A DNA stretch of 64,000 bases from NCBI GenBank assembly GCA_040754455.1, contig JBFMCP010000001.1, positions 1 to 64,000 on the forward strand, given 5' to 3'. Source of the DNA: Nitrospirota bacterium. GTDB lineage: Bacteria > Nitrospirota > Thermodesulfovibrionia > Thermodesulfovibrionales > Dissulfurispiraceae. The position numbers were made by a program, and so were the translations under genes. Below the pieces are notes generated by a model. The model was not told the origin of the DNA and searched no databases. It saw only the letters and a program-made list of their open reading frames with translations. Below, piece after piece: positions 1 to 64,000 of the stretch (its first letter is position 1; each line of letters begins with the position of its first letter).

Positions 1-154
1 TTACTTCGAGCATCTGAGAGATTTCAGGAATGGGTTTTCCCTTATCGCACTGCAGTATCGCCAGGATACGGCGGTAATGGTGAACATTCTGAGCGTGGTG
101 CAATTCGTATTGCAGTCGACGGCGCTGCTACGGTGTTAGGAGTGTTTTGTTCAT
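1..154 (-). pseudogene. IS630-family-like transposase N-terminus (HTH) with in-frame TAG at codon 9; partial
   Basis: GGGAGG RBS, then ATG at 154: MNKTLLTP*QRRRLQYELHHAQNVHHYRRILAILQCDKGKPIPEISQMLEV, resembling IS630 HTH starts. TAG at 130-128. Confidence 0.55.
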
Positions 155-230
155 GATAACCTCCCTCTACCTTCAAAGGTATCATGAACTGCTCACCTGT
201 GACAAAACTTTTGCGGACTTGCTTAGATAT
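1..230 (-). mobile_element. End of an IS630-like insertion sequence interrupting the SpvB-like gene; continues beyond the window edge
   Basis: The FG-GAP repeat of the upstream ORF breaks at a TA-rich junction (~225-232). An RBS and an HTH-type transposase-like start follow. The boundary is approximate. Confidence 0.55.
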
Positions 231-1399
231 AGAGGATACGTGTTCGCATTCGAATACCCCTGAGCCGGACTGAAGTCTGCCAGGTCGTTGAGCATTGTCC
301 AGCCGCCGCTGCCGTTTGCTACATAGACGCTCACGCCGCTGCTGTGCACACGCCCTACATCGGTCTTGCCGTCGCCATTGAAGTCTCCTGTAAAGATAGG
401 GTAGGTATTTTCATTCGAGTACCCCTGTGCAGGGCTGAAAGTGCTAAGGCCGGTTATCGAGGTCCAGCCGTTTCCTCCTGTCTGCCAGCCAAAGGTTGTT
501 GAAGGCAGAGCGCTCACGCCGTCGCTTCCGTACTGTGTAACTGAGGTCAGGGTGGAACGGTAGCTGTCAGGGCTGTAAGTATAGTTGAGGGAATATCTCC
601 TCACCAGGCTATCAACACCCTCAAGTACATAATGGACCTCTATGGTCTTCAGCCGGTACGCCATTTTCACCAACGCATTGGTCGTGTACATCGGAGGGGC
701 GTCGGTTCTGCTTTCGCGGATGAATTTGACATAGGCCGCAGGGGAGAGCCCCTTCACATTCCCGGTGTAGTTGATCTGCTCAAGATATATTTCGCCCTGA
801 TCTTTGAAATAGGTAACGGTCATGTAATTGCCGTTAAGATCCTGCACCTTATCCAGGCACCATTTAAAGACAACTGTTACGCCATTAATAACAAAATCCT
901 GCCTTGAGGCCGCAGAACTGCCGTAATAATACTTCGTACCGTCCTTTGTCGTGACTTCCCATCCACCGGTCGCTGAATTGTAGAAATATTTGGAAAAAGC
1001 CCCCTCTATTTTGCTGCCGTAGTAGTTGCTTCCCCAGTCTGCCCTGGCTACAAGTTCAGACGAAGTGCCGCTGCTCAGGAATATATACTCGTTTGCGCTG
1101 TAATCGACACCCCTCTTAGTAGACCTCTGTATCTCACCCATCTCAAGATCCCAGCCCACCCCGACCCAGCCATTGGCGAGATTCGAATTATAGGAGAGCA
1201 CGATATTCGGCGCTATGCCGTTCCTGCCGGGAGGCACTTCAATAGGAATACTCACCGCTGCGGCCCCGGTATTGGTCGGATCGGTCACCTTGGCGCCCGA
1301 AGGGACGACGACCTCCTGGGCATGGCTGATATAGAATGGGAATGGGAATGGGATAAAGGCAAGGACGAAACAGAGGCACGCGACGAGCCGCAATTTCAT
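182..1399 (-). pseudogene. Secreted SpvB/TcdB-N-like, FG-GAP-repeat (RHS/YD toxin-type) protein, 3'-truncated
   Basis: Signal peptide; SpvB-like IPIEVPPGRNGIAP..LSYNS..NGWVGVGWDL; FG-GAP motif GDFNGDGKTD. The second repeat (FSPAQGYSN.NTYP) ends abruptly in unrelated sequence. Confidence 0.75.
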
Positions 1400-1499
1400 G
1401 TAAAGCCCTCCTCTACTATGGTGAATACAGGACAGCTTTGCTAATGCCGGAAACTTTTACACCTAAAGTTCAGATTAGCAAAAGGAGGAGGAACTTTCC

Positions 1500-2315
1500 T
1501 TAAATTTTTCCCAAATTTTCTTTGTTTTTTCCCAAAAGTTGCTTTGGAGAGATGCCGGTGTGCTTTTTGAAGACTGTGGAAAAGTAGTTTGAATCACTGT
1601 AGCCTAACAGTTCCGCCACTTCAAAAATCGGAAGCCCCTTTTCTTTAATGAGTGATTCCGCCTTCCGGACTTTCACATGATTCTGATAGCCTTTGAGGGA
1701 ATATCCGGTAATGCGCTTAAAAAAATAACTGAAATAAGTCTTGCTTATCGCCGACATCTTACAGGCTTCGGCAAGGTCCAAAGTTTCGGTATAGTTCTCT
1801 TCGATGAATCCTTTCACTCTCAATATGCCCTGCAGAATGTGGGATGGAATATCATAATCCTCATATTTATCAGGAGTGGTTGTGGACACAAATAAATTTC
1901 TACGCTCCTGGTTTTCTTTCGCGATATTCATGAGTTTATCGACTTTGCTCGATACTTCCTGCGGTGTAAAAGGCTTTTTGATATAACTCCTCGCGCCTGC
2001 ATCAAATGCCCTCATGCAAATTTCTTCTGTTCCAAATGCAGTAGCAACAATAATAGGTATGGAAGGGTACACTTTTTTGATCTGCTTCAGTATTTCAAGT
2101 CCGTCTGCACCGGGGAGCGAGAGATTGAGAAAGACCAGGTTAATATCGGGAGAGAGCATGTTCAGTCCTTTTTGTGCAGTTTGAGCCGAAAGAATCTGAT
2201 AGGTGCTGCCCAGGATGATGCTTAATGCCTCTTGTGTTCTTGGACAGTTGTCTATCACCAAGAGACATTTTGTCTTCTGTGCGGGATTTTGATCTCGTTG
2301 ATGATCACTTTTCAT
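1500..2315 (-). CDS. Receiver-like domain + AraC HTH transcriptional regulator (atypical receiver)
   Basis: REC-fold motifs (LPGADG, ATAFG, KKPF) and AraC signature VAELLGYSDSNYFSTVFKKHTGISP; AT-rich. Confidence 0.9.
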   Translation of the reverse strand: MKSDHQRDQNPAQKTKCLLVIDNCPRTQEALSIILGSTYQILSAQTAQKGLNMLSPDINLVFLNLSLPGADGLEILKQIKKVYPSIPIIVATAFGTEEICMRAFDAGARSYIKKPFTPQEVSSKVDKLMNIAKENQERRNLFVSTTTPDKYEDYDIPSHILQGILRVKGFIEENYTETLDLAEACKMSAISKTYFSYFFKRITGYSLKGYQNHVKVRKAESLIKEKGLPIFEVAELLGYSDSNYFSTVFKKHTGISPKQLLGKNKENLGKI

Positions 2316-2445
2316 AAAGCCCCCCTCTTTACGGTAAAAGTGATTGTAATATGCTGCTTTTAAAGCGTTATTCTTTTATAGCATATATTGTATATACCTG
2401 TCATGTGGTTTTTACGAGGCGCGTTGAAATCTGAAGCAGGCGATA

Positions 2446-4701
2446 TCAGCGATACAGCATGGTCAGCAGCTCTTTGAAATCCCGCACCGGCAGGGGTTCG
2501 CTCAGGAGGTATCCCTGGATTTCGTCGCAGCGGCTCGAATGCAGGAACGCCAGCTGGTCGTCGGTCTCGACTCCTTCGGCGACCACTTCCAGCTTCAGGC
2601 TGTGGGCCATGGCGATGACCGCGTTCACGATGGCGTTGTAGTCAGGGTCGGTCTCGAGCCCTTTGATAAATGACTTGTCGATCTTGAGCTTCTGGATCGG
2701 CAGCTTTTTGAGATAGCTCAAGGAAGAATAGCCAGTGCCGAAGTCATCGATGGAGAACCTCACCCCCATCTCGGTCAGACGAGTCAGATTGGGAATCGTG
2801 CGCTCCAGATCGCGCATTGCCGTGCTCTCGGTAATCTCGAGCACCAGGTATTCGGGATCGAGGCCGGTATCATGCAGCGCCTGCGAGACCATCTCGACGA
2901 GGTTCGGCTGCTGGAACTGGCGCGCCGAAAGATTGACGGTGATGCAGAGCGGCGGATATCCTGCCCGCTGCCAGGTCCTGGCCTGTGCGCATGCAGTACG
3001 GAGCACCCATTCATCGATCGGAATGATAAGCCCCGTTTCTTCAGCAAGGGGAATGAACTGCATGGGGTTGAGCAGGCCCAACTCCGGATGCTGCCAGCGC
3101 ACCAGCGCCTCGGCAGAGACTATCTGGCGGTTGTCGAGATTCACCTGGGGCTGGTAGTGTACCACCAGCTCACCGCGCTTGAGCGTCTGGTGTAGCCTGT
3201 TCTCGAGGATCATCCGCTCAAGGGTCCTGATATCGATGACCGGATTGTAGAATTGATAGGTATTTCTCCCCTGCTCCTTCGCGTGGTACATGGCGATATC
3301 GGCATTCTTGAGCAGCGTCTCGGCATACTCGCTGTCGTAGGGATAGGTGCTGATGCCGATACTCGTGGATACATAAAGTTCATGGCCGTCAATAATGTAA
3401 GGCTTATTGAAGAGCAGCAGAATTTTTTCTGCTGTCCTGGCTGCCTCTTCGATATGCGCGATATTCGGCAGCAGTATGATAAACTCATCACCGCCGACAC
3501 GGGCAACGATATCGGTGTCCCGCATGCACCCTCGCAGCCGGGAGGCGATATCCTTGAGCAGCTGGTCGCCGGCGGAATGGCCCAGTGAGTCATTAATATT
3601 CTTGAAGCGGTCGAGGTCGAGAAAGAGCAGCGCCAGCGACTGACGGCTCAGCTGCGCCTGTTCCAACGCACGGGTGAGACACTCCATAAAGAGCACCCTA
3701 TTGGGGAGTCCCGTCAGAAGATCATGGAAGGCCTGATGCTTGATCGATTCCTCCACCTTCTTGCGCTCCGTGATGTCCGTGGCGATCTCGAGGCGCACCG
3801 TACGGCCGTCTACCCATCGGATCGGCCGGTCGCTGATGTCGTACCAGCGGCCGCTCGCGGGGTTCTGGAACTCCCAGGAATAGACATCCACCTGCCTGCC
3901 TTCAGCGCCGATCAACTTCTCGTCGGCAGTGAGCGTGAAAGAGTCCGGCTGGTTTTTTCTGAGCACTTCCCAATAGACCATTCCTTCCTTTTCACCGAGA
4001 ATCTCACGCGAATACCGGTTGGCATAGAGTATCTCGTTTGTTGCCATATCGACAACATATACCATTGCATTGATACTGTCCAGGACCGAGGTAAGACGCT
4101 CATGAGACTCTTTCAGCATTGTCTCTGTCTGTTTGCGCTTGGTGATATCGGTTACCGCGATCCTGCAGCAGCCGGTATCCCGCCCTCCCTCACGCAGTGC
4201 GATCCCCTGCATCTGTGCATAAAAGTGAGTGCCATCGTGCCGCTTCAGCCTGATCTCGCACGTCTGGGGCGTGGTACTTCGTACCACCTCAGCAATATGC
4301 CGATGGAGAACCGAAATCCCCTCTTCGTCGGCGATGAAATGCTCAAACGAGGTGTTGACCAGCCCCTGCCGATCAGCGCCGAGCATCTGCGCGCCGGTAC
4401 GGTTCGTTTCCCGAATCAAACCATAGACGTCAAGGGTAAAATAGCCGAGAGGCACACAATCATACAACTCCGCATACTTGCTGCGCAACGACGCAAGCTC
4501 CTCCTGGACAGCGCGCAGTTCCCTATTCTGCCGTTCCAGTTCGCTCTGGTACGTCTTGAGATTGCTCATGAGATGGTCGATATCGAGGTCGACCTGAGGA
4601 CTCCCCTGCGCTGCGCTCCGGAGCAGCGTCTTTTGCGATCTCTTGAGAGGAAACTCACTGTTGCTGAGATCAGGATTCGTCCTTTTCATGTTCCCCCGCA
4701 C
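2446..4701 (-). CDS. PAS-PAS-GGDEF-EAL diguanylate cyclase/phosphodiesterase
   Basis: HDLLTGLPNR, RxxD I-site (RDTD), GGDEF, EAL and DDFGTGYSS are intact; PAS/PAC DITxRK ends. Confidence 0.95.
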   Translation of the reverse strand: MRGNMKRTNPDLSNSEFPLKRSQKTLLRSAAQGSPQVDLDIDHLMSNLKTYQSELERQNRELRAVQEELASLRSKYAELYDCVPLGYFTLDVYGLIRETNRTGAQMLGADRQGLVNTSFEHFIADEEGISVLHRHIAEVVRSTTPQTCEIRLKRHDGTHFYAQMQGIALREGGRDTGCCRIAVTDITKRKQTETMLKESHERLTSVLDSINAMVYVVDMATNEILYANRYSREILGEKEGMVYWEVLRKNQPDSFTLTADEKLIGAEGRQVDVYSWEFQNPASGRWYDISDRPIRWVDGRTVRLEIATDITERKKVEESIKHQAFHDLLTGLPNRVLFMECLTRALEQAQLSRQSLALLFLDLDRFKNINDSLGHSAGDQLLKDIASRLRGCMRDTDIVARVGGDEFIILLPNIAHIEEAARTAEKILLLFNKPYIIDGHELYVSTSIGISTYPYDSEYAETLLKNADIAMYHAKEQGRNTYQFYNPVIDIRTLERMILENRLHQTLKRGELVVHYQPQVNLDNRQIVSAEALVRWQHPELGLLNPMQFIPLAEETGLIIPIDEWVLRTACAQARTWQRAGYPPLCITVNLSARQFQQPNLVEMVSQALHDTGLDPEYLVLEITESTAMRDLERTIPNLTRLTEMGVRFSIDDFGTGYSSLSYLKKLPIQKLKIDKSFIKGLETDPDYNAIVNAVIAMAHSLKLEVVAEGVETDDQLAFLHSSRCDEIQGYLLSEPLPVRDFKELLTMLYR

Positions 4702-5072
4702 ATCCAGAAAAGTTTCACCCCAATCAGGGGATGAATGCTCAGTGCTTCAACAGCATATGCAGCCAGTCAGGAAAGACTTTCGAAGAAAACAGTGTACAAC
4801 GCATAGTATTAAATCATACTTGCCATGTGAATGCAATGTAAATTTATCTTTGCAGTTTCAGGGCGTTACAAGGGTCCGCCCAAAGCGGAAGACAACCGGG
4901 GGCAGGAGCGACACAGCACGCAAAAGTTTGTTGACAACCTCCTCGTTTTGTCCTAAAAGGTAAGAAGAGGCTGCAAAGAGGGACAAAGAAATAATTATGA
5001 AGTGCAGAGGGCGACATTCTCTTTGTGCTGGCCTTTTTCCATGACCTATGCGACGGGCGGAAAGGAGGGAGT

Positions 5073-5312
5073 ATGACAAGACTTAGTATTGGACAAAGGG
5101 CGGACAGACTGCCTGAGGAATCCCTCAACGCTCAGCGATTGCTGCCGAGAAGAAGAACCGGAAGGAGAAGAAGGAGGCGCTTTAAAAAGATCCTCCGCAT
5201 AACTTTCAATCTGCTCCTGCTCGGGCTCGCCGTCTACGCGATTATGCTTTTTCCTCTTGAGACAGGAATTATCTTGCTCCTCCTCCTTCTTCTTTTGATA
5301 AAGATTACTTAA
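5073..5312 (+). CDS. Small membrane protein (Arg-rich stretch followed by two hydrophobic segments)
   Basis: AGGAGGGA RBS before ATG 5073; hydrophobic C-terminus. Confidence 0.55.
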   Translation: MTRLSIGQRADRLPEESLNAQRLLPRRRTGRRRRRRFKKILRITFNLLLLGLAVYAIMLFPLETGIILLLLLLLLIKIT

Positions 5313-5345
5313 ATGAAATTAGGCAGGCAGAGGATAAAGAAAGAG

Positions 5346-5418
<73 letters not shown>

Positions 5419-5593
5419 GAATATCTTATAAAATAACATGTTTTCAGTTTCTCTTTCAAGCTTATTGCGCTACTTTTTTCAACTCGCACGAGATCAAACG
5501 AGATGAATGCACCTCGGCACTTCCTCGGGCAAACACACTCGGATCTGCTTTAGAAATTGTCAAAGGTAAAAACCATCTGGTATCATTTACCTT

Positions 5594-5998
5594 ATGGGGA
5601 CGAGAGTGGTATGCGCAGGCACGTTTGACCATCTGCATCCCGGCCATGTCGATTTTCTCAAACAGGCAAAAGACCTCGGCGATGAGCTGGTCGTTATCGT
5701 TGCGCGGGATGAGACCGTCAAGCGTATTAAAGGTTTTTTGCCCTCACATAATGAAGAGTTAAGGAAAAGCAACGTCGAGGGGACGAGAATCCCTACCCTC
5801 GTTATACTCGGCAATCTCGATACCGACCTCTTCCGGATCATCACCGAGCTGAAGCCCGACATCATCGCCCTCGGCTATGATCAGCGGGTATCCGAGGATG
5901 ATCTTTCGAAGCGCTTCCCTTCCTGCAAAGTGGTGCGTCTCGCCTCATTCCAGCCCGACCACTACAAGTCATCGTTCTATCGGGATAAGCTCAAATAG
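5594..5998 (+). CDS. Cytidylyltransferase-family protein, archaeal-type FAD synthase (RibL)-like
   Basis: GTFDHLHPGH (HxGH), VVIVARD, KPDIIALGYDQ. Confidence 0.75.
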   Translation: MGTRVVCAGTFDHLHPGHVDFLKQAKDLGDELVVIVARDETVKRIKGFLPSHNEELRKSNVEGTRIPTLVILGNLDTDLFRIITELKPDIIALGYDQRVSEDDLSKRFPSCKVVRLASFQPDHYKSSFYRDKLK

Positions 5999-6119
5999 CC
6001 TCTGTCATTATAGATAGTAACGGCAGCAAACAAACTCTGTTGAAAAGCGAAGAGTAAAGAGAAAAATTCAAAAAAAGTTCCACAATTTTTAATTTTGCTT
6101 TTTACTCGTTGAATCGAAT

Positions 6120-6154
6120 AAACAAGGGGACTTCGTGGTGAAGTCCCCTTGTTT
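6120..6154 (-). terminator. Hairpin terminator downstream of atpE
   Basis: Perfect 15-bp stem AAACAAGGGGACTTC / GAAGTCCCCTTGTTT with a 5-nt loop. Confidence 0.8.
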
Positions 6155-6176
6155 CGTAATAAAAGTAGAGGAAAAA

Positions 6177-6518
6177 TTAGAATTTAAGAGGATTAACAAA
6201 CAGAACAATAAGCACGACAACCAGCGCGTAAATAGCAAGAGACTCGATCATCGCGAGACCGATGATGAGGGTTGTGGTGATCTTACCGGATGCGCCGGGG
6301 TTTCTTGCAACGCCTTCGGCAGCACCCTTCAAGCCGAGACCCTGTCCGATACCGGTTCCCAGTGCAGCAAGACCGATAGCGAGACCGAGACCGAGAACGA
6401 TCATGCCGTTATAGCTCGGCTTTGCGCCGCCGGCAGCAGCTTCCTCAGCGAAAGCAAGCGGTGCAAACAGAGAAAGCGCAAGCAGTGCTACAAGGGCCAG
6501 TGAAAGTACTTTTCTCAT
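6177..6518 (-). CDS. atpE: F0F1 ATP synthase subunit c with N-terminal signal-like extension
   Basis: GxGxG motifs, ARNP loop, IESLAIY carboxylate; AGGAGG RBS before ATG 6518. Confidence 0.95.
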
Positions 6519-6549
6519 CGCGCGTATTCCTCCTTTCTTCGGATATTTA

Positions 6550-7230
6550 TCAGTGAGCCTCTTCGACCGCGCCTGCAAGATACAGACAGGTCAAGAGGAT
6601 AAACACGTACGCCTGAATAACGCTGACCAGAACACCGAGCCCGAGTATCACTACCGGCACCACGGCAGGAGCAAGAATAGCGAGGATCACGAGAATCATG
6701 TGCTTCGCGATCATGTTGCCAAAAAGCCTGACCGAAAGTGTAATCGGCCGCACAAGGTGACCGATGAGCTCGATGAAGAACATCAGGATCATGAGCGGCA
6801 GCGCAGGAAGAGACCTGATCGGCCCGAGGAAATGGGTGAGGTATTTGATGCCGTGAACCTTGATGCCGTAGTAATGCGTTGCCAGAAAAACGGGAACCGC
6901 CATGGAAGCAGTCATGTTGATATTGCTCGTGGGCGACTCGAAGCCGGGGACCAGGCCCATGAAATTGCTGAGGCCGATATAGAGCAGAAGGGTGCCGATG
7001 AGCGGATAGAACTTGTCTCCCCAGTGGTGGCCGATAGTGGAATTCGAGAGATTGAGTGAGAACTCGGCGATCGTCTCCAAAAAGTTCTGGAGACCTGCGG
7101 GAACAAGGCTGATCCTGTTTCGTATTGCCAGCGCAGCACCGATCAATATTATCATTGCAAGCCACGAATAGGAAACATAGGGGGGAATATTAGGCAATAA
7201 CATATGCAAAAAGACTGGTGGTTCGTGCAC
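6550..7230 (-). CDS. atpB: F0F1 ATP synthase subunit a
   Basis: PTSNIN and [19 protein letters not shown] motifs; GTG start with AGGAGG. Confidence 0.95.
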
Positions 7231-7402
7231 GGCGGTCCTCCTTATACTTTTTATGGTAGGGGGCCAGAAAAAAAAGGCTTTCCCGCATTTTAGAATGAAC
7301 GTATTCTGCTATCTTAAATTCAAAAAAGGGCAAAAGTCAATGTTTCGGCTTTTTATATTTCTTATCGCTCCATAAGCATTGGTAATCCGTTGCATTCGGC
7401 CT

Positions 7403-8287
7403 TTACCCACGTGCAGCAAGCGGGTGTCCGGGGCCAGCCAGGAGCATGGAGCCCCTCGCGATGCCGAGTTCCGCCGATACCACCTCGCACTTCGACTGGA
7501 GCAGGTAGAAAATCCTCTTTCCTCTTTCAAGGCCGGGCGTATCGCCGAGGGTCTCGAAGTTGCCTTGCCCTTTGCTGATAATCAGGGGGGCTTCACGGAA
7601 GGCCTGATTGAACTCAGGCGAGGTCATCTCGAGGATCGTGCCGATGCAGTCAGAGCCGTTGTCGATTACTTCGCCTACCTCTGCAAGCCCCACTTCAGCA
7701 GCATCCTCCCGCGTCGCGTCGTTCAGCACCGGCGCGCCTTTCACCACCGCCCGCACCTTCTTGCCCATACTGCCGAGCACGCCGATCAGCAGTTTATCGA
7801 AGACAATTTCGCCCGCGTTGTCCAGCAGATAAAGGACCTCATGGTGCTCGTCCACTGCGCTCCTAAAAGACTGATAGCCGTCTATCGTAAGGGGATTATG
7901 CAGCGCCCGGTCTATGGTCCCGAGGATATCGACCGAGGTAAAGATGCCGAAATCGATAACGTTCCCGGCAATGGCGAGGCGAGCGGCCGTCCAGAGCGGG
8001 TCGCCGCTCTGCTCCACTTTTTTCTTGAGCTCAGGATAGAGCTGCAGGGCGATCTGGTTGTATTCCGATTTTATAGCGCCAAAGGGGTCCTTGCCGAGCA
8101 ACTGACGGATCTTACGATGGAGAAAGGTGGTAGAATACGCAGGGGACCGCTCCATATCGGTCGCCCCGATGACATCGGCAACACCCTTCAGCACCGATGC
8201 CTGCAGCGCTTCGTCCTTTGTACCGAGCCGCACTGCGATAATCGTTTGTCTGAAAAAGCAAGGAAAACAATCAAGATGAACCTTCAT
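7403..8287 (-). CDS. ARMT1/DUF89 damage-control metal-dependent phosphatase
   Basis: N-terminal CxxC, AIAGNVIDFG, DNAGEIVFD, NDAT, KGQGNFE. Confidence 0.9.
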   Translation of the reverse strand: MKVHLDCFPCFFRQTIIAVRLGTKDEALQASVLKGVADVIGATDMERSPAYSTTFLHRKIRQLLGKDPFGAIKSEYNQIALQLYPELKKKVEQSGDPLWTAARLAIAGNVIDFGIFTSVDILGTIDRALHNPLTIDGYQSFRSAVDEHHEVLYLLDNAGEIVFDKLLIGVLGSMGKKVRAVVKGAPVLNDATREDAAEVGLAEVGEVIDNGSDCIGTILEMTSPEFNQAFREAPLIISKGQGNFETLGDTPGLERGKRIFYLLQSKCEVVSAELGIARGSMLLAGPGHPLAARG

Positions 8288-8292
8288 TGTTT

Positions 8293-8408
8293 AAATTCCA
8301 ATTTCCAAGTCACAAAAACCAAACTCTAATTGACCGAGACCGCTTTCCAAATAAGAGAGCGCCGTTCGTTAGTTTTATTTGGAATTTGGTGTTTGGAGTT
8401 TGGGATTT
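8293..8408. repeat. Bipartite inverted degenerate heptamer repeat (TCCAAAT / ATTTGGA type)
   Basis: ttccaat ttccaag tcacaaa aaccaaa ... tttggaa tttggtg tttggag tttggga. Confidence 0.65.
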
Positions 8409-9679
8409 CACCTGTTGAGTGCTTTGTCCGCTATGTCCTTCCTGTAATGCATACCGTCGAAATGGATATTCGCAATTGCCTCATACGCGCGTTCTTTCGC
8501 CGCCTTTATGTCCTTGCCGATAGCGGTAACGCCGAGCACTCTTCCCCCGCTGGTGACAATGTCACCGTTGCTGAAGGCGGTACCGGCATGAAAGACCGTC
8601 ACATCGCTCAGCCTCTTCGCTTCATCAAGGCCGGTAATGACTTTTCCCTTCTCATAGGCACCCGGATATCCGCCCGAGGCAATAACGACACAGACCGACG
8701 ACTCCTTCTTCCACGCAATAGGCGTATCCGCCAATTTTTCGTCCGTTATGGCAAAACAGATATCGACGAGATCGGTATCGAGCCTCGCGAGAACAGGCTG
8801 TGTCTCGGGATCGCCCAGCCTGCAGTTGAACTCGAGCACCGAAGGCTTCCCGTTATCGATCATCAGGCCGGCATAGAGGATGCCTTTGTATTTTATCCCC
8901 TCGGCCCTGAGTCCGTTGATCGTCGGCGTCATAACGGTCTTCATGGCAAGTTCCTCGAGCTCTTTGGTCAGCACCGGTGCAGGGCTGTAGGCACCCATGC
9001 CGCCGGTATTGGGTCCCTGATCGTTATCGAATACCCTTTTATGGTCCTGGGAGCTGACCATAGGGACGATGGTCGTTCCGTCGGTAAAGGCCATGAACGA
9101 TGCTTCTTCGCCCTGCAGACACTCTTCAACGATCACACGGTTCCCCGCGTCGCCGAATTCTTTCTGTTTCATGATACGCTGCAGCGCCTCGATGGCCTCG
9201 TCAGCCGTCGCGGCGACAACAACACCCTTGCCCGCAGCAAGGCCGTCAGCCTTTATGACAATAGGAGCGCCTTTCATGCGGACGTAGTCTTCCGCGTGGA
9301 GATAGGAGGTAAACACCTTGTACTCGGCAGTGGGAATGCGATGGCGCTTCATGAACTCTTTCGAGAAGACCTTACTCGATTCGAGCTGCGCCGCTGCCTT
9401 CGTAGGGCCCACGATCTTTCTTCCCTCCTTTTCGAACGCATCGACAATGCCGCGGGAGAGCGGCTCTTCAGGGCCGACAATAGTGAGGTCGATCCATTCG
9501 TATCTGACGAAATTCACCAGCTCTTCGAAATCCTTCAGATTGATGTCGATGCACTCCGCAAGCTCGGCGATTCCGGCATTCCCTGGAGCGCAATAGATCT
9601 TGTCCACATGCCGTGACTGCGACAATTTCCAGACAATCGCATGCTCTCTTCCGCCACCGCCTATTACAAGAACCTTCAT
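8408..9679 (-). CDS. purD: Phosphoribosylamine--glycine ligase
   Basis: MKVLVIGGGGREHA, KADGLAAGKGV, GPNTGGMG, EFNCRLGDPETQ; GGAGG before ATG 9679. Confidence 0.98.
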   Translation of the reverse strand: MKVLVIGGGGREHAIVWKLSQSRHVDKIYCAPGNAGIAELAECIDINLKDFEELVNFVRYEWIDLTIVGPEEPLSRGIVDAFEKEGRKIVGPTKAAAQLESSKVFSKEFMKRHRIPTAEYKVFTSYLHAEDYVRMKGAPIVIKADGLAAGKGVVVAATADEAIEALQRIMKQKEFGDAGNRVIVEECLQGEEASFMAFTDGTTIVPMVSSQDHKRVFDNDQGPNTGGMGAYSPAPVLTKELEELAMKTVMTPTINGLRAEGIKYKGILYAGLMIDNGKPSVLEFNCRLGDPETQPVLARLDTDLVDICFAITDEKLADTPIAWKKESSVCVVIASGGYPGAYEKGKVITGLDEAKRLSDVTVFHAGTAFSNGDIVTSGGRVLGVTAIGKDIKAAKERAYEAIANIHFDGMHYRKDIADKALNR

Positions 9680-9720
9680 ATATCCTCCGTTGTAGCATTT
9701 ATAGCGTTGCAAAGTCTCTT

Positions 9721-9898
9721 AGAACCTATTCAGTAGGAAGCAGGGGGCATAGTATGTGAGCGACTTCGGCAGCCCTCGCGAAGCCATGAATGGCGGAGCG
9801 GGCTGGCGCAGCCTCGGCGCAAGGCGGAATGCCTTGCGGGAATGAGCGAACATACTGTGCCCCCTGCTTCCGATCACCTGCCTACTGAAATAGATTCT
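9721..9898. repeat. ~180-bp MITE/REP-like element with long imperfect terminal inverted repeats
   Basis: Left AGAACCTATT-CAGTAGG-AAGCAGGGGGCATAGTATGT pairs with right ACATACTGTGCCCCCTGCTT...CCTACTGAAATAGATTCT. Confidence 0.7.
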
Positions 9899-11446
9899 TT
9901 AGTGTCTAAAATGTCTCGCTCCGGTCATGATCATCGCCATACCGAACTCATCCGCTGCTGCGATGACGTCGGCGTCCTTCACCGAGCCTCCGGGTTGCAC
10001 CACTGCGGTAACACCCATCTCATGGAGCACTTCAATGCCGTCCCTGAAAGGGAAGAACCCGTCGGAGGCTGCCACCGACCCTTTGATCGGCTCGCTGGCA
10101 TTCAGTGCACCTATTTTTGCGGAGAATACTCTCTTTGTCTGTCCGATACCAATCCCCGCGGTCCTGTCCTTGAAGGCATACACGATGGCATTGGATTTGA
10201 CATGCTTGCAGACCTTCCAGGAGAACGAGAGCGCTTCGAGCTCATCCTTGGTAGGCTGACGCTTGGTAACCGCTTTCATCGCCATGATGTCCTCTTCGGA
10301 ATAGTCCCATCCTTGGAGGAGGAGGCCGCCGGCAATGCGCTTCATGTCCCACGATGCCGCCTTGCGTTTCGAGAGCATGTCGGAAAGTTCGAGGAGCCGT
10401 ATGTTGGGCTTGCTTGAGAAGACCTCGAGCGCCTCTTTGGTGTAGGACGGTGCGATGACCACTTCGAGGAAGATATCTGCCATCGCCCGTGCCGCCTCGC
10501 CGTCCACTTCGGTGTTGAAGGCAACGACACCGCCGAAAGCGGAGACCGGGTCCGCTTTTTCAGCTTTCTTGTAAGCCTCTGCTGCGGTCTCGCCGATGGC
10601 AACGCCGCAGGGATTATTGTGCTTTATAATGGCGCATACCTTTTTGTCGAATTCGAGGGCGAGCATGAGCGCCGAATGGGCGTCGAGGTAATTGTTGAAC
10701 GACATCTCCTTGCCCTGGAGCACCTTTGCATCAGGCAGGGAGAGGCCACTCGTCCGCTCTTTGTAGATCGCCGCCTTCTGCTGCGGGTTCTCTCCGTAGC
10801 GCAGCACCGCGACCTTCTTCATCGAGGTAGTAAGGTAATCCGGGAACGAGGCCTCCTTCTCGGTCACTCCCGTGAGGTAATCGGCAATGAGCGTATCATA
10901 CCGTGCGGTATGGGCGAACACCTTTTTCGCGAGGTTCAGCTTCGTTGTCGTGCTGACTTCGCCCTTCGACGTCTTCATCTCTTCAATGATCTTCGGGTAA
11001 TCGTCGGGATCGACGATCACCGCCACATCCTGGTAGTTCTTCGATGCTGCTCTGAGCATGGTAGGGCCGCCGATATCGATATTCTCGATCGCCTCCTCGA
11101 AAGTGACGTTCTGCTTCGCAACGGTCTGCTCGAAAGGGTAGAGGTTCACCGCCACCATATCGATGGTCTGGATGCCGTGCTTCTTGATATCCTCCATATC
11201 CTTGGGGTTGCTCCTTCTTGAGAGCAGACCGCCGTGGATCTTCGGGTGCAGCGTCTTCAACCTGCCGTCGAGCATCTCGGGGAACCCTGTGTAGTCGGAA
11301 ACCTCGACGACCTGCACGCCGGCATCGCGGAGTGATTTCGCCGTTCCTCCCGTCGACAGAATCTCGACACCCATCGCAGACAGCTCCTTCGCAAACTCCA
11401 CAATACCCCTCTTGTCAGAAACACTTATCAGGGCCCTTCTGATCAT
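9899..11446 (-). CDS. purH: Bifunctional AICAR transformylase/IMP cyclohydrolase
   Basis: [37 protein letters not shown] end. Confidence 0.98.
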
Positions 11447-11495
11447 AATACATTCCTCCTCTGAACCGGATATCTGTAATAAAAAATGAATGCGC

Positions 11496-12176
11496 TCACA
11501 CGACGCCTTTTTCCCTGAGGCTCACGAATTTCCCGTCGCCGATGATCACGTGGTCGAGCACCGCTATGCCGATGATGTCTCCGGCGCTCTTCAGCCGCTC
11601 GGTCACCGTGATGTCGTCACGGCTGGGCGATGGGTCGCCGCTCGGATGGTTGTGGACAAAGATGACCGATGCAGCGGACTCCTTAATCGCCTCCTTAAAC
11701 GCCTCGCGGGGGTGGATGAGGGAATTGGTAAGGGTCCCCTCGGAGACCTTGTGCTCCCGTATCAAACGATTCCTCTGGTTGAGAAGAACGGCAATAAAAT
11801 ATTCCTTCTTGAGATTCTTGAAGCGCGGGGCGAAGTAGGTATACAGTGAATGGCTCGAAGAGAAGACGGGCTTACCGTCCGACGACTCGCTCATCAGCCG
11901 TTTGCCGAGCTCAAACGCCGCCTTGATCTGGGCGATCTTGGCTGTCCCGAGCCCCTTGATCGAAGCCAGCTCGTTGATTGATGCGGCATCGATAGTTCCC
12001 AAATCCTTAAACGTGTCGAGCAGGGTCATGGCGAGATGCAGCACGCCCTTCTCTCTGTTTCCTGTTCTGAGGATAATGGCGAGGAGCTGGGCGTCCGACA
12101 GGCTCTCGGCGCCGTACTTAACAAGCCGCTCCCTGGGTCTCTCCCCCTCAGGCCACTCTTTTATGGTCTTGACCAC
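11496..12176 (-). CDS. radC: RadC/JAB-domain protein
   Basis: ERPRERL, Hh[15 protein letters not shown]. Confidence 0.95.
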
Positions 12177-12327
12177 CGGTGCTGCTCCATTCTCCTCAGG
12201 TAAGGGTTAAATGCAGTTTGAAAGTATCTATAATAGCACTTTTAGGGGAGCAATGTCTTATGAAGGGGAACAACATTCAATGCATTAAGTTATGGCGTGG
12301 AGGCGTACCGGAATACATTCGGCACAG

Positions 12328-13938
12328 TTATAATAATGCCTTCCCTTCAGTAATAGGATCTTCCAAGGGGAGTGTGAAATGGAAGGTCGCTCCTACGCCG
12401 GCCTTACCTTCCGCCCACACCCGTCCGCCGTGTCGCATGATGACGCGGTAGACAATGGAGAGCCCTATACCCGTCCCTTCAAAGCCCTCTTCGCTATGCA
12501 GGCGCTGGAACACATTGAATATCCGCTCGGCATGCTGCATGTCGAAGCCGATACCGTTGTCCTTCACGTAGTATTCAACGGCTCCCTGCAGGCGATGGCC
12601 GCCCACCTCGATAATCGCCGTCTCCCTCGGCCGTGTAAATTTAAAGGCATTGGAGAGGAGGTTCACCATCACCTGCCGTATCAATGAGGGATCGGCATGG
12701 GCGGGAGGCAGTTCACCAAGTCTCAGCTCTATTTTCCGGCCCGGCGCCGTACCTTTAAGCTCTCTAAACACTGATTCGACGAGCCGCTTCATATCGATCT
12801 CGGTGCGGTTCAGCTGCTGGCGGCCCGAGCGGGAAAAGGCGAGCAGGTCATTGATGAGTCCCTCCATTCTCTGGATGTTCCCCTGGATCACCTTCAGCAT
12901 GTCGATGCCTTTCGTATTGAGGACACCAGAGTATTTTTTCAAAAGGCGCTGCGTATAGCCGCCGATGATAATGAGGGGGGTCCGCAGGTCGTGCGAAACC
13001 GAGTAGCTGAAGGCATCGAGCTCCTTGTTTACATCCAGGAGATCGTTGATCCGCTGCTGGAGCTCCCTGTTCAGGCTCCTGATCTTCTCTTCATCGCGTT
13101 TGCGTTCGGTAATGTCGCGGGTGACATTGATGATGCACTGTTGTCCGTCGAGCTCAATCAGCTCCGCGGAGCGCAGCATCGTGCGAATCTCGCCTGACTT
13201 CATGCGAAACTGGACCTCATGATCCCTGAGCTGCTGCTGCTCCTTGAGTATCTTCACCACCTCGTCGCGTTCGTCATAATCGACCCAGAGGTTCAGCTCT
13301 GCGGATGTCTTGCCGATGACCTCCTCCCGCCGGTACCCGGTGATCCGGAGGAATGCCTCGTTGACGTCGATGAGACGCCCGTCATCGAGCGTGCTGATCG
13401 CGATCCAGTCAGGGCTGGAACGGAATATCTTCGAAAACTTCTCCTCCGACTTCCTCAATGCCATATCGGCACGCTTGTGTTCGGTGATATCGCGTATGAT
13501 CCCCTGATATCCCAGCATTTCACCTTCAGCGGAGCGCCAGAGCGATGCAGTAACAAGGCAATCGAGCTTGGTGCCGTCCTTTTTGCGAAGGCGTACTTCC
13601 CAGTCTTTCACCGCCCCTTTCTCCTCCATTGCACGGATAATCGGAATACGGTCTTCGGGATTTACATACAAGGCCAGGATGCTCAATCCCATCATTTCTT
13701 CTCGTGTGTACCCGAAGAGCTCGATCATGGCATTGTTGACATCGACAAACCTGGCCTCTTTATTGACAATGTACACCGCATCACGAGAATCCTCAAACAG
13801 CGCCCTGTACCGGCGCTCGCTGATCAGCCTCGCCTCATCGACAAAGACGCACTGCCGCTCAAGCTCGGCAATCCGCCCGCGCAGATATTCGATTTCACGA
13901 ACGAGCTCCTCTTTTGTTTTTTCTGTGTCTGTTTCCAT
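12328..13938 (-). CDS. Two-PAS sensor histidine kinase
   Basis: Two PAS domains, H-box FSYSVSHDLRTP, NLLSNAFKFT, DNGIG, GTGIGL; start chosen at ATG 13938. Confidence 0.93.
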   Translation of the reverse strand: METDTEKTKEELVREIEYLRGRIAELERQCVFVDEARLISERRYRALFEDSRDAVYIVNKEARFVDVNNAMIELFGYTREEMMGLSILALYVNPEDRIPIIRAMEEKGAVKDWEVRLRKKDGTKLDCLVTASLWRSAEGEMLGYQGIIRDITEHKRADMALRKSEEKFSKIFRSSPDWIAISTLDDGRLIDVNEAFLRITGYRREEVIGKTSAELNLWVDYDERDEVVKILKEQQQLRDHEVQFRMKSGEIRTMLRSAELIELDGQQCIINVTRDITERKRDEEKIRSLNRELQQRINDLLDVNKELDAFSYSVSHDLRTPLIIIGGYTQRLLKKYSGVLNTKGIDMLKVIQGNIQRMEGLINDLLAFSRSGRQQLNRTEIDMKRLVESVFRELKGTAPGRKIELRLGELPPAHADPSLIRQVMVNLLSNAFKFTRPRETAIIEVGGHRLQGAVEYYVKDNGIGFDMQHAERIFNVFQRLHSEEGFEGTGIGLSIVYRVIMRHGGRVWAEGKAGVGATFHFTLPLEDPITEGKALL

Positions 13939-14094
13939 TGCAAACCAATCAGATAAAAGCAAGACTTTTACTTAATTATATAATGGAATCCCGCTACAAG
14001 CTATTGCGGCAGCTAAAAATTTGATGTGTAATGTCCCCATGGGTAATCTGTTATAATGGGGAGAAATTCGATCAGTCAATGCGAGGATGCATCT

Positions 14095-14466
14095 ATGAAA
14101 TGCCGGACACTGCTGTTTACATGCTCTCTTTTATTGCTCCTGGTTGCTCTGTACGGATGCGCATCGCGGGTCTATCTCGAAGAGCGCAGCAACGAGTGGA
14201 TCACCAGACCGTTATCGGAGCTCAAACAGGCAATGAACGCTCCCGGCTCCTATGCGTCGAAAATCGGCTGGGAAGAGACCACCTATCCCCTCGCCAATGG
14301 AAATTTTGTCTTCGTCGAACCGATCGACAAAGAGTGCTCCATTCACTGGGAAGTAACACCGAGGGAAATCATCATCGGCTCCCGCGCCGAAGGAGCCGGC
14401 TGCGACCAGAAGCCGGCCTTCGAGCCCCAGTCGACGACAGCGCCGCTGCCTTCTACGAGGTGGTAG
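14095..14466 (+). CDS. Hypothetical lipoprotein
   Basis: Signal peptide with lipobox LYG-C; GAGG upstream. Confidence 0.75.
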   Translation: MKCRTLLFTCSLLLLLVALYGCASRVYLEERSNEWITRPLSELKQAMNAPGSYASKIGWEETTYPLANGNFVFVEPIDKECSIHWEVTPREIIIGSRAEGAGCDQKPAFEPQSTTAPLPSTRW

Positions 14467-14525
14467 AGTAAAAAAGGCTATATGCAGTGAATAAGTCCTG
14501 AGCAACTTATTCGCCGCATTACTGT

Positions 14526-16490
14526 TTACTTGACCCTCGCCCCCTGCTTCACCTCTCTATCAAGGGCAAGTATGGAAAGATTGCCTTCGTCATCGGTGGC
14601 TGCAAGGAGCATGCCCTGGGACTCGATGCCCATCAGTTTGGCGGGTTTCAGGTTGGCGACGACGACGATCTTTTTGCCGACAAGATAGTCGGGGTCATAG
14701 GCTTTACCGATGCCGGCGACGATCTGGCGCTCTTCTCCGGTATCGACCTTCATCTTTATGAGTTTCTCCGACTTCTCGACACGCTCGGCGCTGAGCACTT
14801 TGCCGACCTTCAGCTGCACCTTGGCAAAATCCTCTATGCCGATTAATTCGACGACACCCAGTTCGGTCATTGCGGGCTTCTCCTTTTTCTTCTCTATCTT
14901 TGGTGCCCTCTCTTCGGTTTTCTCTATTCGCGGGAAGAGCTGCCCTCCCTTGGCGACTTTTATTTCATACGCAGGCTTCCAGTCCCATTCAAAAATCTTC
15001 GGCATGCCTTCCCCGCCACTCCGCTTGGTCTCTTCGACCAGCGATTTCATGCCGAGCTGTTGCCACATTTTCTCCGCCGTCGCGGGCATGAAGGGATAAA
15101 TCGAGACCGCGGTCAGCCGCAGCGCGTTCCAGAGATCGGACATCACCTGCTTCAGCTCTCCAGGGTTGCTCTTGACGAGCTTCCAGGGCTCTTTGCGGGC
15201 GATATAGTTGTTGGCTTCGCCGATCATATTCCAGATGTTCTCAAGGATGTGATAGAACTGCAGGCGCGACCAGAATTCCTCTCTGTGAGCATTGTGATAA
15301 GCGTCGATGCAGGTGCGCTCGAAGTCATCACCTGCGTTACCGACCTCTATTAATTCGATCCTCCCTTCAAAATACTTTTCCGCCATGGTGACAAACCTGC
15401 TCAGGAGATTGCCGAGATCATTGGCAAGGTCGGTATTGATCCGGCGGATAAGTGCCTCTTCTGAAAAATCACCGTCGAGTCCGAAGGTCACCTCTCTGAA
15501 GAGGAAATACCTGAATGCATCGACGCCGTATGTATCGGCTATTGCATTTGGATCCACTACATTACCTACAGACTTCGACATCTTTTTCCCCTCGACCGTC
15601 CACCAGCCGTGGGCGAAGATATTGCCCGGCAGGGGAAGTCCCAATGCCTTGAGCATTGTCGACCAGTAGACGGCGTGCGTCGTGAGAATGTCCTTTCCGA
15701 TAAGATGGTGGTCTGCAGGCCACCAAAAGTCGCCGAGCCGTGCCCTCTCAGAATGGGGGGCAAGATAACGTGTTGCGGAGAAGTAATTCACCAATGCGTC
15801 GAACCAGACATAGGTGACAAAGTTATCGTCGAAAGGAAGCGGAATACCCCAGGCGAGCCGTGTCTTAGGCCGCGAGATGCAGAGGTCACCCAGGTCATTG
15901 TTTTTGAGAAAACCGAGGACCTCATTTCTACGGGTTTCTGGAAGTATATAGTTTGGATGATTTTCGATGTAATCAATAAGCCACGTCTGGTACTTGGACA
16001 TGAGAAAGAAATAGTTCTCTTCATGGATGTGCTCAACCGGCCTGCCGCAGTCGGGACAGTTACCCTCGACAAGATCCTTCTCTGTCCAGAACCGCTCATC
16101 GGGAACGCAGTACCACCCCGAATAGCCGCGCTTCTCTATTCCACCGGTGTCGAACAGCTTTTGCATAAGGCCCTGCACGGTCTTGATGTGTTCCGGGTCA
16201 GTGGTGCGGATAAAGGCGTCGTTGGAGATATTCAGCTTCGCCCAGAGATTCTTGAAATTGGGGACCATGCTGTCGGCATGCTCTTTGGGTGTCTTGCCCC
16301 GGTCCTTTGCCGCCTTCTCGACCTTCTGCCCGTGCTCATCGGTGCCGGTCAAGAAGAATACTTCTTTTCCTTTTAGACGGTTATATCGGGCAAGGATATC
16401 CGCTGCAATGGTGGTGTAGGCATGGCCGATATGGGGAATATCATTGACGTAGTAAATCGGCGTGGTAACGTAAAACCGTTTCTCGCTCAT
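14526..16490 (-). CDS. metG: Methionine--tRNA ligase with C-terminal tRNA-binding domain
   Basis: HIGH, GTDEHG, KMSKS, C-terminal OB-fold (NLKPAKLMGIESQGM). Confidence 0.98.
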   Translation of the reverse strand: MSEKRFYVTTPIYYVNDIPHIGHAYTTIAADILARYNRLKGKEVFFLTGTDEHGQKVEKAAKDRGKTPKEHADSMVPNFKNLWAKLNISNDAFIRTTDPEHIKTVQGLMQKLFDTGGIEKRGYSGWYCVPDERFWTEKDLVEGNCPDCGRPVEHIHEENYFFLMSKYQTWLIDYIENHPNYILPETRRNEVLGFLKNNDLGDLCISRPKTRLAWGIPLPFDDNFVTYVWFDALVNYFSATRYLAPHSERARLGDFWWPADHHLIGKDILTTHAVYWSTMLKALGLPLPGNIFAHGWWTVEGKKMSKSVGNVVDPNAIADTYGVDAFRYFLFREVTFGLDGDFSEEALIRRINTDLANDLGNLLSRFVTMAEKYFEGRIELIEVGNAGDDFERTCIDAYHNAHREEFWSRLQFYHILENIWNMIGEANNYIARKEPWKLVKSNPGELKQVMSDLWNALRLTAVSIYPFMPATAEKMWQQLGMKSLVEETKRSGGEGMPKIFEWDWKPAYEIKVAKGGQLFPRIEKTEERAPKIEKKKEKPAMTELGVVELIGIEDFAKVQLKVGKVLSAERVEKSEKLIKMKVDTGEERQIVAGIGKAYDPDYLVGKKIVVVANLKPAKLMGIESQGMLLAATDDEGNLSILALDREVKQGARVK

Positions 16491-17479
16491 TTCCTGAACC
16501 GTCTCCTTTTATGGCGTCGGTGGCCTTGTTGTTGCTGCTGCTCAGGTGCACCCACTTTCGGATTTTCCTTTGCTGCAGGCATCGTCTGCGCAGGTTCAGG
16601 CAAAGGCCGCCGCTCCTCTGGTCTCTCTTGTTGCCGTTCCTGCTGTCGCTCTTGCTGCTTTTCCTGCTGTCTCTCGTGTCGCTCACGGGAAAGTCCGGAA
16701 TGCTCTCTCCTCTGCTCCCGCCGCGAACCGTTGTGCCTTCGTGGCTCCTCATGCCGCGGGCGGCCTGTCGAGATCTTTTCCTCGATTGCCTCGATCGGCG
16801 CATCCTCGACGCCGATCGGGATCTCGTCGTCGGTGGCGATGGCGCTCAGGTCGCCGTCGTACTCGTACCTGAGACAGCACATGAGCCTGCTGCAGAGACC
16901 GGAGAGCTTGCCGACATTCAGCACCAACTCCTGCTTCTTTGCCATCTTGATCGATACGGGATCAAAGGAGGTCAGGAAGGTATTGCAGCAGAGCTCGCGG
17001 CCGCAGATGCCGATGCCGCCCACCAGCTTTGCCTCGTCCCTGACGCCGATCTGGCGCATTTCGATCCGCGTCTTGAACTTAGCAGCCAGGTCTTTGACCA
17101 GTTCCCGGAAATCGATCCTGCCGTCAGCCGTGAAATAAAAGATGATGCGTTTCCGGTCGAGGGTCGATTCGGCCCCGACCAGCTTCATGGGTAGGCCGCG
17201 CGCCATAATGCGCTCAAGGCAGAAGGCCCGTGCATCCCGCTCAAGCTTTTTGTTCTCTTCGCGTGTTCTGAAATCATCTTCGTTCGCGACACGAAGGACC
17301 TTCTTCAACTCCCGTTCAGGCGCCTCGATAGTACGCTTCTCTCTTATAACCGTCCCGATGCTGAGCCCGAAGTCCGACTCAACCACGACAGGGTCTCCTT
17401 CCTTCATCTCTATATTATTGGCCTCGAAATCATAGATCTTCCCGCAGGCCCTGAACCGTACTCCTACTACATCAGGCAT
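16487..17479 (-). CDS. PSP1-domain protein (RicT/YaaT family) with low-complexity C-tail
   Basis: GRIDFRELVKDLA, GICGRELCC, SGLCSRLMCCLRYE; tmk-holB-yaaT-metG gene order; QQER repeats in the tail. Confidence 0.9.
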   Translation of the reverse strand: MPDVVGVRFRACGKIYDFEANNIEMKEGDPVVVESDFGLSIGTVIREKRTIEAPERELKKVLRVANEDDFRTREENKKLERDARAFCLERIMARGLPMKLVGAESTLDRKRIIFYFTADGRIDFRELVKDLAAKFKTRIEMRQIGVRDEAKLVGGIGICGRELCCNTFLTSFDPVSIKMAKKQELVLNVGKLSGLCSRLMCCLRYEYDGDLSAIATDDEIPIGVEDAPIEAIEEKISTGRPRHEEPRRHNGSRREQRREHSGLSRERHERQQEKQQERQQERQQERPEERRPLPEPAQTMPAAKENPKVGAPEQQQQQGHRRHKRRRFRK

Positions 17480-18466
17480 TTATCTTCCTCCACGCGATGC
17501 ACTCACGGCCTTGTGCGATGGGCCGTGGGTCATCAGCTGCTGCATAATTGATGCGACATAATTCCATGATATTGATTTATTCAAATTAAAATCAAGAAGA
17601 TTGCTCATCTTCTGGAGGCGCTGCCAGGCATTGAACGCCGCTTGGGGCGCAATATTCCTGTAGGCGCGGTACGAGTTTTTGCCGTAGAGAAGGCCTGATT
17701 CATCACCGGCAGCAGCCATGACCGCCACATCTCTCAAAAAGACAAAGGCCATATCGAGCCATGATCTCATTTCAGCCTTATCCGTCCAGGCCTCTTTTGC
17801 ATCCCCGCGCAGCATCGCTTCGAGAAGCCCGAAGAACCACGCCCGCTCCCCGAGAAAATCAACGGACTTCGCAAGGCCGGGCCTTCCCATCGAGAGGGCA
17901 AGCGCAAGCTGCCGCGCCTCGCCCTCGAGCTCAGCAGGAACCATTGCCGTAAGCTCCGCACGGGGCAACGGGTAAAAGCGCACCGGAGTACAGCGCGACC
18001 GTATCGTATCGAGCAGCCGGTCAGGGTTCGATGAAACGAGCACGATGAGGCAATCCTCGGGCGGCTCTTCGAGGGTCTTCAAAAAGGCATTGGCAGCGTT
18101 ACTGTTCATCGTATCAGCATCATCAATAAGGGCAACCTTTTTCCTGCCTTCATAGGGCCTGAGGAAAAGGACCTCTTCCAGCCTCCGCATATCGTCGATC
18201 TTGATCTCGTCCCCTTCGGTCACCATAACCGTGATATCAGGGTGCGTACCGGCATCGATCTTCCTGCATGAGGAGCAAACGTCGCACGCGTCGAAATCGA
18301 CCGGCTGGAGACAGTTGACCGCCTTCGCAAAATTGAGCGCCGCGGACATCTTCCCCACTCCCTTGTCGCCGGAGAGGAGCATGGCCGAGGGAACCCGTCC
18401 CCTCCGCAGCATGCCTGAGAATATCCGCAACGCCTTTTCCTGCCCTTTGATATCCCTTAATGCCAT
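17480..18466 (-). CDS. holB: DNA polymerase III delta' subunit
   Basis: GDKGVGK, Cys4 zinc module, ANAFLKTLEEP, TIRSRC. Confidence 0.95.
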   Translation of the reverse strand: MALRDIKGQEKALRIFSGMLRRGRVPSAMLLSGDKGVGKMSAALNFAKAVNCLQPVDFDACDVCSSCRKIDAGTHPDITVMVTEGDEIKIDDMRRLEEVLFLRPYEGRKKVALIDDADTMNSNAANAFLKTLEEPPEDCLIVLVSSNPDRLLDTIRSRCTPVRFYPLPRAELTAMVPAELEGEARQLALALSMGRPGLAKSVDFLGERAWFFGLLEAMLRGDAKEAWTDKAEMRSWLDMAFVFLRDVAVMAAAGDESGLLYGKNSYRAYRNIAPQAAFNAWQRLQKMSNLLDFNLNKSISWNYVASIMQQLMTHGPSHKAVSASRGGR

Positions 18467-19095
18467 AGTAAAAGTTTACTCTTTACGATTTTCCAAACCT
18501 GCTCCTTAACCTCATCGGAGGACAGGGATGCGTCCACCACTTTAACCCGCTGCGGCTCCTGCTCAGCAATCCTGAGATATCCCTCTCTTACTTTTTTATG
18601 GAATTCCACTTTCTCGAGCTCGAAGCGGTCGACTTTGTTGATGCCTCTATTTCTTTTCAGTCCCGTCTCAACGTCGAGATCGAAGAGGATCGTCAGATCC
18701 GGCCGCATGCCACCGGTGGCGACTATGTCCAGCGAGGTAATAAGCGTAAGGTCAATGCCCCGTGCATACCCCTGATAGGCGATGGTGGAATCCGTAAACC
18801 GGTCGGTGATAACGACCTTACCCTCGTTGATCGAAGGCAGTATCTTTTCCGACAGATGCTGCACCCGTGCGGCATTATAGAGAAGGAGCTCGGTCATGGA
18901 GGACATTCCTTTGTGTTCGGGAAGCAGGAGTATTTCCCGTATCCTGTTGCTGATCACCGTGCCGCCGGGCTCCTGGGTCAGTACCACCTCATAGCCATCC
19001 TCGGAGAGACGGTCCGAGAGCAATTTCGCCTGCGTGGTCTTGCCGCTCCCCTCGATGCCCTCAAAAGATATAAATATTCCTTTTTCCAGTTTCAT
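18457..19095 (-). CDS. tmk: Thymidylate kinase
   Basis: FEGIEGSGKTTQ, EPGGT, DRFTDSTIAYQG; start at ATG 19095. Confidence 0.96.
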   Translation of the reverse strand: MKLEKGIFISFEGIEGSGKTTQAKLLSDRLSEDGYEVVLTQEPGGTVISNRIREILLLPEHKGMSSMTELLLYNAARVQHLSEKILPSINEGKVVITDRFTDSTIAYQGYARGIDLTLITSLDIVATGGMRPDLTILFDLDVETGLKRNRGINKVDRFELEKVEFHKKVREGYLRIAEQEPQRVKVVDASLSSDEVKEQVWKIVKSKLLLWH

Positions 19096-19133
19096 AGTCG
19101 ACTGCCGGACCGTGCAACGACACCGGTCATCAG

Positions 19134-20147
19134 CTATCCCACCGCCTCTTTCAGCCGTATCAGCAGCTGGAAAATCTTGATCGTCTCTTCTATGCTCCGC
19201 GAGCCGGTACCGCACGAAGGGGTAAGAACGACATTGGACCTGACCAGCTCGGCAGGCAAAACTGCGGAGAGCTTTTCGAGATGCTCGCTCATAAGGCCCG
19301 TGATAATCTTATCATCCACCTCGTTGATCACCTCGGAGGTGGGGACGATTCCCCACGCGAGGAAACCTCCTCCACGCAGAAACCGCCCGATCTCGTCCCG
19401 ATACATGGCGATGGAGTCGAAATATTCAAAGGCATCGAAATTTATGATATTAACGCCGCTCTCGAAGACCAGAGGCCAATCCGCCCTTCCGCAGCAATGG
19501 ATGCCGGAAATCCCCCCCGCCGCATGAATTGCAGCGCAGCTTTCCCTGAGCAGCCGCAGTACTTCACCGGTATCGACACCAAGATAAGAAGAGCTGCCCA
19601 GCGCCGAAAGAATCGGCTCGTCGATAAAGATAATGGCTCCGTCGGCATGCTGCTTGAGTACGCTGATCTGCCAGCGGATTTTGGCTTTCAGGAGCATGGA
19701 GGCGATTTCGCGCAGCTCCTCATCGAAGAAGATGAGCCTGCCGTCCTGGTCCTTGATGCCGAGCGTGAAGGTCACCGGTCCGGTGACATGCCCCTTGAGG
19801 AGCGGGAATCTTCTCCCTTTTATCGCTCTCAGAAAGGCGCTGAGACCCGCCGCATAATCCTCGGATATGGCGATCCTGGTCGTATCGGTATAGGATTCAT
19901 AAAACCGCTCGAGCTCATCACTCGCATCCCGCATGATCGACGCGGTCTGATTTTTTTCATCGATCCTGAGATAGGGCATGCCCTCCGCATACTGGATGGT
20001 CATGGACTCCCTGAACGATACCTTTGGAAGCTGCGGCCAGAAGGGGATATCAAAGGTCCTGAGGACAAGCTCGCAGGCTTCCTCTGCGTCCCTGTGGGGC
20101 AGGCTGCCGATGCCCGTGGTCGAAAAAGGTTTAATATTTAAGGACAT
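19134..20147 (-). CDS. Core (folate-independent, corrinoid-protein-dependent) methionine synthase, MesB-like
   Basis: GIGSLPH, WPQLP, KGHVTGP, IFIDEP, HCCG, AWGIVPT, TPSCG; single MetE-type barrel. Confidence 0.8.
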   Translation of the reverse strand: MSLNIKPFSTTGIGSLPHRDAEEACELVLRTFDIPFWPQLPKVSFRESMTIQYAEGMPYLRIDEKNQTASIMRDASDELERFYESYTDTTRIAISEDYAAGLSAFLRAIKGRRFPLLKGHVTGPVTFTLGIKDQDGRLIFFDEELREIASMLLKAKIRWQISVLKQHADGAIIFIDEPILSALGSSSYLGVDTGEVLRLLRESCAAIHAAGGISGIHCCGRADWPLVFESGVNIINFDAFEYFDSIAMYRDEIGRFLRGGGFLAWGIVPTSEVINEVDDKIITGLMSEHLEKLSAVLPAELVRSNVVLTPSCGTGSRSIEETIKIFQLLIRLKEAVG

Positions 20148-20290
20148 CTTTTATTATAGCAAATGGCTCGCGCAAAAAGGGGGAAATACCGAGCTTTGCA
20201 GCTTGATGGGAGCAGTACCGAAAGGACCGGCTACCTTGAAAAGCTATTTCCGTAAGATGCCCTTTGCCGGGGTCAGGATTACAGGTTCCC

Positions 20291-20506
20291 TCAGCCCTTC
20301 ACTTTCAGGAGCACCTCGGGGAATTCCACTTTGAAATCAGGGTCCACTCTTCCGAGATAGACCTTGAGCGCCTTCATTTCGAGCCTGAGATCATCCATTT
20401 CCTCGAGTGAACGCTCCAGGTTGCTGACTTTATCGCCGAGGGTCTTCAGTTCCTGCTCTAAAAGATTCACCCGGTCTTGTAAAATGGCTAGGTCTCTCAT
20501 ATGCAA
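20291..20506 (-). CDS. Small coiled-coil hypothetical protein
   Basis: Heptad pattern; AGGGGG RBS directly after the bS22-like ORF. Confidence 0.65.
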   Translation of the reverse strand: MHMRDLAILQDRVNLLEQELKTLGDKVSNLERSLEEMDDLRLEMKALKVYLGRVDPDFKVEFPEVLLKVKG

Positions 20507-20512
20507 CCCCCT

Positions 20513-20602
20513 TTATCTACGCTGCGACCGCGTTCTTTTGCGGAGTTTTCTATGTTTGTGTTTGCGCATCTTTTTCTTGCGCCACTTTACAACGTTGCCC
20601 AC
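20513..20602 (-). CDS. AURKAIP1/COX24-domain (bS22-like) small basic protein, 29 aa
   Basis: GGAGGTGA RBS, GTG start, MGNVVKWRKKKMRKHKHRKLRKRTRSQRR*; below the ORF-track cutoff. Confidence 0.85.
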   Translation of the reverse strand: MGNVVKWRKKKMRKHKHRKLRKRTRSQRR

Positions 20603-20689
20603 ACCCTCACCTCCTTTTCTATAGATTAAAGAGTGAGAAGTAAAAAGCAGGAGATTAAAAACTCCTACTAATAGCACTCTTCTTCCTTC

Positions 20690-23600
20690 TTATTTCTCCG
20701 TTGTGACCGTCTCCATAAATGCTTCGAGTTGGAGCGCCACAGCGGGAGACTCTGTTCCATCGTAGGGAATGCTGATGCAGGGCACTCCATACTCCTTGTT
20801 GATCACCTTCAGCAGTGCGGTGACGATCGTGCCCGGCATGCACCCGAAGGGCATTGCATTGATGATGCCCGCGGCCCCCCTCTCGATAAGGTCGATCGCC
20901 TTGCCGATGCTCAATATGGTCTCGCCTTCAAAAGAATCATGGATATACGGTGATGCTTTCTCCATTATTTCCTTTGTCGTCGGCTCGTCCAGAGTTTTGA
21001 GAACTCCCTTGAAGGGGCTGCCGAATTTATGTTCAATCCTCTTTTGGAAGTACCTTTTTAAGGAAATATTCATCATATCAGACCAACGCTTTTTAATCAA
21101 GGCTTTTCTCAGCGACATGGTATTGACGTAGTAGACCCATTCTTCAATCGGCGCAAGCCAGACCTCCCCTCCGAGGGACTCGATCTTTTTGACGAGATCC
21201 TCATTAGAAAACCGGTGGGTCCGTACAAATATCTCGCCGATCACTCCTATCAGCGGTCTCTTCTCGTTGCGCCGCGGTATGGACCTGAAGTCGCTGCTCA
21301 TCGTGCTCAGAAGATGCTCCATTGCACCGTTGCGGCTCTGGAGGCAGCGGTACACCTGTTGGTGGTAGTGCCGGTACTTCTCCTCTGCATCACCGGAGGT
21401 CCTCTCATAAGGCCTGGTCTCGTGCAGGCATTTCGTCAACAGTTCATAAGCGATAATCCCCTTCCATGCAACCATGGGAAAATCGCTTCCTGCAATCCCC
21501 AGGTCCCGGTAGAACTGAACATCCTGATTGGGTGCATAGATCGGCACATCGCTCAATCCGAGCTTTTCGAGAATAAGTTTATGAGATATATTGTACTGGC
21601 CGAACCTGCAGGGACCGGTGCCGGAGGGCATGAAGAAGGCAGACTCTCCCGGCCTGAAATCGGAGGAAAAGACCTTTCTGAGCATGTCGCCGGTGGTGAC
21701 GAGATACGGATAGCACTCCTTGCCCGATACATATCTTCTGCCGATATCAACAGACTCTTTGTCCGACTCGGGAAGCACCTCTGCACGAACGCCGCAATAT
21801 TCGAACGCGGCTTTGAGCGCATGGGCATGGTCGGCCATGGGGGGGATATAAACGGTACGATTCTTGATCGGCGATGCGTGATGCGTGATGCGTGATGCGC
21901 AATGGTTTTTCCCTTTATCTTTTGACCCATTACCCGTTACGGACAACGCATTACGGTTTTTGTGCTGCTGCTCGATGCTGTCGAGAAATGCCTCACACCG
22001 CGTAATGGCGCCGGCATCGGCGCTGTGCTCGTCGATTTCGATATGCAGGAACGGTTTCCCTCCCATTTCTTCCTTGAAGTATTTCAGAATAAATGAATCG
22101 GGCCCGCACGAAAAATTGCCGAGATAGATTGCATGGAGCTGGGGCATGTCCCTGATGATCCTCGCCGCCTTAAGTATCCGCTGTCCCGAGCGCCAATACA
22201 TATTGGGCCATGCCTCATGGAGCGCTATCTCCTCTATCGGCAACATATCCATAGGGATCGAGAGCGTATCGATCGTAGAGAGCTTTTTTGGTATCTCGAG
22301 ATTGACACTCGAATCAAAGGCGTTGTAGGCCCTGCCGACGATGACGACGGCACGGGCGCCACTGGTGCGGAGCGCTGCAAGAACCTCGCTACCCTTTTCT
22401 CTCATCACCGTCCTGAAAGCATCCTGGGATGACCGGGCACGGTCCAGCGCCTCTCTCACAGCGCTTTCTCTAACGCCGTATCCTTTGAGCACTCTTGTCA
22501 GCTCGCGCACCAGATAATCCCTTCCCCGCCCCAGATCAACCACCGGGGTCAACGGCTGTGCTCCCCTCACCGCAGCCCGCGATATGTAGGGAATGGTCTG
22601 CGTGTGGGGGCATGCCAGCCCTCTCGAATAATCGCCCTTGCCTTCGTTGACATTGATGAAGCTGGGGACGAAGAGCGCATCGATCCCCTCATCGACCAGA
22701 TATTTCACATGGCCGTGCGCAACCTTTACCGGAAAGCACACTTCAGAGAGTACATTCTCGAGGCCGAGATTGATAATATGCTTGTTGGTTTTTGGTGAGA
22801 CGACCACATCAAAGCCGAGTTCCCAGAGGAAGGTCGTCCAGAAGGGTAAGAAGTCCTGGAAGAAGAAAATGTACGGTATTCCGATTTTAGCACGACCGGG
22901 AGAGCCGGCAGGCCGGTGAACCGGCGACATTGCTTTTTCTTCCGCTCCTCCGGTGCGCCCCTTCATCCTCATCAGATGGTCCTTCCAGAGCATCTCCTCT
23001 CTGAATGCGAAGAGGTCCGGAAGTGTCGATGTCCTCGCCTTTCGTATATCGTATTTTTCGCACCTTCCTCCGTAGAAGAGATGTCCTGCTTCACCCTGGA
23101 CCTTGACCTTATTGATTTCGCAGACATTGGAGCACCCCCTGCATTCGAAGGAACTGATTTCATACGGCTGCTGTAACAGCGCAAACCCCTTGAAGGCCGT
23201 CACGCGCGGCGCGTAATCCGTATTTTTACCTTTTATCTCGTTACGCGTGACGGATAATGCGTTGTGGTCGTTCATGTGTTTCATCGCGATCAGTGCCATG
23301 CCGATAGCGCCGGTTACATCATGATGGGGAGGCACCGTCACCTGCTTGCCCAGATACTTTTCAAAGGCTGCAACGACCGCCTTGTTGAACGCCACGCCGC
23401 CCTGGAAAAATATCCTTTCGCCGATCGGCTTGCCGGCAACGACCCTGTTCACGTAGTTCTGGACTATGGAATAGGCAAGCCCCGCGAGAAGGTCATTCTT
23501 GTCGGCGCCGCGCTGCAGATTCGCCATGAGCGAGTTCTCCATGAACACCGTACAGCGCTCGCCCAGCCTGCAGGGGCTCTTCGCGCGGAACGACCGTTCG

Positions 23601-25018
23601 GCAAATTCCTCTTTTACGGAGACGTTGAGCTTCTCCGCCTGCTCCTCGATGAACGAACCGGTGCCTGCTGCACAGGCCTTATTCATCTCGAAATCGACGA
23701 TAACACCGTCCCTGATCGAAATATATTTCGAATCCTGCCCCCCGATTTCGAGGATGGTGTCGACCTTCGGATCAATAAAGATCGCTGCAGTGGCCTGGGC
23801 GGTAATCTCGTTCTTCACAATATCGGCGCCCACGTAATCGGCGATCATATATCTTCCGGAACCGGTGGTCCCGACCCCCCGGATCTCAATACGGTCGCCT
23901 ACTTCTCTATAAATTTCATCAAGCCCCTGCCGCACCGCTTCAATAGGCCTGCCCGCGGTCATGAGATAGCGTTTTGCAAGAAGCCTGCCCTGCTCATCGA
24001 TCACCGCGAGATTGGTACTGATAGAACCGATATCGATACCGAGAAAGGCCGTAATTCGTGACGTGTGATCCGTGATGTGTAATGAGATCCCCTCATTTGT
24101 CTCGTTACGCGTTACGCATAACGCATTGCGGTCGTTGAGGTGTCGTTCGGCAAAATCATCTCCCGCTTCGAGCAGTGCTTTATGCCCTTGTCCGCCAAAT
24201 GATGCTGATGCAAGATAGCCCTCCAGCCTCTCCAGATCAAATGCGCTGCTGCGCTGTTCATCTCTATCCTTCAGTGCAGCGCCGAGAGCGCCCATAAGGG
24301 CGAAGTCTTCAGGGATGAACAGCTCATCGAGATCGAAAATCTCTTTGAAGGCCCTTACCACTCCGTCATTGGCAGCCACGCCGCCCTGAAAAGCGACGGG
24401 AAACTTGATCTCCCGTCCTTTGGCGATCGTACCTTTGAAATTCCGTGCTACGGCAAAGCAGAGCCCGGCAACAATATCCTCCACCGGCGTGGCAATCTGC
24501 TGTAGGTGTATCATGTCCGACTTTGCAAAAACGCTGCATCGTCCTGCGATTTTTGAAGGCCTCTGTGACCGGACGGCCATGGCACTGAACTCCTCTATGG
24601 TAAGCTGCAGCCGCTCGGCCTGCTGTTCAAGAAAAGAGCCGGTGCCCGCAGCACAGACGGAGTTCATAGAGAAATCTCTTATGCCCCCCTCTTCGAGAAG
24701 GATCAATTTGGAGGCCTCTCCTCCCATTTCTATAACGGTTCTGATGGAAGGGTACAGCTTTCTTATGGAATAGGCCTGCGCAACAATCTCATTGACGGGC
24801 TTGATCCCGAGTACAGAGGCGATCACCCTTGCAGCAGAACCGGTGAGCGAGAGCCCGCTTCCGGGATACTGCTCGCGTGCTTCCTTGAGAAGCTCAAGGG
24901 CTGTCCTGATGGGATGGCCGTAATGGCGTACATACCGCCCTTTGACTTTCCTGCCCTGGTCATCAATGACAACCAGCTTTACCGCTACTGAACCTGCATC
25001 ACAACCGATATGATACAT
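20690..25018 (-). CDS. Fused CoA-substrate-specific activase (2x BadF/BcrA ASKHA) + DUF2229 + 2-hydroxyacyl-CoA dehydratase-like domain
   Basis: GCDAGS/GIDIGS, two MNxxCAAGTGSF, RCSVF/RCTVF, CFPVK, NFSCGPD, GPCRFG, PFGCMPG; real start is probably ATG 25018 (GGAGTGAGG RBS). Confidence 0.9.
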   Translation of the reverse strand: MYHIGCDAGSVAVKLVVIDDQGRKVKGRYVRHYGHPIRTALELLKEAREQYPGSGLSLTGSAARVIASVLGIKPVNEIVAQAYSIRKLYPSIRTVIEMGGEASKLILLEEGGIRDFSMNSVCAAGTGSFLEQQAERLQLTIEEFSAMAVRSQRPSKIAGRCSVFAKSDMIHLQQIATPVEDIVAGLCFAVARNFKGTIAKGREIKFPVAFQGGVAANDGVVRAFKEIFDLDELFIPEDFALMGALGAALKDRDEQRSSAFDLERLEGYLASASFGGQGHKALLEAGDDFAERHLNDRNALCVTRNETNEGISLHITDHTSRITAFLGIDIGSISTNLAVIDEQGRLLAKRYLMTAGRPIEAVRQGLDEIYREVGDRIEIRGVGTTGSGRYMIADYVGADIVKNEITAQATAAIFIDPKVDTILEIGGQDSKYISIRDGVIVDFEMNKACAAGTGSFIEEQAEKLNVSVKEEFAERSFRAKSPCRLGERCTVFMENSLMANLQRGADKNDLLAGLAYSIVQNYVNRVVAGKPIGERIFFQGGVAFNKAVVAAFEKYLGKQVTVPPHHDVTGAIGMALIAMKHMNDHNALSVTRNEIKGKNTDYAPRVTAFKGFALLQQPYEISSFECRGCSNVCEINKVKVQGEAGHLFYGGRCEKYDIRKARTSTLPDLFAFREEMLWKDHLMRMKGRTGGAEEKAMSPVHRPAGSPGRAKIGIPYIFFFQDFLPFWTTFLWELGFDVVVSPKTNKHIINLGLENVLSEVCFPVKVAHGHVKYLVDEGIDALFVPSFINVNEGKGDYSRGLACPHTQTIPYISRAAVRGAQPLTPVVDLGRGRDYLVRELTRVLKGYGVRESAVREALDRARSSQDAFRTVMREKGSEVLAALRTSGARAVVIVGRAYNAFDSSVNLEIPKKLSTIDTLSIPMDMLPIEEIALHEAWPNMYWRSGQRILKAARIIRDMPQLHAIYLGNFSCGPDSFILKYFKEEMGGKPFLHIEIDEHSADAGAITRCEAFLDSIEQQHKNRNALSVTGNGSKDKGKNHCASRITHHASPIKNRTVYIPPMADHAHALKAAFEYCGVRAEVLPESDKESVDIGRRYVSGKECYPYLVTTGDMLRKVFSSDFRPGESAFFMPSGTGPCRFGQYNISHKLILEKLGLSDVPIYAPNQDVQFYRDLGIAGSDFPMVAWKGIIAYELLTKCLHETRPYERTSGDAEEKYRHYHQQVYRCLQSRNGAMEHLLSTMSSDFRSIPRRNEKRPLIGVIGEIFVRTHRFSNEDLVKKIESLGGEVWLAPIEEWVYYVNTMSLRKALIKKRWSDMMNISLKRYFQKRIEHKFGSPFKGVLKTLDEPTTKEIMEKASPYIHDSFEGETILSIGKAIDLIERGAAGIINAMPFGCMPGTIVTALLKVINKEYGVPCISIPYDGTESPAVALQLEAFMETVTTEK
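21870..21956. repeat. In-frame bipartite heptamer (CGTGATG) inverted repeat inside the activase gene
   Basis: ggcgatg cgtgatg cgtgatg cgtgatg cgcaatg - spacer - cattacc cgttacg gacaacg cattacg. Confidence 0.8.
23198..23266. repeat. In-frame bipartite heptamer repeat copy inside the activase gene
   Basis: Encodes HNALSVTRNEIKGKNTDYAPRVT, homologous to the other two copies. Confidence 0.7.
24050..24130. repeat. In-frame bipartite heptamer repeat copy inside the activase gene
   Basis: cgtaatt cgtgacg tgtgatc cgtgatg tgtaatg - spacer - cgttacg cgttacg cataacg cattgcg. Confidence 0.8.
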
Positions 25019-25166
25019 GCGCGCCTCACTCCAGGGTATTTGAGTATTTCGCTTTGCACCTACTGCAAGCACAGGCTGCGGATTCCGCCCTATAAAAACA
25101 ATAACATATTCAAACCATCTTATAAAGCCCTTTGGGGGCTGATGGTGATGGGCGGAGCTTTGGAGC

Positions 25167-25460
25167 CTAGCGATGTTGTCTGCTGCTGCAGAAGAGGAGA
25201 AGAGGAATAAACAAGCGGTCCTTACCAGGAGACCGTGGTCTGCCGGCCTTTTGCCTTTTGAGGGGTAAGGCTTTTTTTGTTCCGACACTATTACAGTCGA
25301 AGCCGGGCTTGTCTTTTTGCGGCATCTGAAGCTTCGTCGTATCCGATAACGCACCGTTACTTTCCTTATCACCATATCCCCCGGCAGCTCCGGCCGGCGG
25401 AGGGCAAAGGAGAGCACACGTGAGCAGCACGACTCCTATTGTATAATGGATTGTTTTCAT
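25167..25460 (-). CDS. Small secreted hypothetical protein
   Basis: GGGAGAG RBS, signal peptide MKTIHYTIGVVLLTCALLCPPPAGA. Confidence 0.6.
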   Translation of the reverse strand: MKTIHYTIGVVLLTCALLCPPPAGAAGGYGDKESNGALSDTTKLQMPQKDKPGFDCNSVGTKKALPLKRQKAGRPRSPGKDRLFIPLLLFCSSRQHR

Positions 25461-25531
25461 ACTCTCTCCCGACGTGTTTCCAGGATTACGAGATGGTGGA
25501 TACGACCTCGGTCGTGTACGATCCAAACCTA

Positions 25532-25547
25532 AGCAAGTATGTTGCCA
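25532..25547 (-). promoter_or_regulatory. Sigma54 (-24/-12) promoter
   Basis: Minus strand TGGCAACATACTTGCT fits TGGCAC-N5-TTGCW with one mismatch, ~70 nt upstream of ATG 25460. Confidence 0.7.
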
Positions 25548-25800
25548 TGAATGGAACCGGTTGATTTTCTGTGATCACTGTTGCCGCTCTTCAGCTTTGT
25601 TGTAAAGATCGGCAACAGGAAGAGTCGGAGATGCTTACACTGTGCTCTCAGTCAACAAATATTCTCTTTTACCGATAACAATCGTGTAATATAGAGAGCA
25701 TCCGATGCCTTCGTAAAAACCGCGTAAAGGAGGAGCATCTCTTCCTGCGGCCGAGCGGGAGATGAGAGGCCGTGGGAGGAGAGCCAAAGAAACTCAGACA

Positions 25801-27051
25801 ATGACACCGTTTATTCAAAAATATTTCGTTTTTGATACCAGCGTCCTGGTCCACGATCCGCATGCTTTGAGCGAGTTTGAAGACAACCATGTTGTCCTCC
25901 CTATTGCTGTCATCGAGGAGCTGGACAAGCTCAAAAAAGAGAACTATACGGCACGTGAGGCGCTGCGACAGATCGACCACTTCTGCGAGCAGGGGGATAT
26001 CCATAAAGGGGTTCTGCTGCCCGAAGGAGGCACGATCAGGATCGATACGCGGCTCAAGGAGACGAACGGGAACAGGCTTTCCGCTGATGACCGGATCGTC
26101 GAGACCGCGCTCAGGATCAGGAAAGAGGTCGACGCTTCGGTCCCGGTAATCGTCGTGTCCAAGGATACTTCCGTCAGGATAAAGGCAGAGGCCCAGGGCG
26201 TGAAGGCGCAGGACTACAAGCGGGACAAAACTACGGTCTTCCAGGATTACGGCAAAGTCATGTATGCTGGCAATGATTACACCAATGGTATCGAATCGGT
26301 ACGTTACCGCGTCGAAGGAGACCGCATCTACCGGCTTTACGGCAAAGACAACCAGATGCCCATTGGAAGGAGGGATAAGCTGTACGGCCTCTCCTTTAAG
26401 AACATAGAGCAGGAGTGTGCAGCAGATGCCCTTGTCTCGGATGATATCTCCATGGTCGCCCTTACCGGCACTGCAGGAGCCGGCAAGACGCTCCTCGCCC
26501 TTGCAGCAGGGCTCCACCTCTATGAGAAAAAAAAGATCGAGCAGGTGATGGTTGCACGGCCTATCATTCCGATGGGCAAGGATCTGGGATTCCTTCCCGG
26601 TGATATCGAGGCGAAACTCCACCCTTGGATGCAGCCAATCTTCGATAACCTCGAGGTGCTGGTCTATACGCCCCGCGAAGAGAAAGACAACAGGAAGGCG
26701 AAGTACAACAGCGCAAAGTATCTCATCGAATCGGGCATCGTCCACATCGAACCGCTCACCTATATCAGGGGAAGAAGCCTTCCCCGCCGCTACATGATCA
26801 TCGATGAGGCGCAGAATCTGAGACCTATCGATACCCTGACCATTGTGACAAGGGCCGGGGAAGGGACAAAGATCATCTTCACCGGAGATCTGACACAGAT
26901 CGATTCTCCCTACCTGGATTCAGGCAGCAACGGCCTCTCCTTCCTCATCAGCAGGTATATCAACGAGCCCGACTTCTGCTATCTCCAGCTCTCAAAGAGC
27001 GCGCGGTCGCGGCTTGCGGAGAGGGCTGCAGAGCTGTTGAAGCTCAGATAG
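25801..27051 (+). CDS. PIN-PhoH (PhoH2/YlaK-like) protein
   Basis: PIN VFDTSVL..VIEELD..DD..SKD; Walker A GTAGAGKT; LGFLPG; IRGRSL; DEAQN; TGDLTQID. Confidence 0.93.
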   Translation: MTPFIQKYFVFDTSVLVHDPHALSEFEDNHVVLPIAVIEELDKLKKENYTAREALRQIDHFCEQGDIHKGVLLPEGGTIRIDTRLKETNGNRLSADDRIVETALRIRKEVDASVPVIVVSKDTSVRIKAEAQGVKAQDYKRDKTTVFQDYGKVMYAGNDYTNGIESVRYRVEGDRIYRLYGKDNQMPIGRRDKLYGLSFKNIEQECAADALVSDDISMVALTGTAGAGKTLLALAAGLHLYEKKKIEQVMVARPIIPMGKDLGFLPGDIEAKLHPWMQPIFDNLEVLVYTPREEKDNRKAKYNSAKYLIESGIVHIEPLTYIRGRSLPRRYMIIDEAQNLRPIDTLTIVTRAGEGTKIIFTGDLTQIDSPYLDSGSNGLSFLISRYINEPDFCYLQLSKSARSRLAERAAELLKLR

Positions 27052-27085
27052 GAGGCTGTTGTTGATGCTCGCGGCTTTGGCTCTC

Positions 27086-27229
27086 TCACCGCCCCTTGTA
27101 GCCGGGGCATCCCTCGAAGCCCTTGCATCCGGCACTTCTCAGCTTGCATTCCTTGTTGGTGCAGATACAGGAATGCTTTTCCTTCACCGATGCGTGTCGT
27201 TTCTCCGGTCTCTTGCATTCTTTAATCAT
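27086..27229 (-). CDS. Small Cys-rich protein, 47 aa (not in the ORF track)
   Basis: AGAGGT RBS; MIKECKRPEKRHASVKEKHSCICTNKECKLRSAGCKGFEGCPGYKGR*. Confidence 0.55.
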   Translation of the reverse strand: MIKECKRPEKRHASVKEKHSCICTNKECKLRSAGCKGFEGCPGYKGR

Positions 27230-27392
27230 AGCGCTACCTCTCGGCGGGGTTCTGCTTATATTATAGCCGAGGTGGGGGACTATTGATAACGATTTCTACC
27301 CTTTGGGATGAATAAAAGCCCAAAGGGCAAAGGATTGCGGTGAGTGACGTTATTCAAGAAAGGATAAGCAGCGAGGAGGAGACGGTGCACGG

Positions 27393-27614
27393 TTACTTTC
27401 TATGCTCCCGCTCCTGCTTGTTATACTCGCTGATGATCTTCCGGATTTCTTCCGCCTCCTTCGGGAGGGTCCGCGCCCTGCCGCCACGCTCATATTCGCC
27501 TTCGTAGACATCCCAGTTGCCGTGCTGGTTCGCTACATACTTTATTCCGTTGTACTCATAGCAGGTGACCAGCATCCCGTTATAGAAGGACTTCACGAGA
27601 GACTTCTTTACCAT
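27393..27614 (-). CDS. Small hypothetical protein
   Basis: AGGAG RBS; plausible composition. Confidence 0.7.
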   Translation of the reverse strand: MVKKSLVKSFYNGMLVTCYEYNGIKYVANQHGNWDVYEGEYERGGRARTLPKEAEEIRKIISEYNKQEREHRK

Positions 27615-27810
27615 CTTGCCGCTCCTTTCCCCTGTCCTTTACTGTAGTATCTTGTCGAGCAATAAGAAGATCGTCAAGGCATTGAAAACACATGATTCCC
27701 TACCTAATGAGCATTACTTTCCCTTACATTTAAAACGGGAATTCTCACTGCACGCTTCTTTCGTACAAGGTAGTACAGTTATCGGCTCGGAAGAAAAAAA
27801 ATTGAGCTGG

Positions 27811-30800
27811 TTATTTTCCCTCGCACCACTGCCGTGCGTTCTGGAACATCTTCAGCCAGGGAGATGCCGTGAGGGTTTCCTTCATCTCCGCGGGCATCCA
27901 TGCCCACTGCCAGATGAGAAATGCCCGCTCGGGATGGGGCATCATGGCCAGGTGTCTGCCGTCAGGGGTACAAAGCGCAGCAATACCCAGCGGTGAGCCG
28001 TTAGGGTTGAAGGGATATTGCTCAGTGATCCCACCGCGATCATCCACATATCTGATGGGCGCGAGGTCGTTCTTGAGCACTTCATCGAAAATCGCCGTAT
28101 CAGGGAAATGGGCACGTCCTTCCCCGTGGGCGACCCAAATGCCCAGGACGGAATTCTCCATGCCATGAAGCATGATCGCCGGGCTCTTGAGGATCTTCAC
28201 GCTCGCAAAGCGCGATTCGAACCTCCCCGACGTATTATGGACGAAACGGGGCTGGCGGTCATCGGCAATCCCCTGCCACGGCACCCAGCCGAGCAACGCT
28301 GCCAGCTGACATCCGTTACAGACACCGAGGCTGAACGTATCGGGTCTCTGGTAGAATCTCTGGAACTGCTCGTAGAGGCTCTTGTTGAACCTGATGGTTC
28401 CGGCCCAGCCTTTTGCCGAATCGAGCACATCGGCGTAGCTGAAGCCGCCGACGAACACGATGCCCTTGAACGTTGAAAGCGTTACTCTCCCGCCCAGCAG
28501 GTCCGTCATGGTCACGTCCCAGGGCTCAAAACCGGCCTGATAGAATGCGGATGTCATCTCCCGGTCGCCGTTGCTTCCCTCTTCGCGGATGATGGCCACT
28601 GCAGGCTTCGATGCTCTCTTCATAATGACCTCGGGCGTCTGCTCCGGGGTGAAAGAGACCCTGAACGTCGGGCCCGGACGATCATAGATCACTGCTTTCT
28701 CCTCGCGCACGCACTCGGGGTTCGCCTGGAGCAGATCAAGCTGATGGCTCGTCTCCTCCCACACTGCTCTCAGTTCCCGCATATCTCCATCAAGCACCGT
28801 TTTATCATTGAGCGTTATGGCAATCCTCGGTTCAGGTGAGGTCGCACCGATGATCCGGAAGGGAACGTTATGCTCCTTCAACACTGCAAGGACCGCCGCC
28901 TCCCGTTCCGGCATATACTCCACGACCACCCCCAACTCTTCGGAGAACAGAAGGGAGATCGGATCTTTCGAGGCGTTGTCATGCAGCTTAACCACCATGC
29001 CGCAGTTCCCTGCAAAGGCCATTTCGAGCAGTGTAATAATAAGCCCTCCGTCGCTCCGGTCATGTCCGGCGAGAATAAGTCCGCCGTCAATCATCTGCTG
29101 CACGGCATTGAAGGCATCTTTGAGCTGCTGCGTATTATCGACATCAGGCGACTCATGCCCTACCTGTTTGTAGCATTGTGCGAGGGCAGAGCCGCCCAGC
29201 CTGTCCTTTCCGTTCCCCATATCAACGAACAGCAATTTGCTTTTACCCGGCATTTTTATATCAGGTGTCACCACTTTGGTGATATCAGGACAGGTGGCAT
29301 AGGCGGAGATGACAAGGGCCCCGGGCGACTTTACCACTTCGGTCTCACCAGAGCCGTAGGTGACCCGCGCGGCCATGGAGAGGCTGTCCTTGCCGCCGTC
29401 AACAGCAATGCCGAGCTCGAGCATGATGTCGCGCATCGCGATCGCCGCATCATAGAGCCGCGCGCCTTCGCCGGGGAGCTTCGGCGCCCACATCCAGTTT
29501 GCCGAGCATCGGATATCCCTGATCCCGCTTATTCTTGCCCATACGATATTCGTCAATGCCTCGCCGACGCTCATCCTCGCCATTGCCGAGGGATTGATAA
29601 GCCCCTTGATCGGCTGTTCCCCGATCGAAAGCGCTGCGCCGGTAAAGTGGCCGCGCTCGTTCGGGAGATGGCTCTGGGCTATGACCGCAACATCCGCAAC
29701 GGTAAGGTGGAGCGGACCGGCGCACTGCTGCTGCGCGACCAGTCCGGTGACGGAACGGTCAACCTTGCTGGTCAGAAACCGCTTCGAGCCGACCGAGACG
29801 AGCCGGAGCACTCGCTCGAGGGCGTCATTAACGGTTATGCCTTCAGGCAGTGCGAGCGGCTGCGTATGCGCCTGGACACGCTCCATCCGGAAGGTCTTCT
29901 GGGGCATGTCGCCGAGCACTTTTTCGAGGCTCAGGTCTTCGGCAACGGTATTATCTTCGCTATCGTAGACAAAGATGCGGCCGTCGCCGGTGATCTCTCC
30001 GATAATGGCAACGGGGACTTTCTCCCGCTCACACAATCTCCGGAACATCTCGATATCACCCGAATGAACAAGGAGAGCGTCCTGCTCCTGATACTCGGCG
30101 CCCCATATCTCAAGGACCGAGAGGGTTGTATCGCCGATGACGACCTTCCGTATATCTATCTTCGCGCCTGCGGGATGGATGATCTCCTTTACCACATTGC
30201 AGTTGCCGCCAGCCCCCTGGTCATGGATGCTGACGATGGGGTTCGTATCGCCGAGCTCGACACAGGCCCTGATGACCCTGTTCAGTTTCTGCTCCATCTC
30301 GGCATCGCCGCGCTGCACGGCATTGAAGTCGAGGTCCTCGACATTTTCGCCCTGGATCATGCTCGACGCCGCACCGCCGCCCATGCCGATACGGTAGGCA
30401 GGTCCGCCGACCTTGACCACTACCATGCCCTTTTCAGGCTGGTGCTTTTCGATATGGCGTGCATCGATCTGTCCGACGCCGCCGGTGAACATGATCGGCT
30501 TGATCCACTCTCTCCGCTCGCCGTCGGGGAGACGCAGGCCGAATGATCGAGTGAAGCCCTGTATGACCGGCTCACCGAACTTGTTGCCATAATCGGAAGC
30601 GCCGTTACTTGCCTCGATTTCGATCTGGAGCGGCGAGGCGAGGTTGCCCGGATAGACAAACGAGCCGTGCTCCCACGGGAGCGGGTAGCCCGGGATCTGG
30701 AGGTTGCCGACACAATAGGCTGCGGTCCCTGCAACAAAGAGGCTTCCCCTGCCGGTTGCATGGATATCCCTGAGCCTGCCGCCGGTGCCGGTCTCCGCAC

Positions 30801-31782
30801 CGGGGAACGGCGCCACCCCCGAAGGGAAATTGTGCGTCTCGGCGGTAAAGATAATGTGGTAAGTAACGTCCTTTGCCCTGAACGGCGAGGGACGACCCGG
30901 GGTATCGGGGAGGATCGTCCTGATCGCGTAGCCCCGTATTGCACTAGAGTTGTCATTGAAGGCAATGACGCTGTTGTTCGGGTTCCGCTTGTACGGTTCC
31001 TTGACGATCTGCATCAGGGTTTCGGGTATCTCCTTGCCGTCGATGATAAGTCTTCCCCTGAAGAACCAGTGGCGCGAATGCTCGCTGTTGGACTGGCTGA
31101 GGTCGAAACACTCCACATTCGTAGGATTTCTCTTGAGGTCTTTGACAAAGAGATTGTAATAGTACTCGATGTCCCATTCGTCGAACCCAAGGCCCATTTC
31201 CTTATTGATACGCACCAGCGCAGACCTGCCCTCTTCAATGAGAGGAACAATGCGCACCGGTTCCGGCGTTATACCAGTCTCAAATGTCGTGAGCGGCTCG
31301 GGGTAAAGACATTCGGTCATACGGTCGTGGATTAACTGTAAGAAATCCGCTTCATTCCGACTTCCGGCTTCTCGATTTCGGCTTCTGATGAGCTTGTACC
31401 TTCTGGAACGCTCAATGCGGTTGATCTTCGTCAGGCCGCAGGCGTGGCAGATGGAAACAGCATTGGTCGACCAGGCAGTCGTAAAGGTCATCCTTGGCCC
31501 GACCTCAATAATACCGTGATCCGTAGCGCGTGATGCGTTATGCGTCAAGAAACTATTATCAGAAAAGTGCTGCGGCTCGAAGGTCTCGGCAAGGAGCCAC
31601 TGCAGGGTTTTGAGCTCATCGGCAGTAAGAGGCTCTGATGTATCAATGTTGAAGCAGAACTCGGTCTCGATATTCTCGACCGCGGGGTCTATCTTTTCCC
31701 TGACCGCTTTCAGAAGCACATTCTTCTTGTAGAGCGAAAGGGCAGGGGTGCGGTACCTGTGCAGTAGTTTATGGTGCGGCAT
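27811..31782 (-). CDS. purL: Phosphoribosylformylglycinamidine synthase, large fused (PurS-L-Q) type
   Basis: NSEHSRH, ETHNFP, HDQGAGG, GGKDSLS, GVCNGCQ, AHGEG, MPHPER. Confidence 0.97.
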   Translation of the reverse strand: MPHHKLLHRYRTPALSLYKKNVLLKAVREKIDPAVENIETEFCFNIDTSEPLTADELKTLQWLLAETFEPQHFSDNSFLTHNASRATDHGIIEVGPRMTFTTAWSTNAVSICHACGLTKINRIERSRRYKLIRSRNREAGSRNEADFLQLIHDRMTECLYPEPLTTFETGITPEPVRIVPLIEEGRSALVRINKEMGLGFDEWDIEYYYNLFVKDLKRNPTNVECFDLSQSNSEHSRHWFFRGRLIIDGKEIPETLMQIVKEPYKRNPNNSVIAFNDNSSAIRGYAIRTILPDTPGRPSPFRAKDVTYHIIFTAETHNFPSGVAPFPGAETGTGGRLRDIHATGRGSLFVAGTAAYCVGNLQIPGYPLPWEHGSFVYPGNLASPLQIEIEASNGASDYGNKFGEPVIQGFTRSFGLRLPDGERREWIKPIMFTGGVGQIDARHIEKHQPEKGMVVVKVGGPAYRIGMGGGAASSMIQGENVEDLDFNAVQRGDAEMEQKLNRVIRACVELGDTNPIVSIHDQGAGGNCNVVKEIIHPAGAKIDIRKVVIGDTTLSVLEIWGAEYQEQDALLVHSGDIEMFRRLCEREKVPVAIIGEITGDGRIFVYDSEDNTVAEDLSLEKVLGDMPQKTFRMERVQAHTQPLALPEGITVNDALERVLRLVSVGSKRFLTSKVDRSVTGLVAQQQCAGPLHLTVADVAVIAQSHLPNERGHFTGAALSIGEQPIKGLINPSAMARMSVGEALTNIVWARISGIRDIRCSANWMWAPKLPGEGARLYDAAIAMRDIMLELGIAVDGGKDSLSMAARVTYGSGETEVVKSPGALVISAYATCPDITKVVTPDIKMPGKSKLLFVDMGNGKDRLGGSALAQCYKQVGHESPDVDNTQQLKDAFNAVQQMIDGGLILAGHDRSDGGLIITLLEMAFAGNCGMVVKLHDNASKDPISLLFSEELGVVVEYMPEREAAVLAVLKEHNVPFRIIGATSPEPRIAITLNDKTVLDGDMRELRAVWEETSHQLDLLQANPECVREEKAVIYDRPGPTFRVSFTPEQTPEVIMKRASKPAVAIIREEGSNGDREMTSAFYQAGFEPWDVTMTDLLGGRVTLSTFKGIVFVGGFSYADVLDSAKGWAGTIRFNKSLYEQFQRFYQRPDTFSLGVCNGCQLAALLGWVPWQGIADDRQPRFVHNTSGRFESRFASVKILKSPAIMLHGMENSVLGIWVAHGEGRAHFPDTAIFDEVLKNDLAPIRYVDDRGGITEQYPFNPNGSPLGIAALCTPDGRHLAMMPHPERAFLIWQWAWMPAEMKETLTASPWLKMFQNARQWCEGK
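31515..31549. repeat. In-frame heptamer tandem (CGTGATG family) in the purL N-terminal region
   Basis: cgtgatc cgtagcg cgtgatg cgttatg cgtcaag, encoding LTHNASRATDHG. Confidence 0.65.
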
Positions 31783-32030
31783 TATCCTCTCCTTGGTTGC
31801 TTAATGAGCCTTGTCATTTTACCATAACGCCTGGGCAGTACAAACTAAATTCCTCGACGGGGCAGGAAGATACAAAGGCATTATGTATTATACCAAAGGA
31901 AAGGACACTCCCGGAAAGGCTCAGCACGTAACGGCAGGGCAAACGCCTCGAGGGAGTACGCGTGTAGGTGGGGGAAAGGCAGAAAGGGGGAGGTCCCTGC
32001 CGGTCGAGAGCGCAGAGACCCTCATAAGGG

Positions 32031-32486
32031 TTATCGCCTCATCCCTCTCCTCGACCAGGCAGGCACACCCTTTTCATCTCTGAGCGTTATCACCTTGTCT
32101 CCCTTCTTTATTTCTGCAGCGATGATCGCAGGGTTATCTCCTATTGTCACACGGGACCCTTTGACGGTGATCGTGTCGCCTTTTTCTATTTTGGTGTCGA
32201 GCTTTTCGATATACCAGCCGGGACCGAGGTGAACAGGGATGGTCTCTTTGTCGGTCTTGAGTCGTACATGCACGCCATATGACATTCCCTTCAGGGGAAT
32301 AATTTTATCGACAGCCTCTACAGTACCCGAGACAGTCTCGACCGTCGCGGGGTTATACATCCTTTGGTACTGCGTTCCCATACCCCATCCCCCCATGCCG
32401 CGGCCCTTCATAGGCTGGGCAAACACCAGGGGAGCAAACAAAACCATTGAGACAGCAATGATAAGTCCTCCTACCCTTCTTCCCAT
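32031..32486 (-). CDS. Exported OB-fold protein (MamS/MamX-like domain family)
   Basis: Signal peptide; YNPATVETVSG, VHLGPGWY, LRDEKGVPAW. Confidence 0.7.
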   Translation of the reverse strand: MGRRVGGLIIAVSMVLFAPLVFAQPMKGRGMGGWGMGTQYQRMYNPATVETVSGTVEAVDKIIPLKGMSYGVHVRLKTDKETIPVHLGPGWYIEKLDTKIEKGDTITVKGSRVTIGDNPAIIAAEIKKGDKVITLRDEKGVPAWSRRGMRR

Positions 32487-32511
32487 TGCAATACCTCCTT
32501 ACTTTTAGTGT

Positions 32512-32886
32512 TTATCTTCTTCCTCTGCTGCCTTCGCCACGCCTTTCTCTCTCAGGACCGGCCGACTTTCCTCGGTGCTCTCTGATGGACTCCCTTTCCC
32601 GGATGCTCTCCCGCTCTCTTAATCTTTCCCGGTCATCGGTACGCCCGCCGTCTCCCCGGTACATCGGACCGAGATATTTTTCTTTCTCCTCAGGCGTCAT
32701 ATCGTACATCCTCCTCTGCCACTCCCGTTCGTATGCCCTCTGCTCGTCGAAAGGAGCGTCTTTCATGCCCTCCCTCATTTTCGCGAGCTCATCCGTGGGG
32801 ATAAGACTGTAGTCGGCGCCGGATGCCGAAGAGAGCGCCACCACCGTACCTGCGAGTATGATTGCGACGACCACTTTGATCATCAT
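32512..32886 (-). CDS. Exported DUF1104-like helical protein
   Basis: Signal peptide; ADYS...ELAKMR...EWQRRM..MTPEE; RERESI repeats. Confidence 0.6.
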   Translation of the reverse strand: MMIKVVVAIILAGTVVALSSASGADYSLIPTDELAKMREGMKDAPFDEQRAYEREWQRRMYDMTPEEKEKYLGPMYRGDGGRTDDRERLRERESIRERESIREHRGKSAGPERERRGEGSRGRR

Positions 32887-33068
32887 CGTTTTATCCCTCC
32901 TTGACTCTCGATTATGAACAGACCATAGCGACAGGTCTCTATTTAAATTCTCTCACAAAAGGGCCCTTTTGTGAACCAGCTGCAGCCTTCCTGCCGGAGT
33001 TCGCTCTGTTTGAGGGGCGTGTATGCTAAAATATTGTTTAGCATACAATAGATTAGAGGTGAATTTTA

Positions 33069-34952
33069 ATGAATATACGTTTGACATCGGACGAGACGGT
33101 TCCCGTTCAGGAAGGCGAGGATATTTATACTGCCCTGAAAAAGGCGGGCATTTATCTTGTCGCTTCCTGCGGGGGGAAGGGCACCTGCGGCAAGTGCAGG
33201 GTCAGGATTATAGAGGGAGACCATGAGGTCGCCTCCTATGGGAAGCTTACCTCCCAGGAAAAGGAATCACGCCTCGTCCTCGCCTGCCAGACCGTTCCGA
33301 AAGGAGACATCCTTGCAGAGATACCGAAGGAGTCGCGTCTGGTCGTCGGCGACAAGATCGCCATTGCAAAGACCAAGAACCTCGTCGATTATCTGAAATC
33401 CTACGGTGTCGCCATAAATCCGCCGATCAAGAGAATCTCCCTCGAGCTGCCGCCGCCGACGATCAGCGATAATATCAGCGACCTCGAACGGCTGAAGCGG
33501 GCGCTCGCTGAAAAGGGGCTCGACAACCTCCGTTTCTCCCACCTCTTCGTCTCGACGATGGGGAAGATATTGAGAGAGGCGAACTGGAAGGTATCGCTTA
33601 CGTACGTGCCGATGAACGGAACAGGCGGCGAAGCAATCTTCATCACCGCCCCGGAACACTGCTCGCGACGGTTCGGCATTGCCGTTGATATCGGCACCAC
33701 GACCGTCGTGGTTTACCTCGTGAACCTCTCGACCGGAGAGATCGTCGATGTCGGTTCGACCTACAACTCCCAGATGCGCTATGGCGATGACGTCATTACG
33801 CGCATCGTCCATGCTACCGAAGGCAAAGGCCTGCATGAGCTGAGGGATGCGGTCGTAACTGACATCAACACGATTGTAACATCGCTGCTCGACCGCCACA
33901 GCATTCACGCCTGCGAGATCGATTCCGCAACCATCGCCGGCAACACCACCATGTCGCACATCTTCTGGGATATGGACCCGGGATCGATCAGGGAGGAACC
34001 CTACATCCCGGCGCTCAACCATTTCCCCCTCTGGAAGGCGGGCACGGCAAAGCTCTCGATCAATCCGCAGGCGCCGGTATATACCGTTCCCTGCGTCGCA
34101 AGTTATGTCGGCGGCGATATCGTTGCAGGGGTGCTCGCGTCGAAGATGCACCGCAGTCCCGAGATCGCCCTCTTCATGGATATCGGGACCAACGGCGAGA
34201 TCGCCCTCGGCAGCAACGAGTGGCTTATGACTGCCGCCTGTTCAGCCGGCCCCTGTTTCGAAGGGAGCGGCATACGGTGCGGCATGCGCGCGACGCCAGG
34301 TGCCATCGAGGCAGTGAAGATCGATAAAGAGACCTTCGAGCCGGAAATAAAGGTCATCGGCGGCGGTGTTCCCCTGGGCATCTGCGGCTCGGGGATGATC
34401 GATGCCGTATCCGAGATGTTCCTCACAGGTGTTATCGATCTGAAAGGGAAATTCATCAGCAGCACCACCGAAAGGATCCGCGACGGTGAGGAGGGTCCTG
34501 AATTCGTCTTCTACAAAGGCGACGGGCACCATAAAGACATCGTCCTCACCGAAGTCGATATCGAGAACCTGCTCAGGGCAAAGGCCGCCATTTACGCCGG
34601 CGTCACCACCCTGCTCGGAGAGGGCGGCTTTACCCTCGATATGATCGAAAAAGTGTACATCGCCGGCGGCTTCGGCAACTATATTAATGTAGAGAGGGCG
34701 ATCACCCTCGGCATGCTCCCCGATCTGCCGAAAGAGCGCTTCGTCTTTATGGGCAACACCTCCATCACCGGCGCCTATCTCTGCCTGCTCTCCGAAGAAT
34801 TGAGAAAAGAGGCTGAAGAGATCGCTGCAAAGATGACGTACATAGAATTGTCCGTATCGCGGAACTTCATGGATGAGTACATGTCCGCCCTCTTCCTTCC
34901 CCATACGGATATCACGCAGTTCCCGACCGTGGCGGAGCTGATGCAGAAATAG
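33069..34952 (+). CDS. RACo/AcsV-type ATP-dependent reductive activator of corrinoid proteins (2Fe-2S + ASKHA, DUF4445)
   Basis: CGGKGTCGKC..LACQ, DIGTTT, YGDDVITRI, GNTTM, DIGTNGE, SAGPCFEG, GICGSG, AGGFG. Confidence 0.92.
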   Translation: MNIRLTSDETVPVQEGEDIYTALKKAGIYLVASCGGKGTCGKCRVRIIEGDHEVASYGKLTSQEKESRLVLACQTVPKGDILAEIPKESRLVVGDKIAIAKTKNLVDYLKSYGVAINPPIKRISLELPPPTISDNISDLERLKRALAEKGLDNLRFSHLFVSTMGKILREANWKVSLTYVPMNGTGGEAIFITAPEHCSRRFGIAVDIGTTTVVVYLVNLSTGEIVDVGSTYNSQMRYGDDVITRIVHATEGKGLHELRDAVVTDINTIVTSLLDRHSIHACEIDSATIAGNTTMSHIFWDMDPGSIREEPYIPALNHFPLWKAGTAKLSINPQAPVYTVPCVASYVGGDIVAGVLASKMHRSPEIALFMDIGTNGEIALGSNEWLMTAACSAGPCFEGSGIRCGMRATPGAIEAVKIDKETFEPEIKVIGGGVPLGICGSGMIDAVSEMFLTGVIDLKGKFISSTTERIRDGEEGPEFVFYKGDGHHKDIVLTEVDIENLLRAKAAIYAGVTTLLGEGGFTLDMIEKVYIAGGFGNYINVERAITLGMLPDLPKERFVFMGNTSITGAYLCLLSEELRKEAEEIAAKMTYIELSVSRNFMDEYMSALFLPHTDITQFPTVAELMQK

Positions 34953-34971
34953 CGTGTACAATTAATACGGC

Positions 34972-37104
34972 ATGGGCTTTTTTCTTGACATAAAGAGGGA
35001 CTTCAGGGCGGTCTTCGAGCGCGACCCAGCGGCGCGGAATATCGTCGAGGTGCTCATCACCTATCCCGGCCTCCACGCCATTATCATACATCGCTTCAGC
35101 CATGCGCTCTGGAAATTGAAGATTCCGGTGATCCCGCGTCTGCTGTCGCATATCGGACGCTTTCTGACCGGTATCGAAATACATCCCGCAGCACGGATAG
35201 GACCGGGCTTCTTTATCGACCATGGGATGGGCGTGGTGATCGGCGAGACGACGGAGGTAGGCGAGGATTGTCTTCTCTATCAGGGCGTGACCCTCGGCGG
35301 TACGGGGAAAGAAAAAGGGAAGAGGCACCCTACCCTTGCGGACAACGTGGTCGTCGGCGCCGGTGCAAAGATTCTGGGGCCCATACGGATCGGCAGTCGC
35401 GTGAAGATCGGCGCCAATTCCGTCGTGTTGAAGCCTGTTCCCGATGATGCCATTGTCGTCGGCGTGCCGGGCAGGATCATAAAGAAAAAGATATATAGAA
35501 TAGAAGAGCGGGGCCCTGTCGAAGCGCTCGACCATGTACGGCTCCCCGATCCTATGGATGAGAAGTTCCAGGAACTGATGGACCACATCGAACGGCTCGA
35601 AACAAGGCTGGAAAAGATAGAGGGTAAAGGAGGAAGGATGAAGATCTACAACACCATGACGGGCAGGAAAGAGGACTTCATGCCGCTCTCGGACAAAAGG
35701 GTCGGGATCTATGCCTGCGGCGTCACGGTCTACGATTACTGTCATATCGGCCATGCACGGAGCGTTATCGTCTTCGATGTCATAAAGCGGTATCTCGCCT
35801 ACAAGGGGTTCGATGTGAAGTACGTGAGAAACTTCACCGACATCGACGACAAGATCATCAAGAGGTCCCATGAAGAATGCCTCACCTGGGACGAGGTGGC
35901 AAGAAAATATATCAGGGAATACTACGTCGATATGGACCGGCTCGGCGTTGCACGGGCGGATGTGGAGCCGAAGGCGACCGAGCATATCAGTGAGATGATC
36001 GATGTCATCAAGGCCCTTATCGAAAAAGGCCATGCGTATGAATCCGAGGGGAGCGTCTACTTCTCGGTCGATTCGTTTCCCGAGTATGGAAAACTTTCCA
36101 AGAAAGAGCAAAAGGACCTCCTCGCCGGAGCCCGCGTCGATGTTGAGGAAAAGAAAAAGAACCCTTCCGACTTCGCGCTCTGGAAGGCATCGAAACCGGG
36201 AGAGCCCTGGTGGGAGAGCCCCTGGGGCAAAGGCAGGCCCGGCTGGCATATCGAATGCACGGCGATGGCGATCAAGCACCTGGGTGAATCCATCGATATC
36301 CATGGCGGCGGCGCAGACCTCATCTTTCCCCATCACGAAAACGAGATCGCACAGTCCGAGGCCTACACCGGCAGACCGTTTGCCAAATACTGGGTACATA
36401 ACGGCTTCATCACCATCGACAAGGAAAAGATGTCGAAATCGCTCGGCAATTTCTTTACCATCCGCGAGATCCTCGACAAGTTCGACCCCGAGGTAGTCAG
36501 ACTCTTCATCCTCTCGAGCCACTACCGCAGCCCTATAGAATTCTCGAACGAACAGCTCAGGGATACCGAATCCTCGCTCGATAGATGCTATACCACTATT
36601 GCGAGGATCAACGATTTCCTCGCAGGTGTTCCGGCATCCTCTTCGAAAGCACAGAAGAGCAGCGAAACACACACGGAACTTGAGTCTGCGCTCAACGCCT
36701 TCAAAGACCGCTTTGAAGAAGCAATGGACGATGACTTCAATACCGCTCTTGCCATCGGCCATGTGTTCGAACTGATACGAATCATCAATAAATTCCTCGA
36801 TGCAAAGCCCTCGCGAGAGGAAGACCAGAAACTAATACTACGGGCCAAGGACACCCTGCGCACTGCCGGCGATGTCCTTAATCTCTTCCACAGGACACCG
36901 GCCCAATGGAATATCGATCTCCTGGCGATCAAACGGATTCCCCTCACACACGCCGAGATCGAACGGAAGATCAGCGACCGACGGATCGCCCGACAGAACA
37001 AGGATTGGACGCTTGCCGATGCAATCAGGAAAGAGCTTGAGGAGAAGGGAATACTTCTCGAAGATAAAAAGAGCGGGACGGACTGGAAGGTAAAAATCGT
37101 CTAA
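34972..37104 (+). CDS. cysE-cysS: In-frame fusion of serine O-acetyltransferase (CysE) and cysteine--tRNA ligase (CysS)
   Basis: aa 1-222: [31 protein letters not shown]. From ATG 35638: [33 protein letters not shown]. No stop between. Confidence 0.93.
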
Positions 37105-37109
37105 CTACC

Positions 37110-37248
37110 GTTTCAGGTTTCAAGGTGAGAGTTTCAAGTTAAAGAAGAATAAGAGGTTCATCTTCTTTTCGCCGCAATGGTACACTTTAAACTCAAAAAA
37201 TATTCTTTATGCTTTTGACTACAAACCTGAAACCCGAAACCTGAAACT
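37110..37248. repeat. Bipartite inverted heptamer repeat (GTTTCAG / CTGAAAC)
   Basis: gtttcag gtttcaa ggtgaga gtttcaa ... aaacctg aaacccg aaacctg aaac. Confidence 0.7.
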
Positions 37249-37253
37249 ATTAT

Positions 37254-38012
37254 ATGAGAGACCGAGAAGAAAAAGGAGCATGGATCTATGGCATCAATCC
37301 CGTCGCTGAAGCCGTCAAATCAGGGCGGATGATCACCGCCCTTTATGTCCACGAGCAAAGCCGCGGGCACAAACCTGTGCGCAAGATTCTCGATGCGGCA
37401 AAAGCAGCGGGCGTCCCGATAAAATTTGAGAAGAAAGAATTCTTCGAATCCCGCTTTCAAAAGGGGCATCAAGGCGTTGCAGCACTGACAGGGAAGAAAA
37501 AGACAATAAGCATAGAAGAATTACTCGAAATTCCTGCATCAAGAAACGAACCCCCTTTCTTTATCATCCTCGATGGCATCGAGGACCCGAGAAACTTCGG
37601 CGCAATCCTGCGTGTCGCCGATGCGTCCGGGGCGCACGGCGTCGTATTCCAGAGCCGCCGGTCGGCAGGCATTACGCCTGTCGTTGCCAAAGCATCGGCC
37701 GGGGCGCTGGAACACGTCAATCTTGCCGAGGCCGTCAACATCAAGCACGCCATGGAGAAGATGAAAAAGGCGGACATCACCATCATCGGTGCAGAGGCTG
37801 ATACGGAGCTGACGGTCTGGGATGTTGATCTGAGGGCACCTCTTGCCCTCGTCGTCGGCTCTGAAGGCGAAGGATTGCGGCGCACCGTACGGGAGATGTG
37901 CGATCACATAGTGCGGCTGCCCATGAAAGGGACCGTCAACTCGCTCAATGTGTCGGTTGCAACCGGAATCCTCTCTTATGAAATAATGCGGCAACGAAAT
38001 AAGCGCAGTTGA
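37254..38012 (+). CDS. rlmB: 23S rRNA (Gm2251) 2'-O-methyltransferase
   Basis: HQGVA, DPRNFGAILR, GSEGEG, SLNVSVA; follows cysS. Confidence 0.95.
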   Translation: MRDREEKGAWIYGINPVAEAVKSGRMITALYVHEQSRGHKPVRKILDAAKAAGVPIKFEKKEFFESRFQKGHQGVAALTGKKKTISIEELLEIPASRNEPPFFIILDGIEDPRNFGAILRVADASGAHGVVFQSRRSAGITPVVAKASAGALEHVNLAEAVNIKHAMEKMKKADITIIGAEADTELTVWDVDLRAPLALVVGSEGEGLRRTVREMCDHIVRLPMKGTVNSLNVSVATGILSYEIMRQRNKRS

Positions 38013-38032
38013 TATAAGAGCGGTCAAACACC

Positions 38033-38647
38033 ATGAAATACAGAATCGATCTACATGTCCATTCAAAATACAGCGGCGACAATGATGCCGAGCCCGAGGA
38101 ATTGATCGACCAGGCCATCAGGCTGAACCTGTACGGGATCGCCTTCACCGAGCACTATTCCTATGAGGCATCGGCGTTCGTCGAGCTCCTCCGGGAAAAA
38201 TACGGTGATAGGATCAGACTATTAAGGGGCGTCGAGCTTTCGGTAATCGAGGGACATTGCCTCGTCTTCGGCATCGACACCGACCGCCTCTCGTTGAAAG
38301 ATGCATCCATCACCGAAGTGGTGAAAGCGGTCAACCGCAGCGGAGGCGTGGTCATCCCTTCACACCCCTACCGAAAAGGAAACAGCCTGGGTGATATAGT
38401 GCAGCAGGTTTGGGGCTTCTGCGCGCTCGAAGGCTATAACGGCGCCAACATGCAAGCCTATAATGAAAAGGCGATCGCAACGGCGAGGCTGCTCGACTTA
38501 CGTTACACCGGAGGTTCCGACGCGCATGCGCCGAAAGAGGTGGGCCTCTGTGTCACCGAGTTCGACGACGCAATTACCTATGACAATTTCACCGAGATAT
38601 TGAAGCGCGGGCACTACCAGGGAATCGACTGCCGCAGGAAAAAATAA
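38033..38647 (+). CDS. PHP-domain metal-dependent phosphoesterase
   Basis: DLHVHS, TEH, HPYR, GGSDAH. Confidence 0.9.
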   Translation: MKYRIDLHVHSKYSGDNDAEPEELIDQAIRLNLYGIAFTEHYSYEASAFVELLREKYGDRIRLLRGVELSVIEGHCLVFGIDTDRLSLKDASITEVVKAVNRSGGVVIPSHPYRKGNSLGDIVQQVWGFCALEGYNGANMQAYNEKAIATARLLDLRYTGGSDAHAPKEVGLCVTEFDDAITYDNFTEILKRGHYQGIDCRRKK

Positions 38648-38686
38648 ACACACCGCACATGAAGCAGGCAGGAGTGCGGTGTGTTT
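38646..38686. terminator. Probable bidirectional terminator between convergent genes
   Basis: 13-bp perfect inverted repeat AAACACACCGCAC / GTGCGGTGTGTTT. Confidence 0.65.
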
Positions 38687-38744
38687 GTTCCCGGAAACCG
38701 GCGGGGGGCACCGGTTGCCTCGGGTAAAACAGGAGCGTGGCAGG

Positions 38745-39191
38745 TTATGCGCTTGCCATCTGCTCTTTCTTCATTGACTCCATTTCGCTGCCCATAGTGT
38801 CGAGCTGGCTGCTTTCAAGGAGGTTCTGCGCCTTTGTGAAGAGATCTCCCTCTTCCTCCTCAATATGGTGCTCCACGTTCTCCTTAAGCACAGAGAGCTT
38901 GGCAAACCATTTCTCATCCTTGCTCTTGAGGCTGCTCATTTCTTTAAGGATCAGCTTTGCCACATGGTGCTCTTCGATCCCTTCGAGGATCATGGTATGG
39001 GTCTCGTCGTTATCCTTGAGCGCGGGGTAGAATATCGATTCCTCTCCCGACATGTGTATTTCAAGTTCCTGGCTCAGATTGCTGAAAAGCTTGTCAATGT
39101 CACTGCTTTTGCCCTCTTCCATCGATTCCAGCTTGTCGAACAGCTGCAGTGCCTCCTCATGGTCTTTCTTAAGCAATTCGATAATATTCAT
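38745..39191 (-). CDS. Hemerythrin-like (HHE) domain protein
   Basis: LKKDH, HMSGEESIFYP, EEH, HHIEEEE; start ATG 39191. Confidence 0.9.
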   Translation of the reverse strand: MNIIELLKKDHEEALQLFDKLESMEEGKSSDIDKLFSNLSQELEIHMSGEESIFYPALKDNDETHTMILEGIEEHHVAKLILKEMSSLKSKDEKWFAKLSVLKENVEHHIEEEEGDLFTKAQNLLESSQLDTMGSEMESMKKEQMASA

Positions 39192-39237
39192 TGCTGCCTC
39201 CTCTTGGCCGTTATATTCGTTCATAAGGCACAACCGC

Positions 39238-39474
39238 TCACTCCTCTTTACTCCTCCATTGACCGCTCTCGGTCTTCCTGTATTTCTTTTTCATCGCTGC
39301 CCAGGCGACCTTGTGCGCCGTTGCCTCCTGAGACTCCTTCCCTCGCCGTTTCTTCGGGCTCTTGTATTCTTCAAGGGCCTTGTCGTGCGCTTTCTGATAA
39401 ATTTCTTTTGCATGTCCCGGCAATTTGCTCTTCGGTCCTTTCGGCAGATTTTTTACACTCCCCTCACGTGGCAT
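39238..39474 (-). CDS. ChaB family protein
   Basis: LPGHAKEIY...AHKVAWAAMKKKY...GQW. Confidence 0.9.
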   Translation of the reverse strand: MPREGSVKNLPKGPKSKLPGHAKEIYQKAHDKALEEYKSPKKRRGKESQEATAHKVAWAAMKKKYRKTESGQWRSKEE

Positions 39475-39492
39475 AGACCCTCCTTGTTCTGC

Positions 39493-40347
39493 TTATCCGT
39501 TTACAATTTCACCGCCGTTTGGATGCAGCACCTGCCCGGTCATGTAGGAAGCATCCCTCGATGCCAGAAAAACGAAGCATGGGGCGACCTCATCGGGCTG
39601 CCCGGCGCGTTGCAGCGGCACATTGCCGCCGAACTCTGATACATGTTCTGGTGAGAAGCTCGCAGGAATCAGCGGCGTCCAGATCGGCCCCGGCGCAACG
39701 GCGTTCACTCGGATGCCTTTGTCTGCCAGCGCTTTTGAGAGGGACCGGGTGAAAGAGACGATGGCACCCTTGGTCGATGAATAATCGAGCAGGGTCGGAT
39801 TGCCCCGGTATGCCGTCACAGAGGTGGTATTGATGATCGCGCTTCCTCCTTTCAGGTATTTCATTGCCGCCTTGGTCATAAAGAAATAGGAAAAGATATT
39901 GGTGCGAAAGGTACGCTCCAGCTGCTCCGCGGTAATCGCTTCAATACTCTCCCGTTCATGCTGTTCAGCCGCATTGTTCACCAGAATATCAAGCCTGCCG
40001 AAAGCGCGTACGGTCTTTTCAACCGATTCCCGGCAAAATGCTTCATCACCCACATCTCCGGCAATCGTAATGCAGCGCCGGCCCTCCTTCTCGACGAGCC
40101 TCCTGGTCTCTTCGGCATCCTGATGCTCGTTCAGATAGACGACGGCGATATCGGCGCCCTCCTTTGCAAAGGCAATGGCAGTCGCCCGTCCGATACCGCT
40201 CTCGCCTCCGGTGATGAGTGCTGCTTTATTCATAAGCTTGCCGCTGCCGCGATATTCAGGACGCTCCGCCTCGGGACGGGGCGTCATCTCAGCTTCGATA
40301 CCGGGCTGCCGTTCCTGCTTCTGGGGCGGCTGCTTCTTCTGTGGCAT
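39493..40347 (-). CDS. SDR oxidoreductase, general-stress type (YdaD/YhdF-like)
   Basis: PPQKQERQPG, YRGSGKL, TGGESGIG, NNAA, YSSTKG, PGPIWTPLIP, HPNGG; start ATG 40347. Confidence 0.92.
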   Translation of the reverse strand: MPQKKQPPQKQERQPGIEAEMTPRPEAERPEYRGSGKLMNKAALITGGESGIGRATAIAFAKEGADIAVVYLNEHQDAEETRRLVEKEGRRCITIAGDVGDEAFCRESVEKTVRAFGRLDILVNNAAEQHERESIEAITAEQLERTFRTNIFSYFFMTKAAMKYLKGGSAIINTTSVTAYRGNPTLLDYSSTKGAIVSFTRSLSKALADKGIRVNAVAPGPIWTPLIPASFSPEHVSEFGGNVPLQRAGQPDEVAPCFVFLASRDASYMTGQVLHPNGGEIVNG

Positions 40348-40589
40348 CCCTCCTCCTTTACCGGCGGCATTCGGTGTGTACTTCAAAAGATAAAAGCACC
40401 TCACCTGCTTATGCTGTGCAGGATACTGTTAGGAAGTATGCTCCTGTTGAGCTAGAAAGATTGCTGGATACTGTAAAGTCCGGATGATCTTTGGAAGATG
40501 GAGATCCTGACGTATATTCCTACTTAAATTTGAGCATAAAAAAAGTCGAAAAGCAATATGGAATTTGCATTAGGGTGTGCATACACACC

Positions 40590-41234
40590 CTAGGTAAGCG
40601 GCCGCTCCGCTTCATATCGATCAACCCCGCGGTACTGTCCACCTCTGAGGACATCGAGAAAGTTTTCATAGGTGACGGGAACAAAGAATTCGGTATAGCA
40701 GCTGCCCACTTCATCAATTCTGTGTGAATCACTTCCCCCTGTGGTCGGCAGGCGCAAGGCCTGCGCCGCCTGCACGGCCTTTTCGTTCTCGGTGCGGTTG
40801 TTGTGATGGTTGTATGCCTCTATCGCACAAATGCCGTTGAGGCCGGAGAGATCGATGCGGAGCAGCGACCATTCCCGGAAAGGGTGAGGGATGATAATAA
40901 GACATTTTTGCTCGGCAACGATTTTTATAACCTCTCTAATGGGCGCATTTTGTTCGGCCGCAAGCAAGCGATCGTCCCTGATCCCGAAGATCAGCACATG
41001 CCCCTCTGCAGATGAATATTCCATTCCACGAAAAATTTTGATCGAGCCGTTATATCTCTCTTTCAACCGTTCAACAGGCTCCGATGCCTCATACGAGTTA
41101 TGCTCGGTAAAGGCGATGCCGTCCAGGCCGAGCTCGAGAGCCCGCTCTACGGATTCTTCAGGACTGACGGTGCTGTCCTCGCTGTAGTACGAGTGGTTAT
41201 GCATGTCGATTTTAAACACGTTATTACTCCTCAT
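40590..41234 (-). CDS. PHP-domain phosphoesterase, paralog of 38033..38647
   Basis: DMHNHS, TEH, HPFR, GGSDSH. Confidence 0.9.
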   Translation of the reverse strand: MRSNNVFKIDMHNHSYYSEDSTVSPEESVERALELGLDGIAFTEHNSYEASEPVERLKERYNGSIKIFRGMEYSSAEGHVLIFGIRDDRLLAAEQNAPIREVIKIVAEQKCLIIIPHPFREWSLLRIDLSGLNGICAIEAYNHHNNRTENEKAVQAAQALRLPTTGGSDSHRIDEVGSCYTEFFVPVTYENFLDVLRGGQYRGVDRYEAERPLT

Positions 41235-41487
41235 CCATTATCCTATAGTTAACCTTTTTCATTATTCATAAACTACATGGCACATGCAAAGCAGTCGGGG
41301 AGGGGTGCAGAAAGGAGGCTTTCTCGCGCTTCCTTATTCTTCCACAAACGAAACAAACTCTGATACCAGATATCTTAAATAAGGGAGTAATGCAGATCTG
41401 TTCCAATAGATGCGCATGAGAAAGCTCCTTGAAGTGCCCCTCCCTGACTGCTCGTCCTAAGCCCTGAACTATTTATCTGAGCTGCGA

Positions 41488-43224
41488 TCATCCATTAAGA
41501 ATAGTTATTTCTTTTTTCAGCAAATCTGCATACTGTTGAACAAGCCCTCTGAACTTTGCGCCGTCTGGTTGCATGCCGAGGTCTCTTGCTGCGAACGTAG
41601 CGTATCCCAACCGATACGCCAGATAGGCAATACGGTAGAAGGACAGCCGTGCAGCGATATCCCTGTCATGAGACATGCGCTCATAGCGTTCGACAAGATA
41701 TGCGCTCCCCTTCTGATCGAGGCCGAACTCTATAATGGTTCCTGCGATGTCCCAGGCGATATCCTGGCAACAGGGGAAAAACTGATCTGCATGGTGGTCA
41801 ACGGTGTCTGTTTTTATGTACCCTCGTTCGGTAAGCAGCCATTCATTCGGCAGCATGCGTCCGTCGAGGGCAACAGGAGGGCTCTCCTCGAACAGGGAAC
41901 GGAACATGCCGAGCTTCCTCAGCCGGTGGACCCACTCTTTTCCGAGCCCCAGATAGGTGTTCCTTCTGATCATCCGGGCCATCTCGCTGAACTGCATGTC
42001 GCGGTCCACGGTAAAATTCTTTTTAAGATAAGAAAGATACCGGGCTACAGCGCTCAGCAGGCTTTCGCTTACGTCGTCACGCGTAAGGGGCCGCCCCTGA
42101 ACGAAAGGCGATGCTATAAAGCCATTGGCAAAGCCGATGGCAGGCGGAGAGAACCCTGCGTCGGCCAGAATGCTGGCGCGTTCGAATTTAACCCTTCCAT
42201 AACGCCCCAGTCCTGCAAATTTCACCAGGAGATCCCGGTGATTCCTGCAGAGGAATTTGCGTTTCTCATGGTGGGGATGCACAGCGGGGAAATCTCTCTC
42301 CCCTTCATAGAAAAGGCTACGCCACATCCCGGCCGAAATATTGCAGCAAGTGCCGTCTGAAAAAGGGCCCATGATCTTTCCGCTTTGATAGAGCACCTCT
42401 TCGAAGCCGGCAGTGTATTTTTTATGCCGCAGCCAGCGCTCACGGGCGCGTTCCGAAATAAAGTTCCGGCCGTCGGGCTCCCAGCTCGGGAAGAGCACAA
42501 TGCGTGTATCGGCAATGCCGGTTTCCGAGAGCTTTTGTGCAGCGCAGCAGATCGAGGATCCGCTCATGCCTGGTCCCTCATCGATAATGAGAACATACGC
42601 GTACGGCAGCGACCGCAGCACCTCCTCAAGCGTATGCTCGAGCAGGATGCGCCGGTCAAAAGGATCACCGCGCGGACGGAGAGTGCAGGACTCAACACGA
42701 TATCCCTCTTCCTCGAGCACGGCTGCAACGGCGAGAGACAGACTGGTCCCTATGCTCCGCAGTCCGATGCAAAGAACACTTTCTCTTGTATGCTCTTTCG
42801 CAAACGCTTTGGCTGCCTCGAGATAGGTTTCGGGATAGAGCCCGTAATGGGCGTATCCCTCATGTTCCCGAATGCAAATCATTTCCGGGATACTAAGAAA
42901 GTAGAGTTTCCGGAGAGCGCTGCGCAACTGTGTGCCCCAGTATTCCTCCTGCTCCCGCTTTCCTTCCCATGACGCGGAAAAGATATGTCCTACAATAAGG
43001 CCCGTTTTTCTAAGCTCATGCAGAATATCCCTGCTGCCATCCCGTTCCGGACAGAGGGCATCAGTAACAGCAGACTCGAAGACTCCCCACTCGATCAGCA
43101 GCTCGACGGCAGCTTCATGGGTAAACGTGCCGCCCTCTCCAAACTGCTCTGCGAGTGTCCTGATACGAGAGAGGCACGTCGCAGAGGCAACGCGCTGTTC
43201 CTGTTTTCTGTATACGATCATCAT
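41488..43224 (-). CDS. Uncharacterised PRTase-like + phosphotransferase/kinase-like protein
   Basis: IGLRSIGTSL and VLIIDEGPGMSGSS (PRPP-loop-like); C-half LVKFAG, DGRMLPNEW, KTD..DH, DIAWDIAG. Confidence 0.7.
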   Translation of the reverse strand: MMIVYRKQEQRVASATCLSRIRTLAEQFGEGGTFTHEAAVELLIEWGVFESAVTDALCPERDGSRDILHELRKTGLIVGHIFSASWEGKREQEEYWGTQLRSALRKLYFLSIPEMICIREHEGYAHYGLYPETYLEAAKAFAKEHTRESVLCIGLRSIGTSLSLAVAAVLEEEGYRVESCTLRPRGDPFDRRILLEHTLEEVLRSLPYAYVLIIDEGPGMSGSSICCAAQKLSETGIADTRIVLFPSWEPDGRNFISERARERWLRHKKYTAGFEEVLYQSGKIMGPFSDGTCCNISAGMWRSLFYEGERDFPAVHPHHEKRKFLCRNHRDLLVKFAGLGRYGRVKFERASILADAGFSPPAIGFANGFIASPFVQGRPLTRDDVSESLLSAVARYLSYLKKNFTVDRDMQFSEMARMIRRNTYLGLGKEWVHRLRKLGMFRSLFEESPPVALDGRMLPNEWLLTERGYIKTDTVDHHADQFFPCCQDIAWDIAGTIIEFGLDQKGSAYLVERYERMSHDRDIAARLSFYRIAYLAYRLGYATFAARDLGMQPDGAKFRGLVQQYADLLKKEITILNG

Positions 43225-44264
43225 CAGGCTCCTTCAATCAGCTTCCGATATTGTTCGATATAATGCTGCGTCATACGTTCAGCGGAAAATCGTCTCCGTG
43301 CGACCTCTCTGCATACTTCAGGATCGATCACTGCAGCAGCAATCATCGCCTCTGCCATTTCCTGCTCGTCATTCACGAGAAAACCCGTTTTTCCGTGCTC
43401 GACAATCTGCGCAAGCGCTCCTGAGGGAAAGGCAATCACCGGTGTTCCGCAGGCCAGCGCCTCCATTGCGACGAGTGAGCTCGTCTCCGGCGCCAGGCTC
43501 GGGACGAGGAGGCAGCGCGCAGCAGAGAGGAACCTCCGTTTCCGCTCAAAATCAAGCGGACCTATGAACACCCTCCGCTTATCTTCCAGTCTCGGCAATA
43601 TCATATTTATGAAGTAGCGCTCATGCGCCTCATAGCGGAACACCTCGCCTGCTAGGATCAGAGGGACATTTGCGCTCCGTGCCGCATTGAGGGCAATATG
43701 GAAACCCTTTTCAGGACATATCCTCCCCACTGCGAGGGCAAAACGACGCTTGCTCACCGGCGTTTCGAGACGCTCGACCGGCACCCCGTTCTCGATATCG
43801 GGCAGAAGTGACATGCCCTGAGGGCATGCGGCGCGCTGTGAGGCAGAGACGCAGTGAAAATAAGTCCCTGGACGGTCGGTAAGCAGTGCATCCCGGTCAT
43901 ACCATCCGGGAGGGAGATGCAGCGTCACTATCACCGGCGTCCCGGGGGGCGGCAGGTAATGGTTGAAATCGATGCCGTGGAGATGCACAAGGTCGACGTC
44001 CCACCGACGGAGCGCCTCTTCGATCGCTCTCCGGTGATATTCGCGGGCACGATGGCAGGCAGCATCATCGAGGAGGCCTTGCACCTTTGGCGTCGCAATG
44101 AGCTTGCCTCGTACAGCAGACCCCTCGCAGGCCAGCACGATCGACCGGTGCCCTGCGCGCACAAGCGCTTCATCAATGAGCCCAAGGACCTGTTCTGCAC
44201 CGCCTGCGGCATCAGGCGTCACTGGCGCCAGCGGGTAGGCCACATTAAGTACGGTAAGGCTCAT
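43224..44264 (-). CDS. GT4-family glycosyltransferase
   Basis: GGAEQ, GRICPEKG, ETSSLVAMEALACGTPV; start ATG 44264. Confidence 0.92.
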   Translation of the reverse strand: MSLTVLNVAYPLAPVTPDAAGGAEQVLGLIDEALVRAGHRSIVLACEGSAVRGKLIATPKVQGLLDDAACHRAREYHRRAIEEALRRWDVDLVHLHGIDFNHYLPPPGTPVIVTLHLPPGWYDRDALLTDRPGTYFHCVSASQRAACPQGMSLLPDIENGVPVERLETPVSKRRFALAVGRICPEKGFHIALNAARSANVPLILAGEVFRYEAHERYFINMILPRLEDKRRVFIGPLDFERKRRFLSAARCLLVPSLAPETSSLVAMEALACGTPVIAFPSGALAQIVEHGKTGFLVNDEQEMAEAMIAAAVIDPEVCREVARRRFSAERMTQHYIEQYRKLIEGA

Positions 44265-44274
44265 TCTCCCCCCC

Positions 44275-45159
44275 TCAGGTATAGCGCTGCACCATGCGGG
44301 CGCAGAATTCGGCATACTCCTCGACATTTTTGGGCGGACTTGTATGGTGAGGATGAATGCCACACGGCTCGGGAGTGAAGCAAAACGTGAGCGTCACCTC
44401 GAACTCGTCAAGGGCCTTCATCTGACGGTCGAACCAGGCATCGGCATGAGGCCTCAAACTGTCAGCCCAGCTGAGGCCGGTGCGCAGGTGTCGCACGCCG
44501 AGCTTGCGCAGCCAGCGCACCGCGTCGTCCAGGCGATGGTCCTCGAAGTGGAACCACTGACAGATGCCGAAGTGAGGCGTATATTCATGGAATTGGGAAA
44601 GCGCACGTTTCGGGACCCCGTCTTCGCGCAGCAGCCCCATATAGAAATGGCGATAATACGACGAACCTTCGGCCTCGCGATGGCGCGTGGTCGCGGGCCA
44701 TGCCCGCGGGAGGTCGAAGAGGCTGTACCAGTGGATGCGGTGCGCCTGTCCGATCAGGAGCTCAGCCGTGCGCCGCAGGCCGAATTCCTGGACCTCTTCC
44801 GCTCCGAACGTCGAAACGCCGACCTCCGATACCCAGACCGGAAGCGCAGTGATCGCCTGTATTTCTTTGAGCTTCTCCGGCCATTCATGAATGGTCCAGT
44901 GATTCCAGTCCAGAGGAAAGCCGTGCACGGCAACAACATCGGTATAATCGAGCACACCCTTAGCCTTCATATTGGCAATGAAGTTTGGATCGATCGGTGA
45001 TATCCCCCCAAGAACGCGTAGGAGCCACGGGTTCTCTGCAGCAACCGCTTCGGCAGCGGTCTTCACCATATTCGCATAGATTTCCCACTCCGGGTCAAGG
45101 TGAAAGTCCCAATGCGAGAGGTTGTTGGGTTCATTCCAGAGCATAACCGCCTCGATCAT
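44275..45159 (-). CDS. Clan GH-A ('beta-xylosidase'-annotated type) glycoside hydrolase-like protein, circularly permuted
   Basis: WNEP at the N-terminus, VHGFP, WVSEVG, HWYSL, then GICQWF/LRTGLSW. Confidence 0.8.
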   Translation of the reverse strand: MIEAVMLWNEPNNLSHWDFHLDPEWEIYANMVKTAAEAVAAENPWLLRVLGGISPIDPNFIANMKAKGVLDYTDVVAVHGFPLDWNHWTIHEWPEKLKEIQAITALPVWVSEVGVSTFGAEEVQEFGLRRTAELLIGQAHRIHWYSLFDLPRAWPATTRHREAEGSSYYRHFYMGLLREDGVPKRALSQFHEYTPHFGICQWFHFEDHRLDDAVRWLRKLGVRHLRTGLSWADSLRPHADAWFDRQMKALDEFEVTLTFCFTPEPCGIHPHHTSPPKNVEEYAEFCARMVQRYT

Positions 45160-45911
45160 GAGAACACCCCTTTCCGCTCACCCCGGCGGCAGATAAAGAC
45201 CTCCTCTTCGGGATGATCGATGATATCGAAGCCCGCACTGCGGAGCATCGCCTCGACACAGGCACGGTTCGGCAGCCACCAGTTGGTGGGGTCGCCGGAA
45301 TATTTTCCCTCGATAAAATGCATCTTGGGGAAATCAGGGCGGTCGAAGATCCCGATCTCCTCGAAAGGATAATCATCCTGGAGGTGGGAAACGGTCCGGC
45401 TGCCGCGCAGCATGGACTGGAATACGAAGAGGTTACCGACCGCATGCTCATACAGGAGATCCAGCGCGAGGAGTGGATGGCGCAGGTGATAAAAGACCCC
45501 CATGAAGAGGACGATATCGAACGTCCTTCCCAGCTTCGCCACATCGTAGACCGAGAGGTGCAGCAGGTCGATGGCGACGCCGCATACTTCAGCGGCGAAG
45601 CGGGCCTGTGCGAGGTAGTCCTCGTCGGCATCAATGCCGAGGACATAATCGGCGCCGCGCCGCTTCATTTCGATCGAGTAGAAACCGGCATTGCACCCCA
45701 CATCGAGCACTGTCATCCCGCGGAGGTCGGAAGGGATGGCATGGGCAAAGCGGCTCCATTTTATTGCAGGGTAGTCGCCGAGGAAGTGATGAGGCGCCGT
45801 CTCTATCCCCTTAAGATTGATGTTATGGAACCATTCTCCGAGATCGCGTACACGGGCCCGGATCTGCTCCGGCGTCAACGCAGACGGTGCTGTAGAAGCC
45901 ATATGTCCCAT
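45156..45911 (-). CDS. Class I SAM methyltransferase, TIGR04290-like
   Basis: WFHNINL, LDVGCNAGFY, MGVFYHLRHPL, DPTNWW.PN. Confidence 0.85.
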   Translation of the reverse strand: MGHMASTAPSALTPEQIRARVRDLGEWFHNINLKGIETAPHHFLGDYPAIKWSRFAHAIPSDLRGMTVLDVGCNAGFYSIEMKRRGADYVLGIDADEDYLAQARFAAEVCGVAIDLLHLSVYDVAKLGRTFDIVLFMGVFYHLRHPLLALDLLYEHAVGNLFVFQSMLRGSRTVSHLQDDYPFEEIGIFDRPDFPKMHFIEGKYSGDPTNWWLPNRACVEAMLRSAGFDIIDHPEEEVFICRRGERKGVFS

Positions 45912-45937
45912 TGATTCTTTCTCCTTTACCTAACCTA

Positions 45938-46024
45938 CGTTTCGAGCTCCACGTTACGGCAAAAGAAAAATCCAGCAATGTTGTTGTCCTTAGACCTGAA
46001 ACTTGGAACGCACAACTTGAAACT
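45938..46024. repeat. Degenerate bipartite heptamer repeat (CTGAAAC family)
   Basis: acctgaa acttgga acgcaca acttgaa ac, with an opposite-sense degenerate arm near 45938. Confidence 0.45.
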
Positions 46025-46750
46025 TCATTTCATGGTGCTGAGCAGCCTTATTGCTTCGCGGTACCCGTTGATGGTCCCCACGTCGACGTAGGAGCTTCCA
46101 TGGCGCACGCCGAGGACCACTCCCCCTCTTCTTATGTATTCATTGACAAGCGTCCCGAAGTATTCATCGCTCCGGCCGCGCTCATGCCAGAGTGCATATA
46201 AATCGTGAAGGATACCACCGTTGAGTTTAAAGGCACCCCATATCCATGACGAGCGGGCCTGCGGCTGTTTCACCTGGATCTCGATAACACGGCCATCGCC
46301 ATCGGTTACCACGGCATCGAAGAATTCGGGGCGTTCCACAGGGAAGAGGAGAAACGAGAGCAGGGAATCGCTCAATGAACAGAGACCGTTCTCAGGAAAC
46401 CAGATCGTATCAGGCAGACCGACGATCACCGCTTCTTCGCGGTGGATCATCGGCACGGCCCGGAAAATGGCATCACACAGTCCCGCAGGACGGGGCTGCA
46501 CTGCATAACAGATATGCGTCTCATGGATCGTGCCGCCGTAATACTCCAGGATATCCGACTTCCCCGGCGATATGACAAAGCAGATTTTTGTGGCACCGCC
46601 GAGTATCATGCGTTCGACGAGATATTCGCTCACCGCGCGCGGCCTCTCGATCCCGCCGTCGCGGCGGCTGCCTACGGGAAGGAGCTCTTTGGAAAATGCC
46701 AACGGCTGTATTCTGCTGCCGGCCCCTGCAGCCGGAATAATTCCCCACAT
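46025..46750 (-). CDS. Sugar-phosphate nucleotidyltransferase (RmlA-like)
   Basis: IIPAAGAGSR..SKELLPV, Q..P.GL.DA, GLPD, YVDVGT. Confidence 0.9.
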   Translation of the reverse strand: MWGIIPAAGAGSRIQPLAFSKELLPVGSRRDGGIERPRAVSEYLVERMILGGATKICFVISPGKSDILEYYGGTIHETHICYAVQPRPAGLCDAIFRAVPMIHREEAVIVGLPDTIWFPENGLCSLSDSLLSFLLFPVERPEFFDAVVTDGDGRVIEIQVKQPQARSSWIWGAFKLNGGILHDLYALWHERGRSDEYFGTLVNEYIRRGGVVLGVRHGSSYVDVGTINGYREAIRLLSTMK

Positions 46751-46792
46751 GTCTCTACCCCTTGTAGCAGTAATGTTATTTTTGCTTCGTAC

Positions 46793-47863
46793 TCATCGTC
46801 GATACGCCGTTTCCAGTATGCGCTCGAGATCGTCGGCCCGGTTGTCTGCCGTATGTTCGCTGAGTGTACGCTCACGTGCTGCACGGGCGATCCTCAGCCG
46901 CTGCGCTTCGGACATCTCGAGGGCGCCGATAATCTCTTCAGTTGCCTGGGCGGTAATAATTTCTGATCCCGGTGCATAAAACCGATCGAGGCCTTCCCAT
47001 GTATCGCTCAGGATGGGGACGCCGCAGGAGGCCGCTTCAAAGAGCCTTCCCGACGGACAGTATCCCATATCGGCCATCGCACGACGCGTCACATTCAACG
47101 TAAACGACGAAGAGCAGTAGAATGCAGCATGCTCCGGCGGGGGAACGTGCCGTACATAATAAATGTTCTTTGTCCATGGAAACCCTTCCGGGTACAACGA
47201 GCCCCCTATGATGAAACGCCGGTCCGGCAATCTGCGTGAAGGTTCGATGAAAAGCATCTCGAGCAGACGCTGCCGGTCTTCTGCATACGTGCCGAGATAG
47301 GATAGGTCGGCATGGTATGAAGGGGTGCCGGTAACCGGATAGTGCACTGCGGGATCGACGCTCCCATAGAGAGGAGCGACGTGGCGGGCTCCCAGCCGGT
47401 TGCAAAGCTCATCCAGCGCTTTCCCTCCGGTATAGCTGAGCACCAGATCGAAATCACGAAAGCCGCGCGGCCCTATATACGCCACTGGCTGTCCTGAGCG
47501 AAGCCGCTCAAGAGTAACCGGCGTATCAAGGTCGTAGAACGCACGGAGCGGAGCGGCGGAAGAGAGCACGAGATCTGAAGCCGTAATCCCATCGGGACAA
47601 TAGGAGGTCACCATGCCAACATCGGCATCAGAGAGATGCTTTCGTGCAATGGGCAGCACATCGGTCCATTCCGCGTAAAGGTAAAGCTCCACTCCGGGGA
47701 GATCGACGAGATCGCGATGGGAGGCATAATAGGGGACATCCCTCTCGAAAAAGACGATGCGGTGCCCGCGCCGCGCCAGCGCACTGCAGAGGCCGCGCCA
47801 GATCGTCGCATGCCCGTTGCCCCAGGAGGAGCTGATGGTAAGGCCGAAAATAACCAGCTTCAT
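46793..47863 (-). CDS. CgeB-family glycosyltransferase
   Basis: SSSWGNGHAT, FYDLDTP, LGTY, LNVTR, PSGRLFEAA; start ATG 47863. Confidence 0.9.
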   Translation of the reverse strand: MKLVIFGLTISSSWGNGHATIWRGLCSALARRGHRIVFFERDVPYYASHRDLVDLPGVELYLYAEWTDVLPIARKHLSDADVGMVTSYCPDGITASDLVLSSAAPLRAFYDLDTPVTLERLRSGQPVAYIGPRGFRDFDLVLSYTGGKALDELCNRLGARHVAPLYGSVDPAVHYPVTGTPSYHADLSYLGTYAEDRQRLLEMLFIEPSRRLPDRRFIIGGSLYPEGFPWTKNIYYVRHVPPPEHAAFYCSSSFTLNVTRRAMADMGYCPSGRLFEAASCGVPILSDTWEGLDRFYAPGSEIITAQATEEIIGALEMSEAQRLRIARAARERTLSEHTADNRADDLERILETAYRR

Positions 47864-47873
47864 ATTCCTCTCT

Positions 47874-48566
47874 TCAGGAAGCAGGGTTCGGGACCCCGTC
47901 CGTCTCCATAATCTGTTTAAAGTGCCGCAGTTCTTCTTCCACCTGACGCCCGGTAATCCCTTTGAGCACCTTCGCGACGGCAACACCGGCTTTACCAGCG
48001 GGGGGATAATATCTCATCTTTAACGTCACTTCGGTGCCGCGATTGCCCGGCGCATCCTTGAAGCGGACCGAGCCTTTATGTCGGATATCGGCATTCTCCG
48101 GCGTCCGCCACTTGATCACTTCGTTCTCTCGCTCTTCGGTTATCTCCGTATCCCATTCGATCCTGAGCCCTCCCGGCGCCTCTTTGGCGACCCAATGAGA
48201 GCGGCCGTTCGACGAGCGCACTGCAGCAAGGTGCTCCATAAAGAGCGGAAGGTTTTCAAAGTTACGCCAGAAACGGTACACCTCCTCACGGGGACGGTCC
48301 ACTGTAATACTCTTCTCAATCTTAATTCTTTCACGAAGGCCGATGCCGGCAGCATGAATACCGAGGGCGTGGTAGACCGGGCAGTATCCGGTCTTTCCAC
48401 GGTAGACAAGATAACTCCCTGCGAGAGCCATTGCCCTCCCGCGCCGCGAGTGCTTGGTCATGCCGTAGAGCGCAAGCAGGCTTCCGCTGATCATCGATAT
48501 CCATCGCTCCCTGGCCCCGACATTCATCTCCCGGGTCCTCTTTGACACCACTTGTGCTGACCTCAT
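47874..48566 (-). CDS. DUF2892 + SRPBCC (cyclase/dehydrase) protein
   Basis: MNVG..ERW, TGYCPVY, FWRNFENLP.FMEHL, GSVRF..AP..RGTEV. Confidence 0.88.
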   Translation of the reverse strand: MRSAQVVSKRTREMNVGARERWISMISGSLLALYGMTKHSRRGRAMALAGSYLVYRGKTGYCPVYHALGIHAAGIGLRERIKIEKSITVDRPREEVYRFWRNFENLPLFMEHLAAVRSSNGRSHWVAKEAPGGLRIEWDTEITEERENEVIKWRTPENADIRHKGSVRFKDAPGNRGTEVTLKMRYYPPAGKAGVAVAKVLKGITGRQVEEELRHFKQIMETDGVPNPAS

Positions 48567-48627
48567 ATCACACCTCCTTGGATGGCTTCACCGTCGGATA
48601 CTCGCGCTTGTTCACATCGGGAGGCGC

Positions 48628-49719
48628 TCACCGCCGCACCTGTCCGGCATGCCATTCCTGCACGTATCCTTCGAGCTCGGCAGCACGGTGCGCTGCCGTA
48701 TGGCTGGCGAGGACGCGCGCGCGGGCGCGCGCGCCGAGCCGGCTCCGCTCCTCCCCGGAAAGCTCGCGGAGATAGCGCAGCGTATCCTCGGCAGAACGTG
48801 AAACTAGTATTTCCGTCCCCGGCACAAAAAACTGCTCGAGCCCCTCCCAGTAATCACTGATGATGGGAGTGGCACATGCCGCTGCCTCGAAGAGCCGCAC
48901 GCTCGGAGAAAAACCGGCGCGAACCATATCGGCGCGAGTAATGTTCAACGTAAATTTCTGGGCATTGTAGAAGCGACAATGCTCGGCGGGCGACAGGTGC
49001 TCGATTCGTTCCACATTGTCGGGCCACGCAATGATATCGGGGTACTGCGGTCCGGCAACGACATAGCGGCCGCTGCCCCACCGCCGGGCAGGCTCAAGCA
49101 TGAGCTGCTCGAGAAGCGGCTGCCGGTCATCGCTGTACGTGCCGAGGTATCCGATGTCCCATCGATATTCGGACGCAGCAGGAAAGTACAGCTCAGGATC
49201 TACGGAGCAGTAGAGCGGTCGTGCCATGGGAGACCGGTACTGTTCCTGGATGAGGCCGAGCAGGGGGCCGCCGGTAAAGGAGAGATACATATGATAGCGC
49301 GGAATCAATGTTGCCGACAGGTAGCTCACGCCGCCGTGTGCGAGCTTTGCCATGGTGACCGGTGTGTCGATATCGTAGAATGCAGTGATACCCTGTGCCG
49401 TCGTAACAACCCATTCGCCGACAGCAATTCCCTCCGGCACATAGGACCCGACGATCACCAGGTCCGCCTCTTTGATTGCAGGGCCGAAACGTTTTTTGAG
49501 GTCCGAGACGCTGAAATAGAGCTCTGTGCGGCCGTAGGGAGGTTTTGGGAGGTCCCGGTTCTCTGCATACCACGGCACCTCCCGCTCAAGAAAAAGGACC
49601 TGGTGCCCCCGGTCAGCAAGTCCACGAACCAAACCGCGGTAGGTCGTCGCATGCCCGTTGCCCCATGAAGAGGTTATCGATAATCCCAGAATAACGATCT
49701 TCAGTGCTGATAGAGTCAT
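48628..49719 (-). CDS. CgeB-family glycosyltransferase
   Basis: TSSWGNGHATTYR, FYDIDTP, LNITR, PSVRLFEAA; start ATG 49719. Confidence 0.9.
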   Translation of the reverse strand: MTLSALKIVILGLSITSSWGNGHATTYRGLVRGLADRGHQVLFLEREVPWYAENRDLPKPPYGRTELYFSVSDLKKRFGPAIKEADLVIVGSYVPEGIAVGEWVVTTAQGITAFYDIDTPVTMAKLAHGGVSYLSATLIPRYHMYLSFTGGPLLGLIQEQYRSPMARPLYCSVDPELYFPAASEYRWDIGYLGTYSDDRQPLLEQLMLEPARRWGSGRYVVAGPQYPDIIAWPDNVERIEHLSPAEHCRFYNAQKFTLNITRADMVRAGFSPSVRLFEAAACATPIISDYWEGLEQFFVPGTEILVSRSAEDTLRYLRELSGEERSRLGARARARVLASHTAAHRAAELEGYVQEWHAGQVRR

Positions 49720-50816
49720 AAACAGCTCCCGGCGCTTGGACATCGGGCATCGAGGATATCTTCGAGCTGTGCTGCACGATGGGCATAGGTATGTTCGGCG
49801 AGAATACGCCGGTATGCCGCTTTTCCTATGGACGACGCGCGTTCAGAGGTAAGGGCACAGATATGCTCGACAACCTCGTTTCCGTTGCTGGCCGTAAGCA
49901 CTTCGCGACCCGGATCGAGGAACATCTCGATGCCGTCCCAATAATCGGTAATGATGCAGGCGCCTGCGCCGGCTGCTTCGAAGATGCGCGTCGGCGGCGA
50001 AAAGCCGTACTGTGCCATGCTCTCCCGGTTGATATTCAGCACTGCCGTCGGTGAGCAGTTAAAGGCATTGTGATCGCAGGTGTAGACGTGCCCGACATAT
50101 TTTATATTGTCGAGGACCGGTGCATCCCAGCCGTTTCCGCCTAGGATAAAACGACGCGTCGGGAGTTCGGCAGCGGCACTGACGAAAAATTCACGGACGC
50201 GGGCCTCGCGGTCAGGGAGACGATTGCCGATAAAGCCAATATCCCCTTCGAACCTCGGATCAGGTGCTACGGGATAGTGTGTCGAGGGGTCGAGGGCATT
50301 ATAGATGGGGATACATTCCCGGGCGCCGAAGGACCTGTAGGTTTTCACTACAGGGTCACCGCCGCCGTAGGTCAGCACGAGATCATAGCGAGGGACAAGT
50401 GCACGGAAGGGGTCGTCGGTATTCATGCGCATGCGATCGAGCGTTGCCGGCGCATCCACATCCCAGAAGAGGGCAAGCGCGCCAGGCCTTTTTACTTGGA
50501 GCACGGCTGCTTCAAGGAGCTCATCGAATACGCCTACCCCGCTCGCCTTGACGATCAGGTCCGCTCGCCGCGCCTCCTCGAGTGCACGATACACACCTTC
50601 GGTGTCCTCCGCTGTATACACAACAACCCGGGCCCAGGGAGGATCGGGGATATCGCGGTGCTGTTGCCGGCCGTAGGCATCGGGCTCATAAAAAGTAACC
50701 GAATGTCCGAGCTCGTGAAGTGCACGGATAATGCCGCGATAGTAGGTTGCAGCACCGTTCCAGTACGCCGACACAAGGCTCGAGCCAAAGAAGGCGATCG
50801 TCAGTCCCTTTTTCAT
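49716..50816 (-). CDS. CgeB-family glycosyltransferase
   Basis: SAYWNGAATYYRG, FWDVDAP, GNRLPDRE, LNINR, PPTRIFEAA. Confidence 0.9.
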   Translation of the reverse strand: MKKGLTIAFFGSSLVSAYWNGAATYYRGIIRALHELGHSVTFYEPDAYGRQQHRDIPDPPWARVVVYTAEDTEGVYRALEEARRADLIVKASGVGVFDELLEAAVLQVKRPGALALFWDVDAPATLDRMRMNTDDPFRALVPRYDLVLTYGGGDPVVKTYRSFGARECIPIYNALDPSTHYPVAPDPRFEGDIGFIGNRLPDREARVREFFVSAAAELPTRRFILGGNGWDAPVLDNIKYVGHVYTCDHNAFNCSPTAVLNINRESMAQYGFSPPTRIFEAAGAGACIITDYWDGIEMFLDPGREVLTASNGNEVVEHICALTSERASSIGKAAYRRILAEHTYAHRAAQLEDILDARCPSAGSCL

Positions 50817-50837
50817 GTACCTGCTCCTAGCAAAAAT

Positions 50838-50900
50838 AAATTCTAAGCACGAAATTCTGAAATGTTTCGGATTTGTTTTTATGTTCAGGATTTAGTATTT
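50838..50900. repeat. Degenerate bipartite AT-rich heptamer repeat
   Basis: aaattct aagcacg aaattct gaaa ... tttcgga tttg ... ttcagga tttagta ttt. Confidence 0.45.
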
Positions 50901-52027
50901 ATCCTCCTATTTGCCCTTTGTGGTGTGCTCTTATGTTCTCCCTCAAGCTCCTTATAAATGGAGAGCAGTTCGTCGATGCGGTGCGCGCACGTATGCCGCT
51001 CCCGTATGGTCTTCAATCCGTGCTCAGAAAGGGCGCGCGCCATCTCCCTGTCCTGCAACAGGGCTTTCAAGCATCGTTTCATCTCCCTGCCGTTCCGTGC
51101 AACAAGGAAGTCCTTTCCCGGGGTGAATAGTCCCTCATCATCATTCCACGGCGCACAGACCAGCGGGATGCCGCACGCAAGGGCCTCAAAGGGCCGTATC
51201 GTCGGAATACCCGGGAGCGCTTTGACATAGGGGCGTCGCGGGATATGGATCGTTATGCTGAACCGGGCAAAGACGTCCGGCACCGCGTAGTTGGGAAGCC
51301 AGCCGCTATAATGTATTCCTGCCTCCTCGATTGTTTTCAGCGCGCTGTGCGGATACCGCACCCCGTGCATCTGCGCCTTCAGACCGAGCGCCTTGACCGG
51401 CTCGATCAGAAACTCCTGCAGCTCAGAAGTCCGTTCGTCATCGCCCCAGTTCCCGATCCATACCAGGTCTCCTTCCCTTCTGCGCCGGTGTATCGGACGA
51501 AAGACCCGTGTATCCGCTGCCTCGTGCCAGGTCCATGCCCGTTCAGCCCATCCCTTCTCAATATAGAGCGTGCGGATGACTTCCCCAAAGGCCAGGACGC
51601 CGTCATAATGAGAGAGATCATAGACTGCCATGCTTTCAGGATCGGTGACCGAGCGGTGGTGCGTATCATGGAAAAAAAGCCTGAATCCCCCCACACGCGC
51701 CCGGTATTCGCCGATACGTCGTATCAGCTCATGCTCATTCCATTCATGGACGATCACCAGATCGGCCCCCTGAAGGACGCGGTCGAGGTCGAGCGCCTTG
51801 AGGTCGTACCGTGTGCTCTTGATCCAGGGATACACAGTCCGTAATCCGCGAAGCGGCTCGAGACCGTGCGCTGCCAGGAGATTCCTGAGACTCCAGGCAT
51901 CCCGGGGCTCGTAGACAGCGACTTCGTGTCCCCGCGACAGGAGCTCTGCAGCGATGCCGCGCAGGAAATGTGCGTTGCCGTGATTCCAGTCTGACAGCAG
52001 CGAATGATAAAACAATATTACACGCAC
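50885..52027 (-). CDS. CgeB-family glycosyltransferase
   Basis: SDWNHGNAHFLRG, FHDTHHR, GNWGDDER, PTIRPFEALACG. Confidence 0.9.
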   Translation of the reverse strand: MRVILFYHSLLSDWNHGNAHFLRGIAAELLSRGHEVAVYEPRDAWSLRNLLAAHGLEPLRGLRTVYPWIKSTRYDLKALDLDRVLQGADLVIVHEWNEHELIRRIGEYRARVGGFRLFFHDTHHRSVTDPESMAVYDLSHYDGVLAFGEVIRTLYIEKGWAERAWTWHEAADTRVFRPIHRRRREGDLVWIGNWGDDERTSELQEFLIEPVKALGLKAQMHGVRYPHSALKTIEEAGIHYSGWLPNYAVPDVFARFSITIHIPRRPYVKALPGIPTIRPFEALACGIPLVCAPWNDDEGLFTPGKDFLVARNGREMKRCLKALLQDREMARALSEHGLKTIRERHTCAHRIDELLSIYKELEGEHKSTPQRANRRINTKS

Positions 52028-53157
52028 ACAGTATTCTCCTTTATAGAACGTCTCTTCTCCGCCATCATGGCCTGATAGACCGCCAGGTATCCTGATACCA
52101 TGCGATGCGGCGTGAACTCGAGTGCTCTCATGCGTGCCTTTGCCGCCATTGCAGCACGGTACGAATCATCGCGGATCAGTGCTTTCAGCGCCTCCCTGAG
52201 CATTTCCGTATCATCGGGATGAACAAAGAGGGCGGCATCGTCCCAGATCTCGCGCAGGCTCGGTATATCGCCAAGGACAAGGGCGCAGGCCGAAAGACCT
52301 GCTTCGAGTATAGAGAGCCCGAAGGGCTCATAGTACGCAGGAAGCGCATAGATCGATGCACGGGCAAGCCATGAGGCGATTGCCCTAGCCGAGAGGCGGC
52401 CCAGCCGCCGGAAGTTGTCCGTCCGCGCGGCGCCGTGCTCATCAGCCCCCGAGGGATACTGCTCCTCACCCGCACTATAGACGGGCCAGGAGAGAGAGGG
52501 AGCAATCCGATGCAGTGCCGCAACATTTTTTGCCCTGTCCCACAGACGCCCTGCAGTGAGCACGAACGGCTCTTTGATCCCCGGCAGAAAGAGCTCGGGA
52601 TCCCTTCCATTCGGCACGACCATCTCCCGGACAATCGGCCCATACTGCAGGTGCAGCATATCGAGCATCGCATGGGTCGGCGCAATCACAAAATCTGCTG
52701 CATGCAACCCCTGCGTAACCGCTTCCCGATACGTCTCCCACTCCCCGGGCGCAGGCTCATTCCTGACCGCCTGCCACCACGACAGGACACAGGAATGTCC
52801 GACGACCAGCTTCGGTGCGCGGAACGAGAGTACGCCATGCGCATATCCGTTAAGGTGAACAATGTCGGGGTCGATTTCCTCCTCGAGCGAGAGCAGCCAT
52901 GCTCCTGCGCTCACGATATCGTCCCAGGGCTGTTCCATCCATTCGAGCTTGAAGGCACTTTCATAAACCTTTATGTCAGGTATCCGGGCAATTTCCTTCC
53001 ACTGTTCTTCAGTTAGAGGTGCGCCCATCGTGGCAAGTACCACTTCGATGCCATGCTTCCAGAGCATATGTGAAAGCTCGACAGCATAGGTCCAGACGCC
53101 TCCCATCGTATCGGCAGTCATGAGGATCCGCTCGGGGAGTGGCGCTCCGTTACTCAT
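52018..53157 (-). CDS. GT4-family glycosyltransferase
   Basis: MTADTMGGVWTY, HSCVLSWW, GRLWD.AKN, YEPFGL..LEA. Confidence 0.92.
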   Translation of the reverse strand: MSNGAPLPERILMTADTMGGVWTYAVELSHMLWKHGIEVVLATMGAPLTEEQWKEIARIPDIKVYESAFKLEWMEQPWDDIVSAGAWLLSLEEEIDPDIVHLNGYAHGVLSFRAPKLVVGHSCVLSWWQAVRNEPAPGEWETYREAVTQGLHAADFVIAPTHAMLDMLHLQYGPIVREMVVPNGRDPELFLPGIKEPFVLTAGRLWDRAKNVAALHRIAPSLSWPVYSAGEEQYPSGADEHGAARTDNFRRLGRLSARAIASWLARASIYALPAYYEPFGLSILEAGLSACALVLGDIPSLREIWDDAALFVHPDDTEMLREALKALIRDDSYRAAMAAKARMRALEFTPHRMVSGYLAVYQAMMAEKRRSIKENTVCV

Positions 53158-54449
53158 CGCGTTCCACCCACTTCCAGCTCCTCCAGAGAGAGAAACTGTC
53201 TATCCTGAATATCACTGAAGACGCGATTACGGTGCACATAATCATCATGAGCCCGCTCCCAGGCCCGGTCATCGGGAGCTCCCCAATGCTTCCGGTACTC
53301 TGCCGAACCGGGATAGGGGAAGAGGGGAACCGGTTTGTTCGCCCACACCCCGAACCGGCGGAGGTGTTGTCTCCATTGTTCAATGGCCCCGCGCTCATCG
53401 GTATGCGCATCCATTAATGTCGCCTGTACGAACGGCACGCCCCGCTTCGCATGCAGCAGAAGCCGGGTAAGCTCTTCCGTCGACATCCGGCAGCTTTTGT
53501 TGAGCCGCATCCGGCCTTTTTCGGTGATGCTCTCGACCCCCGCCTCTATGGAAACGCACCCTGCCTCACCGAGCAGATCGAGCATTTCAGGCGACCATAG
53601 ATCGATCCTGGTCTGGATGCCGAACTTCACCGGACGCTCTTTCAGTGCAGAAAGCAGCGCTGCATCGGGCATGAAGAGCTCATCGATAAAGTAGAGATAT
53701 TCGATGCCGTGATCAAGGAGGCCGTCAAGCTCGCTGAGCACAGTTGCAAGAGGCCTTTTACGAAACGGCCCTCGGAAACTTTCCCGTGCGCAAAACGAAC
53801 AATGGTAGGGACAGCCCCGTGAGGCTTCCATTTCAGCGCCGGGACCGGCAGGTGCGGCATCAAAGCGGTGGTGATGGTGCCTGTGTTTCCCGATCATACG
53901 CCGCGGCCAGCTGAGCGCAGAAAGCGCGGCAACATCAGCAACATGCGGTGCGCCCTGCACCCGCACCTCTTCGCCCTCTCTCAAACAGAGTGATGAAATG
54001 GTGTGCCATGCAGCGCGATCGGTACCGGCGAGCCGGGAGATGACTTCTTCGGCTTCGCCCATGATGACCGCGTCAACATCGAGCTTCTTCAGCACCGCAC
54101 GCGGAGTTACCGAGCCGTGTGGTCCTATGGCGACAATAGCCTTGGTAAATTCCTTGACCGCGCTCACAGTCTCCTGCGGAATGCGGAGTTCGGGAGGAGG
54201 ACAGCGCCAGAAGAGATAGCTCGGCGCCGTTGTTACGACCGTCAGATCGGGACTGAATACTTTCGCCTTCTGCCGCAGAATCCCGCACGTAAGCCCCTCC
54301 AGATGTCCATCATGCAGGAGCACTTCGTGTCCGGCGGCTTCGAGGAGTTTTTGGGCATACCCGTATTCGAGCGGCAGATGGGGTTCGCGGCAACCGAAAT
54401 AAATACTGCCGTCATAGGTCCAGTGGGGATTAATCAGCAAGCACTTCAT
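53154..54449 (-). CDS. B12-binding-like/radical SAM protein, TIGR04295 (rhizo-twelve)-like
   Basis: GSIYFGCREPHLPLE, YLFWRC, HRHHHHRF, RGCPYHCSFC, YFIDE, EAGVES. Confidence 0.85.
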   Translation of the reverse strand: MKCLLINPHWTYDGSIYFGCREPHLPLEYGYAQKLLEAAGHEVLLHDGHLEGLTCGILRQKAKVFSPDLTVVTTAPSYLFWRCPPPELRIPQETVSAVKEFTKAIVAIGPHGSVTPRAVLKKLDVDAVIMGEAEEVISRLAGTDRAAWHTISSLCLREGEEVRVQGAPHVADVAALSALSWPRRMIGKHRHHHHRFDAAPAGPGAEMEASRGCPYHCSFCARESFRGPFRKRPLATVLSELDGLLDHGIEYLYFIDELFMPDAALLSALKERPVKFGIQTRIDLWSPEMLDLLGEAGCVSIEAGVESITEKGRMRLNKSCRMSTEELTRLLLHAKRGVPFVQATLMDAHTDERGAIEQWRQHLRRFGVWANKPVPLFPYPGSAEYRKHWGAPDDRAWERAHDDYVHRNRVFSDIQDRQFLSLEELEVGGTR

Positions 54450-56538
54450 CGTAGATTCCCTCGTTCACCACCCGGCCGGCGGACTGGCTGCGTGACATGA
54501 CCAGCCATTCATAGAGCTTCCCCACGCCCTCTCTCACCCCCACGCGGGGCGACCAGCCGGTCATGGCCTTGAACTTCCTCGAATCGGACACATAGTAGCG
54601 CTGGTCGCCATGGCGCCATTCGTCGAAATGGATATCGGGCCTCGCTTCATGGAGTACCTCAATGAGATCGATCAATTCGAGAAGGCTCAGGGTGTTGGCC
54701 GGACCTCCACCGATATTGAACGCCTGGCCAGAGAGGGCTTTTATATGCTCTTGGGCGAGCAAGAAAGCATTGACCAGGTCATCAACATAAAGCACATCCC
54801 GCACCTGCATACCGTCACCGTAAATCGTAATCGGGCGGTCGCTGATGGCGCTGAGCAGGAAGTGTGCAATCCACCCCTGGTCTTCGGTGCCCATCTGGTG
54901 AGGTCCATAGATACAGCTCATGCGGAACACCGTCGCCGGGATATTGAAGGTACGGGCATAATCGAGCACATACTGGTCCGCCGCTCCCTTTGAACATCCG
55001 TAGGGACTGCAGAAATCGATCATACAACGCTCGCTGATGCCTGACAGACGGGTCAGGAAATCGATAGGCTCGTACCGGTCGCCGTACCTGCGCAGGTAGA
55101 CATCCTGAAGGCTCCCGTACACCTTATTGGTTGAAGTAAAGACGAGCGGAGGAGGATCGTTCAGGGAACGCAGCACCTCGAGAAGGTTGATGGTACCGCG
55201 GACATTCACCGCGAAATCGTGCGCAGGATTGGCGATACTGGTGGTGACGGCGACCTGGGCGGCGAGATGGAATACCTGCTTCGCTCTCTGCACTTCCCTG
55301 CGTAGGGAGGCGGGGTCGCCGATATCAGCGATCTCCGCCTGCACCAGATCCCCATAGGTCTCCTGCAGCCACCGAAGGTTCTGTTCTACCCTGGGCCTCG
55401 ACAGATTATCGAAGATGACCACCGGTTGCTCGTTCTTCAGCAGGCGGTGCGCGAGGTTCGTTCCGATGAATCCTGCACCGCCGATGATAAGCGTCGGCTT
55501 TTGTCGCTGCGCCGGTTTTGTCGCACGTTTCATCACCTCTTGTACCGCCTCAATACCCCCGCTCTCCCAGAGACGGAAGAGCAGCTTCGGCCTCCCGTCG
55601 GCATACTTGAGACCCAGATGATAGTTCCGCTCATCGGCACGGATATCATCGGGAACAGCGGTCTCCCGGTCGAGATCATGGAGCGTTGACCAATACATGC
55701 GGCTCACCGGTGCCGCGATCGCTTTCAGAAAACAGCGCGCCTGTCCTGCCTCGCTGTGTTGCCATGTCGAATAGCCGGTTCCCGTAATCCAGAGCTCCCG
55801 TCTCAAACTGAAAGTGTCGAGCAGATCACGAATCTCGACGATCTTTGCACCCCACTCGTCCCAATCAAACTCCCACGTCCCGGGATAACCGTGGATGCCG
55901 ACAGCATCAATATAGGAAAGGACGCCGCGCTCGCACAACAGGCGGAGCCATCGCAGATCAGTCGGGCACATGCCACAGAGCACCGTGTTCTTATTGCTGT
56001 CCTTTGCCCTGTAGGCGGCGCCGGTGATCATATCCGAGAAAATGAGCCACTCAGGATCGAGCCTCCGGTCCCAGCTCATGAGCCTGTTCGGTTCGTTCCA
56101 TAACTCAATCCAGTCAAAATACTTTCCCGCCCTGGAGATAACATCGTCAATGAAACCGGCAAAGACACTCGGCTCGCGCGGCGGCGCGGAGGTTCTGGGT
56201 ACAAGGCCGAGCGATGGTGGTGTGGCGGTAACGCAGGGGAGGACATTGATGTCCCCGGCAAGACGCTGGAGCAGCCAGAGATACCACTCCATACCTTCGG
56301 CAGTCTGCCACTCAGCCCAGGATATCCCAGTGCGAAGCTCGGTAATCCCAAGGACCTTACAATCAGCGATGACCTTTTCAACACGGTCATGTTCACCGGG
56401 GCGAAACCATTCGCTGATGCCGATAACCGGCTGTACCACAACAGCACCCGGTTGATGACCTTGCCCGGTCAGGGCCGGCTGTTGTGGTCGTCCCCGCTTA
56501 TCCTTTATTTTAGTATTTATGTAATGCACCTCGCTCAT
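54430..56538 (-). CDS. GH-A-like domain fused to NAD-dependent epimerase/dehydratase (CDP-tyvelose epimerase-like)
   Basis: N-half GISEWF, LRTGISW, WNEPN, IHGYP; C-half GGAGFIG, AAQVAV, STNKVYG, YGCSK, DQGWIAHF; start ATG 56538. Confidence 0.88.
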   Translation of the reverse strand: MSEVHYINTKIKDKRGRPQQPALTGQGHQPGAVVVQPVIGISEWFRPGEHDRVEKVIADCKVLGITELRTGISWAEWQTAEGMEWYLWLLQRLAGDINVLPCVTATPPSLGLVPRTSAPPREPSVFAGFIDDVISRAGKYFDWIELWNEPNRLMSWDRRLDPEWLIFSDMITGAAYRAKDSNKNTVLCGMCPTDLRWLRLLCERGVLSYIDAVGIHGYPGTWEFDWDEWGAKIVEIRDLLDTFSLRRELWITGTGYSTWQHSEAGQARCFLKAIAAPVSRMYWSTLHDLDRETAVPDDIRADERNYHLGLKYADGRPKLLFRLWESGGIEAVQEVMKRATKPAQRQKPTLIIGGAGFIGTNLAHRLLKNEQPVVIFDNLSRPRVEQNLRWLQETYGDLVQAEIADIGDPASLRREVQRAKQVFHLAAQVAVTTSIANPAHDFAVNVRGTINLLEVLRSLNDPPPLVFTSTNKVYGSLQDVYLRRYGDRYEPIDFLTRLSGISERCMIDFCSPYGCSKGAADQYVLDYARTFNIPATVFRMSCIYGPHQMGTEDQGWIAHFLLSAISDRPITIYGDGMQVRDVLYVDDLVNAFLLAQEHIKALSGQAFNIGGGPANTLSLLELIDLIEVLHEARPDIHFDEWRHGDQRYYVSDSRKFKAMTGWSPRVGVREGVGKLYEWLVMSRSQSAGRVVNEGIYDEVLAD

Positions 56539-57653
56539 ACGGTCAACCCCCGTCCGGCGAGTTCTGCACACGCCTCATCAACCCGGTCGAGGGCAACCCT
56601 TCCCTCAAACCATTCACGCAACTCGATCAATCCCTCTTCGAGCGTTACCTGCGGCTCGTACTGCAGGATGTCCCGGGCCCGCGAGATATCGGCGAAGCAG
56701 TGGCGTATATCGCCCATCCGGTATTTCCCCGTAATTTCCGGAAAGAGGCGCTTCCTTCCGAACACCGCAGCCATACGTTCGGCGACTTCCAGGATGGTAT
56801 ATTGATAGCCGCTCCCTATATTGAATACCTGGTACGCAGCCTCAGGCACTTCCAGTGCATGCCGGCACGCCCGTGCAACGTCATAGACGCTTACAAAGTC
56901 CCGCTGCTGATACCCGTCCTCATACACGAGCGGCGGCTTGCCGTTGAGAATACGCGCGGCAAAGATCGCCAGCACCCCGGTATAGGGATTCGAGGATGCC
57001 TGACGGGTTCCGAAGACATTGAAGAACCTCAGCGCCACTGTCGGAATGCTGTACGCCTGGCCGACCATCATGCAGGCACGTTCCTGATCGTACTTTGAAA
57101 GGGCATAGATGGACGAGAGAGAGGGCGTCTTTGTTTCCGGCGTTGCAATGGGAATCAACACCTCACCCTCACTGCTGTGGATCTCCCATATTCCCGACTT
57201 CAACTGCTCAAGGGTGCGCTTCATATCGGGATAGAGTCGTCCGTCGGGTGCGCAGTACAGCCCCTCGCCATAGATGCTCATGCTCGAGGCAACGACGAGA
57301 CGCTCGACGGGGCGCTTCGTCAGGGCTTCGAGCAGTACTGCCGTCCCCCTGCAGTTCACATCAGTATACTTTTCGATTTGATACATGCTCTGGCCGACGC
57401 CCACTGCCGCAGCGAAATGAAATACCGCATCGATGCCGCTCAGCGCACGCCCTACCGCATCAGGATCCCTGACATCTCCGATGATCAGTTCCACGTCAGG
57501 ATGCAGATACTCAGGCCTCTTTCGCTCCGGGCCATGAACCTGCACAGAAAGATTATCAAGTGCGCGGACACGGTATCCTTTGTTAAGCAGTTCGTCTGCG
57601 AGATGCGATCCGATAAAACCGGCTCCGCCGGTGATCAAAATATGCTTACCCAC
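56535..57653 (-). CDS. NAD-dependent epimerase/dehydratase, first gene of the glycan operon
   Basis: TGGAGFIGSH, VGVGQSMY, SSMSIYG, YALSK, NPYTGV; GTG start with AGGAGG. Confidence 0.92.
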   Translation of the reverse strand: MGKHILITGGAGFIGSHLADELLNKGYRVRALDNLSVQVHGPERKRPEYLHPDVELIIGDVRDPDAVGRALSGIDAVFHFAAAVGVGQSMYQIEKYTDVNCRGTAVLLEALTKRPVERLVVASSMSIYGEGLYCAPDGRLYPDMKRTLEQLKSGIWEIHSSEGEVLIPIATPETKTPSLSSIYALSKYDQERACMMVGQAYSIPTVALRFFNVFGTRQASSNPYTGVLAIFAARILNGKPPLVYEDGYQQRDFVSVYDVARACRHALEVPEAAYQVFNIGSGYQYTILEVAERMAAVFGRKRLFPEITGKYRMGDIRHCFADISRARDILQYEPQVTLEEGLIELREWFEGRVALDRVDEACAELAGRGLTV

Positions 57654-58069
57654 TGTCGCCTCCTGAATGATACACCTGTATTTCTCACCATGCCTGCGGT
57701 GATACAGATCAGATACGGATGCTTCTGTCAGTAAGAATTTTTCGGGTACTTTGCAAGGAACAGATTATTATTCTTATTGCAGTGTTTAGTGAGAAATCCA
57801 ATGCCGCTGGTTAATAAGATACGGGGTCTCTCATTGCCTTATGGTGATCCGTGCTCGCTCGTGTGCAAAAGGCAGCGATGCGGAGGCATGCTGTTGGTGC
57901 TCGGTTGCAGCGGTCTGCTGCGAGTATCCTGCACGGGGAGAGGCATAGTGCATACGCTTCGTCTCTCCGATCATCATCATACCTCTTTTTAAACTTATAA
58001 CAGACGTTTTTAGGGTTGTCAAGCATTTGCAGGATGTTATGCAACAACAATCGATCTTCCTGCCGCGTA

Positions 58070-58789
58070 TTATCTCCCCTTTCTCACGCGCTTATAGAGT
58101 ATGGGCAGCAGGGTAAAAAGAACCACGAGCAGGAGCGCGGCGATGAACCGTGCAGAGAGCAGGTCGTTGACGGACTGGATCGTGCCGAGCTGTTTGCCAG
58201 CAAAGGAGTAGACCGCTGCACCGGGGAGCATACCCAAAAAGGTGGTCCACAAAAATGTTCTGTAGGTAATTCCGGTGAGGCCCGCAAGCATATTGACAAG
58301 GAAAAAGGGGAGCACCGGGACGACCCTCAGAATAATCAGATAGATATAGCCGTTTCGTTCTATCTCCCTGTTGAACTTTATCAATTGGCTTTTGTAGTGC
58401 GATTGTATTTTCTTGCCGGCAATATACCGCGCCGCCCAAAAAGAAAGGGACGCTCCTGCGGTTGCTCCTATTCCGGTGTACACTGTTCCTAAAACGACGC
58501 CGAAGAGGAACCCTCCGGCAAGGGTCAGCACAAGAGCGCCGGGTACCAGAAAAGCGGTAGAAATGAAGAGTCCGATATAGATTCCGACGGCGAGGAGGTA
58601 ATGTCCTTCCACATACGCCTTGAGAAATGCGCTGTTCTGCTTTATGTTCTCGAAAGTCAAATATTCGCTGAGTCCCGCGGCTCTCAGAACCCCTATGATC
58701 ATCAGCACGAGGACGAGCAGGATAATCTCTTTTTTTGATTTATAGAGCCACCCGTAGGAAGCCTTCCTTTTATCTCCGGCAGTTCTCAT
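58070..58789 (-). CDS. TVP38/TMEM64 (VTT/DedA superfamily) membrane protein
   Basis: PGA.VLTLAGGFLFG, LRVVPVLPF, TFLGMLPG. Confidence 0.9.
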   Translation of the reverse strand: MRTAGDKRKASYGWLYKSKKEIILLVLVLMIIGVLRAAGLSEYLTFENIKQNSAFLKAYVEGHYLLAVGIYIGLFISTAFLVPGALVLTLAGGFLFGVVLGTVYTGIGATAGASLSFWAARYIAGKKIQSHYKSQLIKFNREIERNGYIYLIILRVVPVLPFFLVNMLAGLTGITYRTFLWTTFLGMLPGAAVYSFAGKQLGTIQSVNDLLSARFIAALLLVVLFTLLPILYKRVRKGR

Positions 58790-59008
58790 TGCAGTTTTCT
58801 GTGATGCTGTTGTTATTTAAGTCTATATCAGTTAGTGCCACGGTGCAATGCAGTGCAACGATGCTCTTTTCTTACCACCGCGACTCGGGAATTCCGCAGT
58901 CGATTGCAGCAAATATCCTTCGCGTGTACGTCCTGAAGGTTGAGGTGACGTGCTCTTTCACTGTATAATAGTTGCAGAGCATTTCTTTGTTGTTCTGTCT
59001 GTACCATA

Positions 59009-59755
59009 ATGAAGTTATCAAAAAGCATCAGTATCATGACGTATAATGTCCACAGCTGTATCGGCAGGGACGGCAGAATTTCACCATTCAGAATCGCCAA
59101 TATCATTGCCCAGTACGACCCGGATATCGTTGCGTTGCAGGAGCTCGATGTCGGACGTGTCCGTACCGGGCACATTCATCAGGCAAAGATGATCGCCGAC
59201 CACCTCAATATGGATTTCCATTTTCATCCCTCAATCGAGATCAGAGAGGAACAGTACGGCAACGCGATTTTAAGTCGCTATCCCCTCCGCATGGTGCAGG
59301 CGGGCTCGTTGCCAACCCTGAAGGACCGCACGCTCGAAACTCGCGGAGCACTCTGGACCTCCATCGATGTTGAGGGGCAAGCAGTTCATGTTGTGAATAC
59401 GCATCTCGGGCTCAACGGACGGGAGCGCGCGACACAAGCGGAAGCGCTGCTCAGCTCGGAGTGGCTGGAGCACCCCTCGTGCTGCTCGCCCTTCTTTATC
59501 TGCGGAGATTTCAATGCCCTGCCGCTGTCGACGGTGTACCGCCGCTTTAAAGCAAAACTGCAGGATGTGCAGCACGGCAACGGCAACCGGCCCCGAAACA
59601 CCTATCCGAGCTTTTACCCGATTTTCCGTATCGACCACATCTTCACCAGTCCGGAGGTCGTCGTGCATTCCGTCGAGGTGCCGCGCACCTCTTTGACCCG
59701 TATTGCTTCAGATCATCTTCCGCTTATCGCGAGAGTAAGTATCCGGGAACCCTAA
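59009..59755 (+). CDS. Endonuclease/exonuclease/phosphatase (EEP, YbhP-like) protein
   Basis: TYNVH, ALQE, GNAILS, THLG, GDFN, IDHIF, SDH. Confidence 0.92.
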   Translation: MKLSKSISIMTYNVHSCIGRDGRISPFRIANIIAQYDPDIVALQELDVGRVRTGHIHQAKMIADHLNMDFHFHPSIEIREEQYGNAILSRYPLRMVQAGSLPTLKDRTLETRGALWTSIDVEGQAVHVVNTHLGLNGRERATQAEALLSSEWLEHPSCCSPFFICGDFNALPLSTVYRRFKAKLQDVQHGNGNRPRNTYPSFYPIFRIDHIFTSPEVVVHSVEVPRTSLTRIASDHLPLIARVSIREP

Positions 59756-59784
59756 GCTGCCGCACCCTCGCGGGAGGGATAACA

Positions 59785-61365
59785 ATGTCTCCCATACTCA
59801 AGCCAGGTCGCAATTGCTGGGATATCCAGGATGTTGTAGAGTCGGGACTCCTCATCGACGGCCGCGACTACTACCGCGAATTCTACCGTGCTGCGAAAAA
59901 AGCGCGACACTACATCCTCATTTCCGGCTGGCAGTTCGACAGCGAAGTAAAACTGCTCAGGGGCGATGACGAGCAAATGGCCGACGGCGATGTCCGCTTC
60001 ATCGATTTTCTCAACAGCCTCTGTGAGCGCAATCCCGAGTTGAACATCTACATTCTCGCCTGGGACTTCAGCTTCATTTTTATGCTCGAAAGAGAATGGC
60101 TTCAGGAGTGGATCTTCGGATGGGAAGCCAATGAGCGCATACATTTCTATTTTGACAGTAGCCATCCCATCGGCGCCAGCCAGCACCAGAAATTCGTTGT
60201 GGTCGACGGCTGCATTGCCTTTATCGGGGGGATGGATATTTGCGCACACCGCTGGGATGATCGGGAACACCGCACCGAGGATCCCGAGCGGGTCGATACG
60301 GACGGAACCCCCTATACCCCGTACCATGACGTTCAGGCCTATGTGACCGGCCCCATAGTGGAACAGCTCAATGAGATATTCAAAGCGCGGTGGTTGCGCA
60401 CGACCGGCGATATCCTCAGGCTCCCTCCCTCGCTCAACACCTATATCACCGATATACGGCCGAGCGTCGTCATCAATGCAAAGAAAGCGGCCTTCAGCAG
60501 AACCCAGGCGAAGACACTCACCGCACTGCAACATGATATCAAAGAAATCCACCGGCTCTACACCAATGCCATCAACGCCGCCGAGCATCTCATCTATATA
60601 GAAAACCAGTATTTCAGCTCGCAGGCGGTTTTCAAAGCCCTTGTGAACAGAATGCGAAGCTCCTACCGGCCCTTGCTGCAGATCATCCTGATGTTGCCGA
60701 AAGAGCCCCAGGCCTTTCTCGAGAAGATAGCGGTAGGCTATTCGCAGGTGAAACTCCTTCGCTCGCTCAAGGAGATTGCAAAAAATACCGGACACGCACT
60801 GGGCATCTACTATCCCGCCCCTTCTACGGAAAACGGGAATACCACACCCGTCTACATCCATTCAAAGGTCCTGATTGTCGACGACCGTTTCCTCTGTGTC
60901 GGCTCGGCAAACACCACCAATCGGAGCCTCGGCCTCGATGCAGAGCTGAACATCTCCTGGGAAGCCCTTACAGAGGATGATCAGGCCCTTATACGCTCGA
61001 TCCGTGAGGTGCGCGCCGCGCTTCTTGCCGACCATACGGCAACCACAGGCGATCAGTTATACCGGATCGATGGAGTCGTCGATTTTCTCAACCAGCTTGC
61101 CGATAATCCCCGCAACCGGCTCAGGTATAATGAGCTCGAAAATGTTTTTGACAACAACAAGCTGCTGAAGAACATATGGCCCGATAGCCTTATCTTCGAT
61201 TTCGATCCCGATCGTCCGCTCCTCGAGGAAGATATTCATGAAATACTATCCTCGGATAAAAACTCGATCTTCGCGGGGGGGATTACGCTTTTGAAAAAAT
61301 GGCTCTCCGGCAAACAGGAGCAGCCCGCAGGACCGCAGGAGTCATCGGACCGGCGTGAGCCGTAA
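59785..61365 (+). CDS. Phospholipase D-family protein (two HKD motifs)
   Basis: HQKFVVVD...GGMD and HSKVLIVD...GSAN; YIENQYF. Confidence 0.92.
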   Translation: MSPILKPGRNCWDIQDVVESGLLIDGRDYYREFYRAAKKARHYILISGWQFDSEVKLLRGDDEQMADGDVRFIDFLNSLCERNPELNIYILAWDFSFIFMLEREWLQEWIFGWEANERIHFYFDSSHPIGASQHQKFVVVDGCIAFIGGMDICAHRWDDREHRTEDPERVDTDGTPYTPYHDVQAYVTGPIVEQLNEIFKARWLRTTGDILRLPPSLNTYITDIRPSVVINAKKAAFSRTQAKTLTALQHDIKEIHRLYTNAINAAEHLIYIENQYFSSQAVFKALVNRMRSSYRPLLQIILMLPKEPQAFLEKIAVGYSQVKLLRSLKEIAKNTGHALGIYYPAPSTENGNTTPVYIHSKVLIVDDRFLCVGSANTTNRSLGLDAELNISWEALTEDDQALIRSIREVRAALLADHTATTGDQLYRIDGVVDFLNQLADNPRNRLRYNELENVFDNNKLLKNIWPDSLIFDFDPDRPLLEEDIHEILSSDKNSIFAGGITLLKKWLSGKQEQPAGPQESSDRREP

Positions 61366-61451
61366 AGAGTATCTCCTTATCGATGAAACGGCTGCCGAAG
61401 TGCAGGACAACTATAAAATAAAGGCTAAAGGCGGGCTAAGTGAGTTCTGTA

Positions 61452-61718
61452 TCAAAATAAAAAGAGGCCGACCCTGAAGCGATCCCCCAGAGGCATACTC
61501 CACTGGACGACGGCATTGGCGACCATGCCGCCATCATGCATGCGGGTAAATTCGACGAATTGCCCGAACCTCAGGAAACTATCGCTGATAATGCCGATAC
61601 CGCTGTCACTGATGTCGACCGTCGTGCAGAAATGCCTCTTTCCGGAACGGTCTCCGTAATGAACGAAGGCAAGGTCCGTTTGATACGGTGTCCTTACCTC
61701 TCTTCTTGCCTCTTTCAT
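61452..61718 (-). CDS. Stand-alone PilZ domain protein
   Basis: RREVR (RxxxR) and DISDSG (DxSxxG); start ATG 61718. Confidence 0.8.
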   Translation of the reverse strand: MKEARREVRTPYQTDLAFVHYGDRSGKRHFCTTVDISDSGIGIISDSFLRFGQFVEFTRMHDGGMVANAVVQWSMPLGDRFRVGLFLF

Positions 61719-61838
61719 CGGACATACCTTACCAAATAGGCGCGATAATAGCAACCCTCGACGACGAGCGGGGGGGCATAGTGACGATTATTTCTGGGAA
61801 TGTGCAGATCGATCAATTCCTCCCTTTTGCGAGCAAAA

Positions 61839-61881
61839 GAGCTGAGGAGGCGGGAAATGACACACTCCCTCCTCCTCAGCT
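61839..61881. terminator. Hairpin downstream of dnaK
   Basis: GAGCTGAGGAGG ... CCTCCTCAGCTC inverted repeat. Confidence 0.45.
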
Positions 61882-62007
61882 CTCAGGATGGGTTATTCAG
61901 CTCTTACGGCAACCTTTCACGTCTTCACCGCAATACGGTCATATCCTCCTTGTAGCATTCTCTTTTACCGGTTTGTGGACCTTTACGGTCCATAATGTTC
62001 ATTACCT

Positions 62008-63906
62008 TCAAGCTCTCTTTTCTTCGAACTCCGCCTCATAGACGTTATCATCATGATGCCCATTGCCGTTACCGTTCCCACCGCAGCCGGAGCCGGCAGG
62101 CTGCTGGGTCTTGTAAAGCTGCTCGGCGATCTTGTGTGATGCCCTCATCAACTCTTCGAGAGCGGTCTTGATTGCCTGTGCATCGTTGCCGTCTTTTGCC
62201 TTTTTGCACTGCTCGATGGCTGCTTCGATTGCCTGCTTGTCAGCAGCGGAAATCTTATCGCCATACTCTTGCAGCGACTTCTCTATTGTGTAGGTCTGGG
62301 CCTCCGCCTGGTTGCGCGCTTCGATGAGCTCCTTCTTCTTTTTATCCTCTGCAGCGTGCGCTTCCGCGTCGCGCATCATCCTCTTGACCTCTTCCTCGGT
62401 GAGGCCGCTCGATGCCGTTATCTTGATCGACTGCTCCTTGCCGGTCCCCCGGTCCTTCGCAGAGACATTCAGAATGCCGTTGGCATCGATGTCAAAGGTG
62501 ACTTCTATCTGGGGAACACCGCGCGGTGCGGGCGGGATCCCGACAAGTTCGAAAATCCCGAGCAATTTGTTATCGTTCGCCATTTCTCGTTCACCCTGAT
62601 ACACCTTCACCGTGACCGCCGGCTGGTTGTCCGATGCCGTGGAAAATATCTGCGATTTCTTGGTAGGAATGGTCGTGTTCCTCTCGATGATCTTGGTGAA
62701 GATGCCGCCGAGCGTCTCGATACCGAGCGAGAGAGGCGTGACATCCAGCAGCAGCACATCCTTTACCTCTCCTTTCAACACCGCTGCCTGTATTGCGGCG
62801 CCGACCGCAACGACTTCGTCGGGGTTCACCGTCCTGTTCGGCTCTTTACCAAAGAACTTCTTGACCTCCTCCTGCACCTTCGGCATTCTCGTCTGTCCGC
62901 CCACCAGGATGACTTCATCCAACTGCGCAGCGGAAAGTCCTGCATCAGCGAGCGCCTTCCTGCAGGGCTCGATGCTCCGCTGCACCAGATCATCCGTCAT
63001 CTGTTCAAACTTTGAACGAGACAGTTTGAGCAGGAGGTGCTTTGGACCTGTGGCGTCGGCGGTGATAAAAGGCAGATTGATTTCAGTCTCCGCAGCAGTA
63101 GAGAGCTCTATCTTCGCTTTCTCCGCTGCTTCTTTGAGGCGCTGCAGTGCCATCTTGTCAGCTCTGAGATCGATGCCGTTCTCCTTTTTGAATTCGCTCA
63201 CGAGGAAGTCGATGATCCTCGCATCAAAATCATCGCCGCCCAGATAGGTATCGCCGTTCGTTGATTTGACTTCGATGACCCCCTCGCCGATTTCGAGCAC
63301 CGAAATGTCGAAGGTGCCGCCGCCCAGATCGTAGACAGCGACCTTCTCTTCCTTTTTCTTGTCGAGGCCATAGGCGAGCGCAGCCGCCGTAGGCTCGTTG
63401 ATGATTCTCAGGACATTGAGCCCTGCAATCTTCCCCGCATCTTTCGTCGCCTGTCTCTGGCTGTCGTCGAAATAGGCGGGGACGGTGATCACCGCATCCG
63501 TAACCGGCTCGCCGAGATAATCTTCTGCCGCCTGCTTCAGTTTCTGGAGGATCATGGCCGAGACTTCGGGGGGAGAGTACTGTTTTCCCTTTATTTCAAC
63601 ATGGGCATCGCCGTTTGCGGCGCTTACAATCTTATAGGGCAGACTCTTCCGCGCATGCTCTACATCAGCCGAAGCATACTTCCGCCCCATCAATCTTTTA
63701 ATAGAGAAAATGGTGTTTTCAGGGTTGGTGATCGCCTGCCGCTTTGCAATCTGGCCGACGAGCCGCTCTCCTTTATCGGTAATAGCGACAACCGAGGGGG
63801 TGGTCCTGTTTCCCTCCTGGTTCGGAATTACGACCGGCTCGCCGCCCGAGATAACAGCGACAACCGAGTTTGTTGTTCCTAAATCAATACCTATTGCCTT
63901 TCCCAT
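62008..63906 (-). CDS. dnaK: Chaperone DnaK (Hsp70)
   Basis: [48 protein letters not shown]. Confidence 0.98.
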
Positions 63907-63957
63907 TGTATTCCTCCTCTTGGTAGTTTGCCCGTAGTTTTATGATAATTTGTAGTA

Positions 63958-63972
63958 ACAAAAGATATGCCA
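63958..63972 (-). promoter_or_regulatory. Possible sigma54 promoter upstream of dnaK
   Basis: Minus strand TGGCATATCTTTTGT; correct spacing but TTGT instead of TTGC. Confidence 0.35.
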
Positions 63973-64000
63973 TAAAACAAGAACGTGTGGTATCAAAGAC

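Follow-up and report, generated by a model that had tools for sequence, protein, structure and literature searches.

The window, a stretch of 64,000 nucleotides, carries on its minus strand a gene cassette (Table 1) in which the markers TIGR04290 and TIGR04295 both score above their curated cut-offs, alongside CgeB-like and GT4 glycosyltransferases and epimerases. Its gene content resembles that of R. etli p42b and S. meliloti pSymB, and we take the TIGR04290/TIGR04295 neighborhood to be the 'rhizo-twelve' system; our literature search for the two identifiers and for five SMb locus tags returned no papers. Two of the products contain a glycosidase-like barrel, one as a stand-alone protein and the other fused to an epimerase domain that superimposes on 1orr (Z 46, rmsd 1.5, 42% identity) with its GxxGxxG and YxxxK motifs intact. 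Pfam and NCBIfam searches gave no match for the 578-aa protein at the far end.

Table 1. Genes and features of the cassette, in order of transcription, with positions in the window
Feature	Position	Strand	Basis or remark
Epimerase/dehydratase, NAD-dependent, additional to the fused epimerase domain	56535..57653	-	Cassette's first gene; Pfam/NCBIfam profiles
Fusion protein, 702 aa, GH-A-like barrel + epimerase	54430..56538	-	ATG overlaps upstream stop
Fusion barrel, canonical order, ~residues 37-328 of 702, probable pseudoenzyme	55555..56430	-	PslG alignment, model, residue survey
Fusion Gly253 (GGA), nucleophile position	55780..55782	-	Aligned with PslG Glu276
Fusion C-terminal NAD-dependent epimerase domain	54430..55500	-	PF01370; CDP-tyvelose 2-epimerase closest
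TIGR04295 B12-binding radical SAM protein	53154..54449	-	662 bits vs cut-off 400
GT4 glycosyltransferase	52018..53157	-	Profile match
Three CgeB-like (PF13524) glycosyltransferases, span 48628..52027	50885-52027, 49716-50816, 48628-49719	-	Profile match
YgaP-TM + SRPBCC protein	47874..48566	-	Profile match; few related cassettes have one
Fourth CgeB-like glycosyltransferase (CgeB4)	46793..47863	-	Profile match; usual permutant companion
Sugar-phosphate nucleotidyltransferase	46025..46750	-	PF00483
TIGR04290 methyltransferase	45156..45911	-	374 bits vs cut-off 300; stop overlaps permutant ATG
Permutant, stand-alone GH-A-like barrel, 294 aa	44275..45159	-	Order beta4-alpha8 (1-~193), beta1-alpha3 (195-294)
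Permutant acid/base Glu10 (WNEPN)	45130..45132	-	E in 120/120 homologues
Permutant nucleophile Glu112 (WVSEVG)	44824..44826	-	E in 120/120 homologues
GT4 glycosyltransferase, downstream of permutant	43224..44264	-	Profile match
578-aa protein	41488..43224	-	C-terminal half resembles APH/choline-kinase folds (ESM Atlas leads)

The first-pass annotation had proposed that these barrels are natural circular permutants of one (beta/alpha)8 fold, rotated at strand 4, and the alignments and models uphold this. Both reading frames lie where it placed them, on the minus strand, and every motif that it listed is present in the order given. BLASTP returned two non-colinear blocks (stand-alone residues 5-184 against fusion ~144-318, 33% identity, E 3e-24; and 195-292 against ~37-136, 28%, E 2e-10). 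Aligning a doubled copy of the stand-alone sequence gave a single continuous diagonal over fusion residues 37-318 (score 338, versus 237 unrotated), its sole gap being one residue at the junction, with optimal rotation points at stand-alone residues 184-194. The last ~100 residues alone scored 117 against the fusion (500 shuffles gave 32 +/- 4.7, maximum 55); profile-profile comparison of the two forms returned only the beta4-8 block. Because the fused domain is colinear (E 3.2e-7) with its best sequence match, PslG of Pseudomonas aeruginosa (CAZy GH39; PDB 4zn2, 5bx9, 9g17), it is the stand-alone protein that is the permutant, running from beta4 to beta8 and then from beta1 to beta3. The circular permutation is real. 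Identity between permutant and canonical form is only 28-33%, and the active-site motifs (NEP, HGFP, E, YxxL/HWY, YxxG) agree.

The models of both proteins have the (beta/alpha)8 barrel fold (pTM 0.87 for the whole fusion). AlphaFold builds the permutant as one domain (pLDDT 93.4, pTM 0.90) with eight core strands, the final three of them supplied by the tail, and the whole chain (1-294) aligns with other TIM barrels at Z 12-14; the possibility that the tail forms a separate non-barrel domain is thereby ruled out. The top Foldseek match of the permutant is again PslG, which aligns with residues 1-195 of the model only (PslG 156-358, rmsd 2.4 A, 175 aligned). A complex prediction for fusion residues 33-690 with the permutant scored 0.00, a result with no bearing either way on their association.

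The rotated order belongs to a large family. The permutant has at least 8,000 homologous proteins, the best 120 of which cover 98-100% of the query, and it recurs in 80 genome loci; on a quick tree the permutants form one branch (SH-aLRT 99). The clan GH-A acid/base (N-E-P after beta4) corresponds to Glu10 of the permutant and Glu149 of the fusion, both aligned with PslG Glu165, and the nucleophile (end of beta7) to permutant Glu112; Glu10 and Glu112 are both present in 120 of 120 homologues, and the pair is found in 122 of 125 locus ORFs. The chain begins 7 residues ahead of WNEPN and has no signal peptide. Among Pfam and NCBIfam models none above cut-off covers either form: PF01229 (GH39) matched neither window protein and reached a best E of 0.054, in 1 of 10 canonical relatives, and the permutant's only such match was to PF11790 (16 bits, below the cut-off of 21). 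Databases label the permutant 'beta-xylosidase'. No duplicated intermediate (A-B-A or B-A-B) occurred among the matches listed, 150 representatives and 60 new long matches.

The fused barrel of the window lacks the nucleophile. Its WIT.TG motif reads W-I-T-G-T-G, so that Glu is replaced by Gly253 (GGA), and PslG Glu165 and Glu276, whose roles are given in an excerpt of PMC11912335, align with fusion Glu149 and Gly253. The Gly253 codon is identical in contigs of runs X2 and X4, which come from different studies (two further runs had no coverage of the codon), and Gly is likewise present in the 95%-identical P0121. An assembly artefact is ruled out by the agreement of these two independent runs and by the occurrence of the rotated order in thousands of proteins. 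Over 120 fusion homologues the acid/base is kept in 112 and the nucleophile Glu in 105, and many canonical copies carry G, A, S or Q at the latter position. On these residues the fused barrel of the window is a probable pseudoenzyme. Two active hydrolases dividing substrates are unlikely here, because the fused copy has no nucleophile.

We surveyed homologous cassettes and found that the two forms alternate and are not routinely paired. Only 12 of the 80 permutant genomes hold a canonical form (68 are without one), and taxon samples of ~1890 genomes, with the centers excluded, gave 70 permutant-only, 16 canonical-only (absence of the permutant rechecked with a permutant profile) and 5 genomes with both, that is, 5 of the 91 holding either. 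Plasmids accounted for 146 records and 147 places. Sampling Acidobacteriota and Burkholderiales at phylum and order level yielded no canonical copies, with only 5-17 candidates scored per genome. The permutant and canonical form are thus mostly alternatives, mutually exclusive in most genomes. The earlier suggestion of a paralog pair kept together as a heteromer or with divided functions is for the most part unsupported, and an obligate heteromer is excluded because so few genomes hold both forms. Local duplication in this genome is ruled out as well, the permutants and fused domains falling on separate well-supported branches of a quick tree.

Where both forms do occur together, the canonical barrel is usually catalytically degenerate. 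Of the 23 canonical copies that accompany a permutant, 3 retain both Glu, against 15 of the 17 that do not. Two rows are outside this count: L123 of X. sacchari, which has both Glu motifs but is divided between two frames, and L029, whose eroded barrel fell under the score threshold. Each of the three accompanying copies with both Glu has other active-site changes, so that the full N-E/E/Y set, a criterion chosen after the first rows had been seen, is found in 0 of 23. The acid/base is lost as frequently as the nucleophile (kept in 10 of 23). Metagenome cassettes that could be followed to their end and had no permutant all carry both Glu (14 of 14); for 35 metagenome records permutant status was judged from the flanks only. 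The catalytic losses map to approximately seven state changes on the tree (a single origin is rejected, p-AU 0.0014), with at least one copy confirmed next to a permutant in six of them. Purifying selection still acts on the degenerate barrels (dN/dS 0.08-0.23), the pairs compared show no frameshifts, and such barrels persist through entire clades, with 13 rows on a single branch; the ratio of GH to epimerase distance is 1.54 versus 1.11.

On an epimerase tree that is unrooted and does not orient loss of the barrel against gain by fusion, the unfused forms are polyphyletic (6 changes, p-AU 3e-64). In this tree the unfused epimerase of S. meliloti, which has a permutant, is the sister of the fused, intact one of R. 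etli (SH-aLRT 99), and one Myxococcota branch (98) holds an eroded copy, an unfused one and point-mutated copies together. Against displacement stand two Myxococcota genomes (G1498 and G1575) where the canonical copy is degenerate and the search turned up no permutant, in cassettes that look truncated, and 20 degenerate metagenome copies with no assigned permutant status. A phylogeny-aware independent-pairs test, underpowered at only 3 pairs, was not significant (p 0.5).

We favor, with reasonable though far from complete confidence, the reading in which the TIGR04290/TIGR04295 cassette relies on the permutant as its working retaining glycosidase, the fused barrel being a displaced pseudoenzyme. 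The cassette would make a methylated oligosaccharide or glycoside, probably in the cytoplasm, and fold and residues suggest one step by a clan GH-A retaining glycosidase or transglycosidase, whose likeliest task would be to trim or edit an intermediate or the product. Two old lineages would fit that slot, the epimerase-fused canonical barrel and the stand-alone, single-origin permutant that starts at beta4. Arrival of the permutant would relax catalysis in the fused barrel, which may then linger on the epimerase as a non-catalytic sugar-binding or structural domain and, in many lineages, may later be eroded or deleted to leave an unfused epimerase. For the window itself, the active enzyme would be the permutant, and the barrel with Glu replaced by Gly253 would be the pseudoenzyme. 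The broader proposition, that a GH-A permutant spread over many phyla while repeatedly displacing its unpermuted relative, with intact, dead-but-conserved, eroded and deleted stages all extant and the dead barrel perhaps binding on the epimerase, we regard as evenly balanced.

CgeB4 and the nucleotidyltransferase are the usual companions of the permutant, each lying near it in 32 of its 40 long loci, and neither is present in any of 11 canonical-only 20-kb stretches, so a changed product could drive barrel decay instead: the permutant would be part of an add-on (CgeB4, nucleotidyltransferase, GT4) that alters the product and cuts another bond, and the canonical barrel would decay once its own substrate had gone. 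The low identity between the forms fits such a module swap, as do the fusion partners of the permutant, which are a methyltransferase, a nucleotidyltransferase or PIG-L and never the epimerase among the 63 longer matches listed. We consider it unlikely, however, given that 8 of the 40 long permutant loci have neither module gene, that L024, L030 and L080 are among these and have the core cassette complete, with an unfused epimerase, that in L167 and L188 a degenerate canonical copy accompanies the permutant on a contig free of module genes, and that the active-site motifs of the two forms agree.

The selection on degenerate barrels and their clade-wide persistence would also be expected if the dead barrel were retained to bind, regulate or feed substrate to the permutant. 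Keeping the N-terminal domain of the epimerase folded explains purifying selection equally well, however, and any permutant-fusion complex must be facultative because most permutant genomes have no canonical form; we give such cooperation little chance. Smaller still, in our estimate, is the chance that the canonical barrel is evolving toward a lectin, sensor or glycosynthase-like role independently of the permutant, the association being lineage history. Nucleophile-to-Gly, -Ala or -Ser changes are the classic glycosynthase substitutions and occur here in many copies, two degenerate copies have no permutant at all, and the independent-pairs test was not significant; yet a glycosynthase role needs the acid/base that most co-occurring copies have lost, and the multiple origins, nearly all with a copy verified beside a permutant, and the absence of a full active-site set beside any permutant (by the post hoc criterion) argue against such an independent course.

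If displacement by the permutant is correct, it would constitute a replicated natural experiment on the effect of chain topology alone on enzyme fitness, with approximately seven replicate pseudoenzyme origins tied to one trigger. Both topologies occur in one cassette in culturable, tractable relatives (S. meliloti with the permutant, R. etli p42b with the fused canonical form), making chain-order equivalence testable, and the conserved catalytic pair offers a handle on the product of a cassette spread over many bacterial phyla. For annotation, the widespread 'beta-xylosidase' label covers a permuted family of putative glycosidases, and the barrel is probably dead in many GH-epimerase fusions. 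Natural permutation of a glycosidase barrel is known for GH70/GH13; for this permutant, or for circular permutation in clan GH-A, GH5 or GH39, we found nothing relevant in the open-access literature searched.

PslG is likewise encoded by a glycosidase gene within a glycan biosynthesis operon, and differs in its sequence (~22% identity), canonical order and length (~416 aa), the permutant being a bare 294-aa barrel with no signal peptide. PslG-like GH39 enzymes have an extra beta-sandwich domain after the barrel, which is absent here: the 294-aa protein is modeled as all barrel, and what comes after the barrel in the fusion is the epimerase. An excerpt of PMC10485009 places PslG in the periplasm. 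GH70, a natural permutant relative to GH13 (clan GH-H), is likewise a glycosidase TIM barrel that retained its catalytic motifs, and by the element order in an excerpt of PMC11046441 (alpha3-beta4...beta3) it is cut in the same sector, the permutant here (beta4...alpha3) being cut one element later. GH70 and GH13 belong to another clan and differ from each other in function, whereas the two orders described here are alternatives within one cassette and the unpermuted form is repeatedly inactivated. Non-orthologous gene displacement and glycosidase pseudoenzymes are general concepts, and our system resembles them in its complementary distribution and in keeping the fold while catalytic residues are lost; unlike usual displacement, the displacing and displaced genes are topological isomers of each other, and intact, point-mutated, eroded and deleted stages are found in extant genomes.

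The permutant, a stand-alone barrel protein, and the fusion, which joins a GH-A-like barrel to a C-terminal NAD-dependent epimerase, are encoded 9.3 kb apart in the same tightly packed minus-strand cassette, and the first-pass annotation had described their barrels as circular permutants of one another. The circular permutation is real. BLASTP aligns the two proteins in two blocks of swapped order, and doubling the permutant sequence, as that annotation had proposed, gives a single continuous diagonal over fusion residues 37-318 with a gap of one residue where the two copies join (score 338 versus 237); the permutant tail alone scores 117 against the fusion (500 shuffles, 32 +/- 4.7). The fused barrel is colinear with PslG, the Pseudomonas aeruginosa GH39 glycosidase (E 3.2e-7), and therefore has the canonical order; the permutant chain runs from beta4 to alpha3. 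The structure prediction likewise proposed yielded eight core strands (AlphaFold; pLDDT 93.4, pTM 0.90). The whole chain matches other TIM barrels at Z 12-14 (VIA-align), and PslG is matched only by model residues 1-195 on PslG 156-358 (rmsd 2.4 A, closer than any other fit listed), which is the outcome expected for a permutant under a sequential aligner.

The cassette encodes a methyltransferase (TIGR04290) and a B12 radical SAM protein (TIGR04295), both past cut-off, together with four CgeB-like and two GT4 transferases, one nucleotidyltransferase and two epimerases, the fused one being nearest to CDP-tyvelose 2-epimerase (Z 46, 42% identity). In profile scans both barrels fall below the cut-off for every Pfam and NCBIfam model. 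The labels carried by the best matches indicate Nitrospirota. A 578-residue neighbour, present in 25 of 80 related loci and in some clusters joined to a HAD hydrolase, had no Pfam or NCBIfam match; leads from the ESM Atlas suggest an APH/choline-kinase-like fold at the C-terminus and possibly a phosphoribosyltransferase-like part. The two small PHP-family genes are alike, and the one that comes after the cassette recurs alongside it at loci L001, L011, L028 and L052. We take the flanking gene set, of which only the VTT/DedA, exo/endo-phosphatase and phospholipase D genes were scanned by profile, to resemble general-stress neighbourhoods.

Coordinates of the features discussed (window positions unless another record is named)
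Feature	Positions	Strand	Product or remark
PHP-family gene	38033-38647	+	small metallohydrolase
Cassette flanks	38745-40404 and 58070-61365		hemerythrin-like gene, short-chain dehydrogenase, VTT/DedA protein, exo/endo-phosphatase, phospholipase D
PHP-family gene	40590-41234	-	small metallohydrolase
Neighbour	41488-43224	-	578 aa
Permutant	44275-45159	-	294 aa
Fusion	54430-56538	-	702 aa
Split fused barrel, X. sacchari plasmid record (L123)	13580-16087		two reading frames

As a rule, the two chain orders stand in for each other and do not occur together. Eight taxon samples (about 1890 genomes, centres excluded, some overlap) held 70 permutant-only genomes, 16 canonical-only genomes and 5 with both, a permutant-only call being a match to the beta4-8 part of the profile only, with 5-17 candidates scored per genome; a recheck of all 16 canonical-only genomes with the permutant profile, every candidate scored, found no permutant. 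Among permutant genomes, the complete Sorangium and Archangium chromosomes have no canonical form. On plasmids (146 records, 147 places) Sinorhizobium carries the permutant, and Rhizobium etli/phaseoli and Xanthomonas sacchari carry the fused form. The X. sacchari barrel that is split near its start, with both catalytic motifs present, is a frameshift or sequencing error.

The acid/base and nucleophile of PslG, Glu165 and Glu276 (PMC11912335), align with Glu149 and Gly253 of the fusion (numbering offset counted by hand), and the nucleophile position of the window's fused barrel is Gly. Sequence error is ruled out and Gly253 is genuine, because contigs of sequencing runs X2 and X4 share the identical codon and a 95%-identical homologue (P0121) likewise has Gly there. 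The permutant keeps both catalytic glutamates in all 120 best matches; among 125 distinct ORFs from the loci, 122 have the pair (two of the rest unparsed, one with Gln).

Where both forms occur together, the window included, catalytic residues are usually missing from the unpermuted copy. Canonical copies that lie next to a permutant number 23, of which 19 come from genomes and 4 from metagenome contigs (the L167 permutant is in two pieces). Both glutamates survive in only 3 of them, and the complete set N148, E149, E253 and Y284, a stricter criterion chosen after the first rows were inspected, survives in none. All four residues are kept in 15 of 17 copies without a permutant (for R. etli the plasmid alone was searched), and the metagenome cassettes visible to their end and lacking a permutant are intact (14/14); a further 76 metagenome copies include 20 degenerate ones that may or may not have a permutant beside them. 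Copies retrieved after the hypothesis was framed fit in six of eight cases, the misfits being two Myxococcota genomes (G1498, G1575) with degenerate copies, no detected permutant and truncated cassettes. One genome (G363; loci L113 and L275) carries the canonical fusion twice and the permutant twice, with Gln at both catalytic positions in both fusions. The fusion of cultured Solibacter usitatus Ellin6076 (P0239) also has Gln at both, and is a possible experimental example of a dead barrel.

With nine active-site columns taken out, the barrel tree requires seven changes of intact/degenerate state, and the hypothesis that all 28 degenerate rows share one origin is rejected (p-AU 0.0014; a quick tree of 51 rows, tested after an earlier tree was inspected). 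Divergence relative to the protein's own epimerase has a median ratio of 1.54 for dead barrels (22 copies) versus 1.11 (28 copies), and dead barrels keep dN/dS of 0.08-0.23 (seven pairs with measurable dS). They are pseudoenzymes that have been conserved and have not decayed as neutral debris would. The first 80 loci yielded 16 scorable epimerase orthologues, 5 of them fused and 11 unfused; the unfused ones are polyphyletic (six changes, p-AU 3e-64), that of S. meliloti being sister to the fused epimerase of R. etli (support 99). On one Myxococcota branch (support 98) the barrel is eroded in L029 and point-mutated in L229 and L231, and the epimerase of L056 is unfused. Because the epimerase tree is unrooted, barrel loss rather than gain is what we infer.

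A joint tree of reordered blocks (a quick tree) places 21 permutants on one side (99) and 27 fused barrels on another (99), with eight stand-alone canonical relatives around them and six more distant GH-A-like proteins as root. This separation argues that the permutation arose once, long ago, from a source other than the window genome's fused copy; no duplicated intermediate turned up in the 150 representatives and 60 additional long matches listed. Canonical-order stand-alone proteins of 316-346 residues (P0304, P0319, P0349, P0354, P0357, P0363, P0371, P0380) have both glutamates, and the several that carry a permutant-like beta1 motif, G-x-x-Q-W-F, may be nearest to the permutant's ancestor. 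The permutant takes fusion partners at both new ends (methyltransferase, nucleotidyltransferase or PIG-L); in P0391-P0429 the partner domains are PIG-L deacetylase, TIGR04290-like methyltransferase, nucleotidyltransferase, polysaccharide pyruvyl transferase and inositol-1-phosphate synthase. Some fusions stem from frameshifted long-read calls.

From the directly observed fold, rotation, residue states and distribution we infer, as the rather probable reading, that the permutant works in the cytoplasm as a putative retaining glycosidase or transglycosidase, its target being an intermediate or product of the cassette. The catalytic step would pass to it from the fused barrel, which would linger in a binding or structural role before being eroded or deleted. 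Clan GH-A enzymes cut equatorial bonds, whereas GT4 enzymes form axial ones; the target bond may therefore sit within an acceptor or be formed by the CgeB-like enzymes.

It is unlikely, we think, that the permutant instead acts on a different substrate tied to the module of the fourth CgeB-like transferase and the nucleotidyltransferase, a reading favoured by the module's linkage to the permutant in 32 of 40 long loci and its absence from all 11 canonical-only windows. The first-pass annotation had pictured two co-operating paralogues, which mostly fails: the canonical form was found too in only 12 of 80 genomes located via the permutant, usually with catalytic residues lost, and a facultative heteromer is improbable. 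Least credible is that the fused barrel changes independently of the permutant; six of the seven degenerate origins contain a copy verified beside a permutant, and in the closest contrast L111 (both forms, dead) is sister to L314 (canonical only, intact), while a formal independent-pairs test (three pairs only) was not significant.

What should surprise specialists about the proposed replacement is that the unpermuted form would be displaced repeatedly and in a testable manner; permutation by itself is a structural curiosity with precedent. In the open-access literature, searches on a permutation in clan GH-A, GH5 or GH39, on the SMb tags and on the TIGR identifiers turned up nothing on the permutant family. 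Like PslG, the putative cassette glycosidase is encoded within a biosynthetic operon; unlike GH39, it does not match the Pfam family profile and lacks the extra domain. GH70, set against GH13, provides the precedent for a barrel permuted in nature; it begins at alpha3 (PMC11046441), cut one element ahead of the permutant's start at beta4.
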